DNA of 64,000 bases. Origin: Alcanivoracaceae bacterium. GTDB lineage: Bacteria; Pseudomonadota; Gammaproteobacteria; Pseudomonadales; Alcanivoracaceae. Location of the stretch: assembly GCA_023146255.1 (NCBI GenBank), contig JAGLCJ010000016.1, forward strand, positions 14,478-78,477. Direction: 5' to 3'. The notes under the pieces are model-generated. The model saw nothing but the letters and a program-made list of their open reading frames with translations, did not search any database and was not told where the DNA came from. A program made the position numbers and the translations under genes. Positions 1 through 64,000 of this stretch are shown here, one piece after another. Position 1 is the stretch's first letter. Every line of letters begins with the position of its first letter.

Positions 1-1
1 C

Positions 2-469
2 ATGCTGGTAAGAGTCATGGCCATCGGCACAAAAATGCCGGATTGGGTGGAACAAGGCGTCGAGGAATACCGGCGTCGGCTAGCCGGCGATATTCGTTTA
101 CAGTTCGAGGAAATCCCGCTACCCAAACGTCGCGGAGATACCGCCGCACTGATAGCCGACGAGGCCGAGTCGCTGCGCAAGCGATTACAAAAATACCCGG
201 GTATTCACACTGTCGCTCTGGAAGTATTGGGGCGGCCCATCGACACTCCACAACTGGCGAAAAAGTTGCAGTCGCTGCGTGACCAGAGTCAGGACATGGC
301 GCTACTGATTGGCGGACCGGACGGCCTTGACCCGGAACTGTCACGGCAATGCCATGAACAGTGGTCGCTGTCAGCGCTGACACTGCCGCATCCGCTGGTC
401 AGGATTGTCGTCGCCGAACAGATTTATCGCGGCTGGAGCCTGCTCTCCGGTCACCCCTACCATCGTTGA
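2..469 (+). CDS. rlmH: 23S rRNA (pseudouridine1915-N3)-methyltransferase RlmH
   Basis: Full-length 155-aa ORF with an RlmH/SPOUT-like sequence (MAIGTKMPDWVEQGVEEY..., C-terminal LPHPLVRIVVAEQIYRGWSLLSGHPYH). It sits in the conserved position directly upstream of mrdA-rodA. Confidence 0.9.
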   Translation: MLVRVMAIGTKMPDWVEQGVEEYRRRLAGDIRLQFEEIPLPKRRGDTAALIADEAESLRKRLQKYPGIHTVALEVLGRPIDTPQLAKKLQSLRDQSQDMALLIGGPDGLDPELSRQCHEQWSLSALTLPHPLVRIVVAEQIYRGWSLLSGHPYHR

Positions 470-480
470 TTCTGACTGCC

Positions 481-2355
481 ATGCGCCTGCGCGACCGCCA
501 ACGGGAAAGCCAGATTATCCAGATGCGCCTGATCTGGACGCTGGCCTTTGTGGTGATTGTGCTTGGCGCGCTGGTCAGCCGGATGATCTGGCTGCAATGG
601 CTTCAGCACGACCGGTTTCAGGCTCTGGCAGATCAGAATCGGGTGCAGACTCAGGCAATTGCACCGCCAAGAGGACTATTGCTGGATCGCCACGGCAGAA
701 TTCTGGCGGACAACCAACCGGACTTTTCTCTGGTGGTGATTCCCGAACAAGTGCGCGATCTCGACGCCGCCCTGAACGGTCTGCGCGAGCTGATCAGCAT
801 CGACGACGACCAGATCGAACGATTTCACACCCAGCTGAAACAGCGCCGCCGGGCCTGGGAAGCGATTCCCCTGCGCAGCCGTCTGACCATGGAAGAAATT
901 GCCCTGATTGCCGAGGCCAGACATGAATGGCCCGGCGTACGCATTGAAGCAGAAGCGATCCGCCACTATCCGCACGGCGACCTGTTTTCCCATGTAATCG
1001 GTTACGTTAACCGCATCAATGCCGAAGACATTGCGGCGATGGATGAGGCAACACTCGCCAACTACAGCGGCACAAATTTTTATGGCCGCGCCGGGATTGA
1101 GCGTCAGTATGAGCAACGCCTGCATGGCAAGGTGGGTTACCGCAAGGTGGAAACCAACGCCCGTGGCAGGGTGCAGCAGGTGCTGGAGGAAATTCCGCCG
1201 GTGCCCGGCGAGGATATTCACCTGAATCTGGACCTTGATGTTCAGCGTGCTGCCTGGGATGCACTTGGCAGCCGGCGCGGCGCGGTGATTGCCATTGATC
1301 CACGCGATGGCGGCGTGCTCGCCTTCGTCAGTCGCCCCGGCTTTGATCCGAACCTGTTTGTTACCGGCATTTCGCTAACGGACTACGCCGCCTATCGTGA
1401 CGATCCCGACCGACCGCTATTCAATCGTGCCCTTCAGGGGCAATACCCGCCGGGCTCGACAATCAAATCGATGATGGGACTGGCCGCGCTCGACGCCGGC
1501 GTCACCGACTGGCAACGCACCATTCGTGACCCCGGATTTTTCAATCTACCCGGCACCACCCGGATCATCCGGGACTGGAAACGAGGCGGCCATGGCGTGG
1601 TCAACCTGCACACCGCAGTGGTGGAGTCCTGCGATACCTATTTCTACGACGCCGGCCTGAAAATGGGCATTGACCACATTGCCAACTTCCTCGCTCATTT
1701 CGGCCTCGGCAAGATCACCGGCATTGACCTTCAGGGAGAACTGGCCGGCATCCTGCCATCGCGGGAATGGAAGCAACGCGCCCGGAAAAGCGCCTGGTTC
1801 CACGGCGACACCGTCAATACCAGCATCGGCCAAGGCTACATGCTGGCGACGCCGCTGCAGCTGGCACAAACCATGGTGGTCAGTGCCCGACGCGGCAAAC
1901 AGATTGTTCCGCGGGTCGCCATGGGCGCGCCGGCGGCGGAACCGCAAGATCAACTGGTGCTGAAAAATCCGGATAACTGGCCACGCATGGAGGCGGCGCT
2001 GGCCGATGTATTACATGGCCAGCGCGGCACCGCGCGTGCCGCCGGTCATGGCGCCCAGTACCGTATTGCCGGCAAATCCGGTACAGCTCAGGTGTTCTCG
2101 CTGGCCTCCGACGTTGAGTACAAGGAACTTGATGTCGCCGAGCGACTGCGCGATCACGCCCTGTTCGTTGCCTTTGCCCCGGTCGACAACCCGGCGATTG
2201 CCGTTGCCGTTCTGGTCGAGAATGGCGAGTCCGGCGGCAGAACCGCGGGTCCGGTGGCGCGCGCGGTCATGGACGCCTGGTTACTGGATGGCAAAGGCAG
2301 TTTGCGCGATCTATCCAGGCCGCGGCTTCAACCTGATGAAGGAGCCACGCCATGA
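481..2355 (+). CDS. mrdA: Penicillin-binding protein 2 (peptidoglycan D,D-transpeptidase MrdA)
   Basis: ORF-track ORF 361..2355 trimmed to ATG 481 (MRLRDRQRESQ). This start lies after the rlmH stop and before the N-terminal TM helix. Class B PBP motifs SxxK (GSTIKS) and KSG (AGKSGTAQ) are present. Confidence 0.92.
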   Translation: MRLRDRQRESQIIQMRLIWTLAFVVIVLGALVSRMIWLQWLQHDRFQALADQNRVQTQAIAPPRGLLLDRHGRILADNQPDFSLVVIPEQVRDLDAALNGLRELISIDDDQIERFHTQLKQRRRAWEAIPLRSRLTMEEIALIAEARHEWPGVRIEAEAIRHYPHGDLFSHVIGYVNRINAEDIAAMDEATLANYSGTNFYGRAGIERQYEQRLHGKVGYRKVETNARGRVQQVLEEIPPVPGEDIHLNLDLDVQRAAWDALGSRRGAVIAIDPRDGGVLAFVSRPGFDPNLFVTGISLTDYAAYRDDPDRPLFNRALQGQYPPGSTIKSMMGLAALDAGVTDWQRTIRDPGFFNLPGTTRIIRDWKRGGHGVVNLHTAVVESCDTYFYDAGLKMGIDHIANFLAHFGLGKITGIDLQGELAGILPSREWKQRARKSAWFHGDTVNTSIGQGYMLATPLQLAQTMVVSARRGKQIVPRVAMGAPAAEPQDQLVLKNPDNWPRMEAALADVLHGQRGTARAAGHGAQYRIAGKSGTAQVFSLASDVEYKELDVAERLRDHALFVAFAPVDNPAIAVAVLVENGESGGRTAGPVARAVMDAWLLDGKGSLRDLSRPRLQPDEGATP

Positions 2356-3494
2356 GTTCGCGCGAATACCTGCGGCAGTTGCCAAGTCATCAGCGCGGGC
2401 CATCGAATCGTGATCTGGCCTTCCGCCTGCATGTTGATGCGCCACTGCTGGCCGGATTACTTGCGATCATGGCCTACGGCATGTTCATCCTCTACAGCGC
2501 CGGTGGCGAAGACATCAACCTGCTGATCCGGCAAAGCATGCGCTTTCTGGTCGGCTTTACTACCATGTTCGTGCTGGCCCAGTTTCCGCCACGCACCTTC
2601 CGCTTCTGGACACCGGTGCTGTATGGCATCGGTCTGGTCATGCTGGTTCTGGTACTACTGGTCGGCATCGAAGCCAAGGGCGCGCAGCGCTGGCTGTATA
2701 TTCCCGGTTTCGGTCGATTCCAGCCATCGGAACTGATGAAGATCGCCGTGCCGGCGCTAGTGGCCTGGTTCTTCCGTGACCGGGCATTGCCACCATCATT
2801 TCGCGATGTGGTGATTGCCTTGACCATCGTCATCGTCCCGGCACTGCTTATCGGCAAACAGCCGGATCTTGGCACTGCCCTGCTGATTGCCATGTCCGGT
2901 CTGGTCATCCTGTTTATGGCCGGACTGAGCTGGCGAATAATCGGTGCCGCAGTGGCCTTCGTCGCTGTTGCCGCACCACTAATGTATTTCTATGTCATGC
3001 ACGACTATCAACGCCGCCGTGTTGATACTTTCCTCAACCCCGAGGCAGACCCACTCGGCGCCGGCTGGAATATCATCCAGTCCAAAACTGCCATCGGCTC
3101 TGGGGGTATTGATGGCAAAGGCTGGCTGAACGGCACTCAGTCGCGACTCGACTTCCTGCCAGAATCCTCCACCGATTTTATCTTCGCAGTGCTCGCCGAA
3201 GAGCTCGGCCTGCTTGGCATCCTGTTGCTGTTTGCGCTTTACCTGTTCGTCATCGGCCGCTGCCTGTGGATCAGCTATCACGCCCAGGATCTGTTCTCGC
3301 GGTTACTGGGAGCTGGCCTCGCCATTACTTTTTTCATCTATATTCTGGTCAATGTCGGCATGGTCTCCGGCCTGCTGCCCGTGGTCGGCGTGCCGCTGCC
3401 TCTGATCAGTTATGGCGGCACCTCGATTGTGACGCTGCTGGCCGGTTTCGGTATGCTGATGTCCATTCATACCCACCGACGGCTGATCGGATAA
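2352..3494 (+). CDS. rodA: Peptidoglycan glycosyltransferase RodA (SEDS family)
   Basis: 380-aa polytopic membrane protein with FtsW/RodA-like sequence. Its ATG overlaps the mrdA stop (ATGA), the classic mrdAB coupling. Confidence 0.92.
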   Translation: MSSREYLRQLPSHQRGPSNRDLAFRLHVDAPLLAGLLAIMAYGMFILYSAGGEDINLLIRQSMRFLVGFTTMFVLAQFPPRTFRFWTPVLYGIGLVMLVLVLLVGIEAKGAQRWLYIPGFGRFQPSELMKIAVPALVAWFFRDRALPPSFRDVVIALTIVIVPALLIGKQPDLGTALLIAMSGLVILFMAGLSWRIIGAAVAFVAVAAPLMYFYVMHDYQRRRVDTFLNPEADPLGAGWNIIQSKTAIGSGGIDGKGWLNGTQSRLDFLPESSTDFIFAVLAEELGLLGILLLFALYLFVIGRCLWISYHAQDLFSRLLGAGLAITFFIYILVNVGMVSGLLPVVGVPLPLISYGGTSIVTLLAGFGMLMSIHTHRRLIG

Positions 3495-3518
3495 ACCGGA
3501 TCAGAAAAAGGAGCAGTT

Positions 3519-4526
3519 GTGAATAAATGCATGCTGATGATTCTGCTTGCCTGCCTCAGTGCAAACACTCTGGCGAGCAGCTATGCCAATCATCCGGAGG
3601 CATTGAAAGTAGCCGACGAGTTGGCCAGCGAGGGGCTCGACCGTGAAAGAATTCTGGCACTGCTCGGCACCGCGCAACGACAGGAAACCATCCTGGAGCG
3701 AATTGCCAAACCGGCGGAGAAAACCCTGACCTGGGCAGATTACCGTCGGCTGTTTGTACAGCCGGACCGGGTCCAGCAGGGCCTTGAATTCTGGCGGACA
3801 CACGACGCCACACTGGCGGCAGTGGAAAACGAACACGGCGTCCCTCGGGAAATGATCCTCGCCATTCTTGGCGTAGAAACCCGTTACGGACGCCACAAAG
3901 GCACCTGGCGAGTACTCGATGCGCTGACCACTCTGGGCTTTGATTATCCGCCGCGTGCCACTTTTTTCCGAGGTCAGTTGAAAGAGCTTTTCCGCCTTGA
4001 ACAGAAAGCCGGCATCGATATCAGCGAAGTCACCGGCTCCTATGCCGGCGCCATGGGCTATCCGCAGTTTATTCCCACCAGCTATATCCATTACGCCGTG
4101 GATCAGGACCAGGACCAGCGCATCGACCTGCTGGATAACCCGGCCGATGCCATCGGCAGTATCGCCAACTATTTCCGTGTCCATGGCTGGCAGAAAGGTC
4201 TGCCGGTGGCAGCCAGGGCACGAGTCGAGGGCGACAAGTGGCGAGCCCTGATTCAGGAACTCGACAAGCCCCGCACCACGCTGGGCGAGGCGAGAAAGGC
4301 CGGCGCGGTCTCGGTATCCTGTGAGGAAAGCCGCTTTTGCTTCGGCGATCTGCCGAACGACACCCCGATCGCGTTGATCGAACTTCACGGCGAGCAGGGC
4401 AGCGAGTTCTGGCTGACCACCCGGAATTTTTATGTCATTACCCGCTACAACCACAGTTACCTGTACGCCATGGCGGCGTATCATCTGTCCCGGGATCTGC
4501 ACGAACAAGGTGGAGAGCGTCATTGA
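3519..4526 (+). CDS. mltB: Lytic murein transglycosylase B
   Basis: 335 aa with a signal peptide (MLMILLACLSANTLA) and MltB/Slt35-like blocks (ILGVETRYG, YAGAMGYPQFIP). Confidence 0.88.
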   Translation: MNKCMLMILLACLSANTLASSYANHPEALKVADELASEGLDRERILALLGTAQRQETILERIAKPAEKTLTWADYRRLFVQPDRVQQGLEFWRTHDATLAAVENEHGVPREMILAILGVETRYGRHKGTWRVLDALTTLGFDYPPRATFFRGQLKELFRLEQKAGIDISEVTGSYAGAMGYPQFIPTSYIHYAVDQDQDQRIDLLDNPADAIGSIANYFRVHGWQKGLPVAARARVEGDKWRALIQELDKPRTTLGEARKAGAVSVSCEESRFCFGDLPNDTPIALIELHGEQGSEFWLTTRNFYVITRYNHSYLYAMAAYHLSRDLHEQGGERH

Positions 4527-5374
4527 TGAACCGGTTGTTGCCACTGCTTTTGCTGTTGCTTGTCGGCTGTGCTTCGTCGCCCTATCAGCCGCATGGATCA
4601 AGCACACCGGACGATAACGGCGCACCCGGTAGTGACCGCTACAGCATTGCCCAGGATCATGCACCGCAGTCTGATCGCCAGCGCATGCAGCAACTGCCGC
4701 AGCCGACACCCAGGGATGAGCCTCGCAGTCGCTACGGCAATGGCCCGACCTATCGGGTCTGGGGGGTCACCTACGAAGTACTGGAATCATCAAGCGGGTA
4801 TGTCGAAGACGGTATTGCATCCTGGTATGGCGCCAAATTTCATGGCCATCGCACCTCCAGCGGTGAACCCTACGACATGTATCAGCTCAGCGCCGCCCAC
4901 AAGACCCTGCCGCTGCCGACCTGGGCGCGCGTGACCAACCTGGATAACGGCAAGAGCACTGTTGTTCGCATCAATGACCGTGGCCCGTTTCACTCCGAGC
5001 GGGTCATTGATCTGTCCTGGGCCGCTGCTGTGAAGCTGGATATCGACCAGCGAGGCACCGGCCGGGTGCGAGTTGAAGCACTCAGCACGGAGCCGACCAA
5101 TCAGCCGCAAACCGTGATGGCCGCCACCAGCAGCCCACCGCCACCGGCCGGCGCCCTGTATCTGCAAGCAGGAGCATTCGGCCAGCGGGAAAGCGCTCTG
5201 GCACTGATGACCGATCTGGTCGAACGCTTTTCCTGGCCGGTGGCGATTCGCAGCAGCGACAACATCCACCGCGTCTGGATCGGTCCGTTCAGCAGCGAAC
5301 AGGAGCGTCTGGGCGCCCGCGAAGCGATTGGCAAGGCCGGCTTCGCGACACCCGTCAACGCCGCCGCCCCCTGA
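4526..5374 (+). CDS. rlpA: Septal ring lytic transglycosylase RlpA (lipoprotein with SPOR domain)
   Basis: ORF 4337..5374 trimmed to ATG 4526, which overlaps the mltB stop. Lipobox LLLLVGC, DPBB core (GIASWYGAKFHGHRTSSGEPYD, RINDRGP) and a C-terminal SPOR-like segment. Confidence 0.9.
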   Translation: MNRLLPLLLLLLVGCASSPYQPHGSSTPDDNGAPGSDRYSIAQDHAPQSDRQRMQQLPQPTPRDEPRSRYGNGPTYRVWGVTYEVLESSSGYVEDGIASWYGAKFHGHRTSSGEPYDMYQLSAAHKTLPLPTWARVTNLDNGKSTVVRINDRGPFHSERVIDLSWAAAVKLDIDQRGTGRVRVEALSTEPTNQPQTVMAATSSPPPPAGALYLQAGAFGQRESALALMTDLVERFSWPVAIRSSDNIHRVWIGPFSSEQERLGAREAIGKAGFATPVNAAAP

Positions 5375-5510
5375 CTTTTCTGCCCATGCGGCCTAGAATG
5401 CGCGCAATTCGGCGTGTATCGGGAATTATTCTGCCGGTCACGGTCAAATGACCCTGACCGCTGATACACCACATCCGCGCAACCACTGCGCCCAAGCACG
5501 CGAGAGCACG

Positions 5511-6665
5511 ATGACACGGACCCGACCCTCCCGGCTGATTACCCTTTTTGCTGCCCTGCTGATGCCGCTCAGCGCCAGTGCAGATTCGCTGATTGCCAAG
5601 CCGCCGCAAATTGCCGCCAGCGGTTACATCCTGATGGATGCTGCCAGTGGTCAGGTGCTGGTGGCGCACAATGCCGATGAGCAGCTGCCACCAGCCAGCC
5701 TGACCAAGATGATGACCGCCTATGTTGCCGACCATGAGCTTGAGCGTGGCAACATCAACCTGAAAGATCAGGTGCTGGTCAGCGTCAAGGCCTGGCGCAC
5801 CGGCGGCTCGCGCATGTTTATCAGAGAAGGCACTTCGGTCAGCGTCGAAGATCTGCTCAAGGGCATCATCATTGCCTCAGGCAACGACGCCAGCGTGGCA
5901 CTGGCAGAACATATTGCCGGCAGCGAAGATTCATTTGCTGACCTGATGAATCGCCATGCTGACCGCCTTGGTATGACCACCACCCGTTTCCGCAATGCCA
6001 CCGGCTGGCCTGCGGACGGCCACTTCAGCAGCGCCCGCGACATGGCAACGCTGGCACTGGCGATCATCAACGACTTCCCGGAGCACTATGCTCTCTATGC
6101 GGAAAAGAGTTTCACCTACAACAACATTACCCAGCAGAACCGCAACCTGCTGCTGTGGCGTGACAGCAGTGTTGATGGCCTGAAAACGGGCCATACAGAG
6201 GAAGCCGGCTATTGTCTGGTGGCATCTGCGAAACAGGGCAACCAGCGCCTGATCAGTGTGGTCATGGGAACCGCTTCAGAACAGGCGCGCGCCGTGGAAA
6301 CGCAGAAGCTGCTGACCTGGGGCTTCCGTTTCTTTGAAACCTACCGCGCCTACCGTGCCGGCGATGTGCTGTCACAGGTGCCGGTATGGATGGGCAAAGA
6401 CAACCAGCTCGATATCGGCCCACTGACTGATCTGGTTATGACCATCCCGCGTGACAGCCAGAAAGACCTTAAAGCGGAAATGAAAGTCCATCCGGAGATC
6501 CGCGCACCAATTCGCAAGGGCGACACCCTGGGCAATGTTGTCATCACGCTCAACGATGAGGTGTTGCTGGATCGTCCATTAGTGGCGCTGAACGATGTTG
6601 AGCGAGCAGGGTTCTTCAAGCGCCTGTGGCACAGCATTCAGCTTTTTTTCCGTGGCCTGTTTTAA
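5511..6665 (+). CDS. dacA: D-alanyl-D-alanine carboxypeptidase (PBP5/6 family)
   Basis: Trimmed to ATG 5511, giving the signal peptide MTRTRPSRLITLFAALLMPLSASA. Motifs SxxK (ASLTKMM), SGN (ASGNDA) and KTG (LKTGHT). Confidence 0.9.
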   Translation: MTRTRPSRLITLFAALLMPLSASADSLIAKPPQIAASGYILMDAASGQVLVAHNADEQLPPASLTKMMTAYVADHELERGNINLKDQVLVSVKAWRTGGSRMFIREGTSVSVEDLLKGIIIASGNDASVALAEHIAGSEDSFADLMNRHADRLGMTTTRFRNATGWPADGHFSSARDMATLALAIINDFPEHYALYAEKSFTYNNITQQNRNLLLWRDSSVDGLKTGHTEEAGYCLVASAKQGNQRLISVVMGTASEQARAVETQKLLTWGFRFFETYRAYRAGDVLSQVPVWMGKDNQLDIGPLTDLVMTIPRDSQKDLKAEMKVHPEIRAPIRKGDTLGNVVITLNDEVLLDRPLVALNDVERAGFFKRLWHSIQLFFRGLF

Positions 6666-6692
6666 TATCCGGACCAAAGTGAAAATATCGGC

Positions 6693-7556
6693 ATGAACAT
6701 CGCCTATCTGAATGGAGAATTTATGCCACTGGACGAAGCGCGCATTTCGCCGCTCGACCGTGGCTTTCTGTTCGCCGATGGCGTGTACGAAGTGATCCCC
6801 GCCTACGCCGGCACGCTGTTCCGACTGGGCGAGCACCTTGATCGGCTCGGTGCATCTCTGGCCGCCATTGAACTGGCTAACCCGCTGTCGCGGACTGACT
6901 GGACCGCCCTGTTCAATGCCCTGATTGAGCAGAATGGCGGCGGCAATATTTATATTTATCTGCAGGTCACCCGCGGAGCGGCGGCAAAGCGCGATCATGC
7001 GTTCCCGGTGCCGCCAGTGGCACCAACCATTTTTGCCATGACCGGACAAATCGCCACTCCTGCCGCCGACATGCCGGACACTACTCCCGGCGTTGCTGCC
7101 ATCACTCTGGATGATATCCGCTGGAGCCGCTGCGACATCAAGAGTGTGGCGCTGCTTGCCAATGTACTGATGCGACAGCAGGCGGTCAGCGAAGGCGCCT
7201 CTGAAGCCATTCTGATCCGTGACGGATTTGCCACCGAAGGCTCGGCCAGCAACTTCTTTATCGTTAAACAGGGCGTTATCGTCACGCCGCCGAAAAGTCA
7301 CCTGATCCTGCCCGGCATCACCCGCGACCTGCTGGTGGAGCTGGCGCGCAAGCACGGCATGCCGGTCGAAGAAAAAGAAGTCACCGAGGCCGAACTCAAG
7401 AGCGCCGACGAAGTCTGGATCTCCAGCTCCACCCGGGAAGTGGTGCCCGTTACCCGACTGAACGGGCATCCCCTCGGTGACGGCAGACCCGGTCCGGTAT
7501 GGAAACAGATGGCCAGATACTACGTCGATTTCAAGCGTGCCCTGTGCGGCTTGTAA
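6693..7556 (+). CDS. Fold-type IV PLP aminotransferase, probable D-amino-acid (D-alanine) transaminase
   Basis: 287 aa with a class IV aminotransferase sequence (NGEFMPLDEARISPLDRGFLFADGVYEVIP). The peptidoglycan-gene context favours D-Ala specificity, but D-amino-acid versus branched-chain specificity is not resolvable by eye. Confidence 0.75.
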   Translation: MNIAYLNGEFMPLDEARISPLDRGFLFADGVYEVIPAYAGTLFRLGEHLDRLGASLAAIELANPLSRTDWTALFNALIEQNGGGNIYIYLQVTRGAAAKRDHAFPVPPVAPTIFAMTGQIATPAADMPDTTPGVAAITLDDIRWSRCDIKSVALLANVLMRQQAVSEGASEAILIRDGFATEGSASNFFIVKQGVIVTPPKSHLILPGITRDLLVELARKHGMPVEEKEVTEAELKSADEVWISSSTREVVPVTRLNGHPLGDGRPGPVWKQMARYYVDFKRALCGL

Positions 7557-7612
7557 ATCCCCCTTTCGTCCCCAGATAACAGCACGTCAAACAGCCAGCC
7601 ACAGGAACGACC

Positions 7613-7882
7613 ATGACCATCAATGAAGACCTCTGGGATTTTCCCCACGAAATGACTCTCAAGGTCATGGGTGCAGCGGACGGCCCGCTGGAGCAGGCTG
7701 TGGTCGCCATTCTGACCCAGCATCTGGAAGATTTTGATCCGAATGCGCACATCTCGGTGACGCCGAGCGCGAAAGGCAATTACATTTCAGTGAACGCCCG
7801 AATCGTCGTCCGGCATCGTGATCACGTTACCCGGATTTATGCCGAGCTGAACGCCTGCAGCCACGTCAAGGTGGTGTTCTGA
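7613..7882 (+). CDS. ybeD: YbeD/DUF493 family protein
   Basis: 89-aa ORF with YbeD-like sequence (FPHEMTLKVMGAA...). Its position after dacA is as in E. coli and Pseudomonas. Confidence 0.85.
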   Translation: MTINEDLWDFPHEMTLKVMGAADGPLEQAVVAILTQHLEDFDPNAHISVTPSAKGNYISVNARIVVRHRDHVTRIYAELNACSHVKVVF

Positions 7883-7892
7883 CACCAGCGTG

Positions 7893-8912
7893 TCAGGAAA
7901 TCTCCAGCACCACCTTGCCGGTGCTTTTCCCGGAACGCAGACAATCGAGCGCCCGATGTGCGTCGGAGAATGGGAACCGATGACCCACATGCGGCGGCGG
8001 CAATTCCATCTTTTGCAGCTCTTCCAGCAAGACATGCATACGCTCCTGCTGTTCCCACAACCAGATCAGGTTGAACGCCAGCACCGATTTGTTCTCGCTG
8101 ATCATCGACATCACGTCGTACCGTGGTCGGCGCAGAAACTTCCAGGCGGCGGTCAGATAGTTCGGCCGACTGCCGCTCGGGGTGAACTCGGCGGCGCCAA
8201 ACACCACCAGCCTGCCCATCGGTTTGAGCGCAGCAAAACTGGCTAGCTGCACATCGCCACCGATAGCATCCAGCACCAGATCAAAACTTCGTGACTGTCG
8301 TTGCAACTGATCCGCAAATGACCGTTCCCGCACCAGTACATCGGTGAAACCTTCAGCCTGTAACAGCGGCAGCTTTTCTGCCGTGCCGACACTGCCAACT
8401 GGTTCTGCGCCAACCGCACGGGCCAACCGCATGGCCTGCAAACCCACTCCGCCAGCAGCACTGTGAATCAGCACCTGATGCCCGGGCTGAATATCACCGA
8501 GGGTTTTCAACGCATACCAGGCTGTCATGGTCTGCGCCAGAAAAGCAGCGCCCTGAGCATCGTCCCAGTCTGATGGAATCAGGTGCACATACTCCGGAGG
8601 GCTGTCGATTATCGTCGCATAGCCACCAAAACGAGTAACTCCCATAACCCGGTCGCCAACACAGAACGCTTCCACCGCCGCACCGACGCTGACCACCTCA
8701 CCGGCGTACTCAAGTCCCGGAATAAAGCTGCCTTCGGGAGTGGCCGAATAGAGGCCGGTCAGGGCAAAGATATCGGCAAAGTTAAGCCCCACCGCCGTGA
8801 CCTGCACACGCACATCATGGGCCCCGAGCTCCGGCAATGACTCCTGCTGCAGCGTCAGGCTGCTCAGGCTGCCAGCCTTCGGAGTGCGCCAGACATGCCG
8901 CTGCGGAATCAT
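7893..8912 (-). CDS. Medium-chain dehydrogenase/reductase, quinone oxidoreductase (VAT-1-like)
   Basis: 339 aa with MDR features (GLNFADI, nucleotide loop SAAGGVGLQAM). Its stop lies in a hairpin shared with the ybeD stop (7880-7895). Confidence 0.8.
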   Translation of the reverse strand: MIPQRHVWRTPKAGSLSSLTLQQESLPELGAHDVRVQVTAVGLNFADIFALTGLYSATPEGSFIPGLEYAGEVVSVGAAVEAFCVGDRVMGVTRFGGYATIIDSPPEYVHLIPSDWDDAQGAAFLAQTMTAWYALKTLGDIQPGHQVLIHSAAGGVGLQAMRLARAVGAEPVGSVGTAEKLPLLQAEGFTDVLVRERSFADQLQRQSRSFDLVLDAIGGDVQLASFAALKPMGRLVVFGAAEFTPSGSRPNYLTAAWKFLRRPRYDVMSMISENKSVLAFNLIWLWEQQERMHVLLEELQKMELPPPHVGHRFPFSDAHRALDCLRSGKSTGKVVLEIS

Positions 8913-9298
8913 AAATCGTCCCAGTCGATCGCTTCACCGGTGTCCAGCCGGGCCAGCACATCGGCAAGAATGACGGGCGGTAACTCGGAAGATTCCAGCA
9001 GAAGTTTCTCCCGGATAACCTTCAGGGGTAGCTTTTTCGCCTCGGTCAGGATCGGCGATGCCTTGTACTTGCCCGGCTCCGACTCTCCGTCGTCGACACT
9101 GTGATGAGCCAGAACTTTACCCTTACCACGCCAGACAATTGCATGCTCGGAGTGAGCCTTGTCATAGCACAGATGGAACGCAACCAGCCCGTTGCACTGA
9201 TCAAGCCAGACCACCAGATCCATAGCATCAGAACTGAACCAACGCTTGCAGATGTCCGCCGGGCCCTGCTTTATGTCCGCAATCTCTCGTAACACCAT
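8909..9298 (-). CDS. Hypothetical protein (about 129 aa), translationally coupled to the downstream oxidoreductase
   Basis: The ORF has balanced amino-acid composition, and its stop overlaps the oxidoreductase ATG (ATGA). The start is ATG 9298 or GTG 9301. I recognise no family. Confidence 0.55.
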   Translation of the reverse strand: MVLREIADIKQGPADICKRWFSSDAMDLVVWLDQCNGLVAFHLCYDKAHSEHAIVWRGKGKVLAHHSVDDGESEPGKYKASPILTEAKKLPLKVIREKLLLESSELPPVILADVLARLDTGEAIDWDDL

Positions 9299-9322
9299 CA
9301 CCTCGGCTCTGCTGAGTGAGCA

Positions 9323-10423
9323 TCAGGGAGCAGCATCGATGCGCGCCTGAATATCCCCCCAGTGATAAAGATGAAAACTCCTGTCTTCTGACATCATCAC
9401 CAGCATGCCCTGCGGAAACTGCGGCGACAGTGACAGCGATGTGGCCTCAATGCCGTCCGTCAGAACTGATGCCACAGGAATTGCGGCTAACTGGGGGTGA
9501 TGATGCAAATCAATACCCACGCCTTCACGTGGATAAACTTGCAAACGTAATGCATGTTGATCTGAGACAAGAATGTAGCCTGTACCAGGCCCTGTCGAGT
9601 AAATGGCTATTCCTTCACGATCACGCAGGAAAGGCACTGAACCGGCAGCCACAAGGTCCTCATTGCGCCCGATCAGGGCAATCTCATCGTCGCCATTATC
9701 CGGGTCTGCATGGTATTTTCGTACCGCATAGCGCTCATCCGAGTAATAAACGTATCCCAGCTCCTGGTCCACGGCTATGGCTTCAATTTCACCACTGCCA
9801 CTAAACAGACCGAACCGGCGCACCAGCGTGGCAACAAACTGACCACTACCATCACCCTCTAACAGGTACTGCCACAGGTACTCACCACTGTCTCCGGATT
9901 TGCTACTGAGAATAACAAACAGGGCATCATCAGAGGGCCTCTGATACAGCGCTACGCCCATCGGCTCCAGATTCGGCTCCTCAACAAATACCGGCAGCCC
10001 CCCTGCATCAAGGGGGGTCATGTCAGGAACACTGAATATCCTGAGTTTTCTCGCCGCCCGCTCTGTAACCACAGCAATGTCGACCATGACACCGTCAAGA
10101 AAAATGTCATGCAGGATGTCGACGTTGTTGGGTCCGTCCAGGCCCGCAACAACACTGCTTTCAACAATGTTGCCATCCAGCGAAAATGCGTACAGCCCGC
10201 CACTGCTCCGGATCTTGTCCGTGCCGAACACCAGGCTTTCGGAGAAATTGGAAGAATTGATCCATATCGCGGGATCATCTGCATCACCGGGCACAGGCTC
10301 GGTGATGACCTGAGGAATAACCGCATCAGGCGCTGGCTCCGGCAGCCGACTGTCATCAGTGCAAGCCACCATAACTGCGCATGCAACAGCCAGAAGTAGA
10401 AGTGAAGACGGAGCCCATCTCAT
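9323..10423 (-). CDS. Beta-propeller phytase (3-phytase), probable lipoprotein
   Basis: Trimmed to ATG 10423, which has GGAGG 5-9 nt upstream. Signal and lipobox LLLLAVACAVMVAC. BPP blocks DDPAIWI, NNVDI, EIEAIAVD and DREGIAIYSTGPGTGYILVSDQ. Confidence 0.85.
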   Translation of the reverse strand: MRWAPSSLLLLAVACAVMVACTDDSRLPEPAPDAVIPQVITEPVPGDADDPAIWINSSNFSESLVFGTDKIRSSGGLYAFSLDGNIVESSVVAGLDGPNNVDILHDIFLDGVMVDIAVVTERAARKLRIFSVPDMTPLDAGGLPVFVEEPNLEPMGVALYQRPSDDALFVILSSKSGDSGEYLWQYLLEGDGSGQFVATLVRRFGLFSGSGEIEAIAVDQELGYVYYSDERYAVRKYHADPDNGDDEIALIGRNEDLVAAGSVPFLRDREGIAIYSTGPGTGYILVSDQHALRLQVYPREGVGIDLHHHPQLAAIPVASVLTDGIEATSLSLSPQFPQGMLVMMSEDRSFHLYHWGDIQARIDAAP

Positions 10424-10548
10424 AGAAACCTCCTTGAAACCAGCTTCCGGGCAAGCCCCAGCGTAAACCACAGCCCTTCAACTGCTCGCCAACGGGCACG
10501 GCCCGTCGATAAACCGCTGCCATCACCGAAACCGGCTGCAAACAACAT

Positions 10549-10926
10549 TCAGCGCACCCTCAGGATACCCTGATACATATTCATCTGGCAGTGAAAGCGA
10601 TACTCGCCTGCCGCCATGGCCGGAAGCATCAGCATATGGAGTCGGTTAACGGGCAAAGGTTCACTGATGCCGAGCCCCTCAATGATCAGATATTCTGCAC
10701 ATGGACTGGCGTCTTCACGCAGTACCCTGAGCGTCAGCGGCTGCCCCGCCGGGCTGTCAATCAAAGCCGGCGTGTAGGTACCGTTAGCCACCCGGATATC
10801 GATCACCCCATCTTTCGTGCCGACAGCATTTCGCGGCTTCCACAGCCAGAACCACCAGACAATCATCATCATGGCTGTCAAACCGACAGCATTCACCAGC
10901 AACGTAGTCACAGGCAAAGTAGTCAT
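10549..10926 (-). CDS. Cupredoxin-like domain protein (copA-associated)
   Basis: 125 aa with an N-terminal TM helix and a C-terminal [17 protein letters not shown] (His-Cys...Met ligand-like spacing). Its ATG overlaps the copA stop. Confidence 0.75.
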
Positions 10927-13448
10927 ACCACCTCCCCGGCGGGATTCGCCCGAAAAAATCTCAACCGATTGGCATTCGAAACAACCGTCACCGATGACAG
11001 GGACATGGCCAGCCCGGCGATCACCGGACTGAACATCATCCCGGTGAGCGGGTAAAGCAGTCCCGCCGCCACCGGAATACCGAGCACGTTGTAGAGAAAT
11101 GCACCAACAAGATTCTGCTTGATGTTACGGACTGTGGCAGACGAAACCGCAATCGCATCAACCACACCATGCAGCGACCCACGCATCAAGGCAATCCCGG
11201 CACTTTCAATTGCCACGTCCGTTCCGGTGCCGATGGCAAATCCGACATCAGCCTCTGCGAGCGCTGGCGCGTCATTAATACCGTCTCCGACCATGGCAAC
11301 AAGCTCCCCGCGATCACGTCGTACGCGCACATGCGACGCTTTATCCGCCGGCAGCACTTCGGCAATCACCTCGTCAATGCCGGCCTCCCTGCCAATCGCT
11401 TCTGCGGTGCTGCGCACATCACCGGTAATCATCACCACTTTGAGTCCGCGTGCATGCATGCGAGCCACTGCTGCATGGGCATCCGGCTTGATCTGATCAC
11501 GCACCCCGATCACGCCGATCAGGGCTTTGTCCAGCGCCAGATACAGAGGCGTGCCAGCCTGATCGGTGATACTGACCACATCTGTCGCTGCCACATCCGC
11601 CTCAACACCTTGCTCACGCAACCAGCGCAAGTTGCCAATTCTCACCAGTTGATCACGATAACGAGCCTGCACGCCCTTGCCATTCTCGGCGACAAAATCG
11701 CTCACCATAGCAGCGGTCAGACTGCGCGCTCTGGCGGCTTCCATCACGGCGAACGCCAGCGGGTGTTCCGAAGCATTTTCCAGCGCTGCTGCCAGAGCCA
11801 GCACCTCGTCCTCCGACCAGCCGGCATAACCGAACACCTTGGTCACCGACGGTTTTCCCTCGGTAATGGTGCCGGTTTTATCGAGAATGATCGTGGTCAG
11901 CTCAGAGGCCGTCTGCAACGCCTCACCCTGACGAATAAGAATGCCGGACTCCGCCGCCTTGCCCACCCCTACCATCACCGACATCGGCGTAGCCAGCCCG
12001 AGCGCACAGGGGCAGGCAATAATCAGCACCGTGGTCAATGCCACCATGGCGTAACTGGCGCGCGGTTCCGGGCCGACATTGAACCAGACCAGCGCTGCGG
12101 CAATGGCCACCAGCATCACCACCGGCACAAATACCGCAGACACCTGATCAGCGAGACGGCCAATCGGCGGACGCGAGCCCTGTGCCTTTTTGACCAGCGC
12201 AATAATCTGCGCCAGCACCGTGTCCTTGCCGACCCGGGTAGCACGATAAATCAGGCTGCCCTGTTGGCTTATCGTGCCGGCAGATACTGTGTCCCCTGCC
12301 TGCTTGCTCACCGGTACCGGCTCGCCGGTCAGCATCGACTCGTCCACTAGTGTGGAACCACTTTCCACCACACCGTCGACGGCAATTTTTTCCCCTGGCC
12401 GAACGCGCAGGCGCATGCCTGTAGTCACTTGTGCAATGTCGATATCCGCCTCACCGCCGTCGTCCGCGACGCGGCGCGCCGTGGTGGCTCGCAAACCAAG
12501 CAGCCGTTTGATCGCCTGACTGGCGCGGCCGCGTGCGCGCAACTCCAGAGCGAGGCCGAGATTGATAAAGCCGATGATCATCGCCGAGGCTTCGAAATAC
12601 ACATGCCTTGCCTGCTCCGGCAGCAGCGATGGCGCCAGCACTGCCACCATCGAGTACAACCATGCTGTGCCGGTGCCGATCGCGATCAGGGTGTCCATAT
12701 TGGCGTTGTGGTGGACAGCGGCCTTCCAGGCGCCAACAAAAAAACGTCCGCCGGCAAATACCAGCACGGCAAGGGTAAGCATGCCAATCAGCAACCAGCC
12801 CAGCTGGCTTGCAGCGCCGGCATGCACCATCATGCTGCCGCCGAACACCATCCACGCCATCAACGGCGCGCCCAGGCCCAGCGCCAACCAGGTGTCGCGC
12901 ATCAGACGACGATAAAGTTTCTGCTCGGCGCGCTCACGTTCCTCCTCCAGCGAATCCTCATCTTCGACTACCGATGCGCCGTAGCCAACCGCCTCGACAG
13001 CAGCGATAAGATCCTGCGGGTTTGCTCCACCCATCACGTGCGCGCTGTGATCGGCCAGATTCATGCTGGCCTGCTCAACTCCCGGCACCGACGACAGCGC
13101 GGTTTCGATCGTGCGCACACAGCTGGCACAGGTCGCACCGGTAATGGCCAGACGCATGCCATCGCCACCTGATTCAATCTGTCGAGGTGGGCCATCAATA
13201 CTGCAGTGGTCAGGCTCTGTCTCCGGATCCGCGTCCGCCGATACACTCTCTGCGGGATAGCCAGCCTGTGCCAGCGCCGCCATAACTGGCGCAGAATCGT
13301 TGCCATCAATGCGCAGTGCAACGCTCTTGCCAGTGATATCAATGGCAATATCATGAACACCGGCGAGCGGCTCCAGCGCGGCCCGAATCTTGCGCGCGCA
13401 ACCACCACATTTCATCGCCGGAATCGAAAAGCGGACTAAAGTAGACAT
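10923..13448 (-). CDS. copA: Copper-translocating P1B-type ATPase
   Basis: 841 aa with two N-terminal HMA domains (CGGC, GATCASC), CPC motif ([13 protein letters not shown]), DKTGT and GDGINDAP. Confidence 0.95.
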
Positions 13449-13478
13449 GTCATGCTCCAGACAATTTTGATGGAACCA

Positions 13479-13510
13479 GTGTCAAACCCCGGTGCCACTC
13501 CAAGGTCAAG
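13479..13510 (-). promoter_or_regulatory. MerR/CueR-type promoter of copA (19-bp spacer)
   Basis: The minus strand reads CTTGACC-TTGGAGTGGCACCGGGGTT-TGACAC. That is a -35 TTGACC, a 19-nt spacer carrying an imperfect dyad ACCTTGG-N7-CCGGGGT, and a -10-like hexamer about 30 nt before the copA ATG. The architecture matches CueR-activated promoters as I recall them. Confidence 0.55.
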
Positions 13511-13545
13511 CCACGACTGACCGTTTATCGAAATATCTCGCCATT

Positions 13546-13884
13546 TCAATCACGCAGTTTCTTCAGATCGTCCCTGACCGGCATACGCTTGAACATGCTG
13601 ACATTACTACCACCGGTATTGCCGTCCGGCAGTACACCGACCGCAGAGCCGATGCCACCGAGCACAATCCGTACTGCCTGCCCGACCACCGCTGCCGGTC
13701 GGCGGCGACGCCACTCCAGCTTCAACATGGCCCAGTGCGAACGAACATGTGGCAGCACGTATTTCTGACCAATCACATGGGCGCGCTCGAGATGGCGAAA
13801 CCCGGTTTCAAGATCACCCTCATTAATAAAACCCTGTGCTGCAGATAATTCCCGCTCGAAGGCGGCGCGCTGTTCCGGCTTCAT
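13546..13884 (-). CDS. DUF3703 domain protein
   Basis: 112 aa. The sequence (RELSAAQGFINEGDLETGFRHLERAHVIGQ..., C-terminal hydrophobic segment) matches the DUF3703 pattern from memory. Confidence 0.65.
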   Translation of the reverse strand: MKPEQRAAFERELSAAQGFINEGDLETGFRHLERAHVIGQKYVLPHVRSHWAMLKLEWRRRRPAAVVGQAVRIVLGGIGSAVGVLPDGNTGGSNVSMFKRMPVRDDLKKLRD

Positions 13885-13996
13885 GATGAACTCCCCGGTA
13901 GATAGACAACGACAGTTTCAACCCGTTGGTTACCCCCAGGTCAAGGGAACAGGTTCGGGATGACGCACCCGGCCACCGGCCACTACAATCAGCGCC

Positions 13997-14686
13997 ATGC
14001 CGAACCTGCTGATCCGCCATTTTCCCCGCGTCGACTACCCGCCCTGCTGGCAGGCGATGAAGAACTTTACCGACCAGCGTGACGAGCACACGCCGGACGA
14101 GCTGTGGCTTCTCGAGCATCCCGATGTATTCACCCTGGGACAGGCCGGCAAGCCGGAGCACGTGCTGAATCCGGGGCCGATCCCGCTGGTGCAGACCGAT
14201 CGTGGCGGCCAGGTGACCTGGCATGGCCCGGGGCAAACAGTGGGCTACCTGCTGTTCGATATCGCCCGCATGGGCATCGGCGCCCGCGAACTGGTCAGCC
14301 GGATCGAGCAGGCCATCGTCGACTATCTGGCGACACTGGATATCGAGGCAGCGCCGCGTAAGGATGCCCCGGGGGTGTATGTCGGCACCGCCAAGATCGC
14401 CTCGCTCGGCCTGCGTATCCGCCATGGCCGCAGTTACCACGGCCTGTCATTGAACCGCGATGTCGATATGGCCGTATTCCAGCGCATTAATCCCTGTGGC
14501 CATATTGGTCAGCCGATGACCAGTCTGGCCCTGCTCGGTGCCGATCCCGGTCGGACCGCGGTTGAAGCCGGCCTGCAGCAGACCCTGTGTCAGCACTTTG
14601 CATTCGACAACGTCACTGCCGCCGGGCTGCCGGACTGGTACACTGGCGCCCTGTCCGAATCCCCGCAGGAGTCCCCCTCGCCATGA
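13997..14686 (+). CDS. lipB: Octanoyltransferase LipB
   Basis: 229 aa with LipB blocks [14 protein letters not shown] and [12 protein letters not shown]. Confidence 0.93.
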
Positions 14687-15660
14687 GCGAATCGCGTCCG
14701 GTCCGTCGCAAGGTTGCCCCCGGTGAAAAACTGCGCGGCGCCGACAAGGTGCGCGCCATTCCGGTGGTCAACGAACCGGTGATCCAGCGCAAGCCAAGCT
14801 GGATCCGGGTGCGGGTGCCGGCCAACGGCGAAATCCAGCGAATCAAGTCGATGCTGCGGCGGCAGAAGCTGCACACCGTCTGCGAGGAAGCCTCCTGCCC
14901 GAACCTGCCGGAGTGTTTCGGCAGCGGCACCGCTACTTTCATGATCATGGGCGATATCTGCACCCGTCGCTGTTCGTTCTGCGATGTCGGCTTTGGCCGG
15001 CCGAAGCCGCTGGATGTGGATGAGCCCAAGCATCTCGGCGAGAGCGTTGCCGATCTGGCATTGAAATATGTGGTGGTCACCTCGGTGGATCGTGATGATC
15101 TGGCCGATGGTGGCGCGCAACATTTTGCCGAATGCATTGGCGAGATCCGCAAACAGTCGCCGGGCACCCGCATCGAAGTGCTGGTACCGGATTTCAAGCT
15201 GTGCATGGACGAGGCGCTGGCAATCTTCGCCACTCAGCCGCCGGATGTATTCAATCACAACATCGAAACCGTGCCGGAGCTGTACAAAACCATTCGCCCC
15301 GGTGCCAAGTATGACCACTCGCTGACACTGCTGAAGAAATTCAAGGCACAGCATCCTGACATCGCCACCAAATCCGGCATCATGGTCGGCTTGGGTGAAA
15401 CTTTCGATCAGGTCATCGCTGTGCTGAAGGATCTGCGTGCCCACGATGTTGACATGCTGACCATCGGCCAGTATCTGCAGCCGAGCAAACACCATGCGCC
15501 AGTGGAGCGTTATGTGCACCCGGATGAATTTCGCCAATACGCAAAGGTTGCCGAAGAACTTGGCTTCAGCTCGGTGGCATCAGGACCGATGGTGCGCAGC
15601 TCCTATCACGCCGACCTGCAACATCAGGGGATCGACGTGGGCCAGCTGCACAGCCACTGA
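14683..15660 (+). CDS. lipA: Lipoyl synthase LipA
   Basis: ORF 14587..15660 trimmed to ATG 14683, which overlaps the lipB stop. Radical-SAM CxxxCxxC (CTRRCSFC) plus the auxiliary cluster cysteines ([12 protein letters not shown]). Confidence 0.93.
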
Positions 15661-15686
15661 AAAAAACCATACAAAGGAGTGTCAGC

Positions 15687-16157
15687 ATGAACAATCCGTA
15701 TCAGTCCCCGGCCGCAGCGGTAACACCTGACGATCCGATGGCAGCACTGCAATATGGCGGCTTCTGGCGTCGTGTCGGAGCTTCCGTCATCGATTCCATT
15801 CTGATCCTGCTGGTAACGGCGCCTTTCCTGTATGCGTTTTATGGCGAGAGTTTCTATGCCGAGCAAAGCCTGATACGCGGCCCCGCTGACTTCATCATCA
15901 GCTACCTGTTTCCCGCCGTCGCTTCGATCACTTTCTGGGTTTACAAGTCGGCCACGCCGGGCAAGATGGTGTTTGGCTTGAAAATTGTAGATGCGGAAAC
16001 GGCGGGGCCGTGCAGCACCGGCCAACTGATTGGTCGTTACCTTGGTTACTACCCGTCGTTTCTGGTGATTGGACTGGGCTTTATCTGGATCGCGTTCGAC
16101 AAACGCAAGCAGGGCTGGCATGACAAGATGGCCGGCACCGTGGTAATCCGCAATTGA
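15687..16157 (+). CDS. RDD family membrane protein
   Basis: 156 aa with a small cytoplasmic N-terminus and three hydrophobic segments. The RDD-like sequence includes GWHDKMAGTVVI near the C-terminus. Confidence 0.7.
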   Translation: MNNPYQSPAAAVTPDDPMAALQYGGFWRRVGASVIDSILILLVTAPFLYAFYGESFYAEQSLIRGPADFIISYLFPAVASITFWVYKSATPGKMVFGLKIVDAETAGPCSTGQLIGRYLGYYPSFLVIGLGFIWIAFDKRKQGWHDKMAGTVVIRN

Positions 16158-16167
16158 TATTGAATCC

Positions 16168-16188
16168 GGGGCGCATCAGCGCCCCTTT
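16168..16188. terminator. Hairpin between convergent RDD gene and mpl
   Basis: GGGGCGC-ATCA-GCGCCCC followed by TTT. The mpl stop codon lies in the loop. Confidence 0.5.
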
Positions 16189-17531
16189 AACGCCGTAACC
16201 AGCTTGCGGTGAACGCCGCCAAAACCGCCATTGCTCATGATCACCACGTTCAGCGGCGAGCTATCTCGAGCACAGATATCAGCAATCACCGCATCAATGC
16301 TCGACAGGGTTTTGGCCGGGACTTTTGATGCCTTGACCACATCATCCAGCGACCAGTTGATACCTTCCGGCTGATACCAGATCACTTCATCTGCTGCCAG
16401 CACACTGTCCGCCAGCTTGTCGCGATGCGCCCCCATGCGCATGGTATTGGAGCGCGGCTCAATCACGGCGATGATTTTTTCCTTGCCGACTTTTTTCCGC
16501 AGCCCTTCCAGAGTGGTGGCAATCGCCGTCGGGTGATGGGCAAAGTCATCATAGACGCGCACGCCGCGCGCCTCGCCAACCAGTTCCATGCGCCGTTTGA
16601 CGCCGAGGAAATCGCCGAGCATCTCGCAGCCCTGCGCCAGCGATACGCCAACATGCCGTGCCGCCAGTAGCGCTGCGACACCATTTTTCACGCTGTGCAA
16701 GCCAGTTTGCCCCCAGCGCACCTCACCGACTTTTTTACCGTTTTCCAGCACGGCGAAGTGGCTGCCATCATCACTAAGCAGCTGCACATCAATGCCGGCA
16801 CCGGCACCGAACCGCTCCACTTCGCTCCAGCAGCCTTTCTCCAGCACTTCTTCCAGCGCGGCTTCGCCAGTTGGCAGAATGATCCGGCCGTTACCGGGAA
16901 TGGTGCGGACCAGATGATGGAACTGTTTCTGGATGGCGCCGAGGTTTTCAAAGATATCGGCGTGATCGAATTCGAGGTTATTGAGAATCGCCGTGCGCGG
17001 CCGGTAGTGAATAAACTTGGAGCGCTTGTCGAAAAATGCGGTGTCGTACTCGTCCGCTTCAACCACAAAAAACGGGGTATCGCCAAGACGCGCTGACACC
17101 GGAAAATTCCCCGGTACGCCACCAATCAGAAAGCCCGGCGCCATGCCGGCCGCTTCCAGCAGCCAGGCCACCATCGACGAGGTAGTGGTCTTGCCATGGG
17201 TGCCGGCGACAGCAATGACCCAGCGCTCCGGCAGCACCACGTCGGCCAGCATCTGTGGGCCGGAGGTATAGCGCAGGCCGCGATTCAGCACTTCTTCCAC
17301 CGCCGGGTTACCGCGGCTCATGGCATTGCCGATCACCACCAGATCCGGTGCCGGATCGAGCTGGGCAGCGTCGTAACCTTCGTGAATCTCGATGCCAGCG
17401 GCGCGCAGCTGGTCCGACATCGGCGGGTAGACGTTGGTATCGGCGCCGGTCACCCGGTGACCCATGTCCCGCGCCAGTTGCGCCAGCGAGCCCATGAAGG
17501 TGCCGCAAATACCGAGAATGTGAATGTGCAT
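16176..17531 (-). CDS. mpl: UDP-N-acetylmuramate:L-alanyl-gamma-D-glutamyl-meso-diaminopimelate ligase
   Basis: 451-aa Mur-ligase family protein with an Mpl-type N-terminus MHIHILGICGTFMGSLA and the GTHGKTTT P-loop. Confidence 0.9.
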   Translation of the reverse strand: MHIHILGICGTFMGSLAQLARDMGHRVTGADTNVYPPMSDQLRAAGIEIHEGYDAAQLDPAPDLVVIGNAMSRGNPAVEEVLNRGLRYTSGPQMLADVVLPERWVIAVAGTHGKTTTSSMVAWLLEAAGMAPGFLIGGVPGNFPVSARLGDTPFFVVEADEYDTAFFDKRSKFIHYRPRTAILNNLEFDHADIFENLGAIQKQFHHLVRTIPGNGRIILPTGEAALEEVLEKGCWSEVERFGAGAGIDVQLLSDDGSHFAVLENGKKVGEVRWGQTGLHSVKNGVAALLAARHVGVSLAQGCEMLGDFLGVKRRMELVGEARGVRVYDDFAHHPTAIATTLEGLRKKVGKEKIIAVIEPRSNTMRMGAHRDKLADSVLAADEVIWYQPEGINWSLDDVVKASKVPAKTLSSIDAVIADICARDSSPLNVVIMSNGGFGGVHRKLVTALKGR

Positions 17532-17629
17532 GTTTCAGGAGCTCCGGAAATCGTCGGGGCAGTGTAGCGGGCCGGGTTTCTGTTGGCACCTGCGAGGCGT
17601 ATCAGTTCAGGTGGGCAGTGACCTTCGCC

Positions 17630-17743
17630 GGTTGTGGCGGTCATCAGGGATTGCCGGGACACGCCGTGAACCCGTCCCTGGGGGCTTGCGTTCGCCATCC
17701 ATGGCTCACACAGTCCCGGCAACCCCTGATGACCGCCACAACC
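17630..17743. repeat. Family A palindromic element, copy 1 (114 bp)
   Basis: The terminal about 31 nt are reverse complements with one mismatch. The core is shared with 19314-19427 and 29903-30016. It lies in the mpl/pfk divergent intergenic region. Confidence 0.85.
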
Positions 17744-17821
17744 TCGCATCCCCTTCTTTCACACTTTCCGCTCTGGTTTTTCTGGATCATGACTGGCATC
17801 ACTGTCTCAACCGGCACCGGG

Positions 17822-17892
17822 CGAGGGGTGGCATAGCCCGGTACACCAAGCGATTAACGGGGAGCGACTGTACCGGGCTATGCCACCCCTCG
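17822..17892. repeat. Family B hairpin element, copy 1
   Basis: CGAGGGGTGGCAT-AGCCCGGTACACCAAGCGATTAACGGGGAGCGACTGTACCGGGCT-ATGCCACCCCTCG. The 45-nt core is identical to the one at 56985-57059. Confidence 0.85.
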
Positions 17893-18001
17893 GCCTCCCT
17901 CGGCCCGCACCGAGGCATTACCCAAGCCAGACCGTGCGCCCACCGAGCAATATCTTTAGAATGCGCGCCAATCCGCCCGCCCCTTCAGGAGCCCCGATCC
18001 C

Positions 18002-19273
18002 ATGGCCAGGAAATCTGCCCGCAAAAACGCCTTCTACGCCCAGTCCGGCGGCGTCACCGCCGTCATCAACGCCTCCGCCGCCGGCGTCATTGAAGCCGCC
18101 CGCGAGAGCAAGGTGATCGGCAAGGTCTATGCCGGCCGCAATGGCATCATCGGCGCCCTGCTGGAAGAACTGATCGACACCAGTCAGGAATCGAAATCCG
18201 CCATCGCCGCGCTGAAACACACCCCCGGCGGTGCCTTCGGCTCCTGCCGCTACAAGCTGAAATCGCTGGAACAGAACCGCCGCCAGTACGAGCGCCTGAT
18301 CGAAGTGTTCCGCGCCCACGATATCGGTTACTTCTTCTACAACGGCGGCGGTGACTCCGCCGACACCTGCCTGAAGGTCTCCCAGCTGGCTGAAACCATG
18401 GGTTATCCGATTCAGGCCATTCACGTTCCGAAAACCGTCGACAATGACCTGCCGATCACCGACTGCTCACCGGGCTTCGGTTCGGTGGCCAAGTACACGG
18501 CGGTGTCGATCCGTGAAGCGGCACTGGATGTGAAGTCCATGTGCGCCACCTCCACCAAGGTGTTCGTGATGGAAGTGATGGGCCGTCACGCCGGCTGGAT
18601 TGCCGCTGCGGCGGGTCTGGCCCAGGAGCAGGACGGCGATGCACCGCATATCATCCTGTTCCCGGAAATCGCTTTTGATCAGGACAAGTTTCTGAAAAAA
18701 GTCGATCAGGTGGTGAAGAAAAACGGCTACTGCGTGATCGCCGTGTCCGAGGGCGCCCGCTACAAGGACGGCACCTTCCTCGCCGATGCCGGCAGCGTTG
18801 ATGCCTTCGGCCACAAGCAGCTCGGCGGTGTTGCCCCGGTGCTGGCGCAGATGGTCAAGGACAAGCTCGGCTACAAATATCACTGGGCGGTGCCGGATTA
18901 TCTGCAGCGCTCGGCCCGGCATCTGGCCTCCGAGGTCGATCTGGAGCAGGCCTACGCCGTCGGCCGCGCAGCAGTGCAGTTCGCCGAAGCGGGCCATAAT
19001 GCGGTGATGCCGGCCATCATTCGCGGCAAGGGCAAGAAATACAGCTGGTCGATTGGCGAGGCGCCGCTGGCTCAGGTCGCCAATGTCGAGAAGAAGATGC
19101 CGCGCAACTTTATCAGCCGCGACGGCTTCGGTATCACTCAGGAAGCCCGCGAGTACCTGTCGCCACTGATTCAGGGCGAAGCCCTGCCGCCGTACCACAA
19201 CGGCCTGCCAGTACAGGCGCGGTTGAAGCTGGCGCCGGTGGCGAAGAAACTGAAGGGTAAATTCGAGCTGTAA
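18002..19273 (+). CDS. 6-phosphofructokinase, probably pyrophosphate-dependent
   Basis: 423 aa of the PFK family. It has GGGDS where ATP-dependent enzymes have GGDGS, and PKTVDND (Lys) where they have PGTIDND (Gly). This Asp/Lys signature is reported for PPi-dependent enzymes. Confidence 0.85.
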   Translation: MARKSARKNAFYAQSGGVTAVINASAAGVIEAARESKVIGKVYAGRNGIIGALLEELIDTSQESKSAIAALKHTPGGAFGSCRYKLKSLEQNRRQYERLIEVFRAHDIGYFFYNGGGDSADTCLKVSQLAETMGYPIQAIHVPKTVDNDLPITDCSPGFGSVAKYTAVSIREAALDVKSMCATSTKVFVMEVMGRHAGWIAAAAGLAQEQDGDAPHIILFPEIAFDQDKFLKKVDQVVKKNGYCVIAVSEGARYKDGTFLADAGSVDAFGHKQLGGVAPVLAQMVKDKLGYKYHWAVPDYLQRSARHLASEVDLEQAYAVGRAAVQFAEAGHNAVMPAIIRGKGKKYSWSIGEAPLAQVANVEKKMPRNFISRDGFGITQEAREYLSPLIQGEALPPYHNGLPVQARLKLAPVAKKLKGKFEL

Positions 19274-19313
19274 AGGCGGGCTCTTCAATAACCGGGAAAA
19301 TAGCAGGATGCTA

Positions 19314-19427
19314 GGCCGGCGCACCTGACGGGACTTGCCGGGACTGTGTGAGGCATGGATGCCGAACACAAGCCCCCAGGGATGGGTTCACGGCGGGTCC
19401 CGGCAAGTCCCGTCAGGTGCGCCGGCC
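19314..19427. repeat. Family A palindromic element, copy 2 (114 bp, inverted relative to copy 1)
   Basis: The perfect 30-nt terminal inverted repeat is GGCCGGCGCACCTGACGGGACTTGCCGGGA. It begins 41 nt after the pfk stop. Confidence 0.85.
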
Positions 19428-19472
19428 GGTTCGATCACCACCAGACCCGTTCACCACGAAGAGGCATCCGTG

Positions 19473-19667
19473 ATGAAAGTCCTTGCAGAGATGAGCAAAA
19501 AGGAATTTGTATACGAGTGCGCCACCCGGGCACTGGCGGCCAGCTTTGCCAACCCGACGGCCAAGCCGTCGATTGCCAGCATGGTCCGCGACGCCGAAAA
19601 CCTGTGGAACGAATTGCAGGAATGGGAATCACTGGAATCATCGTCATCACAAGGAGTATCACCATGA
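19473..19667 (+). CDS. Small hypothetical protein (64 aa)
   Basis: ATG 19473 lies downstream of the repeat, and the stop overlaps the ATG of the rhodanese gene (ATGA). The protein is acidic and helical-looking (MKVLAEMSKKEFVYECATRALAA...). The longer ORF-track version begins inside the repeat. Confidence 0.45.
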   Translation: MKVLAEMSKKEFVYECATRALAASFANPTAKPSIASMVRDAENLWNELQEWESLESSSSQGVSP

Positions 19668-20044
19668 AACGTTTTGTCTCCGCCTCACTGCTCTGCCTGT
19701 CCCTGATTGGCGTCCCGGCGCTGGCCGCCGAGAACGTCTCGGTGGAAACCCTTGCCGGCCAGATTGCCAGCGGCAAGGCACCGCTGATCATTGACGTGCG
19801 CACCGAGGATGACTTCCTCGCCGGCCGCATCCCCGGTGCCCGCCTGATCCCGCATACCGAGATGGGCAACTACGTCGACAGCCTGTCGGCCTACAAGGAC
19901 GAGCCGATCCTGCTCTACTGCCGTACCGGCAACCGCTCAGGTCAGGCCGCCGCCGTGCTGGAGAAGGCCGGTTTCACCAAGGTTCAGGTGCTGGAGGGCA
20001 GCTTCCCGGGCTGGGAAGCGGCCGGTCACAAGGTCCAGAAGTAA
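19664..20044 (+). CDS. Periplasmic rhodanese-domain sulfurtransferase
   Basis: ORF 19355..20044 trimmed to ATG 19664, which has AAGGAG upstream. Signal peptide MKRFVSASLLCLSLIGVPALA and active-site loop CRTGNRS. Confidence 0.8.
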   Translation: MKRFVSASLLCLSLIGVPALAAENVSVETLAGQIASGKAPLIIDVRTEDDFLAGRIPGARLIPHTEMGNYVDSLSAYKDEPILLYCRTGNRSGQAAAVLEKAGFTKVQVLEGSFPGWEAAGHKVQK

Positions 20045-20163
20045 CTCCGTCCGGACCATGCCGTTCACCGGCATGGTCCGACAGCCCCGCTCACAAAGTG
20101 GCCTGCCCCGGTTTTCCGTTGCTATAATCCGCGCCCCCAGCAACCTCCGGTAAAGGACAGATC

Positions 20164-20694
20164 ATGGATTTTGACAAGGTTCCGGCGGGCAAATCCCTGC
20201 CTGACGACATCTACGTAGTCATCGAGATTCCGGCCAACAGCTCGCCGATCAAGTACGAGATCGACAAAGACAGCCACGCCGTATTCGTCGACCGCTTCAT
20301 GGCCACGCCGATGTTCTACCCGGCCAACTACGGCTATATCCCGCAGACCCTGTCCGAAGACGGCGATGCTCTGGACGTACTGGTCGTGACCCCGTATCCG
20401 GTGGTGCCGGGCTCTGTAATCCGCGCCCGTCCGGTCGGCATGCTGAACATGAGCGACGAAGCCGGCAAAGATGCCAAGCTGATCGCCGTACCGCACGACA
20501 AGCTGTCGGCGATGTACCACAAGATCAAGGAAGTCAGCGACCTGCCGGAACTGCTGATCAAGCAGATCGAGCACTTCTTCGAGAACTACAAGGATCTCGA
20601 GCCGGGCAAGTGGGTAAAAGTGGATGGCTGGGCTGATGCCGCCGCCGCTCGCGCCGAAATCATCAAAGCTGCCGAAGCCTACAACAAAGGCTGA
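20164..20694 (+). CDS. ppa: Inorganic pyrophosphatase (family I)
   Basis: 176 aa with blocks YGYIPQT and [10 protein letters not shown]. Confidence 0.93.
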
Positions 20695-20707
20695 TCGCAA
20701 CCTTGCG

Positions 20708-20739
20708 AAAAAAGCCCCGCCATGGCGGGGCTTTTTTTT
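20708..20739 (+). terminator. Rho-independent terminator after ppa
   Basis: AAAAAAGCCCCGCC-AT-GGCGGGGCTTTTTTTT. Confidence 0.85.
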
Positions 20740-20780
20740 GCCCGGCGTGCTACAAATCAGCGCTGACTGGCGGAGCGTAT

Positions 20781-21980
20781 ATGTCCAACCCCTATCTGCA
20801 GGAAAAACGTAACGTTGCCATTCTGGTTACCAGCCAGACCCTGTATATGGTGGCATCGATCACGGTGATGACATTAAGCGGTGTGGTCGGCCTGCGACTC
20901 AGCCCGGACCCGGGAATGGCAACGCTGCCTATTGCGATGATGATGCTTGGTGCACTGGTCTCGACACTGCCCGCTTCGCTGTTCATGAAGCGAGTCGGCC
21001 GGCAAACCGGTTTTATTACCGGCGCCGCGCTCGGTGGTGTTGCCGGCGGCACGCTGGCATTTATTGGCATTGCCCAGCAATCCTTTGCCCTGTTCTGCGC
21101 CGGCAACCTGTTGATCGGTTTGTATCAGGGCTTTGCCATGTACTACCGCTTCGCAGCGGCCGACGTCGCCAGCCCGGCGTTTCGCAGCCGGGCCATTTCC
21201 TTTGTCATGGCCGGCGGTGTGGTGGCGGCATTTCTCGGCCCATGGAATGCCAGCCTGACCAATGACTGGGTTACCTCTGTACCTGATGGCAGCCCGTATC
21301 TGATCATTGCCTCGCTGGCGTTGCTGGCGATTTTCCTGCTGGCATTTTTACGCGTACCGCCGAGCGGCGAACCACAGCCGGGTGACCTGTCTCGCTCGCT
21401 GACCGAGATTGCCTTGCAACCACAGTTTGTTGTCGCCGTGCTGGCCGCGTCGATTGGTTATGCCGTAATGGCACTGGTGATGACGGCAACACCGTTATCG
21501 ATGCGCGCTGCCGGGTTTGAACGCAGCCAGATGGCGATGGTGATGCAGTGGCATGTACTTGGCATGTTTGCACCATCGTTTGTTACCGGCAGTCTGATCG
21601 CCCGTTTCGGCGTCAGCCGGATCATTCTTACCGGCTGTGCATTGCTCGTTGGCACTGCACTGATTGCCAGTCAGGGCAACAGCCTGATGCATTTCTTTGT
21701 CGCGTTGGTGCTACTCGGCATTGGCTGGAATTTTCTGTTTATCGGCGGCAGCTCCCTGCTTACCGGCACCCACAGCGAAACTGAACGCGGCAAGGTGCAG
21801 GGCGTCAACGACCTGCTGATTTTTGCCATGGTGGCAGTCAGCTCATTGCTGGCCGGAAAATTACTGCATCTGCTCGGCTGGGCCAGCATGAATCTGGCCA
21901 TGTTACCAATGGTGGCCCTGGTGGCGGCCGCCACGCTTTGGCTGACCTTCAGACAGCGGCGTCAGGACAACATCGCCTGA
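20781..21980 (+). CDS. MFS transporter
   Basis: ORF 20703..21980 trimmed to ATG 20781, which has GGAG 5 nt upstream. The longer version would start inside the ppa terminator. About 12 hydrophobic segments. Confidence 0.8.
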   Translation: MSNPYLQEKRNVAILVTSQTLYMVASITVMTLSGVVGLRLSPDPGMATLPIAMMMLGALVSTLPASLFMKRVGRQTGFITGAALGGVAGGTLAFIGIAQQSFALFCAGNLLIGLYQGFAMYYRFAAADVASPAFRSRAISFVMAGGVVAAFLGPWNASLTNDWVTSVPDGSPYLIIASLALLAIFLLAFLRVPPSGEPQPGDLSRSLTEIALQPQFVVAVLAASIGYAVMALVMTATPLSMRAAGFERSQMAMVMQWHVLGMFAPSFVTGSLIARFGVSRIILTGCALLVGTALIASQGNSLMHFFVALVLLGIGWNFLFIGGSSLLTGTHSETERGKVQGVNDLLIFAMVAVSSLLAGKLLHLLGWASMNLAMLPMVALVAAATLWLTFRQRRQDNIA

Positions 21981-22000
21981 TCGCCACCACCGGAAGCGGC

Positions 22001-24220
22001 TCAACCCGCTGCGCGCACCTGCACCGGCTGACCGTTGAGAATCGCCGTGCCGGTCAATGCATCGGTATGATCATTGCGAATCACGTCGTTGATGCTGACG
22101 CCAGCATGACGGCTGGCGACGCCCATGCGTACACCTTCACGGGCATGGCCAAAACCATGTGGAATGCTGATCACACCTGACATAATGCTGTCGGTAATTT
22201 CCGCCGGCAGGCAAATGCTGCCTGCTTCGGTACTGACTTCCACCTCGGCGCCATCTGCAATACCAAGACGCTCAGCATCCTGCGGATGCAACATCACTGT
22301 GCAGCGGGTTTTGCCTTTCACCAGTCGCTGACTGTTGTGCATCCAGGAATTATTGCTGCGCACATGGCGGCGACCAATCAAACGCAACTGATCGTCGGCC
22401 TGCGGCGAGACCTGCTCCAGTGCTTCCAGCTCATGAATGTAAACCTGTGGCACCAGATGGATGCGCTGATCGCGAGTGTAGAGCCGATCCGGCAGCGCCG
22501 GCTGCAGCGGGCCAAGATCAATGCCATGCGGCTCGGCAATCACTTTCTCCAGCGTCAGCCCATCACTGTCCTGTTGCATTGGAATGTTACCGCTGCCCAG
22601 CAAGGGCAAGCGTGCCAGCAACGCACGCAGACTGTTGATCCTGCCACGCCAGTCTCCATATGGACCGAGCCGCAGACCCAGATCAATTATGCCGGTGTCA
22701 CCCAGACGTGATAGCACCCGATGCAGTGCCTTGGCCTTGATGCTGGACCAGCGGTCACGACTGTTCAGCCGGGTAATCAGCTCAAGCAGTATCTGCCAGT
22801 CATGCAGCGCGCCGGATTCCGGCTCGAACAGCGCCGGCGAAAACTTGATGGTATTACGCACCGCCACCAGATGAAACACCGGGTCAAACTGGGCATGTTC
22901 GAGCTGGCCTGTGGGCGGCAGAATAATGTCCGCATGACGGGTGGTTTCGTTGATGTAAAAATCAATCGACACCATGAAGTCGAGACCGGAAAACGCCTGA
23001 TCCAGACGCTGACCATCCGGGCAAGACAGCACCGGATTGCCGGCGTGGGTCACCATGGCGCGAATCTGGCCCTTGCCCGGAGTGAGAATTTCGTCGGCCA
23101 GTGTTGCCACCGGAAACTCACCGCCGAATTCCGGCATTTGCCGCACCCGACTGCGAAACCGGGCGAAGCCGCCAGTTTCACCGGTCATGCCAGCAATGCC
23201 GACTACGTCAAACGCAGGCTTGGTAAACATCAGGCCGCCGGCACGATCAAAATTACCGGTAACAATATTCATCGCATACACCAGCCAGGCACTTAAACCA
23301 CTGTGCCGTGAAGTGGTGGTACCGACCCGGCTATAGGCCGCAGCGCAATTCGCCGCGGCAAAGTCACGGGCGATCTGCTTGATAGTTTCTCCGGGTATGC
23401 CGGTATGCCTCGCCGCTCGCTCAGCGGTCCACGGCTTGACCAGACCCTGTAGCAACTCAAGACCATCGATCATGTCGACCAGATGCCCCGGCTTCGCCAG
23501 TCGCTCGGCGAACAGCACATTGAGCAACCCCAGCAGCAAGAACACATCCGTACCGGGGCGGATAAAGTGATGGGCATCGGCGACTTCTGCGGTCTCGGTG
23601 CGGCGCGGGTCCAGCACAACGATCTTGCCACCACGACTGCGAATGGCCTTCAAGCGGTTACGCATGTCCGGGGCCGTCATAATGCTGCCGTTGGAGGCCA
23701 TCGGGTTGGCGCCGATCACCAGAAAATATTCGGTGCGATCAATGTCCGGCACAGGGAACAGTGCCTGATGGCCAAACATCTTCAGGCAGGCCAGCTGGTG
23801 CGGCAGCTGATCCACGGAGGTCGCGCTGTAGCGGTTACGACTGCCAAGCGCACGAATAAACGGCAGCAGCATTAACAGGGCGCCGTGGTTATGGGCCGTG
23901 GGATTGCCAGCGTACAAACCAATCGCCTCACCGCCATGCTCCCGGCGAATCGCTTTCAGGCGCGTGGCGGTTTCATCCAGCGCCTCCTGCCAGCTGATCT
24001 CCTGCCAACCATTGGCAGTACGCCGGACCGGCCGGCGCAGCCGGTCCGGATCCTGATGCAGGTCCTGCAGCGCCACCGCCTTCGGGCAGATATGACCGCG
24101 ACTGAAGGGATCGCTCTTGTCGCCACGAATAGCGGTGATGGTGTCGCCGGCAAGCTCAATCTCGATGCCGCACATGGCTTCACAGAGGTTGCAGGTACGG
24201 TGGTGAAGACGGGTTTCCAT
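22001..24220 (-). CDS. Molybdopterin-dependent oxidoreductase (formate dehydrogenase/DMSO reductase superfamily), stand-alone
   Basis: Trimmed to ATG 24220 (METRLHHRTCNLCEAMCG, an N-terminal Fe-S cysteine cluster). Large MopB-like body. No Tat signal and no partner subunits adjacent. Confidence 0.8.
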   Translation of the reverse strand: METRLHHRTCNLCEAMCGIEIELAGDTITAIRGDKSDPFSRGHICPKAVALQDLHQDPDRLRRPVRRTANGWQEISWQEALDETATRLKAIRREHGGEAIGLYAGNPTAHNHGALLMLLPFIRALGSRNRYSATSVDQLPHQLACLKMFGHQALFPVPDIDRTEYFLVIGANPMASNGSIMTAPDMRNRLKAIRSRGGKIVVLDPRRTETAEVADAHHFIRPGTDVFLLLGLLNVLFAERLAKPGHLVDMIDGLELLQGLVKPWTAERAARHTGIPGETIKQIARDFAAANCAAAYSRVGTTTSRHSGLSAWLVYAMNIVTGNFDRAGGLMFTKPAFDVVGIAGMTGETGGFARFRSRVRQMPEFGGEFPVATLADEILTPGKGQIRAMVTHAGNPVLSCPDGQRLDQAFSGLDFMVSIDFYINETTRHADIILPPTGQLEHAQFDPVFHLVAVRNTIKFSPALFEPESGALHDWQILLELITRLNSRDRWSSIKAKALHRVLSRLGDTGIIDLGLRLGPYGDWRGRINSLRALLARLPLLGSGNIPMQQDSDGLTLEKVIAEPHGIDLGPLQPALPDRLYTRDQRIHLVPQVYIHELEALEQVSPQADDQLRLIGRRHVRSNNSWMHNSQRLVKGKTRCTVMLHPQDAERLGIADGAEVEVSTEAGSICLPAEITDSIMSGVISIPHGFGHAREGVRMGVASRHAGVSINDVIRNDHTDALTGTAILNGQPVQVRAAG

Positions 24221-24378
24221 GGCCAGCTCCGCAAGGGGGATGGCACAGTCTGCCCCTGAGCCGCCGGCCACTCAAGTCAGTCAATAACGACAATTTGATC
24301 CTTATCGCCAGTTGGTGCCGGCGGTAAGCCGGGCTAGACTGCCGAAGGGACATACTGACTCGAATAACAAGGACGCCT

Positions 24379-26793
24379 GTGCACAAACTTAGCCTGACCC
24401 GGACGCTGTCTCATCTGCTGTTGCTGACCCTGCTGTTGGCGCCGGTCAGTGGCAGCAGCGCCGCATTGGTGTCTGGCGGCGGCAATCAGTTGCTGGAGTC
24501 GATGCAATGGCTGCGCGACCCGGATCACCAGCTCGGCCCCCGTGAAGCGCTGACTCGGCTGCGGGAACAGGGGAGCTTGAACGAACGCGGCAATCATCCT
24601 GCCTTCGGCTTTGATCGCAGCGCCATCTGGTTTCTTATTCCGCTGCACAATGACACCAATGAGCTGGACTGGATTATCCAGGCCGGCCGGCCGCACATGG
24701 ACAACCTCGACCTGTTCCTGTTCGATCAGCAGGATCAGCTGATTGCCAGTTTCCGTCATGGCGACCAGGTGCCCTGGAGTGAGCGCCCTTACCCACATAC
24801 CAACCTGCTATTCCCGCTGGAACTGAAACCGGGGCAGGACTACCGGCTGGTGTTCCGGGCCGCATCGGTCGGTGCCATCGAGCTGCCACTGGTGACGATG
24901 ACGCCCTACGCGTTCCAGCAGTACGACACCGTGTTCCAGAATTTCGTTGGCCTGTACCTGGGTGCCATTGGCGTCATGCTACTGTTCAACCTGTTGCTGT
25001 ACTTCTCCATCCGCGACAGCAGTTATCTGATGTACTGCCTCTACCTCGCCGGCCTGCTTGGCTATCTGACCAGCCGTGAAAGTCTGCCGTTCAAGTTACT
25101 GTGGCCGGAACAGCCATGGCTGAACAATCCGGTGCAGGCGGCCTCGGCGATTCTCGGCACCGGCTTTGTCGCATTGTTTGCCTGCGACTTCATGCGTCTG
25201 CGCGAGTCCCGACCACGCATCGGTCACGCTATCCATTACGCCGGCTGGAGTCTGGTAATCATCGCGCCGCTATCAACACTGGTAGAAACCGGCACCGTGC
25301 TGCGCATTGTCACCGCCAGCGCCGCCTTCCTGGTGCTGCCAATCATTGCCATTACCATTGACCGGATTCGCGCCGGCTATCGGCCGGCTCGCTATTTCCT
25401 GCTGTCCTTCAGTCCGTTTGCGGTAATGGTTGTACTGTTCATGCTGAAGACCTACTCGTTCATTGATAGCAGCTGGCTGATCGATCATGGTTTTGAGATT
25501 GGTAGCATGATCGAGGCTTGGCTGCTGTCATTCGCGCTGGCCTATCGCTTTACCATGCTTCGTGATGAAAACGAACGCATGCAACGCGACGCCACCGTCG
25601 AGCTGGAACAAAGGGTGATCGAGCGCACCCGTGAGTTGCACAATGCCCTGAACGCGCGCAGCCAGTTTCTGGCGGTAATGAGCCATGAAATACGCACCCC
25701 GCTGAACGGCATTATCGGCACGGTCGACATGCTCAAAGATGGTGTCCAGGATCCTGAACAACAACGCCACCTGCACGTTATTGAGCAGTCAGGCAACACC
25801 TTGCTGGCACTGATCAACGACATCCTTGACTACGCCAGCATCGAATCCGGCAAGGTGCCGATCATTTCCGAACAGTTCAATCTGCCGGCACTAAGCAGTG
25901 AGACGGCTGGCCTTTACGCCCAGAACGCGAAAAGAAAAGGTTTGAACATCAATCTGGATGTGGACCCCAACATCGGCACTCTGTGTCAGGGCGACCCGGT
26001 TCGACTGCGGCAGATTCTCGGCAATCTGATCAGCAACGCGGTGAAATTTACCGAGCATGGAGAGGTCCGGGTCAGCCTGCGCCGCGACCATGACAATGCA
26101 GACTATGCCCTGTTCGAAGTGGCAGACACTGGTATCGGCATTGCCCCGGATACTCTCAGCCAGCTGTTTGAATTGTTCCAGCAAGCCGACAGCTCGACCC
26201 GTCGCCGTTATGGCGGCACCGGGCTGGGTCTGGCCATCTGCCGTCAGCTGGTGGAGCTGCTCGGCGGCGAGATCGGAGTCCAGAGCACGCCGGGCAAGGG
26301 CTCGCGATTCTGGTTCCGACTGCCGCTACCGCAAACATCGGTTGAACAGCGACAGGCCGAAGCGATCGACAGGGCCGGCGAGAACAGAACTCCGGGGGTA
26401 AGGCTGCTGATTGTCGACGACAATCACGTTAACCTGCTGGTGGCGCAGGGACTGGCACGAAAGCTTGGCCATCAAGTGGAAGTGGCAGAAAGCGGTCCGG
26501 AAGCCATTGCCGTGCTCCTCAATGACAGTCGCCCGTATGATCTTATTCTGATGGATTGCGAGATGCCGGACATGGACGGCTTTGAAACTACCGCGGAAAT
26601 TATTCGCCTGCAGAACGAAGGCAAGGTGCCACCGATTCCGATTGTTGCACTGACCGCCCATGCCGTGCCGGACAAGATTCGCGCCTGCCATGACGCCGGC
26701 ATGATCAGCCACATCGCCAAACCGATTAACAGCGAGAAGCTGGACCGAGAACTGCGCACCATCCTCCATCTTGATCAGCACGACACCGCCTAG
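24379..26793 (+). CDS. Hybrid sensor histidine kinase/response regulator with 7TMR-DISM sensor module
   Basis: GTG start, 804 aa. Signal peptide, an extracellular domain and about 7 TM helices. HisKA (MSHEIRTPLNGI), HATPase (GGTGLGLAI) and a C-terminal receiver (LLIVDDNHVN...LILMDCEMPDMDG). Confidence 0.88.
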   Translation: MHKLSLTRTLSHLLLLTLLLAPVSGSSAALVSGGGNQLLESMQWLRDPDHQLGPREALTRLREQGSLNERGNHPAFGFDRSAIWFLIPLHNDTNELDWIIQAGRPHMDNLDLFLFDQQDQLIASFRHGDQVPWSERPYPHTNLLFPLELKPGQDYRLVFRAASVGAIELPLVTMTPYAFQQYDTVFQNFVGLYLGAIGVMLLFNLLLYFSIRDSSYLMYCLYLAGLLGYLTSRESLPFKLLWPEQPWLNNPVQAASAILGTGFVALFACDFMRLRESRPRIGHAIHYAGWSLVIIAPLSTLVETGTVLRIVTASAAFLVLPIIAITIDRIRAGYRPARYFLLSFSPFAVMVVLFMLKTYSFIDSSWLIDHGFEIGSMIEAWLLSFALAYRFTMLRDENERMQRDATVELEQRVIERTRELHNALNARSQFLAVMSHEIRTPLNGIIGTVDMLKDGVQDPEQQRHLHVIEQSGNTLLALINDILDYASIESGKVPIISEQFNLPALSSETAGLYAQNAKRKGLNINLDVDPNIGTLCQGDPVRLRQILGNLISNAVKFTEHGEVRVSLRRDHDNADYALFEVADTGIGIAPDTLSQLFELFQQADSSTRRRYGGTGLGLAICRQLVELLGGEIGVQSTPGKGSRFWFRLPLPQTSVEQRQAEAIDRAGENRTPGVRLLIVDDNHVNLLVAQGLARKLGHQVEVAESGPEAIAVLLNDSRPYDLILMDCEMPDMDGFETTAEIIRLQNEGKVPPIPIVALTAHAVPDKIRACHDAGMISHIAKPINSEKLDRELRTILHLDQHDTA

Positions 26794-26858
26794 GAGCGAC
26801 CGAGCGGCCGCGAAATCTTTCTATCAGGAAATTTCGCCGCCGATCGACGGCTCCTGCA
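26791..26858. repeat. Family C REP pair (inverted), copy 1
   Basis: TAGGAGCGACCGAGCGGCCGCGAAAT ... ATTTCGCCGCCGATCGACGGCTCCTGCA. It starts on the kinase stop codon and ends 6 nt before the VWA gene stop. Confidence 0.8.
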
Positions 26859-26863
26859 AAAAT

Positions 26864-28252
26864 TCAGCCTCGGGTCAGATCGCGCAGCAAGCGGTCAACA
26901 AAACGCTCCAGCCCGGCCAGATTGGAACAGGGCAGTGCATCACGACAGTAAGGCTGATACAGCGGCATCACCGAATCGCCACTGCCCCAGCGTCCACGCG
27001 ACTCCGGATTCAACCAGAACACCTGCCGGCAACGACGGCCGATATGGCCCAGCAGATGCTGCTCAGCGGGCAGCTCATTGTTGCGGGCATCACCGAGAAT
27101 AATCACGGTGGTGCGCTGATCCAGATCAGCTTCGCACTGATCGAGAAAATCCCTGAGCATGCTGCCGTAATCCGTGCCGGAACCGGCATAACGATCCATC
27201 ACCTCATTAATGGCCTGATCCGACCGCATGCTATTGAACAGTGATGTCACCTCACCAAACCGTGAGGCAAAGGCAAAGCTGCGCACCGACGGCACCACAT
27301 CATTCACCGCATAAAGAAACATCAGCAGAAAACGCGCCGCGGCACTGACCGAACTGGAGACATCACAGATCACCATCAGCTTCGGCTTCTGAATGCGCCG
27401 GCGACGCCACACTAGAGACGCCGGCACACCACCATGCTTCAGTGCCATCACCGTGGTACGGCGACCATCCAGCTGACCACGCCGGGCGCGGCGCTGGCGC
27501 CGGCCGTGCTTGCGGGCCAGACGCCGGGCCATCTTCTCGACCTGCTGCCGGACATCCCGAAACTCTGCCAGCGTGCGCAAATTAGCCTCGCGCAGCATCT
27601 GTTCACGCAACTGCCGGCCCTGCTCGCGGGCCTGAAGTACAAACTGGTCTGCCACATATTCGCGCACCGCTTCGCGCAACTGGTTACGGGCACTGCGCAA
27701 CTGCGCCGCCAGGCGCTGATCCTTTCGGCGCTCGCTGTTATCCAGCGCAATGATTTCCTGATCCAGCGCTTCACCGCCAAGCGCCTGAATGATGCGCCGG
27801 CCATACAAGCCCTTCTGGGTAATCACTCGGATATTGTCGAGGCCGACATTACGCGCGGCCTCCGCCATTTGCCGGCTCAGCTGGGCACTATCGTCCGCCA
27901 GCAGCTGCTGTCCCAGCGCCGAGGAAGCGCCGGCCCCGGCGCCGCCCTGCTGACCTGGCATCATGTCACGCAGGCGATCCAGCAATGACGGCGACGGCTG
28001 CTCCGACTGCGCTGCCGAGGCCGCCGGCGGCATACCATCGAAACGGAAAAAATCATCGAAACATTGGTCGAACGCCAGCTTGTCATGCTCGCTTTTCGCC
28101 AGCACCAGCGATAACCCCTGCTTCAGCGCTTCACGGTTCTGATAGCCGAGCAATGCCGTGACCTGCACTGCATCGAGCGTTTCAGCTGGCGACACTGGCA
28201 GTTCGGCGCCGCGCAGCACCTTGACGAAGCGGCCGATCACCTGCTCCGACAT
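26864..28252 (-). CDS. VWA domain protein (CoxE-like)
   Basis: 462 aa with a C-terminal VWA domain carrying the MIDAS motif DxSxS (ICDVSSSVS). It lies immediately downstream of a MoxR ATPase. Confidence 0.8.
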   Translation of the reverse strand: MSEQVIGRFVKVLRGAELPVSPAETLDAVQVTALLGYQNREALKQGLSLVLAKSEHDKLAFDQCFDDFFRFDGMPPAASAAQSEQPSPSLLDRLRDMMPGQQGGAGAGASSALGQQLLADDSAQLSRQMAEAARNVGLDNIRVITQKGLYGRRIIQALGGEALDQEIIALDNSERRKDQRLAAQLRSARNQLREAVREYVADQFVLQAREQGRQLREQMLREANLRTLAEFRDVRQQVEKMARRLARKHGRRQRRARRGQLDGRRTTVMALKHGGVPASLVWRRRRIQKPKLMVICDVSSSVSAAARFLLMFLYAVNDVVPSVRSFAFASRFGEVTSLFNSMRSDQAINEVMDRYAGSGTDYGSMLRDFLDQCEADLDQRTTVIILGDARNNELPAEQHLLGHIGRRCRQVFWLNPESRGRWGSGDSVMPLYQPYCRDALPCSNLAGLERFVDRLLRDLTRG

Positions 28253-28261
28253 CAGCGCATC

Positions 28262-29176
28262 TCACTTGAGCAGGGAAGGCAAATCATCACGCACCTGACG
28301 GATATCTTCTTCATGCTTGAGTAGCAGGTTGAGGGTGCTATCCACCAGTGCTGGCTCAAGACTCTCGACATGCAGTAACAGCAACGCCCGAGCCCAGTCG
28401 ATGGACTCGGAAATCGCCGGCTGCTTTTTCAAATCCAGGGTGCGCAACTTCTGGACAAAATCCACCAGTTGCTTGCGCAGTGCCTGCGGCGCTTCCGGCA
28501 CCCGAGCGGCAATAATCTGCTGCTCCAGCGAGGCATCCGGATAGGGGATATACAGATGCAGGCAGCGGCGTTTTAACGCATCGGACAGCTCGCGACTGTT
28601 GTTACTGGTCAGAAACACCAGCGGCTCATGGCGCGCCCTGACCGTGCCCAGCTCGGGGATGGAAATCTGGTAATCGGACAACAACTCCAGCAGAAACGCT
28701 TCAAACTCCTGGTCAGCCTTGTCGACCTCATCAATCAGCAGTACCGGCGATTCGTCAGCGCGTAACGCCTGCAACAGCGGCCGCGGCTCGAGAAAGGTTT
28801 CCGAATAGAATGCATCGCCGAGATCGCCCAGCCGACTCATCGCTTCTTCAAGGCCGCCCGCGCCGTCAAGCTTGCCGGCAAACTGCTCACGCAACAGCTG
28901 GGTATAAAGTAACTGCTTGCCATACTTCCATTCGTACAGTGCCCGCGCCTCGTCAAGGCCCTCATAGCACTGCAGACGAATCAGTGGTGCTTCGAGAAAG
29001 GCGGCACTGGCCTTGGCCAACTCGGTTTTGCCGACGCCCGGTGGACCCTCCACCAGCACCGGCTTGCGCAGTTGCGCAGCGAGATAGACCGCCATGGCAA
29101 TCTGGTCATTGCAGACATAGCCCTGACGGGCGAAGCTGTCGCGCACTTCAGCGACGGACAGGATACGGGTTTTCAT
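28262..29176 (-). CDS. MoxR-family AAA+ ATPase (CoxD-like)
   Basis: Trimmed to ATG 29176 (MKTRILSVAEV). Walker A GPPGVGKT and Walker B VLLIDEVDKA. Confidence 0.85.
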   Translation of the reverse strand: MKTRILSVAEVRDSFARQGYVCNDQIAMAVYLAAQLRKPVLVEGPPGVGKTELAKASAAFLEAPLIRLQCYEGLDEARALYEWKYGKQLLYTQLLREQFAGKLDGAGGLEEAMSRLGDLGDAFYSETFLEPRPLLQALRADESPVLLIDEVDKADQEFEAFLLELLSDYQISIPELGTVRARHEPLVFLTSNNSRELSDALKRRCLHLYIPYPDASLEQQIIAARVPEAPQALRKQLVDFVQKLRTLDLKKQPAISESIDWARALLLLHVESLEPALVDSTLNLLLKHEEDIRQVRDDLPSLLK

Positions 29177-29222
29177 GCGGAGCCCTTTTCCGGAACAGGC
29201 CGTCAGTCTACAGGGAATCGGA

Positions 29223-29888
29223 ATGAGCCGGATAACCACGATATTTTTTGACTTCGGCGGCGTGATCGCCGACAGCCCGTTTGCCAACCTGTCGCGCTAT
29301 GAACGCGAGCGCGGCCTGCCAGCGGATTTCATCCGCCTGACCAACGCCGACAACCCGGACAACAATGCCTGGGCCTGCTTCGAACGCGGCGAAATTGATC
29401 TGGACGAGTTCGACCGCCGCTTCCGCGCCGAAACCTGCGCCCGCGGCCGCGAAGTCCCCGGCCGCGACCTGATCCCGCTGCTGCAGGTCGAGGTGCGCCC
29501 GGCGATGATTGCCCTGCTAGACCAGCTGCGCAGCAAGGGCCTGCGCCTCGCCTGCCTGACCAACAACCTGCCAGTCGGCGACGGCCCCGGCATGAGCCAG
29601 GACAGCGCCCATGCCGGCAAGGTCGCCGAGGTGCTGAATCGCTTTGAGCTGGTGCTGGAATCCTGCCGGGTTGGCGCCCGTAAGCCGGAACCGAAGTTCT
29701 TCCAGCTCGCTTGCGAAAAAATGCAGGTAGCGCCGGATGAGGTCGTCTTTCTCGACGATCTTGGCATTAATCTGAAGCCGGCACGGGCCATGGGAATGAC
29801 CACCATCAAGGTGGTATCTGCGGAGCAAGCGATAGAAGCCCTGGCAGCTCTGAACTCAACTCAGAAGGATTTCACACTTAAGGTTTGA
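29223..29888 (+). CDS. HAD-superfamily hydrolase (epoxide hydrolase N-terminal/ACAD10-like phosphatase type)
   Basis: Trimmed to ATG 29223. Motif I-like IFFDFGGVI and a C-terminal VVFLDDLGINL. Confidence 0.75.
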   Translation: MSRITTIFFDFGGVIADSPFANLSRYERERGLPADFIRLTNADNPDNNAWACFERGEIDLDEFDRRFRAETCARGREVPGRDLIPLLQVEVRPAMIALLDQLRSKGLRLACLTNNLPVGDGPGMSQDSAHAGKVAEVLNRFELVLESCRVGARKPEPKFFQLACEKMQVAPDEVVFLDDLGINLKPARAMGMTTIKVVSAEQAIEALAALNSTQKDFTLKV

Positions 29889-29902
29889 AATAGCAGGTGC
29901 GA

Positions 29903-30016
29903 GGCCCGGTCGCCTGTCAGGGGTTGACGGGACTGTGTGAGACATGGATGTCGAACACAAGCCTACAGGGACGTATTCACGGCGTGTCCCGGCAACCCCT
30001 GACAGGCGACCGGGCC
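29903..30016. repeat. Family A palindromic element, copy 3 (114 bp)
   Basis: The terminal 30 nt are reverse complements with one mismatch. It lies between the convergent HAD and ABM genes. Confidence 0.85.
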
Positions 30017-30041
30017 GTAGACGTTCACTGCCACACCGAAT

Positions 30042-30401
30042 TTAATGCAGAACAATATTGTCCGCGTACTGCACCCGCGGCAATTCAACCGAATCTTCCT
30101 GCTCACTCCACTCCGCCTCCTGCACATCGAACTGCGCAGACGTCACCTCACCTTCGATCAGATCAGGAATGGCATCGAGGAACATATCAACGTGCTCGGA
30201 AGCGAAATGGTCTTCCAGTGCATCGAGCGAATCCCACTGCTGCCAGATCACGATGGTCTCCGGCGAGTCGGCTTGAATATAGACCTCGTAGGACAGGCAG
30301 CCGTGCTCGGCACGGGAGGCCTCAGCCAGCTGCTGAATCAGGGTGACCGCCTCTTCACGACGGTCAGACTTCACCGGAATCGAGCCTTTGACGATGATCA
30401 T
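30042..30401 (-). CDS. Antibiotic-biosynthesis-monooxygenase (ABM) domain protein
   Basis: 119 aa with an ABM-like N-terminal about 95 aa (MIIVKGSIPVKSDRREEAVTLIQQL...WDSLDALEDHFASEH). Confidence 0.7.
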   Translation of the reverse strand: MIIVKGSIPVKSDRREEAVTLIQQLAEASRAEHGCLSYEVYIQADSPETIVIWQQWDSLDALEDHFASEHVDMFLDAIPDLIEGEVTSAQFDVQEAEWSEQEDSVELPRVQYADNIVLH

Positions 30402-30456
30402 GCGGGTCCGCTGTCGGAATCAGGGGCGCGGACTATAGCACATCCGCGCCCGCTCT

Positions 30457-31278
30457 TCAGGCACCGGCTGTCGCGGAGGCGCCCTGCAGACGCTCACGGA
30501 AAAACGCCAGCACCCGGTCCAGCGCCTGCCGGGTCGGGTGGCCGGCCTCATCGACCAGATCCGTCGTCACCACGGAATGGGCGGTCGGCGGGATACGGTG
30601 CGGGTTGCCCAACTTTGAATTGATCTCGATCGCCTCGAAACCATCACCAAGCTGCTTCTCCAGCTCCCTGAAGCGCGCTCCGGGGCAGAGCGGGTCCGCG
30701 GTAAAGCGCAGCCCCAGCACCTTCAGGCCCTCTTCCTCGACCCGCTGGCGCACCGCCGCCACCACCGCCGGCGAGGCATGCAGGCCCCGGCGCAGGGCCG
30801 GCAACGGCCCCACCGGCAGCGACGGCTGACTCAACACCGGTGCCATCAGCCACGGGTCCATCGCCATGGTCAGGGCGAAGTTGCCGGTCAGACACATGCC
30901 GATGGCGCCCACCGGGCCACCGAGCTCCTCGTGGGCAGCACGGGCCAGGCCACGAAGGAAATCGGTTACCGGGCTGGCCTTGTTGGCGGACAGCACGCTG
31001 AACTCCTTGCGGATGCAGGCGGCGCTCATCTGCCGGGCGACATAGTCGATCGAGAAGCGCTGGCCCGGGGTGCCAAACAGTGAAGGCATAAACACGGTAA
31101 AGCCGGCATCCGCCACCGTGCGGGCGAAACGCGCCACTTCCGGGGTAATGCCCGGCACCTCGTGAATCACCAGCACCGCCGGGCCGCTGCCCTTGCGGAA
31201 CACCGGGTAGGTGTACTCGCCGTGGCTGAACTCCTCGACGCTGAAATCTTCCAGTGAATCGAATTCACGAATCGGCAT
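30457..31278 (-). CDS. Dienelactone hydrolase family protein
   Basis: 273 aa with an alpha/beta fold and a Cys nucleophile elbow (GAIGMCLTGNF). Confidence 0.75.
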   Translation of the reverse strand: MPIREFDSLEDFSVEEFSHGEYTYPVFRKGSGPAVLVIHEVPGITPEVARFARTVADAGFTVFMPSLFGTPGQRFSIDYVARQMSAACIRKEFSVLSANKASPVTDFLRGLARAAHEELGGPVGAIGMCLTGNFALTMAMDPWLMAPVLSQPSLPVGPLPALRRGLHASPAVVAAVRQRVEEEGLKVLGLRFTADPLCPGARFRELEKQLGDGFEAIEINSKLGNPHRIPPTAHSVVTTDLVDEAGHPTRQALDRVLAFFRERLQGASATAGA

Positions 31279-31299
31279 GGTTACTCCCTCAGTCCGGCC

Positions 31300-31998
31300 T
31301 CAGACACTGTCACGGAAACGAACACTTTCACCCAGCGGCTCACGGCCGACACGGGTACGGTTGGCGGCTACGCTCTCGTCCTCGTAACCAAAGCTGATGC
31401 CGCAGAGAATCGCGGTGCTGTCCGGCTCACCGAACAGGTCGCGAACATCCTGGGGGTAGTAGCGCATCGAACCCTGAGCGCAGCTACCGATGCCGAAGCT
31501 GGTCATCACCAGCATCAGGGTCTGGATATACATGCCGACATCCAGCGCCACGGTGACGCCGAACTGGCGTTCCATGCCGATAAACGCCACATGCGGGGCA
31601 TCAAACAACTCAAAGTTGCGCAGGCTGGCGCGGGCGCGGCCTTCGCGGTCATCGCGGGCGATGCCCATGTTGTTGTACAGCTCCACCGCACAATCCACCT
31701 GACGCTTGCGGTAGACGCCTTCAAAGTTGGGCAGGTGTTCGAAATCCGGCTGGACCGGATCGCCTTGGGTCACATGCTCAACCATGCGGCTGCGCAGCTC
31801 GTCGCGCATGGCGCCAGAGGCGACGAATACTTTCCACGGCTGGATATTGCAGTTCGACGGCGCCAGCTGGGCCAGCCCGAACACCTCATCCAGCACCGCC
31901 TGCGGCACCGGGTCCGGGCGGTAGCCGCGCACCGAGCGACGCTGGCGCAGAGCCTCGGCAAGGGACATGGTTTCGGCGGTGGTGGCAGGCAGGGTCAT
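31300..31998 (-). CDS. Nitroreductase family protein
   Basis: Trimmed to ATG 31998, which has GAGGAG upstream. Blocks RRSVRGY and APSNCNIQPW. Confidence 0.8.
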   Translation of the reverse strand: MTLPATTAETMSLAEALRQRRSVRGYRPDPVPQAVLDEVFGLAQLAPSNCNIQPWKVFVASGAMRDELRSRMVEHVTQGDPVQPDFEHLPNFEGVYRKRQVDCAVELYNNMGIARDDREGRARASLRNFELFDAPHVAFIGMERQFGVTVALDVGMYIQTLMLVMTSFGIGSCAQGSMRYYPQDVRDLFGEPDSTAILCGISFGYEDESVAANRTRVGREPLGESVRFRDSV

Positions 31999-32084
31999 GG
32001 CTACTCCTCGAATCAGATTTCGGCAGCGGTCACAGTCTGCCGCATAAACGGCGCCTATGATGAACGGCAAAGGAGGACTTCGCG

Positions 32085-32312
32085 ATGGTAAAACTGAAAT
32101 CATTAGTGACCGGATTGGTCATTGGCTTGCTGCTCGGATTATGGGGCGGCGTCAACATCGGCAAGGGTCAGCCACTGTACGCCAACCCGTTCACCAGCAA
32201 GAGCGTGCCGGACACGGTTCGCGACGCCGGCAAGGAGCTGCTACGCGAATCCGGCGAGGCACTGGAGAAAGGCGGGGAAGCGCTGAAAGAAAAAGCCGGC
32301 GCAGATCAGTAA
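32085..32312 (+). CDS. Small membrane-anchored protein (75 aa)
   Basis: Strong SD (AGGAGG 8 nt upstream), an N-terminal TM helix (LVTGLVIGLLLGLWGGV) and a charged tail. Confidence 0.6.
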   Translation: MVKLKSLVTGLVIGLLLGLWGGVNIGKGQPLYANPFTSKSVPDTVRDAGKELLRESGEALEKGGEALKEKAGADQ

Positions 32313-32355
32313 GCACTGACATACGCCGGCCAGGAGGAGAAACCGGAAAACCCGT

Positions 32356-32688
32356 TCAGGCGGCGACCTGTTCCTTCTCGGCCACCTGCATCGCCCGGCA
32401 GATTTCCTCAATCGCCGGTGGGATGCGGATATTGCGTTCATGGCGGATCTCCAGCCCGTAGCGGCTGACGCAGTGTGGGCACAACACCATGTAGGCGTCC
32501 TCCACCCCTTCCTCCTGCTCCGCCACCAGCCAGCCCTCGCCTTTCGCGCGCTGGCCGATGTCGTGGTAGTAGTCCAGCCCGATCGGCCGGTTCGGCTCAA
32601 AATCGAAGGTGTTGATACAACCGTGACAGTTCAGCCACATGTCATACAGCGCGGCCGCGTCGTACACATCCCTGGGATCGAATGCCAT
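32356..32688 (-). CDS. Hypothetical protein with two CxxC pairs (zinc-ribbon-like), 110 aa
   Basis: Trimmed to ATG 32688, which has GGAGG 5 nt upstream. It contains CHGC and CPHC pairs. I recognise no family. Confidence 0.55.
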   Translation of the reverse strand: MAFDPRDVYDAAALYDMWLNCHGCINTFDFEPNRPIGLDYYHDIGQRAKGEGWLVAEQEEGVEDAYMVLCPHCVSRYGLEIRHERNIRIPPAIEEICRAMQVAEKEQVAA

Positions 32689-32723
32689 GCCTGCCTCCAT
32701 TTTTACAATATCAATAACTTAGG

Positions 32724-32817
32724 AGACATACTTAAAGTAACTTTCAGAGAAAGGCAAGCCCATATAAACATCTTTTGTGAATCTCATCATAAAGTTACAA
32801 GACATACTTAAAGTAAC
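32724..32817. repeat. Two perfect 18-bp direct repeats in an AT-rich promoter region
   Basis: AGACATACTTAAAGTAAC occurs at 32724-32741 and 32800-32817, 76 bp apart. It is associated with GTAACTTT/AAAGTTAC inverted motifs. The region is upstream of the 32688 gene. Confidence 0.8.
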
Positions 32818-32821
32818 CTCC

Positions 32822-32882
32822 CCTGCAGGAGCGGCCGACCGGCCGCGAAAGCTCTTCGCGGTCGATCGACCGCTCCTACAGG
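32822..32882. repeat. Family C REP pair, copy 2
   Basis: CCTGCAGGAGCGGCCGACCGGCCGCGAAAGC TCTTCGCGGTCGATCGACCGCTCCTACAGG. It overlaps the TetR stop codon and is probably a terminator-like hairpin. Confidence 0.8.
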
Positions 32883-33550
32883 GCGTCCTTCTGCACCGTC
32901 AGAACGTCACCAAGGCGGGCGCCGCTGAGCAGGGCGCGGGCGCCGAGAAACACCATCGACAGCTGCACCACCACCCGGTCGCGACCGGCGCGGCGCTGGG
33001 CCGGCGTCATGTCCAGCGCCAGAATGCCGTAGCCGAACATCACCGCCACCGCCGCCTCGGCGGCGCGCAGGTCGTCCACCGGCGGCAGGTTGCGGTGCTC
33101 GCCGACGCTGCGGACATCGTCCGCCAGCTCCTCCACCAGCAGCTGCAGCTCACGGTGCACCCGGCGACGAATACTGGCCGAGGTGCCGAGGCGTTGCTGC
33201 ACCAGCAGACGGAACTCGGCCTCGTTGCCGGCCAGATAGGCCAGAAAGCGGTCGACCAGATCGCGTACCCCACTGGCCGGATCGGCTACGATCAGTTCGC
33301 GCCGGCCCTGGCGCATGGCATTGCGCAGTCGGAAGCAGGCCTGATCCACCAGCGCCTGACCAAGGCTGTCCATATCGGGAAAGTGGTTATACAGCGACGG
33401 CGCCGCCAGCTCGGCCTGCCGCGCCACCTCTCGCAGGCCGAGGCTGTCGAGACCGCGGCCGCTGACCAGCAGCTGCATCGCCGCATCGAGGATCTTTTGC
33501 CGGGTCAGGGCCTTGCGTTCGGCTCGGTTCAGGGTCATGACCTGCTCCAC
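32876..33550 (-). CDS. TetR family transcriptional regulator
   Basis: 224 aa with an N-terminal HTH (LGLREVARQAELAAPSLYNHFPD). It is divergent from the fatty acyl-CoA reductase gene. Confidence 0.85.
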   Translation of the reverse strand: MEQVMTLNRAERKALTRQKILDAAMQLLVSGRGLDSLGLREVARQAELAAPSLYNHFPDMDSLGQALVDQACFRLRNAMRQGRRELIVADPASGVRDLVDRFLAYLAGNEAEFRLLVQQRLGTSASIRRRVHRELQLLVEELADDVRSVGEHRNLPPVDDLRAAEAAVAVMFGYGILALDMTPAQRRAGRDRVVVQLSMVFLGARALLSGARLGDVLTVQKDAL

Positions 33551-33750
33551 TGAATGTACAGTTGTAAGTTATATCAGACGGCCATGATGCCATTGAAGCC
33601 TGTTAAATAAGAATAATAATTTCGGATGATTGACCAAAAGACGATCAACCCGTAAATTTCGCCTCACATTTGTTAGGCCTAATTCGGCGACCGTGCTGAA
33701 GCTGGCTGGAAAAGACAAAACAGGAAGGCAGCCGCGCCGGATTCCGCTAC

Positions 33751-33766
33751 AGTCTGAGCACAGACT
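33751..33766. promoter_or_regulatory. Perfect 6-4-6 palindrome, candidate operator
   Basis: AGTCTG-AGCA-CAGACT lies about 90 bp upstream of the reductase ATG, in the TetR/reductase divergent region. Assignment to the TetR protein is a guess. Confidence 0.3.
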
Positions 33767-33853
33767 TCAGGGAACTGGCCGGCGCTGATGCGGACATAGC
33801 GCAACACTGCCTGCCTGCAATAAGAAATCGCTGCAAAAAAGAAGGGGAATACC

Positions 33854-35866
33854 ATGAATTACTTTGTCACTGGCGCCACCGGCTTTATCGGTCGCTTTCT
33901 GCTTGCCCGCTTGCTGAACCGCAAGGACAGTCGCGTTTTCGCCCTGATCCGTCCCGGTTCCGAATACAAGCTGGATGCCCTGCGCCGGCGCCTGAATGTC
34001 GAGCCGGAGCGTCTGGTTGGCATCAAGGGCGACCTGACCAAAAAAGTGCTCGGCGTCAGCAAGCGCGATCGCGACGATCTCGCCGCCGCGAAAATTGATC
34101 ACTTTTTCCATCTGGCGGCAATCTACGATCTCACCGCCGATGAAAACCAGCAGCGCTATACCAACATCGAAGGCACCCGCAACGCCCTGCGTCTTGCCGA
34201 GGAGCTGAACGCCGGCTGCTTCCATCACATCAGCTCGGTGGCCGCCGCCGGCCTGTATGACGGCACCTTCCGTGAAGACATGTTCGATGAAGCTGGCGAG
34301 CTGGCCGACGCCTACCTGCAGACCAAACACGAAGCCGAAGCGCTGGTGCGACTGGAAGCGAAACTGCCGTGGCGCATCTACCGCCCGTCCATGGTGGTTG
34401 GCCACTCGCAGACCGGCGAGATGGACAAGATTGATGGCCCCTATTACTTCTTCAAACTGATCCAGAAACTCAGCGACGTACTGCCGCCCTGGGTGCCGCT
34501 GCTCGGCATCGAAGGTGGCCAGTTCAATATTGTCCCGGTGGATTTTGTTGCCAGCGCCATTGATCACATTGCCCATGTGCCGGACCGCGACAGCCAGTGC
34601 TTCCACCTGACTGCCGACCGTCACTACAGCGTCGGCGAAGTCATGAACATTTTCGCCGGCGTTGCCGATGCACCGAAAATGCCGGTGCGTATCGACAACA
34701 GCGTGTTCGAAGCGGTGCCGGGCATGGTTCGCAAGGGCATCAGCTCGCTGACTCCGGCAAAGTTTTTCCTGCATCAGGCTCTGGAAGGCCTGGATATTCC
34801 CGAGTCGGCACTGAAGTTCCTCAGCTACCCGACCAGTTTCGACAACAGCAACGCCAAGGCCGCGCTGAACGGTAGCGGCATTGAAGCACCGGAACTGGAA
34901 GCCTATGCCCAGCTGCTTTGGGATTACTGGGAAAACCATCTGGACCCGGACCGTGACTCGCGCGAAGACGACAACGCACCGTCAATCAGCCTGGAAGAGC
35001 GCGTTGCCGGCAAGGTGGTGCTGGTCACCGGCGCCACCTCCGGTATCGGCAAGGCCGCCGCGCTGAAACTGGCCCGTGCCGGCGCCATCGTGCTGGTGGT
35101 GGCCCGTACCGCAGAAAAGCTGGAAGAAACCCTGCACGAAATCGAACAGCTCGGCGGCAAGGCGTTCTCCTACAGCGCTGACGTATCGCACCTGGACGAC
35201 TGCGACCGCCTGATCAAGCAGATTATTGCCGACCATGGTCAGGTCGATATTCTGGTCAACAATGCCGGCCGTTCCATTCGTCGCTCGGTGGAGCATTCAT
35301 TTGATCGCTTCCACGATTTCGAACGGACCATGCAGCTGAACTACTTCGGCGCCCTGCGCCTGATCATGCAGCTGCTGCCGTCCATGACCCAGCGTGGCAG
35401 CGGTCACATCATCAACATCTCCTCGATTGGTGTCCTGACCAACGCGCCGCGTTTCTCGGCTTATGTTGCTTCCAAGGCGGCGCTGGATGCATTCACCCGC
35501 TGCGCGGCGTCGGAGCTTGCCCACCACGGCATTCGCTTCACCACCATCAACATGCCGCTGGTGCGCACGCCGATGATCGCGCCGACCAAGATCTACAACC
35601 ATGTGCCGACCATCAGCCCGAATCAGGCCGCCGACATGATCTGTGATGCCATCGTGCGCCAGCCCAAGCGGATCGCCACCAGTCTCGGTATTGTCGGCCA
35701 GGTGATGCACTTCCTGACCCCGAAGATCACCGAAACCATCATGAATACCGGCTACAAGATTTTCTCCGACTCGTCTGCGGCACTGGGCCAGAAAGAGAAA
35801 ACCCCGAAGCGGATCAGCCGCGAGCAGCAAGCCTTCTCACGGCTGTTCAAGGGCATCCACTGGTAA
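33854..35866 (+). CDS. Two-domain fatty acyl-CoA reductase (N-terminal NAD-binding reductase domain plus C-terminal Acr1-like SDR)
   Basis: 670 aa. N-terminal Rossmann VTGATGFIG with YxxxK (YLQTK). The second domain has VTGATSGIG, NNAGRSIRRS, FDRFHDFERTMQLNYFG, YVASK and PLVRTPMIAPTKIY, and ends ...LFKGIHW as Acinetobacter Acr1 does. The architecture resembles the roughly 660-aa Marinobacter alcohol-forming reductase. Confidence 0.85.
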   Translation: MNYFVTGATGFIGRFLLARLLNRKDSRVFALIRPGSEYKLDALRRRLNVEPERLVGIKGDLTKKVLGVSKRDRDDLAAAKIDHFFHLAAIYDLTADENQQRYTNIEGTRNALRLAEELNAGCFHHISSVAAAGLYDGTFREDMFDEAGELADAYLQTKHEAEALVRLEAKLPWRIYRPSMVVGHSQTGEMDKIDGPYYFFKLIQKLSDVLPPWVPLLGIEGGQFNIVPVDFVASAIDHIAHVPDRDSQCFHLTADRHYSVGEVMNIFAGVADAPKMPVRIDNSVFEAVPGMVRKGISSLTPAKFFLHQALEGLDIPESALKFLSYPTSFDNSNAKAALNGSGIEAPELEAYAQLLWDYWENHLDPDRDSREDDNAPSISLEERVAGKVVLVTGATSGIGKAAALKLARAGAIVLVVARTAEKLEETLHEIEQLGGKAFSYSADVSHLDDCDRLIKQIIADHGQVDILVNNAGRSIRRSVEHSFDRFHDFERTMQLNYFGALRLIMQLLPSMTQRGSGHIINISSIGVLTNAPRFSAYVASKAALDAFTRCAASELAHHGIRFTTINMPLVRTPMIAPTKIYNHVPTISPNQAADMICDAIVRQPKRIATSLGIVGQVMHFLTPKITETIMNTGYKIFSDSSAALGQKEKTPKRISREQQAFSRLFKGIHW

Positions 35867-35890
35867 GCCATCGGCGCAGCGGCAAGCGCA

Positions 35891-35929
35891 AACGGAAAAG
35901 GCCCGACGATTTGCCGGGCCTTTTCCGTT
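35891..35929 (+). terminator. Rho-independent terminator after the reductase gene
   Basis: AACGGAAAAGGCCCG-N9-CGGGCCTTTTCCGTT. Confidence 0.75.
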
Positions 35930-36039
35930 CTGGCGGTCAGGCACGGTGGGTGATGGTGTCCATATTTCCCGCTTTATGAGACCATCGCGGCCATAGCGCG
36001 CCCTGCGCCTGCCCCCATATCTGCCCCGGTACACTGTCC

Positions 36040-38229
36040 ATGGAAATCAAGGTCAACTATCTCGACAACCTCCGGCTCGAGGCAAAGTTTGACGACTTTA
36101 GCGTCATCTCGGACCAGCCGATCCGCTACAAGGGCGACGGCTCGGCGCCCGGTCCGTTTGACTATTTCCTGGCATCATCGGCGCTGTGCGCGGCTTACTT
36201 CGTCAAGGTGTATTGCAACACCCGCAATATCTCCACCGACAATATTCGCCTGTCGCAGAACAACATTATCGACCCGGAAGATCGCTACAAGCAGATTTTC
36301 CGGATTCAGGTAGAGCTGCCGGAAGACATCAGCGACAAGGATCGTCAAGGTATTATCCGCTCGATAGAGCGCTGCACCGTGAAAAAAGTCGTGCAGGCCG
36401 GACCGGATTTTCAGATCGAGACAGTGGAAAATCTGGACGCCGACACTCAGGCGCTACTGACGGTAAAGCCGGATGGCAATACCCGCACCTTTATCGAAGG
36501 CAAAGACCTGCCACTGGAACAAACCATTGCCAATATGAGCGCCATTCTGGCCGGTCTTGGCATGAAGATCGAAATCGCCTCCTGGCGCAATATCGTGCCG
36601 CATGTATGGTCACTGCATATTCGTGATGCGGCATCACCGATGTGCTTTACCAACGGCAAGGGCGCCACCAAGGAAGCGGCACTGTGCTCGGCGCTGGGCG
36701 AATTTATTGAGCGCCTGAGCTGCAATTTTTTCTACAACGACCAGTATTTCGGTCAGGACGTCGGCAACAGCGAGTTTGTCCATTACCCGAACGAGAAATG
36801 GTTTCAACCCGGCGCCAAAGGCAAGCTGCCCAAAGGCATTCTCGATGAGCATTGCCTGTCAATCTATGACCCCGACGGCGAGCTGCTCGGCACGCATCTG
36901 TTTGATACCAACTCCGGCGCGCCGGAACGCGGCATCTGCGCTATTCCCTATGTGCGTCAGTCCGATGGTGAAACGGTCTACTTTCCGTCCAACCTGATCG
37001 AAAACCTGTATCTCAGCAACGGCATGAGCGCCGGCAACACCTTGCCGGAAGCCCAGGTGCAATGTTTATCAGAAATCTTCGAGCGGGCCGTCAAAAAAGA
37101 GATTATCGAAAATGAAGTGGCACTACCGGATGTACCGGAGGCCGTGCTGAACCGCTACCCGCATATTCAGGAAGGTATCAAAGCCCTGGAAGCCCAGGGC
37201 TTTCCGGTGCTGGTCAAGGATGCCTCCCTCGGCGGCCAGTTTCCGGTCATGTGTGTTGCCCTGATGAATCCGAAAACCGGCGGTGTATTTGTCTCCTTCG
37301 GCGCCCATCCCAATTTGCAAGTGGCACTGGAGCGCAGCCTCACCGAGCTGCTGCAGGGCCGCAGCTTCGAAGGCCTGAATGATCTGCCACCGCCCACCTT
37401 CAACAGCATGGCCGTCACCGAACCAAACAATTTCGTCGAGCACTTTATCGATTCCAGCGGCGTGGTGTCCTGGCGCTTTTTCAGTGCCCGCTCGGATTAC
37501 GAATTCTGTGACTGGGATTTCAGCGGCACCACCGAAGAAGAAGCCGCCACCCTGTTTGGCATCCTCAAGGACATGGGCCATGAGTGTTATATGGCTGTGT
37601 TTGAAGATCTCGGCGCACCGGTGTGCCGGATTCTGGTGCCCGGTTACTCCGAGATCTACCCGGTCGACGACCTGATCTGGGACAACACCAATATGGCGCT
37701 GGAGTTCCGCGAGGACATCCTCAACCTTCACCGTTTAAGCGACGACGAGCTGGCGGCTCTGGTGGAGCGATTGGAAGAAAGCGATCGTGACGCCTACATG
37801 ACAATCATCACCCTGATCGGCATTGAGTTTGATGAGAACACCGTCTGGGGTCAGCTCACCATTCTGGAGCTGAAACTGCTTATCTATCTGGCACTTGGCC
37901 AGCTGGACAATGCGCTGGAACTGGTAGAAGCCTTTCTCCAGTTCAACGACAACACAGTGGAGCGAGGGCGTTTTTATCAGGCCGCGCAGGCAGTGCTGGA
38001 AGTCACGCTGGATGAAGACCTGGCGCTGGAGGATTATCTGCCCAGCTTCCGCCGCATGTTTGGTGATGACATCCTTGATGCCGCCATCGGCTCGGTCAAC
38101 GGCAGCGTGCGCTTCCATGGCCTGACGCCCACCAGCATGGCACTGGAAGGACTCGACAAGCATCAACGACTGATTGAAAGCTATAAAAAACTGCATGCGG
38201 CGAGGCAGGCAATATTCGCAGCTGTTTAA
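36040..38229 (+). CDS. OsmC domain / YcaO domain fusion protein
   Basis: 729 aa. The N-terminal about 130 aa are OsmC/Ohr-like with two Cys (SSALCAAYF, IERCTVKK). The central YcaO domain has SNGMSAGNTLPEAQVQCLSEIFERAV. The C-terminus is a helical, TPR-like region. Confidence 0.85.
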   Translation: MEIKVNYLDNLRLEAKFDDFSVISDQPIRYKGDGSAPGPFDYFLASSALCAAYFVKVYCNTRNISTDNIRLSQNNIIDPEDRYKQIFRIQVELPEDISDKDRQGIIRSIERCTVKKVVQAGPDFQIETVENLDADTQALLTVKPDGNTRTFIEGKDLPLEQTIANMSAILAGLGMKIEIASWRNIVPHVWSLHIRDAASPMCFTNGKGATKEAALCSALGEFIERLSCNFFYNDQYFGQDVGNSEFVHYPNEKWFQPGAKGKLPKGILDEHCLSIYDPDGELLGTHLFDTNSGAPERGICAIPYVRQSDGETVYFPSNLIENLYLSNGMSAGNTLPEAQVQCLSEIFERAVKKEIIENEVALPDVPEAVLNRYPHIQEGIKALEAQGFPVLVKDASLGGQFPVMCVALMNPKTGGVFVSFGAHPNLQVALERSLTELLQGRSFEGLNDLPPPTFNSMAVTEPNNFVEHFIDSSGVVSWRFFSARSDYEFCDWDFSGTTEEEAATLFGILKDMGHECYMAVFEDLGAPVCRILVPGYSEIYPVDDLIWDNTNMALEFREDILNLHRLSDDELAALVERLEESDRDAYMTIITLIGIEFDENTVWGQLTILELKLLIYLALGQLDNALELVEAFLQFNDNTVERGRFYQAAQAVLEVTLDEDLALEDYLPSFRRMFGDDILDAAIGSVNGSVRFHGLTPTSMALEGLDKHQRLIESYKKLHAARQAIFAAV

Positions 38230-38252
38230 AGAGACTACTGACAACCTCTCCC

Positions 38253-38346
38253 GTAGGAGCCGTCGATCGACGGCGAATAGCTTCGCGGCCGATCGGCCGC
38301 TCCTACAGAAAATCTACACGGCCGGAGCCGTCGATCGACGGCGAAG
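38253..38346. repeat. Family C REP cluster, copy 3 (three units)
   Basis: GTAGGAGCCGTCGATCGACGGCGAA, the inverted unit TTCGCGGCCGATCGGCCGCTCCTAC, and a third unit GGAGCCGTCGATCGACGGCGAAG. Confidence 0.8.
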
Positions 38347-38370
38347 TTAGCTGGCACTTTGCCAGACCGC

Positions 38371-38396
38371 AAAGAGGCGCTTCCAGGCGCCTCTTT
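38371..38396 (+). terminator. 10-bp perfect hairpin downstream of the YcaO gene (weak terminator candidate)
   Basis: AAAGAGGCGC-TTCCAG-GCGCCTCTTT with no long T tract. The stem resembles the katG terminator. Confidence 0.35.
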
Positions 38397-38587
38397 CGCC
38401 TCCATCTCAGCCGATATCCTCACCGCCATTCTCGCCAATCTCCCCCCTGCCTTTATCAGAACGTGATCTGAATCAAGACCCGATTAATTCTGGCTATCAA
38501 CGCTATGCAAAGCCTGCGTTAGGGTGATATGAACACCATGATCTATAAGTGGTGTTATTGCGCAGACAGCCAGACAAGCTGTGCTAA

Positions 38588-40870
<2,283 letters not shown>

Positions 40871-40896
40871 TTACCACATTCTTTGCGGAAGTGACT

Positions 40897-40923
40897 GAGG
40901 CGCCGAATGGCGCCTCTTTCTTT
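40897..40923 (+). terminator. Rho-independent terminator after katG
   Basis: GAGGCGCC-GAAT-GGCGCCTC followed by TTTCTTT. Confidence 0.75.
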
Positions 40924-40959
40924 GGCTTGCCGTGCCCATGTCTTTCAAAGACTCCGGTT

Positions 40960-41424
40960 TCAGCGTGCAAGAAGGTCTTTCGCCGCCTTGAGGCTGTCGC
41001 CCTCTTTTGCCAGCTCTTTTCTTGCAAATGCCTCAATGGCTTTTTCATGCGCATAGACATAGGCAAAAAATTTCTTGTCCTCACCTTCGGCATGATCTTT
41101 CAGCCGCAGGAATTTTTCCTGAAAAGGCTGAGTGGCATCGCGCACCAGCCTCATGGCCAGCCACCAGGGCATCAGGCCCAGCGCGGCGCCCTCGGCCTTG
41201 CCTTTTAACGCCCAACCGGTTGGCTCGACAATGGACTGACCGGTCGCCGTCATGTAATCAAGGTAACGTTGCAGCGTCTGCTCCTCCAACGCCTTGAGCA
41301 CCAGCCACTTCTGCTTGCGCTCTGCGTTTCTTGTCAAACGCGCAGCGATGTCAAAAACCGCAGAGCCGTAAACCTCGGACTCATGGATGTGTTGCAAGTC
41401 CTTCTTGTACTCGGGATAAGTCAT
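40960..41424 (-). CDS. Hypothetical helical protein (154 aa)
   Basis: Balanced composition. Its ATG overlaps the stop of the upstream alpha/beta hydrolase gene by 4 nt. I recognise no family. Confidence 0.55.
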   Translation of the reverse strand: MTYPEYKKDLQHIHESEVYGSAVFDIAARLTRNAERKQKWLVLKALEEQTLQRYLDYMTATGQSIVEPTGWALKGKAEGAALGLMPWWLAMRLVRDATQPFQEKFLRLKDHAEGEDKKFFAYVYAHEKAIEAFARKELAKEGDSLKAAKDLLAR

Positions 41425-42353
41425 TGTTCATCTCCTGACTGTTTCGTCGTGAAAGCTTTGCTGCCCGCAGCCAGTTCTGCCAGCGCCTGTTCCAGTGCCC
41501 CGAAATAGGCCTCGGGACTTTCGATAAAGGGCATATGCCCGACATTCTGGAACACCACCAGTCTGGCGTTTGCAATATTGCCAGCGAGCACCAGCGACTG
41601 CTCCGAAGGCACCACCGGGTCATCAGAACCGGTCAACAGATAGCAAGGCGTCCTGATCTGGTCCAACTGGCCAGCAATCTCGATGCTGCTGATCCCGTTA
41701 AGCAGGACAAATAGTGCGCCGGCATCCTGGTTGAGAACATCCGCCTCAATGTTGTCCAGAAAACGCTGGCTTAAAGGGTTGGCACGGTATGCCCTGGGAT
41801 CACAGGCAAGCATGCTGGCAAAGATTGTGCGCACAAGGCGGCTTTTTTTCGCGATAAAAAGATTGGCTACAAACAGCCCTTTCGCCCAATTGCCGAGCCC
41901 GGCAAGTTTCAGCAGCTGCCCTTCGACCCCTCCCCACACTCCGCGGTGAAAGCCGGCGACACTGACAATGCCAATGACATTCGGCACCTGATGAATAGCA
42001 AGATTCAGGGCACTGAAACCGCCCGTTGAGTGGCCCACGATAATGACTTTTCTATCGCCCAGCAGCGCCTTCAATGCACCGTTCATGATGCGAAAGAACC
42101 AGTCTTCGTTGACTTGCCCGGGCTGAAAGTCCTGCGGCGCCGTCGACGGGTAATGGGCGGGCAAACCCAGAGCAAACCAGGCTTTATCCTCCCTGAAGGC
42201 GGGCGGCACACAGTCGCGCCAGCAGTTGACCGAAGCCAATACCCCGTGAATAAACACGATTGCCGGCTCGCCCTCTCTGGCCCGATGCTCGTTTACCGCG
42301 AGGAACGCCAGCTGATGACCTTCCGCCTCTACCAACCCTTCCCGTACCTTCAT
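41421..42353 (-). CDS. Alpha/beta hydrolase
   Basis: Trimmed to ATG 42353 (MKVREGLVEAEG). Nucleophile elbow GHSTGG and a C-terminal GHMPF. Confidence 0.8.
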   Translation of the reverse strand: MKVREGLVEAEGHQLAFLAVNEHRAREGEPAIVFIHGVLASVNCWRDCVPPAFREDKAWFALGLPAHYPSTAPQDFQPGQVNEDWFFRIMNGALKALLGDRKVIIVGHSTGGFSALNLAIHQVPNVIGIVSVAGFHRGVWGGVEGQLLKLAGLGNWAKGLFVANLFIAKKSRLVRTIFASMLACDPRAYRANPLSQRFLDNIEADVLNQDAGALFVLLNGISSIEIAGQLDQIRTPCYLLTGSDDPVVPSEQSLVLAGNIANARLVVFQNVGHMPFIESPEAYFGALEQALAELAAGSKAFTTKQSGDEQ

Positions 42354-42474
42354 GATCTTGCCCCTGCCTCCGCATGACAGCGCTTCAGCCAGCCCCACTA
42401 AAACACGGAGAAATGAACACCGGCAACGGACAGCAGGTTAACATGCCGCATCAGGGTGGCATTGAACGAAAGAG

Positions 42475-43215
42475 CTAAAGCCGGTTGGACTGCTGCAGCG
42501 CTCGCAGGGCATCCAGATAGGTCAGGCCAAAGGACTCGGAGAACGCACGACTCATATGCGCCAGATCGCTGAAGCCCGCCATCATCGCCGCCTCCCCCGG
42601 CGGAGTTGCATCCAGCAACGCATCCATTGCCACCCTCAGCTTGAGCCACTTTTTGTAGCTGCGCACCGGAACGCCAGTGCGCTCGACAAACCAGTGCGAG
42701 AATCGGGTCGGGGACAAATTCGCGATTGCGGCGAGCGAGTCCCGGTCGACATCCTCACCATCCCCCAGTTTCGCCCTGATTTCGCCGATTACCGCCTTGA
42801 ACCTGTGGTCCTCGGAAGCGGCAAGATCGGCCGCGTCGAGGGCGCCGGAATGCAACAGCTCGCGCAGGTCAGTACTGGCGGTAATGGACGCCAGCTCCCG
42901 CGGAAGTTGTTCATGGGAAAGTGACAGCCAGCCTGCCTGCGCATCCTTGTTCAGCGCCTTGAGAATGGACTCACTCAAAGGATCAAAATAGATGGAGCAC
43001 ACAAAGCCGGAAAGTAAACGATGGGTTGTTTTCGAGGCGAAATAGGCGGCTTTTGCTCTCTGCAGCCCGGCAGAGGTTTCGAATTCCAGGTCACCATCCA
43101 GTGCTATGGTGATTTGCGAGGCCCAATGACCATGCGCCTTGTTTTCAGCAACATGGCCGCGAAATATCGCCACCCTATCTGAAAAAACGATGTCTCCCTT
43201 CCAGTCTTTGGGCAT
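42475..43215 (-). CDS. AraC family transcriptional regulator
   Basis: Trimmed to ATG 43215. The C-terminus has a double HTH (LSPTRFSHWFVERTGVPVRSY..., AAMMAGFSDLAHMSRAFSESFG). It is divergent from the reductase/GMC operon. Confidence 0.85.
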   Translation of the reverse strand: MPKDWKGDIVFSDRVAIFRGHVAENKAHGHWASQITIALDGDLEFETSAGLQRAKAAYFASKTTHRLLSGFVCSIYFDPLSESILKALNKDAQAGWLSLSHEQLPRELASITASTDLRELLHSGALDAADLAASEDHRFKAVIGEIRAKLGDGEDVDRDSLAAIANLSPTRFSHWFVERTGVPVRSYKKWLKLRVAMDALLDATPPGEAAMMAGFSDLAHMSRAFSESFGLTYLDALRALQQSNRL

Positions 43216-43459
43216 AAACGACCTTCGTTGTGGAAGAACATAAGAGTGACCGGATAGCACGCTGCACTAGCACGAAAACACAGCGTGCCATCCAGCCAGT
43301 AATACGCCACCCGAGCGCTCATCTGCTTATACTGTACAAACCACCAGTCAACAACCCCGTCCACCCTGTCACCCGTCGACAACTTTCTCCCCCCTGTGTA
43401 CTGGCGCAAAAAGCGGCGCAGAATAGACTGCCTTCGTTCCTGACAACCGGAGATGCAGC

Positions 43460-44458
43460 ATGTCACGACGAATCACTCTTGGCGGAATTGCCCTTGGCGT
43501 GCCGGATCTGCGGCCCCATGCGAAGCGCTTTGTCGAAAGCGCAGCCCGCGGGGTGCATCAGCGGCTGATGCCGAATGCGGCGCTGCGGCATCGGGTCAAG
43601 GGCAAGGTGGTGCTGATTACCGGGGCCAGTTCCGGCATTGGTGCCGGGGTGGCGCACAAGCTGGCCGAGGCCGGCGCCACGGTGCTGCTGACGGCGCGGT
43701 CTATTGATGCACTGGAGGATCTGGCGGCGAAGATCCGTGATAACGGCGGTGATGCGGTGGCGTACCGGGCGGATATTGCCGATCTCGACGATTGCGACCG
43801 GCTCTGCCAGAAGGTGCTGGAAGATCATGGCCGGGTCGACATCCTGATCAATAATGCCGGCCGCTCAATCCGGCGTTCGGTGGTGTATTCGCTGGAGCGC
43901 TTCCACGATTACCAGCGCACCATGCAGCTGAATTATTTCGGCGCCATCCGCCTGGCCATGAACCTGATTCCGGCAATGAAAGAGAACGGTGACGGCCACA
44001 TTATCAATGTCACCACCGTTGGCGTGTTCAACGGCGTGCCGCGTTTCTCAGCCTATCTGGGTTCAAAGTGCGCGCTGGAAGGCTGGACCATGGCGGCGCA
44101 GAACGAGCTTTTGCATACCGGCGTCAGCTTTACCCTGATGAACTACCCGCTGGTGCGCACGCCGATGATCGCGCCGACCAAGATCTACGATTACTTCCCG
44201 GCGATGAGCCCGGAGAAGGCGGTGGACTGGATGTGCGAGGCGATTGTGACCCGGCCGAAACGGAAGGTGACCGCTTTTGGCCTGTTTGCACAGGGCATGT
44301 ACACGGTGCTGCCGAAGACCGCCGAGCTGATCGTCAACACCGGCTACCAGATCGTGCCGGAGTTCTTTGGCAAGGAAAAGCAAGGCTCTGGCAGTAAGTC
44401 AGCGCTTGCAAGCGAGGAAGCTGACAGCAATGTCCGGCCGCTGCGCCGGCGCAAGTAG
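43460..44458 (+). CDS. Acr1-like SDR, probable aldehyde-forming fatty acyl-CoA reductase
   Basis: 332 aa with GGAG 7 nt upstream. Blocks ITGASSGIG, NNAGRSIRRS, RFHDYQRTMQLNYFG, YLGSK and PLVRTPMIAPTKIY. It aligns by eye over its whole catalytic domain with the C-terminal half of the 33854-35866 protein. Confidence 0.8.
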   Translation: MSRRITLGGIALGVPDLRPHAKRFVESAARGVHQRLMPNAALRHRVKGKVVLITGASSGIGAGVAHKLAEAGATVLLTARSIDALEDLAAKIRDNGGDAVAYRADIADLDDCDRLCQKVLEDHGRVDILINNAGRSIRRSVVYSLERFHDYQRTMQLNYFGAIRLAMNLIPAMKENGDGHIINVTTVGVFNGVPRFSAYLGSKCALEGWTMAAQNELLHTGVSFTLMNYPLVRTPMIAPTKIYDYFPAMSPEKAVDWMCEAIVTRPKRKVTAFGLFAQGMYTVLPKTAELIVNTGYQIVPEFFGKEKQGSGSKSALASEEADSNVRPLRRRK

Positions 44459-44547
44459 GCTCCAGCCCTGCCCCGGCTTACCCGATGCTGCAGAAACAAC
44501 TGCGCGATAGGACAAGCCAAAAGTACTAGATCGGCTACACTCGGAGC

Positions 44548-46482
44548 ATGACTGAAGCCCTGACTGACATCCTGCCCGACCTGCCGCGCCCGGATACCGC
44601 CCGGGCGCTGGTGCAGGCCATGCTGCCCGCCGGCGAGCAATTGCCGGCCGCCGATGCCGACCGCCTGTGTGCCACGGTGGCCGGCTATCTGGACGGCCGG
44701 CCCGGCTTTCGTCGCTTGCTGACTGCCAGCCTCGCCTGGCTGGAAAGCCGCTCCCTGTTCAGCCATGGCAAACGCTTTAGCCGCCTGAGCCCGGAGCAGC
44801 GCGAGGCGCTGTTGTCGAGCCTGTCCGGCACACTGGTCAGCGGCCACCTGCTGCGGGCTCTGGCAGCGCCATTCAAGGCCGCCTGGCTGCTGGATGACGA
44901 GACCCAGCGCCGGGTCGGCAGCCGCCCTCCGGTGCAGGTGCCAAAGCAGATCGAGGCGTTCCGCTGGCAGGCCCAGGTCAGCCCGGCCCGGGACATGGAA
45001 GAAGATCTGGAACTGGAAGCCGATGTCGTCGTCATCGGCACCGGTGCCGGTGGCGCCGCCGCCGCCTACGAGCTGGCCAGCCGTGGCCTCGCCGTGGTGA
45101 TGATCGAGGAAGGCGAGTACTACAACCGCACCCATTTCACCGGCAAGCTCACTGACACCATCGCCAAGCTGTATCGCGGCCTTGGCGCTACCACGGCGCT
45201 GGGCAATGTCACCATTCCGGTGCCGATCGGCCGCAGTGTCGGTGGCACTACCACGATCAATTCCGGTACCTGTTTGCGCACGCCTGAAGCGGTGCTGGCG
45301 CGTTGGCAGAAAGAGTTCGGCTTAACCGAGCTGACGCCGGAAAATCTTGATCCGTTTTTTGCCAGCGTTGAGGAAGTGATTAACGTGACGCCGGCGGAGA
45401 GCAAATACGTCGGCGAAATCGGTAATGTGATTGCCGACGGCGCCCGCAAGATTGGCCTGAGCAAACTGCACAATCTGCCACGCAACGCCAAAGGCTGCGA
45501 TGGTCAGGGCCTGTGCCAGTTCGGCTGCCCCACCGATGCCAAGCAATCGACCAATGTCAGCTATGTGCCGCGGGCGCTGGATCGCGGCGCGTTTCTGTTT
45601 ACCGGTTTTCGCGCGGAGAAACTGTTACACCGCCAGCAGGTGCTGGAAGGCGTGGTCGCCACCGGCAAGCGCGACGACGGCAGCATTGTTCGGCTGACCG
45701 TGCGCGCGCCGAAAGTGGTGGTGGCCATGGGCAGCCTGCTGACGCCGCTGTTTCTGAAACAGAATGGCGTGCGTAATCCGCACCTTGGCCGGCACCTGAC
45801 CATTCATCCGGTCGGCGTAGTGAATGCAGTATTCCCGGAACGTGAGTTCGCCAATTCGCAAACCATTCCACAGGGTTTTGGCGTGGCAGATTTCGCCGAG
45901 CAGGGGCTGATGTTCGAGGGCGGCACCATTCCGTTTGCCGGCCATGGCCTGTTCAGCAATCTGTATGGCCGCGAGTTTGTCCGCTTCTGCGAACGCTACC
46001 AGCATACCGCCTATTTCGGCTTCATGATCCGCGATACCAGCGAGGGCCGGGTGCGCCGTGGTCCGCATCGCGATCTGCCCTGGATCAGCTATCAGATGAA
46101 CGATCAGGATTTCAGCCTGTTCCTGAAGGGCATTGAAACGCTGGCGCGGATTTATCTGGCCGCTGGCGCCCGGGAAGTGCTGATTCCCGGCCTGAACCGG
46201 CTGATCACTGTGCGTAACGAACAGGAGCTGGCGAGCTTTATGGCGCGCAAGCACAAACCGAAGGATTTCCTGATGAGCGCCTATCACCCGCTCGGCACCG
46301 CGCGCATTGCCGCCGATGCCAGCCGCGGTGTGTGCGGGCCCGATCATCAGGTATTTGGCTGGAACGGCCTGTATGTGATGGATGGCAGTAGTGTACCGAG
46401 CAGTCTTGGTGCCAATCCTCAGGTCACCATCATGACGCTGGCCGCCCGGGCCGCGTCGAAACTTGCAGACTCACTCTCTTAA
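44548..46482 (+). CDS. GMC-family FAD oxidoreductase with about 150-aa N-terminal extension (long-chain alcohol oxidase-like)
   Basis: 644 aa with the FAD loop VVVIGTGAGGAAAAYELA and a C-terminal GMC block HPLGTARIA...LYVMDGSSVPSSLGANPQVTIM. The substrate is inferred only from context. Confidence 0.8.
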   Translation: MTEALTDILPDLPRPDTARALVQAMLPAGEQLPAADADRLCATVAGYLDGRPGFRRLLTASLAWLESRSLFSHGKRFSRLSPEQREALLSSLSGTLVSGHLLRALAAPFKAAWLLDDETQRRVGSRPPVQVPKQIEAFRWQAQVSPARDMEEDLELEADVVVIGTGAGGAAAAYELASRGLAVVMIEEGEYYNRTHFTGKLTDTIAKLYRGLGATTALGNVTIPVPIGRSVGGTTTINSGTCLRTPEAVLARWQKEFGLTELTPENLDPFFASVEEVINVTPAESKYVGEIGNVIADGARKIGLSKLHNLPRNAKGCDGQGLCQFGCPTDAKQSTNVSYVPRALDRGAFLFTGFRAEKLLHRQQVLEGVVATGKRDDGSIVRLTVRAPKVVVAMGSLLTPLFLKQNGVRNPHLGRHLTIHPVGVVNAVFPEREFANSQTIPQGFGVADFAEQGLMFEGGTIPFAGHGLFSNLYGREFVRFCERYQHTAYFGFMIRDTSEGRVRRGPHRDLPWISYQMNDQDFSLFLKGIETLARIYLAAGAREVLIPGLNRLITVRNEQELASFMARKHKPKDFLMSAYHPLGTARIAADASRGVCGPDHQVFGWNGLYVMDGSSVPSSLGANPQVTIMTLAARAASKLADSLS

Positions 46483-46492
46483 GGAGCACACC

Positions 46493-46945
46493 ATGGCCAC
46501 CGGACTTCTGCTTTGCGAAACCATGAGCGGCGATCTGATTCTTGATCGTGATGGCATCAGCCGCCCGTTCGCGTTTTCGATCCGCGCTTTTACCACGAAA
46601 ATTTTCAGCCTCAGCACGCCGCGCTATTTCCGTGGCATGGTGACGCTCGATGATGGCCAGTATCCGTGCCGTGGTGAGCTCACCATTCATATGTCCGGGC
46701 CGCATTACTGGCTCGAATTCAATCATCCGGAGCTTGGCCCGGTGCGTGCTGAAGGGCAGAAGGAATATGGCAAAAATGGTCTGCTCCGTTCGCTGATTAC
46801 CTGTCCACTGACGATCACGAGCAACGGCAAGCAAATTGGTCAGGCGGAAGTAGCCTATCGCGATTCGATGTTGGCGTTCCCGTTCAAGGCGATCCGCTTT
46901 GTCGATGAAGGCAAGGCCTTTGATATGGTCAGCAGCGCGTCATGA
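46493..46945 (+). CDS. Hypothetical protein (150 aa)
   Basis: Trimmed to ATG 46493. Its SD AAGGAG overlaps the GMC stop codon. I recognise no family. Confidence 0.6.
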   Translation: MATGLLLCETMSGDLILDRDGISRPFAFSIRAFTTKIFSLSTPRYFRGMVTLDDGQYPCRGELTIHMSGPHYWLEFNHPELGPVRAEGQKEYGKNGLLRSLITCPLTITSNGKQIGQAEVAYRDSMLAFPFKAIRFVDEGKAFDMVSSAS

Positions 46946-47919
46946 TTCCCTACCACGGCTGTCAGCATCGCGGTCAGGCCGGGCATTACGAGTCCTGGTT
47001 TCTTCGCGCCAATCATCCGTCGAAGCCGCAGGCATTCTGGATCCGCTACACCCTGTTTGTGCCGAAAGACAACCGGCCCTCGCTGGGTGAGCTGTGGGCG
47101 ATCTGGTTTGATGGCGAGCAGGACCGGGTGGTGGCGGTGAAGCAGGAGCACCCGCTCGACGGTTGCAGTTTCAGCCATGACAAGATGTCGGTGCGGATCG
47201 GCGATGCCGAACTCGACAGCCACCGTTTGAAAGGCAGCGCCAAACACAATGGCCACGAGATCCGCTGGTGTCTGGGCTACGAAGGCGAGCCGGAGCCGCT
47301 GCTGTTTCTGCCGGAAAATCTCTATAGCACCAAACTGCCGAAAGCGAAGTCGGTGGTCAGCCGGCCGCAGGTGCAGTACCGCGGCAAGATCACTGTCGAT
47401 GGCGAGGAGATGGTGGTCGATCACTGGCCCGGCAGCGAGAACCACAACTGGGGCAGCCAGCACACCGACCGCTATGCCTGGGGACAGGTGGCGGCCTTTG
47501 ATGATGCCCCGGGGGCTTTTCTGGAATGCATCACCGCACAGGTCAAGGTCGGGCCGCTGCGCTCGCCGTGGATGAGCATTGCCTGCCTGCGGCTGGAAGG
47601 CCGCGATTACCTGTTCAACAGCCTTGGCCGGGCGTTCCGCGCCGACGGCAGCTACCACTTTTTTGACTGGCAGATGAGCACCAGCAACGGCCGGGAGAGC
47701 CTGAGCGTGTCGATCAGCGCACCCGCCAGCCACTTCACCGCCCTGACCTATTACAACCCTCCCAAGGGCAGCAAAACCTGCCTGAACAGCAAGATCGCCC
47801 GCTGCGAGGCACGGTTCAGCCAGCCCGGCCAGCCGGAGCGCATCCTCACCAGCGCCCACGGCGCTGCCTTCGAGATCCTCACCGAGCGGAACGATCACGG
47901 TATCCCGCTGTCCGTCTGA
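46942..47919 (+). CDS. Hypothetical protein (325 aa), possibly tocopherol-cyclase-like / beta-barrel hydratase fold
   Basis: The ATG overlaps the upstream stop (ATGA). Blocks HYESWFLRANHP...FWIRYT and DHWPGSENHNWGSQHTDRYAWGQ recall the FEGWYF... and EKNWG...W.W.Q blocks of the tocopherol cyclase family. This is from memory and unverified. The 367-aa antisense ORF is Ala/Gly/Arg-rich and was rejected. Confidence 0.6.
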   Translation: MIPYHGCQHRGQAGHYESWFLRANHPSKPQAFWIRYTLFVPKDNRPSLGELWAIWFDGEQDRVVAVKQEHPLDGCSFSHDKMSVRIGDAELDSHRLKGSAKHNGHEIRWCLGYEGEPEPLLFLPENLYSTKLPKAKSVVSRPQVQYRGKITVDGEEMVVDHWPGSENHNWGSQHTDRYAWGQVAAFDDAPGAFLECITAQVKVGPLRSPWMSIACLRLEGRDYLFNSLGRAFRADGSYHFFDWQMSTSNGRESLSVSISAPASHFTALTYYNPPKGSKTCLNSKIARCEARFSQPGQPERILTSAHGAAFEILTERNDHGIPLSV

Positions 47920-48053
47920 GCCGCCGACGGCGTTGCCGTCGGCGTCAGAAGTGCGCATTGGCTCACAAAACGCTAGTATCGAAGGTCCGCTCTCCGGTTG
48001 GCTTTGAAGCCGGCCGGGCCGGCAAGGATGAGACCATTACCAGGGTACGCGCC

Positions 48054-49580
48054 ATGGCAGGCAGTACAGCAGGATTGCATCAGGTGGGTGTCAGTATCAG
48101 GGACAAGTTCGTCAATGTGCGTCGCAATCTGAGCGACAGCCTCGGCCCCCTTCTGCCCGACTATTTTCCGGTGGCCTGGAAACTGGGCCTGTCGATTTCT
48201 ATCATGATTCTACTGGGCATGGCGGTGCTGGGCAGCCTGATCATGAACAGTCAGCTTGACCGGATGCAACAGCAAGCCGATCAGTTTGGCAGCACGCTGG
48301 CCCAACAGCTGGCCGATACCACCCGCGAGCCGTTGCTGGCAGAAGACACCTTCAGCCTGAACATCATTCTCGGCAACCTGATGCAGAGCGATTCGCTACG
48401 CGGCGCGGCACTGTTTGATCGCCACGGCAATCTGATCGAGCAGGCCGGCACTCTGCCTCAGGACATTCTGCCCACCGCTGGCGGCAGCCTGCTGCGCTGG
48501 CGTAGTGGCAATGAAATGCTGACCACCTATTTTGCTCCGGTACGCATCAACGACCTGACTGCCGGGCACGCTGCAGTGAGCGTTTCGCGCGCACCGATTG
48601 ATGCCGCCCGTCAGGAGGTGCGCAGCGCCATTTTGACTGCCACGCTGGTGATGAGCCTGATCGCCATCGTCGTCGCCTTTCTGGTTAGCCGGCGATTGTC
48701 GCAACCCATTCATGATTTGCTCGAGGCGGCCAGCGCGCTGCGCGACGGCAATCTGGAATTCCGTTTGTCCGATCGCCGTAATGACGAGATTGGTCAGCTG
48801 GTGGACGCTTATCACAATATGGCTTCCGGACTGCTGGAAAAAAATCAGGTGGAGAAAGTGCTGTCACGCTTTGTCAGCCCTACAGTGGCAAAAAAGATGA
48901 TGGCCGACCTGAAGCAGGTATCGCTCGGTGGCCGCGAAGTGGAAGCCACGGTGGTGTTTGCCGACATCGTCGGCTTCACCAGACTGTCGGAAAGCATTAC
49001 TCCGGATGCAGTGGCTGAATTGCTGAACGCTTACTTCGATGCGATTTCCATGGCGGCAACCTTCTACCGTGGCACCATCGACAAATACATGGGTGATTGC
49101 GCCATGATCGTGTTCGGCGTACCAGAGGATGATGCCGAGCATGCCTACCACGGTCTGTGCTGCGCGGTGATGATCCAGCGCCTGGTTGATCGCCTGAACA
49201 TCATGCGCCAGCGCCGCGGCCTGACCACGGTGAGTTTCCGCATCGGCATCAACTCCGGCAACATGCTGGCGGGCAACCTGGGCTCCCATGACCGAATGCA
49301 GTACACCGTGGTGGGCGACTCGGTGAATCTGGCTTCACGCCTGTCGAATATGGCCAGCGCCGGGGAAGTGGTGGCATCGGAAGAGATGGTGTCCAATCCG
49401 AATGTTCGTCCACGAGTGCGGCTGCGGCAATCCGGGGCCATGCGAATTCGCGGCCGCAACGAGTCGGTCAATACTTTTATCGTTGAAGGCGTACACGCAC
49501 AATCAGAGACGCTGATGGAACAGCGCATCGCCACCTTTATCAATCAGCTGATGGATACACCACGACGTGCTGCCGAATAA
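48054..49580 (+). CDS. Membrane-bound class III adenylate/guanylate cyclase with HAMP domain
   Basis: ORF 47958 (TTG)..49580 provisionally trimmed to ATG 48054, so the start is uncertain. Two TM segments flank a periplasmic segment. HAMP (NDEIGQLVDAYHNM) and cyclase blocks VVFADIVGFT, KYMGDCAMIVFG and VVGDSVNLASRL. Confidence 0.82.
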   Translation: MAGSTAGLHQVGVSIRDKFVNVRRNLSDSLGPLLPDYFPVAWKLGLSISIMILLGMAVLGSLIMNSQLDRMQQQADQFGSTLAQQLADTTREPLLAEDTFSLNIILGNLMQSDSLRGAALFDRHGNLIEQAGTLPQDILPTAGGSLLRWRSGNEMLTTYFAPVRINDLTAGHAAVSVSRAPIDAARQEVRSAILTATLVMSLIAIVVAFLVSRRLSQPIHDLLEAASALRDGNLEFRLSDRRNDEIGQLVDAYHNMASGLLEKNQVEKVLSRFVSPTVAKKMMADLKQVSLGGREVEATVVFADIVGFTRLSESITPDAVAELLNAYFDAISMAATFYRGTIDKYMGDCAMIVFGVPEDDAEHAYHGLCCAVMIQRLVDRLNIMRQRRGLTTVSFRIGINSGNMLAGNLGSHDRMQYTVVGDSVNLASRLSNMASAGEVVASEEMVSNPNVRPRVRLRQSGAMRIRGRNESVNTFIVEGVHAQSETLMEQRIATFINQLMDTPRRAAE

Positions 49581-50598
49581 ACTGCTTGCTGTTCTGTTCG
49601 TTGCTGCTGCAATGGCGGGCTGCGTTGGCCCGGTGCCAATGCATGTGGATGCCGAGGAGGAGCTGGCAGCAGCAAGAAAGGCCGGCGATCATGTCCGGGC
49701 TCTGGAAATTGTCGAGCACATCTCAGCGCAACATCCCCAGTACGATGCCCTGATCAAGCAGCGCGAAGCGGTGCTGCAAGATATCGAAAAGCATCAGCAC
49801 GCCCGCATCAGGGAAGCCGGCAACCTTGCCTCCAGTGGTCGCTGGCAGGAAGCCTTTGCAGTGATGGACGAGCTTGATCGACAGTGGCGCGGCAGCGGCC
49901 TGATTGCTCAGGCGCGTCATGATCTTGAGGAACGACAGATGCTTCGCTATCACCAGCTTGCTGCAGACGTGCTGGTATCGGAAGCAAAGTGGATTATCAG
50001 CCAGCAAGCGAGCAAGGAGCAGTTACGCACCCTGACTGAGCGCGATGCCAACAGCCTTGTACAGCAGCTGGAAGAACGCCAGATCAATGTCGCCGAACAG
50101 ATGAACCGACTCGGCCATTATTTTGCCGACAGAAAGGATTGGCCACGCACCCGTGATCTGCTTGGTAATGCACGCGCGCTGAGTGGCGTGGAGGAACGTG
50201 ATCCGCGACTGACAGAAGCAGAGCGACAACTGGCAGGGGCTGCCCACCGGCAGGAACGACTGATCGCACAACGCACCAGCCAGCGAGCCGACACCCTGAT
50301 TGAGCAGTACCGGAAAACTGAATCCATCAAGGATCTGATTGCCGCCCGTGATTACCTGCAAAGCAACAATCAGGATGGCAGTCTGGATGAGGAAGCGACT
50401 CGACTGGAAAGCCTGTCACGGGAGCGGTTCCGGGCTGGCCTGAAAGGGGGGGACAGTCTGTATGCGGCCGGCGACTATGCCGCTGCGGAAAAAGTCTGGA
50501 AGGAAGTTGCGCCACTCTACCCCAATGATGCCGAACTGGCTGGCAAGCTGGAGCGGGTCAGCAAGGTACTGGAAAACCTGAAAACACTGGGACGCTGA
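49567..50598 (+). CDS. Helical lipoprotein (343 aa), translationally coupled to the cyclase
   Basis: The GTG start overlaps the cyclase 3' end by 14 nt. Lipobox AAAMAGC. Long helical, TPR-like sequence. I recognise no family. Confidence 0.6.
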   Translation: MLPNKLLAVLFVAAAMAGCVGPVPMHVDAEEELAAARKAGDHVRALEIVEHISAQHPQYDALIKQREAVLQDIEKHQHARIREAGNLASSGRWQEAFAVMDELDRQWRGSGLIAQARHDLEERQMLRYHQLAADVLVSEAKWIISQQASKEQLRTLTERDANSLVQQLEERQINVAEQMNRLGHYFADRKDWPRTRDLLGNARALSGVEERDPRLTEAERQLAGAAHRQERLIAQRTSQRADTLIEQYRKTESIKDLIAARDYLQSNNQDGSLDEEATRLESLSRERFRAGLKGGDSLYAAGDYAAAEKVWKEVAPLYPNDAELAGKLERVSKVLENLKTLGR

Positions 50599-50600
50599 TA

Positions 50601-50628
50601 CTGCCCGGCGACGGACGCCACCGGGCAG
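50601..50628. terminator. Hairpin between convergent lipoprotein and FHA genes
   Basis: CTGCCCGG-N12-CCGGGCAG with no T tract. Confidence 0.4.
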
Positions 50629-50634
50629 TGCGCA

Positions 50635-51609
50635 TCAGGACATCACAAACCAGGCAACACCGATCAATCCGGCCACCGCCACCGCCGCGACAATCAGGCC
50701 CACCTTGCTGGAACTGCTGCCGGACTGAACCGGCGCAGGCGCAGGTCTGGTGGCGGCAGGCTGTGCCGGCTTGGTGGCAGCTGGCTTGGCTGCCGGTGCT
50801 GCAGCAGGACGGGCCGGGGCAGCCGTAGCCGCAGCCGGCTGACCGGCCGCCGGTGCGGCCGTGACCGCCGGACGGAACATGGTCTTGTCGCCGGCGGTTT
50901 CTTCCACCACCGGGGCTTCCGGCGCCTCGACCTGAAACACCAGCGTGTCGAAACGCAATTCGTCGCCCGGATTGACCACGCCTTCCTGCACCTTCTTGCG
51001 GTTGACATAGGTGCCGTTGGACGAGCCCAGATCTTTCACATGCAGGCGGCCGCTCTGGAAATACAGTTCGGCATGCTGGCGCGATACATGGGTACCGGGC
51101 AGCACGATATCGCAGGTTTGCGAGCGACCGAGTATGGCGCGACCAGTCGGAGGAATCGGGAAAGCCTCACCAGCGATGGACCCGGTCTTGCCGCGCAGCA
51201 ACCAGCCCACCGGGACACCGCCCACGCCCGGGCCACTGGCCTGCCGGTTGGAGACACTGAGGCCTTGCAGGGCCGGAGAAATTGCCGTGGCGGAGTCTTC
51301 CGGCTGAGCCTTGAGCTGCTCCTTCGGGTCAACCAGATGCAGTTCCGACTTGTTCAGGCGAATAACATCGCCCGCGCGTAACTGGGTACGCGCCTTGATC
51401 TGCTTGTCGTTGACGAAGGTGCCGCTGATGCTGCCGGCATCGGTAATGAAAACCCGGTCATCATCCTCTACCCGCAGTTCGGCATGGAAATTACTGATGC
51501 CTTCCTCGTCGATAACGATGTCGTTCGACTTGTCACGCCCCATGGCGTAACGGGAATCCACCAGCCAGATGGCCGCCTTGCGGTGATCCTTGAATTGCAG
51601 CTTCAGCAT
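50635..51609 (-). CDS. Double-FHA-domain protein with Ala/Pro-rich linker and C-terminal TM anchor
   Basis: 324 aa. FHA 1 has GRDKSNDIVIDEEGISNFHAEL...SGTFVND. FHA 2 has LGRSQTCDIVLPGTHVSRQHAEL...SSNGTYVN. A linker of about 60 aa follows (AAPAAGQPAAATAAPARPAAAPAAKPAATKPAQPAATRPAPAP), then the terminal helix VGLIVAAVAVAGLIGVAWFVM. Confidence 0.85.
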   Translation of the reverse strand: MLKLQFKDHRKAAIWLVDSRYAMGRDKSNDIVIDEEGISNFHAELRVEDDDRVFITDAGSISGTFVNDKQIKARTQLRAGDVIRLNKSELHLVDPKEQLKAQPEDSATAISPALQGLSVSNRQASGPGVGGVPVGWLLRGKTGSIAGEAFPIPPTGRAILGRSQTCDIVLPGTHVSRQHAELYFQSGRLHVKDLGSSNGTYVNRKKVQEGVVNPGDELRFDTLVFQVEAPEAPVVEETAGDKTMFRPAVTAAPAAGQPAAATAAPARPAAAPAAKPAATKPAQPAATRPAPAPVQSGSSSSKVGLIVAAVAVAGLIGVAWFVMS

Positions 51610-51731
51610 ATCCCCTTTAACTCCTTGCCGGGTTCCGTGTCAGTAACGGGTGCCGCCGACCCCCCGTGGGCCAAATCCAAGCCCCGAATATACGGGACAT
51701 CCGGGGCCAAAGTGAATCATTGTATGACCAC

Positions 51732-53834
51732 TCAGGGTGCCGGTGCGACGATCTCCTCGGCCTCCTCCTGCGCCGTTGACTCGCCCTGTATCGGCTCGGC
51801 AGCCTCCTTGACGGCGCCGAGATCACTCTGCTCCGGGTAACGATCCTGTAGCCACTGCTGCATTTCTTCCGGAATCTCGCTGCGGCCTTCGAACAACTGC
51901 TCGACATCCTGCGGCAGTGGCTCGCGCACAGTCGGTTTCAGCTCGCCATTTCGGGTCGGTTTGAACTGCAGCGCAGTAATGCCGAGATAGCGCTGACGGG
52001 TGACACTGAGGGCGTCGACCCGGTCATCAAGAATGGTCGGCCGCAGGAAAACCATCAGGTTACGCTTGATCTTGTTGGTGCTGGTGGAGCGGAACAAAAT
52101 GCCGAGCACCGGAATGCTGCCAAGGATAGGCACCTTGCGTACTGTTTTCTCACTGTCATCGCGAATCAGGCCGCCGAGCACGATGGTTTCCAGATTGTCC
52201 GCCAGCACGGTGGTGTTGATCGAGCGCTTCGAGGTGATGATATCGGCAGCATTAACACCGGATACCGAGCGCTGCACATCGGAGACTTCCTGTTCCAGCA
52301 CCAGTCGCACGGTTTGTGGCCCAGCCAGATGCGGGGTCACTTTCAGGGTGATACCAACGTCTTCGCGCTGAATGGTGGTAAAGGGGTTGGTTACGCCGGC
52401 ACCGGTACTGGTGCTCTGCCCGGTCACGAACGGTACGTTCTGACCGACGATGATCGAGGCTTCCTGGTTATCCAGCGTCATCACGCTCGGCGTCGACAGC
52501 AGGTTGACCGCACTGCTGGAAGCCAGCGCCTGCAGGAAGCCGCCCCAACGCAAATTGCCGTCGCTGTCGAGCTCACCGCCACCCACACTAATGCCATCGC
52601 CAAGTGATGGCGGCGCACCGGTAACAATACCGGCGGCAATATCGTTCAGGCTGGTGCCGAAGTTGGAGAAGTTGATCCCGCCGACACCCTTTTCGGTATC
52701 CCCTGCGGCCCACTGGAAACCCAGATTAAGGCCGTTGTCGCCGCCGACTTCGACAATCGCCGCTTCGATCAGGATCTGGGCACGCCGCACATCAAGCTGG
52801 GCAATCACATTACGCAGCTCGTTCATCATGCCAGGCTCGGCACGAATGATCAGGGCGTTAAGCGATTCATCAGCCTGAATTGACACTTTGCTTGCCGCCG
52901 CCGCAGAGCCGGCCGCCTTCTCGGTACCACCGCCCGGCGCGGCGCCGTCGGCAAAGTTCTTCAGTAGCTCCGCGGTTGCCTTGGCATCAGCATTGGCAAG
53001 CCGGATCACCTGCACGCCACTACCCTGATCCTGCGGCACGTCCATTTCCATCACCAGCGAACGGATCCTGTCGCGGGCCTCACTGTCACCTTTGACAATC
53101 AACCGATTGGTGCGCTCATCCGCCACCAGCGTGACACTGGAGGGCTGATCCTTGCGCTTGCCACCGCGTTCCGGGATCAGGTTTTCCAACAGCTTGATCA
53201 GATCGCCAGCCCAGGCATGTTCCAGCGCGATCATCTCCACTTCCTGTGAATCAGCGTTGTCGAGCAACGCCATGATCGCTTCCATACGCCGGATATTATC
53301 GGCGTGGTCGCTGATAATCAGGGCATTGGCAGAGCTGACCGAGGCCAGATGGCCGTACTGCGGCACCAGCGGTCGCAGCACCGGCACCAGCTCGTCCACC
53401 GGCGTATTCATCACCGGAATTACCCGGGTAATCAGCTCCTCACCCTTGACGCTGCGCGACTGGGTCAGCGGCAGATTGCCCTGCTTTGCGGTGGTGTTGT
53501 TGACGATCTTGATGACATCGCCGGCCGGGACGGCGGCATAACCATGCACCTGCAACACTGACAGGAACAGCTCGTACACCTCGGCCGACGATAATGCCTG
53601 ACTGGAAATGACGGTGACATCGCGGCTGCGCACACGCGGATCGACGACAAAACTCTTGCCGGTCATTTCCGCTACCTGAGTAATAAATGCCTGCAGGTCT
53701 GCATTGCGGATATTGACTGTCCAGGTCTTGCCGTCGCCGACGGGTTTGACCGCAGTGTTTGCCCATGCCGGTGTAGCCAGTGCCACCATCAGCACCAGCA
53801 TGCCTGTTTTCTTTGCCATTTCTTTCATTGCCAT
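51732..53834 (-). CDS. gspD: Type II secretion system secretin GspD
   Basis: 700 aa with a signal peptide and an N0 domain (WTVNIRNADLQAFITQVAEMTGKSFVVDP). Secretin C-domain blocks VPILGSIPVLGILFR are present. The exact start among M1/M3/M6 is uncertain. Confidence 0.92.
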   Translation of the reverse strand: MAMKEMAKKTGMLVLMVALATPAWANTAVKPVGDGKTWTVNIRNADLQAFITQVAEMTGKSFVVDPRVRSRDVTVISSQALSSAEVYELFLSVLQVHGYAAVPAGDVIKIVNNTTAKQGNLPLTQSRSVKGEELITRVIPVMNTPVDELVPVLRPLVPQYGHLASVSSANALIISDHADNIRRMEAIMALLDNADSQEVEMIALEHAWAGDLIKLLENLIPERGGKRKDQPSSVTLVADERTNRLIVKGDSEARDRIRSLVMEMDVPQDQGSGVQVIRLANADAKATAELLKNFADGAAPGGGTEKAAGSAAAASKVSIQADESLNALIIRAEPGMMNELRNVIAQLDVRRAQILIEAAIVEVGGDNGLNLGFQWAAGDTEKGVGGINFSNFGTSLNDIAAGIVTGAPPSLGDGISVGGGELDSDGNLRWGGFLQALASSSAVNLLSTPSVMTLDNQEASIIVGQNVPFVTGQSTSTGAGVTNPFTTIQREDVGITLKVTPHLAGPQTVRLVLEQEVSDVQRSVSGVNAADIITSKRSINTTVLADNLETIVLGGLIRDDSEKTVRKVPILGSIPVLGILFRSTSTNKIKRNLMVFLRPTILDDRVDALSVTRQRYLGITALQFKPTRNGELKPTVREPLPQDVEQLFEGRSEIPEEMQQWLQDRYPEQSDLGAVKEAAEPIQGESTAQEEAEEIVAPAP

Positions 53835-53845
53835 CGCCTGGGTTC

Positions 53846-54751
53846 CTACGGCGGATAATTCACGGTGAAGCGCTGTGCGCCCCGTTGTACCACGATGCTT
53901 GCAGCACCGGAGTTACGAAATTCCTGCAAGGCGGCGATGTCACCGCCCTCATCGCCAAGCGTCCGGCCATTCACCGAGACGATTACATCGCCCGGCCGCA
54001 GGCCGACCTGTTGCAACACTGCTGCCGGCGCATTGGCGCCAATCAGATAACCCTCGCCGTCCGCCGGCGCCAGCCCCATCTGCTGAATGATCATGGCCCG
54101 CTGCGCCGACAGGTCCTCGCTGGCGTTATCCAGCATCTGCTGTGGCACAGGTTGCGTGTCTATTGGCGACCGCCCCGGGAAGTTATTCCGCAGATCGAGA
54201 CGTTGCGGTCGCTCCGCTGTCTCCCCGGCGGTTTGCTGAACGCCACCCAGTTCCGGCTCTTTCAATCGCAGCGCCTCGCGCTGACCGGCTCGCAGCAGGA
54301 TTACCCGGTCGGCAAGAATTTCTTCCAGCGTGGCATTCCCTGGCACCCGCGAGCCGACCCGGAACAACTCACCTTCCTTGCCCTGCTCGGCGATGATGGC
54401 GCCAGCCTGAGCGCTGTCAGGATGCTGGAACAGGCCCAGCAACTCCAGTCGCAAGCGGGTATCCGGCGCGGTCTCCACGGCAGCCACGCCAACATTTTCC
54501 CCTGGTCTGCCAAAAACTTCCCAGCTGCGGATGCGATCGGCAGCAATGCTGCCGGACTGCCCCCTCTTAGCCACCTCGACGACCGGCAAAGGCGGCTCTG
54601 CAGAGACCACCACGGGCCCACTGACAAATAACCAGACGCTATCAGCAACCCACCAGGCCAGCCAGACCGCCAGCAACAGAGCGGCCAGAAGCTGCACCGG
54701 TCGCTCGGCCTGAACAAGATGGCGGGAGATGGCAGGGCTGATCACATTCAT
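53846..54751 (-). CDS. gspC: Type II secretion system protein GspC
   Basis: 301 aa with an N-terminal TM helix and a C-terminal PDZ (GLRPGDVIVSVNGRTLGD). It lies directly upstream of gspD. Confidence 0.8.
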   Translation of the reverse strand: MNVISPAISRHLVQAERPVQLLAALLLAVWLAWWVADSVWLFVSGPVVVSAEPPLPVVEVAKRGQSGSIAADRIRSWEVFGRPGENVGVAAVETAPDTRLRLELLGLFQHPDSAQAGAIIAEQGKEGELFRVGSRVPGNATLEEILADRVILLRAGQREALRLKEPELGGVQQTAGETAERPQRLDLRNNFPGRSPIDTQPVPQQMLDNASEDLSAQRAMIIQQMGLAPADGEGYLIGANAPAAVLQQVGLRPGDVIVSVNGRTLGDEGGDIAALQEFRNSGAASIVVQRGAQRFTVNYPP

Positions 54752-54756
54752 TCTCG

Positions 54757-55476
54757 TTATGGTGCCAGCTGCTGGCTGGTTTCAAATACTACATCAGTCG
54801 GGCTTCCGCCCTGACTCACTCCAAGCAGTGCCGGCCAGGCCCGGTAGACCCGCAGCCGGGCACTTTCGTTCGTCAACTGGCCATCGGCCAGCAAGACGCT
54901 GTCTGGAGAGCGCACCTCTAATACAGCCGCCTCTCCGTCCTGACGCAAGTTACCGGTCAGTACCGGGATCTCAGCGCCCTGTCCCGGCGCCCAGGAAATC
55001 CTGCCGCCAGAATAGGAAAGCATGGCCTCGGCCCCGTGTGGCGCGCCGTCCGTCCACTGCAGACCAAGTCCGCGCACTGTGGCAAGGCCTTCCGCCGACA
55101 CATTGGGCATGCCCTGAACCAGTGGCGCCACCGGCACCACAATATCGACGCCGGCCAAACTGACGCCGGCTGGTGCAGCGCCCACCCATCCGGTCGCAAC
55201 AATATCGCCGGAGACAGTCAGGTCCGCACCAAACGACAGGCCGCGCCAGGACGTTTCCCAGCGCAGACTGCCAGACAAGGCCTGCCACTGCCAGCGGGCA
55301 TTGCCCTGCCAGAGACGTCCCTCGATACGGGAAAGCTGCAACGCAGCAGGGCCCAACTGGATGCCGTTCAGAGGTGCCAATACCGGCCTCGCCGGCAGCA
55401 TGACCACAGCCCAGACCAGCACCGCAAACAGCAGTACCGCCAGCCAGATGCCGGGCCTGATGATCCGGTCCTTCAC
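54757..55476 (-). CDS. gspN: Type II secretion system protein GspN
   Basis: 239 aa, GTG start. N-terminal TM followed by GspN-like sequence (LQLSRIEGRLWQGNA...). The family call is from memory of the T2SS-N pattern. Confidence 0.65.
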   Translation of the reverse strand: MKDRIIRPGIWLAVLLFAVLVWAVVMLPARPVLAPLNGIQLGPAALQLSRIEGRLWQGNARWQWQALSGSLRWETSWRGLSFGADLTVSGDIVATGWVGAAPAGVSLAGVDIVVPVAPLVQGMPNVSAEGLATVRGLGLQWTDGAPHGAEAMLSYSGGRISWAPGQGAEIPVLTGNLRQDGEAAVLEVRSPDSVLLADGQLTNESARLRVYRAWPALLGVSQGGSPTDVVFETSQQLAP

Positions 55477-55484
55477 GATCGCGC

Positions 55485-55955
55485 TCAGAACGGAATGTCG
55501 TCGTCAAAGTCACCTGACGGAGCGGCATAGCCACCGCCCGCCGCTGCCGCTGGAGCAGCACCAGACTGCGCCGGCGCCGAGTAGCCACCCTGACGCGGCT
55601 GCGCACTACCGCCCTCACCCCGGCCGTCCAGCATCTGCATTTCGCTGACCACGATCTCGGTCGTGTAGCGGTCCTGACCGTCCTGCCCCTGCCACTTGCG
55701 GGTACGAAGACTGCCTTCAACGTATACCTTGCTGCCCTTCTTCAAGTACTCGCCGGCAATTTCGGCCAGCTTGTTGAAGAACACCACCCGGTGCCACTCG
55801 GTCCGCTCTTGCATCTGACCAGTCTGCTTGTCCTTCCATGATTCGCTGGTGGCCAGACTGACATTGGTCACGGCACCACCACTGGGGAGGAATTTTGTCT
55901 CCGGGTCATTACCCAGATTACCGATCAGGATTACCTTGTTTACTCCGCGCGCCAT
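55485..55955 (-). CDS. ssb: Single-stranded DNA-binding protein
   Basis: 156 aa with an OB fold ([19 protein letters not shown]) and a Gly/Pro/Gln-rich tail ending DFDDDIPF. Confidence 0.95.
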
Positions 55956-56261
55956 GCTTTGACTCCGTCTGTCCGTGCCCGCATTAAGGCTGGATATTGT
56001 GTCAGGTTTAGGTCAGTGGTGCATCGTATCCGATACCTGAAAGAAGTGCGCCTGTTCTCCACTTCATGGCAGAAAGTGACCTGCGGTCCGTCCTCCAGCG
56101 GCCTCATCCCCCCCACAGGGCTGGAAATACCGGGCTGCTGGCACAGACGACAAATTGAACCTTGGGGCAACAGATGATAGATTCGCGCTTGTTCACCGTT
56201 TTTTCTTACCCGCTCAGGCCCTGTGCGGGACCTGCGGTGTCATTGGAATGCTCCCGGATGG

Positions 56262-56918
56262 ATGGCCATGACTGATTTGGACACACAACAACAAGTATAT
56301 GTCGTCGGCGGACAACACCTGCAAAACTCGCTTCTCGCAGAATTCCTGACCAAGCAGGGTCTTCCTGCCAGTGCAGTACGGCGGGTAGAAGAGCTTGCTG
56401 CTGACCAGATTCGCCACCACGATCAGACTCTGGTGCTGGGGGATTTTAATACCATCGATATCAATGCATTGATCACCCACCTGATGGACATTGATCAACA
56501 GATTGATGGTGATCTGCTAATCGGCATCTTCAATGTCGACGACGAAGACTCACTTTCCCGTCTGGCCGGCTTGCCGATGGTCAATGGCGGTTTCCTGCAT
56601 GATTGCCCTCAGGACCATCTGCTCAAGGGTGTTCGGGCAATGATGGAAAACGAACTTTGGCTGCCGCGCAAAGTGCTGCAGCAGTACCTGATGAAATCCC
56701 GCGGCTTCAACAAAACCTTTGCCCGCAGCGAAGTCACCCTGACCGACCGCGAAATCGAAGTATTGAAAGTGCTGGCCACCGGCGCCAAGAACTCGGACAT
56801 CGCCCGTAGCCTGAGTCTGAGCCCGCACACCATCAAGACCCACATCTACAATATCTTCAAGAAAATCAACGCCTCCAACCGCCTGCAGGCGGTGAACTGG
56901 GCCCAGGAAAACCTCTAA
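56262..56918 (+). CDS. LuxR/GerE-family regulator, CsgD/VpsT-like
   Basis: C-terminal HTH (LTDREIEVLKVLATGAKNSDIARSLSLSPHTIKTHIYNIFKKI) and an N-terminal receiver-like domain. The start is ATG 56262 or 56268, since the ORF-track GTG 56223 has no SD. Confidence 0.8.
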   Translation: MAMTDLDTQQQVYVVGGQHLQNSLLAEFLTKQGLPASAVRRVEELAADQIRHHDQTLVLGDFNTIDINALITHLMDIDQQIDGDLLIGIFNVDDEDSLSRLAGLPMVNGGFLHDCPQDHLLKGVRAMMENELWLPRKVLQQYLMKSRGFNKTFARSEVTLTDREIEVLKVLATGAKNSDIARSLSLSPHTIKTHIYNIFKKINASNRLQAVNWAQENL

Positions 56919-56935
56919 GCCCAGTCCTCTGACAG

Positions 56936-56961
56936 AAAGGCCGGCGATGCCGGCCTTTTTT
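56936..56961 (+). terminator. Rho-independent terminator after the LuxR-family gene
   Basis: AAAGGCCGGC-GAT-GCCGGCCTTTTTT. Confidence 0.8.
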
Positions 56962-56984
56962 GTTTGTGTCAGTCGAACCGGCAC

Positions 56985-57059
56985 GGAGTGGTGCAGTACA
57001 GCCCGGTACACCAAGCGATTAACGGGGAGCGACTGTACCGGGCTGTACTGCACCACTCC
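56985..57059. repeat. Family B hairpin element, copy 2
   Basis: GGAGTGGTGCAGTAC-AGCCCGGTACACCAAGCGATTAACGGGGAGCGACTGTACCGGGCT-GTACTGCACCACTCC. The core is identical to the one at 17822-17892, while the arms differ but are self-complementary. Confidence 0.85.
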
Positions 57060-57154
57060 CTCCCCCAGTCGGCACCAAACCGCGCTTACACTGATAGAGC
57101 CTTCACCCCAAATACCCTATACTGCGCTGTCATTTTGGCCAGTAGTTTCTCTCC

Positions 57155-59980
57155 ATGGACAAGATTCTGGTACGGGGTGCACGCACCCACAATCTGAAAA
57201 ACATTGATCTCGACATCCCCCGCGACAAGCTGGTGGTGATTACCGGTTTATCCGGATCGGGCAAATCCTCGCTGGCTTTCGACACGCTCTATGCTGAAGG
57301 GCAGCGACGCTATGTTGAATCGCTGTCGACCTACGCCCGGCAGTTTCTGTCGATGATGGAAAAGCCGGACGTCGATCATATCGAAGGCCTGTCGCCGGCC
57401 ATTTCCATCGAGCAGAAGTCCACCAGCCACAACCCTCGTTCCACTGTCGGTACCATTACCGAGATATACGATTACCTGCGGCTTCTGTATGCCCGTACCG
57501 GCGAACCACGCTGCCCGACCCATCAGATTGAGCTGGCGGCACAGACGGTCAGCCAGATGGTCGATCAGGTTCTTGCAATGCCAGAAGGCAGCAAACTGAT
57601 GCTGCTGGCACCGGTGGTGCGGGACAAGAAGGGAGAACATCTGGCGCTGTTTGACCAGCTCCGTGCTCGCGGTTTCATTCGCGCCCGCATCAATGGCCGC
57701 GTACATGAACTGGACGATGCGCCGGAGCTCGACAAGAACAAAAAGCACACCATCGAAGTCGTGGTCGATCGCTTCAAGGTTCGCGACGACCTCAGCAATC
57801 GTCTGGCGGAGTCCTTCGAAACCGCGCTGGAACTGGCCGATGACATAGCCGTCATCGCGCCGATGGACAGCGAGGGTGAAGAGGTCGTGTTTTCCGCCCG
57901 CTTTGCCTGCGCCCATTGCGGCTATTCAATCCCGGAGCTGGAGCCGCGGCTGTTTTCCTTCAACAACCCGGCCGGTGCCTGCCCGAGCTGTGATGGCCTC
58001 GGCGTAAAGCAGTATTTTGACGAAGACAAGGTCATCGTCTCGGATGAGCTTTCTCTGGCTGAAGGCGCCATCCGCGGATGGGACCGTCGCAACGTTTATT
58101 ACTTCCAGATGCTGACCTCGCTGGCAGATTTTCTCGGCATCGATATCGACAAGCCGTTCCGTAAGCTGACCAAAGTCATGCGCCAGAAAGTGCTGTATGG
58201 CACCGGCAACGAAGTGGTTGAGTTCCGTTATCTGAACGACCGCGGTGATGTGGTACTACGCCGGCATCCGTTCGAAGGCATCATCCCGAATATGGAGCGT
58301 CGCTATCGGGAAACCGAATCGGAGAGCGTGCGCGAGGATCTGGCCAGCTACATGAGCACTTCGCAGTGCCCGGACTGTGGCGGCTCCCGCCTGCGTGAAG
58401 CAGCACGCAATGTGTTTATCGACAATCGCCCCTTACCGGATCTGGTCGCCATGCCAGTGGGCAAATCGTTCAGCTATTTTTCATCCCTTAAGCTGCCCGG
58501 TCATCGCGGCGAGATTGCGGAAAAAATTCTCAAGGAAATCCGTGAGCGACTGCAGTTTCTGGTTAACGTCGGTCTCGACTATCTGTCGCTGGCTCGTAAT
58601 GCCGATACCCTGTCTGGCGGCGAGGCTCAGCGTATCCGTCTCGCTTCGCAGATTGGTGCCGGCCTGGTCGGTGTCATGTATGTGCTCGACGAGCCCTCCA
58701 TTGGCCTGCATCAGCGCGATAATGAGCGCCTGCTAGCCACCCTGACCCGGCTGCGTGACCTCGGCAATACCGTGCTTGTCGTTGAGCATGACGAGGACGC
58801 GATTCGCATGGCTGACCACGTCATCGACATTGGCCCCGGCGCCGGCGTGCATGGTGGTGAGATTGTTGCCGCCGGCACCGCCACAGATGTCATGAACAAC
58901 AAACGTTCTCTGACCGGAGACTACCTGTCCGGTCGCAAGCAGATCGCCATTCCGAAGAAACGCACACCGGCTGGCAAAAAATGGCTGACGCTACACGGCG
59001 CCACTGGCAACAACCTGCAGAACACCACACTGAAGTTGCCGGTGGGTCTGATGACCTGTGTCACCGGGGTATCCGGCTCAGGCAAGTCGACGCTGGTGAA
59101 TGCCACCCTGTATCCATTGGCCGCCACGCAACTGAACGGCGCCACCCTGTTGAAGCCGGCGCCGTATGAAAAAGTCGAGGGCATGGAGCATTTCGATAAA
59201 GTCATCGATATCGACCAGAGCCCGATTGGTCGCACACCACGTTCCAATCCTGCCACCTACACCGGATTGTTTACGCCGATACGAGATCTGTTTGCCGGCA
59301 CTCAGGAAGCACGCTCACGTGGCTACAAGACCGGGCGCTTCAGCTTTAACGTTCGTGGCGGCCGCTGTGAGGCCTGTCAGGGCGACGGCGTAATCAAGGT
59401 CGAAATGCACTTTCTGCCGGACATCTACGTGCCTTGCGAGGTTTGCCACGGCAAGCGCTACAACCGCGAGACGCTGGAGATTCTGTACAAGGGCAAGAAC
59501 ATCTATCAGGTGCTGGCAATGACGGTGGAAGATGCGCGCGCGTTTTTCGACGCGGTGCCGGCTATTGCCCGGAAGCTGCAGACCCTGATGGATGTCGGCC
59601 TCAGCTACATCACCCTGGGACAAGCGGCTACCACGCTCTCGGGCGGTGAGGCCCAACGTATCAAGCTGGCCCGTGAGCTGTCCAAGCGTGATACTGGCCG
59701 AACCCTGTACATCCTCGATGAACCGACCACTGGCCTTCACTTTCATGACATACAGCAATTACTGACGGTGCTGTTCCGTCTGCGCGATCATGGCAACACC
59801 ATCGTCGTCATCGAGCACAATCTGGATGTGGTCAAGACCGCAGACTGGATTGTCGACCTTGGCCCGGAAGGCGGTGATGGTGGCGGTAAAATCATTGCCG
59901 AAGGCACACCGGAAAAAGTGGCGGCGAGCAAGGTTTCGTACACCGGCCGCTTTCTGAAGTCGATGCTGAAAATGGATTAA
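57155..59980 (+). CDS. uvrA: Excinuclease ABC subunit UvrA
   Basis: 941 aa with two ABC modules ([25 protein letters not shown]), zinc modules and a signature LSGGEAQR found twice. Confidence 0.97.
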
Positions 59981-60089
59981 CGCCATTCATGTGGTGTTAA
60001 TCCCGTCGCCATGGTGACGCAACAATTCTCCTTCAGTCTGTTCAGCAGCGGCCCGGTTGTGGCCGCCTGACCTCAGACGGGAGTTATCC

Positions 60090-60266
60090 ATGAACGACGT
60101 TGTCTTCCGCCCCACACGCCAACCGCGGGTTACCCTGCCGCAGGACGCCGTAAACCGGCCCGGCAGTTCCCGGCAACAGGACCCCGCCATCATTCTGATC
60201 GTGGCTCTGGGCCTTTCCTTCGTGACACTGGTTCTGGCCACCGGCTGGCTTCTGATACGGGGCTGA
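60090..60266 (+). CDS. Small membrane protein (58 aa), hypothetical
   Basis: ATG 60090 has GGGAG 8 nt upstream. There is a single C-terminal TM helix (AIILIVALGLSFVTLVLATGWLLI), and a terminator follows. Confidence 0.4.
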   Translation: MNDVVFRPTRQPRVTLPQDAVNRPGSSRQQDPAIILIVALGLSFVTLVLATGWLLIRG

Positions 60267-60285
60267 ATCGGTATCCTGCAGACAC

Positions 60286-60313
60286 AAAAAAGCCGGGCAT
60301 CGCCCGGCTTTTT
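60286..60313. terminator. Bidirectional rho-independent terminator
   Basis: AAAAAAGCCGGGC-ATC-GCCCGGCTTTTT, between the small + strand ORF and the end of rplQ (- strand). Confidence 0.8.
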
Positions 60314-60330
60314 ACTGAGCAGCGTGATGC

Positions 60331-60717
60331 TTACTCAGCGTCAGCAGCCGCTGCCGGCTCCGGACGATCAACCAGCTCAACATACGCCATCGGCGCATTG
60401 TCACCGGTACGGTAGCCCATCTTCAGGACTCGCATGTAACCGCCCGGACGACTGGCATAACGCGGGCCCAGCTCGTTGAACAGGATACCTACGGCTTCCT
60501 TCGAACGAGTACGGGCAAACGCCAGACGACGATTGGCAACCGAATCAACCTTGGCCAGAGTAATCAGCGGCTCAGCAACGCTGCGCAGCTCCTTGGCTTT
60601 CGGCAAGGTGGTCTTGATGGCGCCGTGTTCGATCAGCGACACCGCCATATTACGCAGCATGGCCTGACGGTGGGCACTGGTGCGGTTAAACTTTCTGCCG
60701 CTTTTGCGATGACGCAT
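60331..60717 (-). CDS. rplQ: 50S ribosomal protein L17
   Basis: 128 aa starting [24 protein letters not shown]. Confidence 0.97.
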
Positions 60718-60765
60718 GGTTCTGTTCCTTTGCTAACGGGCGCCGGCGGCGCCCAGTCAATTCAA

Positions 60766-61773
60766 TTAACGCAGTCTGTTGGTCAGGCGATCGTCGTCAC
60801 GCAGACTGACCGGCGGCCAGCTCTCAAGGCGCATGCCCAGAGACAGACCCTTGGAGGCCAGTACGTCCTTGATCTCGGTGAGCGACTTCTTACCCAGGTT
60901 CGGGGTTTTCAGCAGCTCAACCTCGGTGCGCTGAACCAGATCACCGATGTAGTAAATGTTCTCTGCCTTCAGGCAGTTGGCCGAACGCACGGTCAGCTCG
61001 AGATCGTCAACCGGGCGAAGCAGGATCGGATCCACTTCCTCGCGCAGCTCCTTCTTCTCTACCTTGCGCTCCTGCTCCAGATCAACGAACACGGCGATCT
61101 GCTGTTGCAGGATAGTAGCGGCGCGACGGATCGCCTCTTCCGGCTGAATGGTGCCGTTGGTTTCCAGATCGATAACCAGACGGTCCAGGTCAGTGCGCTG
61201 CTCAACACGGGCCGCTTCGACTACATAGGCAACACGACGCACCGGGCTGTAGCTGGCATCCAGCTGCAGACGGCCAATGCCACGGGTCTCGTCGTCTTCC
61301 GAGCGACGGGAATCTGCCGGCACATAACCGCGACCCTTGGTGATCTTGAGCTTCATACGCAGCTCGCTCTCACCATTAATGGTGCAGATCAGGTGATCCG
61401 GGTTGATGATCTCAACGCTGTGGTCGCGCTGGATGTCAGCGGCGGTCACCGGGCCCTTGCCCTTCTTGTTCAGCTCCAGCACCGCCTCGGCACGGTCATC
61501 CATACGGATGGCGATGCCTTTCAGGTTGAGCAGGATGTTGATCACGTCTTCCTGCACACCCTCAATGGCTGAGTACTCGTGCAGTACACCGTCGATCTCT
61601 ACTTCAGTAATCGCGCAACCCGGCATGGAAGACAGCAGGATGCGACGCAGAGCAGAACCGAGGGTATGACCGAACCCACGCTCCAGCGGCTCGAGAACCA
61701 CTTTGGCATGTGTCGGCGTAACGGCATTGACCGCGATAGCGCGCGGGGTCAGAAAATCGTTCACGGCGGTCAT
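60766..61773 (-). CDS. rpoA: DNA-directed RNA polymerase subunit alpha
   Basis: 335 aa with canonical RpoA sequence ([18 protein letters not shown]-like block, C-terminal domain). Confidence 0.97.
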
Positions 61774-61793
61774 GGAAATCCCTCAGGCTGTGC

Positions 61794-62420
61794 TTACTTG
61801 GAGTAAAGCTCGACGATCAGGTTCTCATTGATCTCGGCCGGCAGGTCAACGCGCTCCGGACGGGTCTTGTAAGTACCCTCCAGGCCCTTCTCGTTGACAT
61901 CGATCCAGGGCGCGAAACCGCGCTGCTGGGCCAGTTCCATTGCGCTCTTGACGCGCAGCTGGTTTTTCGACTTTTCACGCACGCTGATCACGTCGCCCGG
62001 CTGAACCTGATACGACGCCACGTTAACCGACCGGCCATTAACCAGAATGGCTCGGTGGCTGACCAGCTGACGCGCTTCGGCGCGGGTCGAGCCAAAGCCC
62101 ATGCGGTAGACAACATTGTCGAGACGGCCTTCCAGCAGCTGAAGCAGAACTTCGCCGGTGGCGCCGCGGCCCGCAGAGGCCTTCTTGTAATAGTTGCGGA
62201 ACTGCTTTTCCAGTACGCCGTACATACGACGCACCTTCTGCTTTTCACGCAGCTGCACGCCGTAATCTGACAGGCGGCCGCCGCGACGGGAGGCTGCAGC
62301 AAAACCAGGTGCCTGCTCTGCCTTGCACTTGGAGTCGAGCGGACGGATGCCACTCTTCAGAAACAGATCCGTGCCTTCGCGACGGGACAGTCTGCACTTC
62401 GGACCGAGATATCTTGCCAT
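61794..62420 (-). CDS. rpsD: 30S ribosomal protein S4
   Basis: 208 aa starting [24 protein letters not shown]. Confidence 0.97.
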
Positions 62421-62435
62421 GCTTGCTTACTCCCG

Positions 62436-62828
62436 TTACACGCGACGCTTTTTGGCCGGACGGCAGCCATTATGCGGAATAGGCGTCACGTCCTGAATGC
62501 TGGTGATCTTGTAGCCACAGGCGTGCAGTGCACGTACCGAGGACTCACGACCCGGGCCCGGGCCCTTGACGCGAACTTCGAGGTTCTTCAGCCCGTAGTC
62601 CTTGGCCGCGTTACCCGCGTTCTCCGCCGCCACCTGGGCAGCAAACGGGGTGCTCTTGCGCGAGCCGCGGAAACCGGCACCACCAGAGGTCGCCCAGGAA
62701 AGCGCGTTCCCCTGACGATCGGTAATGGTGATGATGGTGTTATTGAAGGACGCGTGTACGTGCGCAATCCCGTCCGCTACGGTACGGGTTACCTTCTTCC
62801 GACGTGCGCCACTGTCTTTTTTCGCCAT
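62436..62828 (-). CDS. rpsK: 30S ribosomal protein S11
   Basis: 130 aa containing [24 protein letters not shown]. Confidence 0.97.
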
Positions 62829-62854
62829 GATACGTGCCTACCTGGACTCAGGAC

Positions 62855-63211
62855 TTATTTGCGAATCGGTTTCCGCGGACCTTTACGGGTCCGGGCATTG
62901 GTTTTGGTACGCTGACCGCGTACCGGCAAGCCGCGACGGTGACGGATGCCGCGGAAGCACCCGAGATCCATCAACCGCTTGATGTTCATACTGACTTCCC
63001 GACGCAGGTCACCCTCGACCGGAAGCTTGGCCACTTCGCCACGCAGGGCGTCAAGCTGTGCCTCAGACAGATCACGCACCTTGGTGGTGGGGTCAATGCC
63101 AGTGGCAACGCAAAGCTTCTTCGCAGTGGTGTTGCCGACGCCAAAAATATAGGTCAGCGAGATCACCGCGTGCTTGTTGTCCGGGATGTTTACGCCTGCA
63201 ATACGGGCCAT
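62855..63211 (-). CDS. rpsM: 30S ribosomal protein S13
   Basis: 118 aa starting [24 protein letters not shown]. Confidence 0.97.
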
Positions 63212-63327
63212 CCGATATATCTCCGATTTACACTCTACTTGCCGGCTCTGGGGTAACGCCGAAGGGCGGCGATACTAGCGTCAGAGACGACGGATTTCAA
63301 CCTGTGCGTGATCCGGAACGACCCGAA

Positions 63328-63444
63328 TCAGCCCTGGCGCTGCTTGTGACGCGGTTCTGCGGCGCAAATTACCATCACCCGACCCTTACGGCGGATGATC
63401 TTGCACTGACGGCACACCGTTTTCACCGAAGCCTGTACTTTCAT
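63328..63444 (-). CDS. rpmJ: 50S ribosomal protein L36
   Basis: Not in the ORF track because it is too short. The reverse strand reads ATG AAA GTA CAG GCT TCG GTG AAA..., giving [38 protein letters not shown] plus a stop (38 aa), between secY and rpsM as expected. Confidence 0.9.
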
Positions 63445-63465
63445 TGCCTTAGCCTCTTCTCTGAA

Positions 63466-64000
63466 TCAGCGCACCAGACCGGTGCTGCCATAACCTTTCA
63501 TGTTGGACTTCTTCATCAGCTTCTCGTACTGAGTCGACATCAGGTGCGCATTGACCTGAGCCCAGAAGTCCATCACCACCACTACCACGATCAACAGCGA
63601 GGTCCCGCCCAGATAGAAGGGTACGTTCGCGGTTTCCTGCAGGATGATCGGCAACAGACACACTGCGGCCATATAACCTGCACCGATCAGGGTCAAACGG
63701 CTCATCACGGTATCAATGTATCTGGCCGACTGCTCACCCGGGCGAATTCCAGGGATGTAGGCGCCGGACTTCTTCAGGTTGTCCGCAACATCCTTCGGGT
63801 TGAACATCAGCGCCGTGTAGAAATAGCAGAAGAACACGATGCCAGCGGTAAACAACAACACGTACAGCGGAGTACCCGGCAACAGCGCGTCGGTAACCGC
63901 ACGCAAGGTATCTGACCAGGCCGACTCACCGCCGGCGCTACCAAACCACTGGCCGATAGAGGCCGGGAATAGCAGGATCGAGCTGGCAAAAATCGCAGGA
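63466..64000 (-). CDS. secY: Preprotein translocase subunit SecY (3' part; gene continues beyond the window)
   Basis: The reading frame is open to the window edge ([20 protein letters not shown]...). The ORF-track start at 63906 is an internal TTG. The C-terminus has a SecY-like sequence. Confidence 0.93.

Follow-up and report, generated by a model that had tools for sequence, protein, structure and literature searches.

The window analysed here, a stretch of 64,000 nucleotides from an Alcanivoracaceae genome, contains a complete open reading frame at 36040-38229 of the forward strand, which runs from an ATG at 36040 to a stop codon at 38229 and encodes a protein of 729 amino acids. The first-pass annotation, made from the letters alone, had described this protein as consisting of three parts, and profile searches with Pfam OsmC, YcaO and YcaO_C bear this out. 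Residues 1-135 (36040-36444, forward strand, as are all features of the gene) form an OsmC-like domain, supported by Pfam OsmC at residues 32-127 (37.2 bits; gathering score 27.5), by a match to PDB 9wo1 and by residues in register with those of E. coli OsmC. Residues 136-150 (36445-36489) make up a variable inter-domain linker, in which the mean frequency of the top residue among the fused sequences is 0.61, against 0.87-0.91 in the adjoining domains, and residue 2 of E. coli YcaO (EcYcaO) aligns at residue 148. The YcaO ATP-dependent amide-activating domain occupies residues 151-550 (36490-37689; Pfam YcaO at residues 205-536, 236 bits, over the gathering score). The remainder, residues 551-729 and the stop codon (37690-38229), had been called a helical tail and is the known TPR-like YcaO_C dimerisation domain of EcYcaO: PF18381 matches residues 553-723 over its gathering score, at 241 bits and along profile positions 1-171 of 172, and the alignment with PDB 4q84 extends as far as residue 585. 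In EcYcaO, the corresponding region is a TPR domain of 150 residues that mediates dimerisation (Rice et al., 2026; PMC13063428). The protein is acidic, with a pI of 4.55 for the whole, 4.52 for the YcaO part and 4.69 for the OsmC domain.

The gene stands alone. On its 5' side, a hairpin at 35891-35929 (forward strand; dG -31.2 kcal/mol, z -4.98) lies 3' of an SDR gene and is probably the terminator of that gene, isolating the transcription of ycaO; the hairpin reported in the first-pass annotation is thus real, but it has no clean T-tract and a strict terminator scan missed it. On the 3' side, the REP units and hairpin described earlier were found again on the forward strand within 38253-38399, as REP-like units at 38256-38277 and 38324-38345 followed by a terminal hairpin at about 38369-38399. 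The two units are identical to each other and flank an imperfect inverted copy; the unit occurs four times in the window, two of the copies lying elsewhere than on the 3' side of ycaO, as compared to 0 expected by chance. Folds within 38253-38399 have a dG of -50 (z -4.0) and, for the terminal hairpin, of -20 (z -3.7). These elements set ycaO apart from katG, which lies about 420 bp 3' of the fusion gene in the same orientation, with a likely start at ATG 38649. The functional link to katG that the first-pass annotation had envisaged did not hold up and we rejected it, since none of 80 related loci carries a katG homologue within 8 kb of its ycaO fusion and since the closest relative, which is 95% identical, has another gene downstream. 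The gene is a monocistronic unit, functionally unconnected with katG.

Profile and ORF searches of the flanks agreed with the earlier view that a partner, a TfuA, a dehydrogenase and a credible precursor are all lacking there. Genes for E1/ThiF-like proteins, TfuA or ThiS were not found within about 10 kb on either side, neither flank holds a credible precursor ORF, and the flanks gave no Rfam matches to RNA elements. A nitroreductase-family gene 4 kb upstream was considered as a TOMM dehydrogenase and rejected, being generic and having no SagB/McbC match. The rplP gene of the organism, which encodes uL16, does not lie in the window.

The protein was thought to be an orphan, yet it belongs to a curated family with thousands of members, the NCBIfam equivalog TIGR03549 (OsmC domain/YcaO domain-containing protein), which it matches over its full length: the score is 1468 bits where 900 are required, and residues 2-723 cover model positions 1-722 of 723. 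Residues 148-727 match EcYcaO (P75838; PDB 4q84, 4q85, 4q86) with an E-value of 4e-180 for 4q84 and 48.8% identity over 580 residues, so that YcaO and YcaO_C correspond end to end. The residues S217, E221, E224, N333, E345, E348, R349, R432 and E436 are the same as in EcYcaO and do not vary among the 81 sequences; they represent the ATP/Mg2+ site, E348 included. E348 (codon 37081-37083) is by alignment the equivalent of E. coli E202, and thioamidation is incomplete with the EcYcaO-E202A variant (PMC13063428). Among the 12 interface positions probed in that study, seven are identical or conservatively substituted in this protein. EcYcaO differs in having no OsmC domain and in that its gene adjoins focA-pflB.

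The distribution and neighbourhood of the fusion were surveyed, as the first-pass annotation had proposed. OsmC fusions proved to be common across Gamma- and Betaproteobacteria, with 76-84% identity across orders, and when the YcaO region was analysed by neighbour joining, the fused sequences, with P. aeruginosa YcaO (PaYcaO) among them, all fell into a single clade (15 of 15). The neighbourhoods yielded no conserved neighbour when the ORFs of 80 loci were clustered all against all, the commonest neighbour family being present in 12 of the 80 loci and at variable positions. Neither the neighbourhoods of five unfused ycaO genes nor that of E. coli contained a split pair of OsmC and ycaO genes. 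Three other long YcaO fusions (P0200, P0216 and P0233) showed a methyltransferase or nothing recognisable when checked for sulfur-related domains.

The function of this clade can be approached from recent work on characterised YcaO proteins. Rice et al. (Biochemistry 2026; PMC13063428) reported that the YcaO proteins of E. coli, Klebsiella (KpYcaO) and P. aeruginosa thioamidate the ribosomal protein uL16 at Met82, as demonstrated for EcYcaO in vivo and also in vitro with ATP and Na2S, where only full-length uL16 served, and by co-expression for KpYcaO and PaYcaO. The OsmC domain of PaYcaO is not mentioned in that paper. We located the PaYcaO gene by means of the published cloning primers (PMC13063428), which were searched minus the engineered NdeI ATG. 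Both primers match exactly in the same loci and 2,251 nt apart, giving a gene of about 756 codons with GTG as its native start, and the gene that they delimit is an OsmC-YcaO fusion. Its locus tag on the PAO1 map is presumably PA1926. The PAO1 protein (Q9I2H8) has OsmC, YcaO and YcaO_C in the same architecture as the protein described here, is 77% identical to it over 725 residues with the OsmC domain included, carries identical OsmC cysteine motifs (SSALCAAYF and RCTVKK) and is likewise encoded by a lone gene without RiPP context. Its C-terminus is extended by a basic stretch of about 27 residues (ending in AIRKRK) that is absent here, and its gene has different neighbours, metE and a cobN/exbD-like cluster; thioamidation of PauL16 has been shown for PaYcaO (PMC13063428), and the corresponding activity is predicted for the present protein.

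The first-pass annotation had regarded the function of the fusion class as unestablished and had named a substrate already assigned in the literature as the observation that would speak against this. Such a substrate exists, because the primer-delimited PaYcaO, at 77% identity, is an OsmC-YcaO fusion with uL16 as its published substrate; and the earlier guess of a housekeeping protein as the target, modified in trans, was a good one, given that the orthologue PaYcaO modifies uL16 (PMC13063428). We consider it highly probable that the gene encodes the orthologue of E. coli YcaO in its Pseudomonas-type, OsmC-fused form, that is, a uL16 thioamide synthase with no tie to katG. The sequence and context features that mark the uL16 type are all present, namely the ATP/Mg2+ site, YcaO_C, the orthology itself, an acidic pI and the absence of a RiPP context, and the orthology together with the conservation of the catalytic site predicts that this protein has thioamidation activity. 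A strongly acidic pI was put forward as a predictor of uL16-modifying YcaOs, with 4.4 given for EcYcaO (PMC13063428), and we calculate 4.55 for this protein as compared to 4.38 for EcYcaO. TfuA was not found near any suspected uL16-type ycaO (PMC13063428), and the genes for EcYcaO and for the present protein share the lack of both a partner gene and TfuA. The enzyme would act as a stand-alone, dimeric, highly acidic and ATP-dependent protein that binds folded uL16 and turns the backbone amide at the counterpart of E. coli Met82, near the peptidyl-transferase centre, into a thioamide. By the established chemistry of the family, a sulfur nucleophile would attack the amide carbonyl, ATP would phosphorylate the resulting oxyanion and phosphate would then be eliminated.

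Two other functions have to be weighed against uL16 thioamidation. The name that NCBIfam and RefSeq currently apply makes the protein an accessory factor for the RimO-dependent beta-methylthiolation of Asp88 in uS12, and the model behind it, NF040716 ('YcaO_for_S12'), does match residues 150-719 at 891 bits (cut-off 700); moreover, Strader et al. are reported to have co-purified EcYcaO with uS12 and to have seen the modification fall from 99% to 84% when ycaO was deleted. In vitro, however, RimO by itself suffices to modify a uS12 peptide, and the modification is lost when rimO is deleted. The AlphaFold3 ipTM of EcYcaO is 0.31 with uS12 and 0.16 with RimO, both non-confident, as compared to 0.81 with uL16. 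The name of the model perpetuates an older annotation and not a tested activity, and a direct role is now disfavoured in the literature; what the match shows is orthology to EcYcaO and not the function in its name, and we find it very unlikely that the protein serves uS12. To an even greater degree this applies to a RiPP maturase forming azolines, amidines or thioamides on a precursor peptide whose gene lies elsewhere in the genome, an idea that we regard as hardly credible. The YcaO superfamily is best known from RiPP pathways and a Cys/Ser/Thr-rich ORF of 29 residues is found at 38529-38618, but this ORF lies in a katG-proximal region that is missing from all relatives. The scores for TIGR03604 (SagD-type/TOMM; 37 bits, cut-off 219) and TIGR03266 (McrA-type; 38 bits, cut-off 365) fall far below those required, an E1/RRE partner, a dehydrogenase and TfuA are lacking, and the 80 loci have no neighbour in common. 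The methanogen YcaO that acts with TfuA on a glycine of McrA resembles the uL16 enzymes in using ATP to thioamidate the backbone of a folded protein, but it belongs to another clade and has another substrate, and neither TfuA nor ThiS is encoded near the present gene. A static substrate is held to constrain the divergence of the enzyme, while RiPP YcaOs diverge fast (PMC13063428); the fused family is conserved like a ribosomal protein, which fits this argument, and in both acidic pI and cross-order identity it is the reverse of the RiPP enzymes described there.

If uL16 is the substrate, the part of the protein that calls for an explanation is the OsmC domain. Alignment places it in register with E. 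coli OsmC (P0C0L2), pairing C50 with C59, C112 with C125, R29 with R39 and D41 with E50, and the first-pass statement that both characteristic cysteines are retained, as C50 and C112, is correct. R29 (36124-36126), D41 (36160-36162), C50 (36187-36189), C59 (36214-36216) and C112 (36373-36375) are the same in all 81 fused sequences, and the domain is the best-conserved segment of the protein (0.906). As judged from these alignments, the domain is the part of the protein under the strongest purifying selection and keeps a complete putative Cys/Cys/Arg/acid thiol-redox site. It is nevertheless a divergent OsmC: it has a conservative exchange of Asp for Glu, Thr for Pro after the resolving cysteine and the additional invariant Cys59, it is fused where the E. 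coli protein, with its peroxidatic and resolving cysteines, is free-standing, and its pairwise similarity to true E. coli OsmC is not significant. The closest relative of solved structure by sequence is the OsmC domain of PDB 9wo1 (E 9e-7), which probably belongs to the esterase-OsmC fusion family. In that family (EstRM and relatives), a divergent OsmC domain with both cysteines conserved is also fused in cis, but C-terminally and to an alpha/beta hydrolase; peroxidase activity was not detected and the role of the domain was called enigmatic (PMC5113044). Conserved cysteines therefore do not prove catalysis. AlphaFold2 models of the full-length protein (pLDDT 65, pTM 0.61) and of the N-terminal domain alone (pLDDT 60) were too poor for the cysteine geometry and, in the former case, for the domain interface to be read; a Foldseek search with the pLDDT-60 model had the OsmC-family structure 2pn2 as its top match, though at a TM of only 0.31 and E 4e-3. 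In our literature search, which extended to OsmC in connection with persulfide, no paper discussing the role of the domain in the OsmC-YcaO fusion was found.

The basic chemistry can proceed without the OsmC module, since neither the E. coli nor the Klebsiella enzyme has one, and the module may be irrelevant to thioamidation itself, given that PaYcaO is active in E. coli and that unfused enzymes work in its absence. We do not think that it marks a different substrate. Our own suggestion, offered with low confidence, is that the module assists the sulfur chemistry in cis as a thiol accessory, which could be a two-cysteine persulfide-to-sulfide donor or else a peroxide guard or redox gate. The physiological sulfur donor was left open by Rice et al., as was the route by which sulfide equivalents reach uL16 without TfuA or ThiS (PMC13063428). 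In a tentative version of the proposal, to which we attach a small but real likelihood, the Cys50/Cys112 pair, possibly together with Cys59, would deliver sulfur in cis for uL16 thioamidation in bacteria with an aerobic lifestyle. The low-pKa 'peroxidatic' cysteine would take over or attack a persulfide, for instance that of IscS or a low-molecular-weight persulfide, after which the 'resolving' cysteine would form a disulfide and a sulfide equivalent would be released or transferred beside the ATP-activated amide. A parallel would be provided by the tRNA thiolases ThiI and MnmA, which use two-cysteine persulfide chemistry.

The role of a thiol accessory has two competitors among the possible roles of the domain, both of which we consider improbable. 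The domain might be purely structural and perform no thiol chemistry, acting as an acidic docking surface for uL16 or the pre-50S particle or as a second dimer contact; we rate this as rather unlikely. In its acidity it resembles the uL16-binding surface described earlier (PMC13063428), OsmC proteins are obligate dimers and YcaO is a dimer as well (PMC13063428), and the OsmC domain of the esterase fusions is without detectable catalysis (PMC5113044). Docking would, however, leave the invariance of the three cysteines, the arginine and the acid in 81 of 81 sequences unexplained, and even YcaOs without the fusion have a Kd of about 10 nM for uL16 (PMC13063428). We find it distinctly unlikely that the module is an active hydroperoxide peroxidase coupling the backbone modification to peroxide stress under common regulation with katG. 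The invariant set of Cys, Cys, Arg and acid and the position of katG downstream on the same strand agree with such a role; against it stand the absence of katG within 8 kb in all 80 related loci, its absence next to the gene of the 95%-identical orthologue, the REP units and hairpin between the two genes, the lack of peroxidase activity in the nearest OsmC-fusion family assayed, conserved cysteines notwithstanding (PMC5113044), and the non-significant similarity to true OsmC, and our search found no literature link of ycaO to OxyR or peroxide.

This gene and thousands of similar ones in Pseudomonas, Acinetobacter, Marinobacter, Halomonas, Shewanella and further genera should be annotated as uL16 backbone-thioamide synthases, and the designations orphan RiPP enzyme and 'S12 accessory factor' should be dropped. 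The substrate of the fusion class is already known, and the only new angle is the link of the OsmC domain to the sulfur source in vivo. Rice et al. validated an OsmC-fused enzyme without noting the fusion, in the same work that left the sulfur donor open (PMC13063428). With the highest conservation in the protein and a complete two-cysteine redox site, the OsmC domain is an obvious and cheap place to seek the donor or a redox control. Redox control, if present, would act on a modification beside the peptidyl-transferase centre. If the domain does deliver sulfur, the OsmC fold would gain a new, non-peroxidase function and the question of the donor in uL16 thioamidation would be addressed.

The protein encoded at 36040-38229 (+), with an ATG start and 729 residues, carries three Pfam domains that all exceed their gathering scores: OsmC (residues 32-127; 37.2 bits versus 27.5), YcaO (residues 205-536; 236 bits) and YcaO_C (PF18381; residues 553-723; 241 bits). 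This bears out the anatomy proposed in the first-pass annotation; the 'helical tail' noted there corresponds to the TPR-like domain known from the C-terminus of E. coli YcaO. The whole protein matches the curated NCBIfam equivalog TIGR03549, 'OsmC domain/YcaO domain-containing protein', covering model positions 1-722 of 723 at 1468 bits (cut-off 900). Residues 150-719 lie above the cut-off of NF040716, a model built on E. coli YcaO, and the alignment to E. coli YcaO in PDB 4q84 spans residues 148-727 (E 4e-180), with 48.8% identity to the authentic EcYcaO sequence over 580 residues, while scores against the NCBIfam models of TOMM-type and McrA-type YcaO fall far under their cut-offs. The window protein is a YcaO of the E. 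coli ('non-TOMM') type that carries an additional domain at its N-terminus.

A backbone thioamide was found at Met82 of E. coli uL16 with YcaO proposed as the candidate enzyme (Watson et al., eLife 2020, PMC7550191), and the modification was later reported to need EcYcaO in vivo (Rice et al., Biochemistry 2026, PMC13063428). According to the latter work, EcYcaO thioamidates in vitro with ATP and Na2S, accepting only full-length folded uL16 (Kd ~10 nM), an E202A variant gives incomplete thioamidation, and in an E. coli host without ycaO and roxA the enzymes of K. pneumoniae (KpYcaO) and P. aeruginosa (PaYcaO) each modify the co-expressed uL16 of their own species. The word 'OsmC' has no occurrence in the main text of that paper. 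In translation, the forward primer listed for PaYcaO in its supplementary table gives (M)VEVKVNFL, matching the start of the OsmC domain of the window protein (MEIKVNYL), and the one listed for KpYcaO gives MTQTFIPG, placed by alignment at window residue 148. Searching metagenome contigs with the gene-specific part of the PaYcaO primer, without the engineered NdeI ATG, retrieved six loci; both primers are exact in five of them, 2,251 nt apart, which corresponds to a gene of ~756 codons. At one locus (L005) the ORF starts ...VEVKVNFLDNLRLEARFDDF... and ends ...AIRKRK. Because this primer-delimited gene holds a full OsmC domain and its product shares 77% identity with the window protein across 725 residues, the validated PaYcaO is itself an OsmC-YcaO fusion protein, to which the window protein is orthologous. 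The function of the fusion class, which had been taken as not established, was thus already on record, as PaYcaO acts on uL16 (PMC13063428). The P. aeruginosa-type YcaO carries at its C-terminus a basic extension (...GGLKPRRMAIRKRK) absent from the window protein and from most other fused members, and its gene at L005 (L005:2952-5234 (-)) adjoins metE and a cobN/exbD-like cluster.

An unusually low pI (4.4 for EcYcaO) has served as a signature of uL16-modifying YcaOs (PMC13063428); that of the window protein is 4.55. Every ATP/Mg2+-site position, including E348 as the equivalent of E202, has the same residue as EcYcaO and does not vary among 81 fused sequences, and 7 of the 12 interface positions tested in PMC13063428 are identical or conservatively substituted. 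Orthology to the validated enzymes together with catalytic-site conservation establishes the window protein as a predicted ATP-dependent backbone amide-activating enzyme, whose substrate would be uL16. It belongs to a known, experimentally anchored class; the original observation is confirmed and its interpretation partly supported. A role as uS12/RimO accessory factor draws on co-purification of YcaO with uS12 and on a decrease in uS12 modification from 99% to 84%, as relayed by the citing paper (PMC13063428), and is disfavoured. A 2026 report that deleting ycaO in E. coli lowers siderophore production describes a pleiotropic phenotype and offers no rival mechanism. A RiPP role is excluded, as the flanks hold neither partner gene nor precursor and the related loci show no conserved context.

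The first-pass description of the locus was accurate. Within ~10 kb on either side of the fusion gene there is no E1/ThiF, TfuA, ThiS, dehydrogenase partner or RiPP-type gene; the nitroreductase-family gene located 4 kb upstream is of a generic, not a SagB/McbC-like, kind, and the flanks hold neither a credible precursor ORF nor an Rfam element. The presumed upstream terminator at 35891-35929 is a strong hairpin (dG -31 kcal/mol, z -5.0), yet received no call in a strict terminator scan. Downstream lie two identical REP-like units (38256-38277 and 38324-38345, both +) on either side of an imperfect inverted copy; together they fold into a long hairpin, and one more hairpin follows. The palindromic unit, GGAGCCGTCGATCGACGGCGAA, has four copies in the window versus none expected by chance, the others being at 26833-26854 and 32855-32876 (both -).

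The gene for KatG lies ~420 bp downstream of the fusion gene, in the same orientation. Its mechanical ORF spans 38615-40870 (+) from a TTG at 38615; the true start is probably the ATG at 38649, because the NCBIfam alignment opens at residue 19-22 and a GGGAGA motif precedes that codon. Just 5' lies a Cys/Ser/Thr-rich ORF of 29 AA (38529-38618 (+)), probably spurious or related to a katG leader, whose ATG is directly preceded by a purine-rich, possible Shine-Dalgarno site (AGGGTGA). On the other side, a FabR-like TetR regulator (32876-33550 (-)) diverges from a two-domain NAD_binding_4 and adh_short protein (33854-35866 (+); PRK07201 match, 956 bits), which we suspect to be a fatty acyl-CoA or aldehyde reductase of a type that hydrocarbon-degrading Alcanivoracaceae possess. 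A CoxE-like VWA protein beside an AAA ATPase (AAA_5 and generic AAA models; 26864-29287 (-)) looks like a MoxR/CoxD-CoxE-type chaperone pair and is unconnected to the ycaO finding. For ORFs 40960-41424 (-) and 29297-29809 (-), of 154 and 170 AA, neither Pfam nor NCBIfam gave a match.

The adjacent katG had hinted at a peroxide link or co-regulation, an idea that the proposed neighbourhood survey did not sustain. The katG region is missing from all 80 related ycaO loci (L011-L090; the best 80 of at least 600 stretches in a one-genome-per-species scan), and none of these loci has, within 8 kb of the fused gene, a homologue of KatG or of another window neighbour. All-against-all clustering of these loci revealed no recurrent neighbour, the top family reaching 12/80 in variable position. 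A 95%-identical relative (L007) shares the syntenic upstream TetR and SDR genes and has a BNR-repeat gene in place of katG; Marinobacter and Vreelandella contexts are unrelated. The katG adjacency is incidental; the fusion gene behaves like a solitary housekeeping gene, in line with what an enzyme acting in trans on a ribosomal protein would need.

The fusion itself is widespread. In a word-indexed protein search, the best 120 of at least 8,000 candidates all had three domains and at least 80% identity (Alcanivoracaceae, Marinobacter, Halomonas/Vreelandella, Idiomarina, Microbulbifer and other genera), the closest among the matches listed being an Alcanivoracaceae MAG at 95%. The best 80 loci of the species scan were likewise all fused, from Pseudomonas, Acinetobacter, Pseudoalteromonas, Shewanella, Colwellia, a Lysobacterales MAG and Betaproteobacteria such as Duganella, Thauera and Dechloromonas, some of the last being MAGs. 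At 76-84% identity across genera, the fused YcaO is conserved to roughly the degree of a ribosomal protein, judged by eye and with constraint and horizontal transfer taken together. An exhaustive search of 50%-identity representatives yielded essentially one full-length fused form (P0121, 60% identity), along with unfused proteins of ~570-600 AA that start at query residue 148-155 with 35-48% identity. The E. coli-type YcaO also occurs in other long proteins: behind a methyltransferase domain (P0216, 1472 AA), behind an unannotated N-terminus of ~690 AA (P0200, 1189 AA) and as two matched stretches (P0233, 921 AA). In a NJ tree built from the YcaO region, all 15 fused sequences group in a single clade that contains no unfused protein and lies nearest to Enterobacterales/Pasteurellales-type unfused enzymes. 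From these searches and the tree, the fusion therefore has a single origin and is very common.

In a MAFFT alignment to authentic E. coli OsmC, R29/R39, D41/E50, C50/C59 (peroxidatic) and C112/C125 (resolving) are in register, so both characteristic cysteines are retained as first noted. Pairwise BLAST was not significant against OsmC and marginal against YhfA, and among solved structures the OsmC domain of 9wo1 is nearest in sequence (E 9e-7); by sequence the domain is assigned to a divergent subfamily. Its mean top-residue frequency across the 81 fused sequences is the highest of all segments (0.906, with 52% of positions invariant), compared with 0.874 for YcaO, 0.805 for YcaO_C and 0.61 for the linker. 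R29, D41, C50, C59 and C112 are invariant (81/81); window C59 (codon 36214-36216), nine residues past the peroxidatic Cys, aligns to Leu68 and has no counterpart in E. coli OsmC. The OsmC domain clearly has a function.

The unfused enzymes of E. coli and Klebsiella carry out uL16 thioamidation with no OsmC domain, and no separate OsmC-like gene lay beside unfused ycaO in any examined neighbourhood. In an esterase-OsmC fusion family the cysteines are conserved and peroxidase activity was undetected (PMC5113044). The physiological sulfur donor is stated to be unknown, the in vitro sulfide concentration to be non-physiological, and TfuA to be encoded near no suspected uL16-type ycaO (PMC13063428). 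With low confidence, we infer that the OsmC module may be a thiol accessory that assists the sulfur chemistry in cis. That it is itself the sulfur donor seems unlikely: its low-pKa Cys would take up a persulfide, and formation of a Cys50-Cys112 disulfide would release or transfer a sulfide equivalent. ThiI and MnmA provide a parallel for such two-cysteine persulfide chemistry. Alternatively, the module could guard oxidation-sensitive sulfur intermediates against peroxide. It could also gate the modification by redox state, or be purely structural; the AlphaFold2 models were of poor quality and the domain interface was unreadable. One useful lead emerges: the work that validated an OsmC-fused enzyme left the fusion unremarked while it sought the source of the sulfur.

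What the first reader, a model, noticed from the sequence alone, without database searches (positions are those of the whole stretch)
43460..47919. Tightly coupled four-gene operon: Acr1-like acyl-CoA reductase, extended GMC flavoprotein and two uncharacterised proteins, under a divergent AraC regulator
Four + strand genes run with spacings of 89 nt, 10 nt (the SD overlaps the previous stop) and -4 nt (ATGA). They are divergent from an AraC regulator (42475-43215), which is followed by an alpha/beta hydrolase and a coupled unknown protein.

Gene 1 carries the diagnostic blocks of the Acinetobacter Acr1-type aldehyde-forming fatty acyl-CoA reductase (NNAGRSIRRS, RFHD.QRTMQLNYFG, PLVRTPMIAPTKIY). 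Gene 2 is a GMC FAD oxidoreductase with an extra N-terminal domain of about 150 aa. The GMC family includes long-chain alcohol oxidases and the algal fatty-acid photodecarboxylase. Gene 3 (150 aa) matches nothing I recognise. Gene 4 (325 aa) has blocks that recall tocopherol-cyclase-like beta-barrel enzymes.

I know of no described pathway that unites these four activities. The arrangement suggests a dedicated route that converts an acyl-CoA-derived fatty aldehyde or alcohol into a modified lipid (oxidised, cyclised or hydrated), or a hydrocarbon-type product.
Basis: partly seen in the sequence, partly recalled or inferred. Interest (0 to 1): 0.72.

Follow-up and report, generated by a model that had tools for sequence, protein, structure and literature searches.

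The report
Iron-sulfur flavoprotein dehydrogenase with barrel partners
The four genes are real, but the conserved unit is an uncharacterised three-protein module (an iron-sulfur flavoprotein alcohol dehydrogenase plus two beta-barrel proteins) found in many bacteria, which only the oil-degrading Alcanivorax family has placed next to fatty acyl-CoA reductase genes.

Summary
The four + strand genes, their spacings (89 nt, 10 nt, ATGA overlap) and the quoted motifs are all present as described.

- **Gene 1** is 49% identical to Acinetobacter Acr1.
- **Gene 2** is a GMC flavoprotein with two extra features. It has an invariant Cx5Cx3CP motif that aligns with the 3Fe-4S ligands of FAD-glucose dehydrogenase. 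It also has a fused N-terminal domain resembling that enzyme class's small "hitchhiker" subunit, but without a Tat signal.
- **Gene 3** models as an eight-stranded beta-barrel with no Pfam, NCBIfam or PDB relative.
- **Gene 4** models at pLDDT 95.5 as an AttH/tocopherol-cyclase-type double barrel.

Genes 2-4 are the evolutionary core. The gene 3 domain is found fused to either end of the GMC, or to gene 4, in other lineages. The module occurs in gammaproteobacteria and Myxococcota, and gene 4 is in about 600 or more species.

Reductase linkage is confined to Alcanivoracaceae. There the ancestral order is TetR / long FAR / (short Acr1-like) / GMC / gene 3 / gene 4. The AraC, hydrolase and unknown protein lie in a strain-specific island and are not conserved partners.

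Function is unknown. My best inference is a cytoplasmic complex that oxidises or modifies a long-chain lipid alcohol or aldehyde. I found no publication describing it.

The parts
32876..33550 (-). TetR-family regulator, divergent from the long reductase. Probably the ancestral regulator of the Alcanivoracaceae cluster.
   Evidence: Pfam TetR_N. The same TetR/FAR pairing sits directly upstream of GMC-g3-g4 in Alcanivorax sp. DP30.
33854..35866 (+). Long two-domain fatty acyl-CoA reductase (670 aa; NAD_binding_4 plus an Acr1-like SDR domain). In relatives it lies immediately upstream of the short reductase and GMC; here it is separated from them by a 7.6-kb insertion.
   Evidence: Pfam hits. blastn synteny with L009, L011 and L016. 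Its C-terminal half is 56% identical to gene 1.
38230..43323 (.). Strain-specific island holding KatG (38615-40870, +), a 154-aa ORF (40960-41424, -), an alpha/beta hydrolase (41421-42398, -) and an AraC-type regulator (42475-43215, -). It is adjacent to the conserved unit but not part of it.
   Evidence: No tblastn hit for the hydrolase or the 154-aa ORF in any related locus, and only one weak AraC-type hit, away from the module, in distant L052. Homology with L006 and L008 breaks at about 38220 and resumes at about 43324-43339. The same slot holds a BNR-like protein or a type I restriction-modification system in relatives.
43324..43459 (+). Conserved leader/promoter region of gene 1.
   Evidence: Near-invariant in three genomes that have different upstream neighbours, and more conserved than the coding sequence. 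No Rfam family and no sigma-70 consensus match.
43460..44458 (+). Gene 1: short, single-domain Acr1-like fatty acyl-CoA reductase (SDR).
   Evidence: adh_short 160.8 bits. Matches the C-terminal half of NCBIfam PRK07201 at 365 bits. 49% identical to A. baylyi Acr1.
44548..46482 (+). Gene 2: GMC flavoprotein dehydrogenase with a fused N-terminal hitchhiker/gamma-like domain and a 3Fe-4S cysteine motif. No Tat or Sec signal and no transmembrane segment.
   Evidence: GMC_N 154.6 bits and GMC_C 70.9 bits. Hydropathy and N-terminus check. Alignment to BcGDH alpha.
44596..44829 (+). Gene 2 residues 17-94: Gluconate_2-dh3 (small/hitchhiker subunit)-like domain.
   Evidence: Pfam PF13618, 29.0 bits against a cut-off of 23.4, E 1.6e-6. 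Detected in 6 of 19 homologues and in precomputed Pfam lists.
45496..45531 (+). Gene 2 C317-x5-C323-x3-C327-P328: putative 3Fe-4S ligands.
   Evidence: Invariant in 19 diverse homologues and present in every full-length orthologue found next to a gene 4 homologue. HMMER aligns the three cysteines to BcGDH alpha Cys212/218/222, which ligate the 3Fe-4S cluster (PMC6719666).
46285..46416 (+). Gene 2 H580 to N623: GMC catalytic His/Asn pair.
   Evidence: Both invariant. They align to BcGDH His476/Asn519 with the same 43-residue spacing.
46493..46945 (+). Gene 3: 150-aa eight-stranded up-and-down beta-barrel with no described family. It is the connector domain that occurs fused to the GMC or to gene 4 elsewhere.
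   Evidence: Exhaustive HMMER search found 47 cluster representatives. Fusions. AlphaFold model pLDDT 88.8. No significant PDB fold match.
46942..47919 (+). Gene 4: 325-aa double beta-barrel of the AttH / tocopherol-cyclase / CrtC-type hydratase fold, with the invariant block WxGS[EQ]NHNWGxxHTDxYAWGQVxxFD (47425-47502).
   Evidence: AlphaFold pLDDT 95.5, pTM 0.92. Foldseek: 2ich E 1.8e-10, 7a0q, 7e5u, 9g4c. Conservation. Tocopherol-cyclase motifs from PMC4963081.
47922..47944 (+). Perfect 10-bp GC-rich hairpin 3 nt after the gene 4 stop, with no T-tract. Possible end of the transcription unit.
   Evidence: Read directly from the sequence. The terminator scan did not call it.

Best explanation
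Genes 2, 3 and 4 encode one cytoplasmic enzyme module, and probably a physical complex.

- **Gene 2** oxidises a CH-OH group by hydride transfer to FAD through its His580/Asn623 pair. It then passes the electrons through a surface 3Fe-4S cluster (Cys317/323/327) to an external acceptor, probably quinone. No cytochrome subunit is encoded here.
- **Gene 3** is a small calycin-like barrel, and **gene 4** is a tocopherol-cyclase/AttH-fold double barrel. I infer that they hold the hydrophobic substrate.
- **Gene 4** probably also catalyses an acid/base addition or elimination step (hydration, O-C ring or bond closure, or elimination) on the same molecule, as every characterised member of its fold does.

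In Alcanivoracaceae the module was recruited directly downstream of fatty acyl-CoA reductase genes. In this organism its substrate is therefore most likely a long-chain (possibly branched) fatty alcohol or aldehyde made from acyl-CoA by the Acr1-like enzyme (aldehyde) and the long FAR (alcohol).

**Shown here:** gene structure, domain content, motif alignment, fusions, distribution and synteny.

**Inferred:** complex formation, Fe-S content, the lipid nature of the substrate, the role of gene 4 and the electron acceptor.
For: **One functional unit**
- The gene 3 domain is fused to the N-terminus of the GMC in five proteins of 731-793 aa.
- It is fused to the C-terminus of the GMC in a Polyangiaceae genome (hhalign probability 96.4%, E 1.4e-9).
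- It is fused to the N-terminus of gene 4 in 470- and 476-aa proteins, including one in Fluviicoccus.
- The order GMC-g3-g4 and the 4-nt overlaps recur.
- The Cx5Cx3CP motif is in every full-length orthologous GMC found next to a gene 4 homologue (about 39 ORFs).

**Fe-S dehydrogenase class**
- The three invariant cysteines and the His/Asn pair align to BcGDH Cys212/218/222 and His476/Asn519.
- There is a Gluconate_2-dh3 hit above Pfam's cut-off.
- No signal peptide or transmembrane segment was found.

**Long-chain alcohol link**
- A reductase gene lies upstream on the same strand in all 19 Alcanivoracaceae-type loci with enough upstream sequence, and 3 further truncated loci end in a reductase fragment. 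In some genomes both a long FAR and a short Acr1-like gene are present.
- Gene 1 is 49% identical to Acr1.
- Gene 2 is 34% identical (E 7e-62) to A. borkumensis ABO_1174, with the cysteine motif aligned. [quoted passage not shown]
- A related split gamma + alpha pair on an Alteromonas plasmid is followed by an aldehyde dehydrogenase gene.
- The catalytic loop (AYHPLGT) resembles that of choline oxidase rather than the sugar-binding NNH of BcGDH.

**Gene 4 as an enzyme on hydrophobic substrates**
- Its fold matches are hydratases, a lyase and pericyclases that act on prenyl, steroid or polyketide substrates.
- It has about 60 invariant, largely polar or aromatic residues at 50-55% identity across phyla.
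Against: - There is no experimental datum for any of the three core proteins.
- All characterised Fe-S/hitchhiker GMC dehydrogenases act on sugars or polyols and are periplasmic with a cytochrome c subunit.
- The reductase linkage is a single-lineage synteny, so it may reflect one historical event.
- Elsewhere the module sits among housekeeping genes (serA, rpiA, ilvA), which gives no lipid hint.
- A reductase that makes alcohol next to a dehydrogenase that re-oxidises it looks futile.
- Gene 4 homologues occur without an adjacent GMC in many phyla, so gene 4 need not depend on gene 2.
- The hitchhiker-like assignment rests on one 29-bit Pfam hit, seen in only 6 of 19 homologues. BLAST against a genuine gamma subunit found nothing.
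Confidence: 0.45

Rival explanations
1. One reading: a dedicated four-gene operon under the divergent AraC regulator converts acyl-CoA-derived aldehyde or alcohol into a cyclised, hydrated or hydrocarbon product.
For: Tight spacing and translational coupling. An Acr1-like reductase lies directly upstream. Gene 4 has a cyclase/hydratase-type fold.
Against: The AraC, hydrolase and 154-aa protein are absent from the corresponding position in related loci and lie in a variable island. The reductase is absent from the module outside Alcanivoracaceae. The GMC has Fe-S dehydrogenase features, and no fatty-acid photodecarboxylase appears among the 60 best PDB sequence matches. Nothing points to hydrocarbon formation.
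Confidence: 0.08
2. The module handles isoprenoid alcohols (pristanol, phytol, farnesol or polyprenols). The GMC oxidises the primary or allylic alcohol, and gene 4 hydrates or isomerises a trisubstituted double bond, as tocopherol cyclase, CrtC and kievitone hydratase do.
For: All characterised relatives of the gene 4 fold act at prenyl-type double bonds or tertiary carbons (tocopherol-cyclase motifs). The paralogue ABO_1174 is expressed only on the isoprenoid alkane pristane. Isoprenoid alcohols are universal, which would fit the wide distribution of gene 4.
Against: The evidence comes from a 34%-identical paralogue, not an orthologue. No isoprenoid genes recur next to the module. The linked reductases are ordinary fatty acyl-CoA reductase types.
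Confidence: 0.15
3. The module oxidises a sugar, polyol or glycolipid head group, like its Fe-S/hitchhiker GMC relatives. Its position next to the reductases in Alcanivoracaceae is incidental.
For: Every characterised member of the 3Fe-4S/hitchhiker class is a sugar or polyol dehydrogenase (PMC6719666). Gene 4's conserved residues are rich in Trp, Asn, His, Asp and Arg, as in carbohydrate sites. Outside Alcanivoracaceae the neighbours are housekeeping genes.
Against: The enzyme is cytoplasmic, with no sugar transporter or kinase nearby. The catalytic loop lacks the sugar-binding Asn-Asn of BcGDH. The partners have lipid-binding-type barrel folds. The reductase linkage persists across genera despite insertions.
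Confidence: 0.15
4. Genes 3 and 4 are not substrate-side enzymes. They are quinone-binding acceptor subunits that replace the cytochrome c subunit of classical complexes, since tocopherol cyclases bind prenylquinols.
For: No cytochrome is encoded nearby. In relatives the 3Fe-4S cluster sits at the surface and needs a partner. The fusions show that the proteins are in contact.
Against: Gene 4 homologues of the same identity level occur without an adjacent GMC in Planctomycetota, Rhodocyclales, Dehalococcoidia and others, which argues for an autonomous enzyme. Extensive invariant polar residues suggest catalysis.
Confidence: 0.07

Closest known systems
[quoted passage not shown]
   Same: GMC catalytic scaffold. 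The Cx5Cx3C(P) motif aligns with the 3Fe-4S ligands Cys212/218/222. The His/Asn catalytic pair has the same 43-residue spacing. A Gluconate_2-dh3 (hitchhiker)-like domain is present.
   Different: The hitchhiker-like domain is fused to the N-terminus and has no Tat signal. The protein is predicted to be cytoplasmic. There is no multihaem cytochrome c subunit; the partners are two beta-barrel proteins instead. The substrate is unknown and probably not a sugar. Overall similarity is low (81 bits with a family profile).
A. borkumensis ABO_1174 (pristane-specific GMC 'alcohol oxidase', FAO1-like) and the split gamma + GMC + aldehyde dehydrogenase cluster on Alteromonas plasmid pKD02
   Same: Same GMC subclass. 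34% identity over 396 residues with Cx5Cx3C aligned. 31.6% identity to the plasmid protein, which has a separate Tat-signal gamma subunit gene.
   Different: These are paralogues. They have no fused gamma-like domain and no gene 3 or gene 4 partners. ABO_1174 has expression evidence only, with no biochemistry.
Acinetobacter baylyi Acr1 and the Marinobacter Maqu_2507 / M. tuberculosis FCR1-FCR2 reductases
   Same: Gene 1 is 49% identical to Acr1 along its whole SDR domain. It is 56% identical to the Acr1-like half of the window's own 670-aa reductase, which has the two-domain layout (NAD_binding_4 plus SDR) of the alcohol-forming Marinobacter and mycobacterial reductases. The family relationships are described in PMC3522743.
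   Different: Gene 1 has an N-terminal extension of about 40 aa that matches the interdomain part of the long reductases. Its product (aldehyde or alcohol) has not been tested.
Tocopherol cyclase / AttH / CrtC-type hydratase fold (NE1406 AttH 2ich, kievitone hydratase 7a0q, fungal decalin-forming pericyclases, 25-phosphosteroid lyase 9g4c)
   Same: Double beta-barrel fold (Foldseek E 1.8e-10 to 8e-6, TM about 0.5-0.6). Contains blocks resembling the tocopherol-cyclase motifs YxEKNWG and WxWxQxNxF. Some orthologues are already named 'tocopherol cyclase family protein' by NCBI.
   Different: Below Pfam's Tocopherol_cycl threshold. No hit to the CrtC Pfam family at E 0.01 or better. Only 9-15% identity to any solved structure. 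The glutamate of the cyclase motif is E or Q here. About 165 residues shorter than plant tocopherol cyclase (488 aa in Arabidopsis). No photosynthetic or quinone context.

Membership tests
Acr1-type fatty acyl-CoA reductase (SDR) | Classical SDR domain with a TGxxxGIG cofactor motif and a catalytic YxxxK | tested here: met
   adh_short 160.8 bits. TGASSGIG and YLGSK are visible in the translation.
Acr1-type fatty acyl-CoA reductase (SDR) | Full-length similarity to characterised Acr1, including the NNAGRSIRR, RFHDxxRTMQLNYFG and PLVRTPMIAPTKIY blocks | tested here: met
   49% identity over 261 aa with no gaps, E 1e-92, against the A. baylyi protein retrieved.
Acr1-type fatty acyl-CoA reductase (SDR) | NADPH-dependent reduction of long-chain acyl-CoA that stops at the aldehyde | not testable with these tools
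   Needs an enzyme assay. The short M. tuberculosis homologue FCR2 gave both aldehyde and alcohol (PMC3522743, abstract).
3Fe-4S / hitchhiker-type FAD-dependent dehydrogenase (BcGDH class) | GMC N- and C-terminal domains with a His/Asn catalytic pair | tested here: met
   Pfam hits. H580/N623 are invariant and align to His476/Asn519.
3Fe-4S / hitchhiker-type FAD-dependent dehydrogenase (BcGDH class) | Cysteine-rich loop that supplies three ligands of a 3Fe-4S cluster | tested here: met
   C317/C323/C327 are invariant and align to Cys212/218/222. The presence of the cluster itself has not been tested.
3Fe-4S / hitchhiker-type FAD-dependent dehydrogenase (BcGDH class) | Small hitchhiker (gamma) subunit that carries a Tat signal for periplasmic export | tested here: not met
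   A gamma-like domain is present but fused (PF13618, 29 bits; seen in 6 of 19 homologues). There is no twin-arginine motif or signal peptide. BLAST against a real gamma subunit found nothing.
3Fe-4S / hitchhiker-type FAD-dependent dehydrogenase (BcGDH class) | Multihaem cytochrome c electron-transfer subunit encoded alongside | tested here: not met
   No cytochrome gene in this cluster or in related loci.
Tocopherol cyclase (Pfam PF14249) | Score above the Pfam gathering threshold | tested here: not met
   19.4 bits against 26.6. Weak hits are also recorded for many homologues.
Tocopherol cyclase (Pfam PF14249) | Conserved YxEKNWG and WxWxQxNxF motifs (PMC4963081) | tested here: inconclusive
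   Gene 4 has GS[EQ]NHNWG, which is one residue longer and varies between E and Q, and YAWGQVxxF.
Tocopherol cyclase (Pfam PF14249) | Cyclisation of prenylquinols to chromanols | not testable with these tools
   Needs an enzyme assay.
AttH / CrtC-type hydratase fold superfamily | Two consecutive lipocalin-like beta-barrels | tested here: met
   Model pLDDT 95.5. Foldseek matches to 2ich, 7a0q, 7e5u and 9g4c at probability 1.00.
AttH / CrtC-type hydratase fold superfamily | Sequence membership of the CrtC/AttH Pfam families | tested here: not met
   No such Pfam hit at E 0.01 or better.
Eukaryotic long-chain alcohol oxidase (FAO) and fatty-acid photodecarboxylase | Closest similarity to FAO or FAP sequences and their active-site residues | not tested
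   No FAO sequence was available. The only link is indirect, through ABO_1174 and its FAO1 FunFam assignment. No photodecarboxylase is among the 60 best PDB matches.

The most novel reading that the evidence does not exclude
GMC, gene 3 and gene 4 form a previously undescribed cytoplasmic Fe-S flavoprotein complex that makes lipid esters or ethers without a WS/DGAT acyltransferase.

The long FAR supplies fatty alcohol and the Acr1-like enzyme supplies fatty aldehyde. The tocopherol-cyclase-fold protein joins the hydroxyl to the carbonyl (O-C bond formation, the chemistry its relatives perform). The GMC then oxidises the resulting hemiacetal to an ester, just as its closest solved Fe-S relatives oxidise the sugar hemiacetal to a lactone.

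This would explain why an alcohol-forming reductase, an aldehyde-forming reductase and a dehydrogenase sit together.
Probability: 0.06. Interest if true: 0.85.

Novelty: new variant of a known kind. Interest (0 to 1): 0.55.

Why it matters
The module is widespread: gene 4 occurs in about 600 or more species across many phyla. Its parts are tied together by three independent fusion architectures, yet it has no name, no Pfam family for gene 3 and no literature I could find.

It extends the 3Fe-4S/hitchhiker class of flavoprotein dehydrogenases, which matter for biosensors, to a cytoplasmic, cytochrome-free form with beta-barrel partners. It also gives bacterial tocopherol-cyclase-like proteins, whose function has been an open question since 2016, a testable enzymatic partner.

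In Alcanivoracaceae, key marine oil degraders and wax-ester producers, the module is the conserved neighbour of the fatty acyl-CoA reductases. It may therefore be an unrecognised step in fatty alcohol, aldehyde or wax-ester metabolism, or in branched-alkane metabolism. That would be relevant to bioremediation and oleochemical engineering.

Tried and rejected
- **Literature:** ten full-text searches found no paper on the gene combination. Motif searches in the A. borkumensis proteome supplement found no orthologues of genes 1-4, but that file is truncated and lists detected proteins only.
- **Gene 4 on plasmids:** tblastn found no match.
- **Informative neighbours in genomes without an adjacent GMC:** only RecQ and DEAD helicases, a PIN protein, saccharopine dehydrogenase and similar genes, with nothing recurrent. 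My crude ORF caller also clustered GC-rich antisense ORFs with real genes, so I relied on tblastn counts instead.
- **Second conserved context in Ketobacteraceae-type genomes:** turned out to be housekeeping genes (serA, an FAD-linked oxidase, FAA hydrolase, rpiA, ilvA).
- **Gene 3 as a diverged copy of a gene 4 barrel:** hhalign probability 1.2%, rejected.
- **N-terminal domain of gene 2 against a genuine Tat gamma subunit:** no BLAST alignment.
- **Regulatory signals:** no Rfam family in 32000-50000. No sigma-70 or terminator signal above the shuffled expectation. No shared operator-like word between the long-FAR and gene 1 upstream regions.
- **ABO_1174 as an orthologue of gene 2:** rejected. 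It lacks the 150-aa extension and is only 34% identical, so it is a paralogue.

Full report
**Observation.** The junctions are as described: an 89-nt spacer, then a TAA stop embedded in AAGGAG 10 nt before the next ATG, then an ATGA overlap. A perfect 10-bp GC hairpin without a T-tract follows the last stop. A consensus scan found no terminator or sigma-70 promoter inside the cluster beyond the shuffled expectation. GC content is about 0.56-0.64 across the window, and the closest homologues are from Alcanivoracaceae.

**Gene 1.** Pfam gives adh_short at 160.8 bits. NCBIfam matches the C-terminal half (positions 329-631) of the 657-residue PRK07201 model at 365 bits. I retrieved the real A. baylyi Acr1 from the protein collection, where it is named [quoted passage not shown]. 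It is also 56% identical to the C-terminal half of a 670-aa two-domain reductase (NAD_binding_4 plus SDR) encoded in the same window at 33854-35866. Acr1 forms aldehyde only, whereas the two-domain Marinobacter enzyme goes on to the alcohol (PMC3522743).

**Gene 2.** This is a GMC flavoprotein (GMC_N 154.6 bits, GMC_C 70.9 bits) whose FAD-binding GxGxxG starts at residue 164. Three features place it in a particular subclass.
1. Residues 17-94 hit Pfam Gluconate_2-dh3 at 29.0 bits against a cut-off of 23.4. This is the small "hitchhiker" subunit of membrane-bound flavoprotein dehydrogenases. The hit recurs in 6 of 19 diverse homologues and in many precomputed Pfam lists.
2. The motif C317-x5-C323-x3-C327-P is invariant in 19 homologues down to 32% identity. 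It is present in every full-length orthologue found next to a gene 4 homologue.
3. A family profile ranks Burkholderia cepacia FAD-glucose dehydrogenase alpha fifth in the PDB (81 bits). HMMER aligns the three cysteines to Cys212/Cys218/Cys222 and aligns H580/N623 to His476/Asn519. The crystal-structure paper shows that those cysteines ligate a surface 3Fe-4S cluster that relays electrons from FAD to a cytochrome c subunit, and that His476/Asn519 is the catalytic pair (PMC6719666).

Unlike that class, gene 2 has no Tat or Sec signal and no transmembrane segment, and no cytochrome is encoded nearby. Its catalytic loop (AYHPLGT) resembles that of choline oxidase rather than the sugar-binding Asn-Asn-His of BcGDH. 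Nothing specifically links it to fatty-acid photodecarboxylase.

**Gene 3.** It has no Pfam, NCBIfam or PDB sequence hit. An exhaustive HMMER scan of 1.84 billion cluster representatives found only 47 relatives. Their aligned N-termini confirm the ATG at 46493 as the start. The AlphaFold model (pLDDT 88.8) is an eight-stranded up-and-down barrel. Its fold matches are weak and are to designed barrels, lipocalins, nitrophorin, avidins and LolA, none at E 0.001 or better.

The key finding is that this domain is fused to different partners in different lineages:
- to the N-terminus of the GMC in proteins of 731-793 aa;
- to the C-terminus of the GMC in a Polyangiaceae genome (hhalign probability 96.4%, E 1.4e-9);
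- to the N-terminus of gene 4 in 470- and 476-aa proteins, including a two-gene GMC + fusion operon in Fluviicoccus.

**Gene 4.** About 1,900 homologues were found, nearly all labelled "hypothetical"; a few are labelled "tocopherol cyclase family" by NCBI. Identity to the window protein stays at 50-55% even in the most distant of the 43 homologues aligned, which span several phyla, with about 60 invariant residues. The model is very confident (pLDDT 95.5, pTM 0.92). Foldseek matches:
- the AttH protein NE1406 (E 1.8e-10);
- kievitone hydratase;
- the fungal decalin-forming pericyclases Phm7, Fsa2 and CghA;
- 25-phosphosteroid lyase.

The invariant block WxGS[EQ]NHNWGxxHTDxYAWGQVxxFD resembles the YxEKNWG and WxWxQxNxF motifs proposed for tocopherol cyclases. 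The Pfam score is below threshold, and the motif glutamate varies between E and Q. Gene 3 and gene 4 are not detectably homologous.

**Distribution and context.** In a one-genome-per-species collection at least 595 loci encode a gene 4 relative. They come from Alcanivoracaceae, Moraxellaceae, Ketobacteraceae, Thiotrichales, Myxococcota, Planctomycetota, Rhodocyclales, Burkholderiales, Binatia, Acidobacteriota, Dehalococcoidia and others.

Among the 84 loci fetched up to that point, about 50 have the orthologous GMC within 10 kb. In gammaproteobacteria the order is GMC-g3-g4. In Myxococcota a GMC, where checked carrying a fused gene 3 domain, lies next to gene 4, mostly in divergent orientation. 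In one metagenome-assembled genome, GMC + g3 and g4 lie 27 kb apart on the same contig. The remaining loci have gene 4 alone, with no recurrent neighbour.

A reductase gene lies upstream on the same strand in all 19 Alcanivoracaceae-type loci with enough upstream sequence, and 3 further truncated loci end in a reductase fragment. It is present in none of the 10 other gammaproteobacterial loci. In those others the module sits between serA / FAD-linked oxidase / FAA hydrolase and rpiA / ilvA.

**The window's own arrangement.** In relatives such as L009, L011 and L016 the order is long FAR, short Acr1-like gene, GMC, g3, g4. In strain DP30 it is TetR (divergent), long FAR, GMC, g3, g4. In this window TetR (32876-33550) and the long FAR (33854-35866) are separated from gene 1 by 7.6 kb. 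That stretch holds an OsmC-YcaO gene and then a variable slot (about 38230-43323) with KatG, the 154-aa ORF, the hydrolase and AraC.

In the two closest relatives the same slot holds a 1043-aa BNR-like protein or a type I restriction-modification system. Neither the hydrolase nor the 154-aa protein has a homologue in any related locus, and the only AraC-type hit is weak and several kb from the module in the distant locus L052. Homology resumes about 135 nt upstream of gene 1. That leader is near-invariant in three genomes and is more conserved than the coding sequence. The AraC regulator is therefore a positional neighbour, not a conserved partner.

**Functional hints.** Gene 2 is more similar to A. 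borkumensis ABO_1174 (34% identity, E 7e-62, cysteine motif aligned) than to any solved GMC. [quoted passage not shown] It is a paralogue without the N-terminal extension. An Alteromonas plasmid encodes a split version: a Tat-signal gamma subunit, a GMC with Cx5Cx3CK, and then an aldehyde dehydrogenase. I found no paper that describes the GMC-g3-g4 module.

**Interpretation.** What is shown is a conserved three-protein module whose components are fused in three independent ways. It contains a GMC dehydrogenase with the sequence hallmarks of a 3Fe-4S relay, and in one bacterial family it has been stably recruited next to fatty acyl-CoA reductases.

What I infer is the following. The three proteins form a cytoplasmic complex. 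The GMC oxidises a hydrophobic alcohol and passes electrons through the Fe-S cluster to quinone or another acceptor. Gene 3 bridges and holds the substrate. Gene 4 catalyses an acid/base addition or elimination on it. In Alcanivoracaceae the substrate derives from acyl-CoA through the reductases.

Several things weigh against confidence. The reductase link is confined to one lineage. An alcohol-forming reductase next to an alcohol dehydrogenase looks futile. All characterised Fe-S/hitchhiker relatives act on sugars. Gene 4 often occurs without the GMC.

**Verdict.** The feature is best described as a new, uncharacterised variant of the Fe-S flavoprotein dehydrogenase complexes, with novel beta-barrel partners. 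It is of moderate to good interest because it is widespread, internally coherent and directly testable.

Noticed in passing
window 38230-43323: A variable island slot lies between the YcaO gene and the gene 1 leader. This genome carries KatG, a 154-aa ORF, an alpha/beta hydrolase and an AraC regulator there. Alcanivorax sp. 1008 carries a 1043-aa BNR-like protein, and a related metagenome-assembled genome carries a type I restriction-modification system.
   Followed up: partly
window 43324-43459: The 135 nt upstream of gene 1 are near-invariant in three genomes, whereas the coding regions are about 83% identical. There is no Rfam family, no sigma-70 consensus and no inverted repeat. This may be an unrecognised regulatory leader.
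   Followed up: partly
window 36040-38229: A 729-aa fusion of an OsmC-like domain with a YcaO cyclodehydratase domain, conserved in Alcanivorax sp. 1008.
   Followed up: no
window 47958-49580: A HAMP plus class III adenylate/guanylate cyclase protein follows gene 4 in most Alcanivoracaceae loci that extend far enough downstream (60-97% identity). It looks like a long-lived syntenic neighbour whose link to the module, if any, is unknown.
   Followed up: no
window 40960-42398 and L003 9118-10564: In both this window and strain DP30, an alpha/beta hydrolase is coupled to a protein of about 155-165 aa near the cluster. The two pairs are not detectably homologous by tblastn, and only the DP30 small protein hits PRA-PH.
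   Followed up: no
L033 11020-12717 (Noviherbaspirillum): A gene 4 homologue is followed by a different, shorter GMC oxidoreductase (565 aa, 24% identity) that lacks both the N-terminal extension and the cysteine motif. This looks like an independent GMC association with the same barrel protein.
   Followed up: partly
L088 (Sinorhizobium fredii NGR234 pNGR234a) 5498-7401: A plasmid GMC with the Cx5Cx3CP motif is preceded by a 125-aa hypothetical protein. It sits in a cluster with a UbiA prenyltransferase, an epimerase/dehydratase-family gene, a second NAD(P)-dependent oxidoreductase and an SMR transporter.
   Followed up: no
window 46855-47958 (- strand) and similar: Long antisense ORFs, for example 367 aa opposite gene 4, are artefacts of the high GC content. 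In my neighbourhood clustering they were grouped with real genes.
   Followed up: yes
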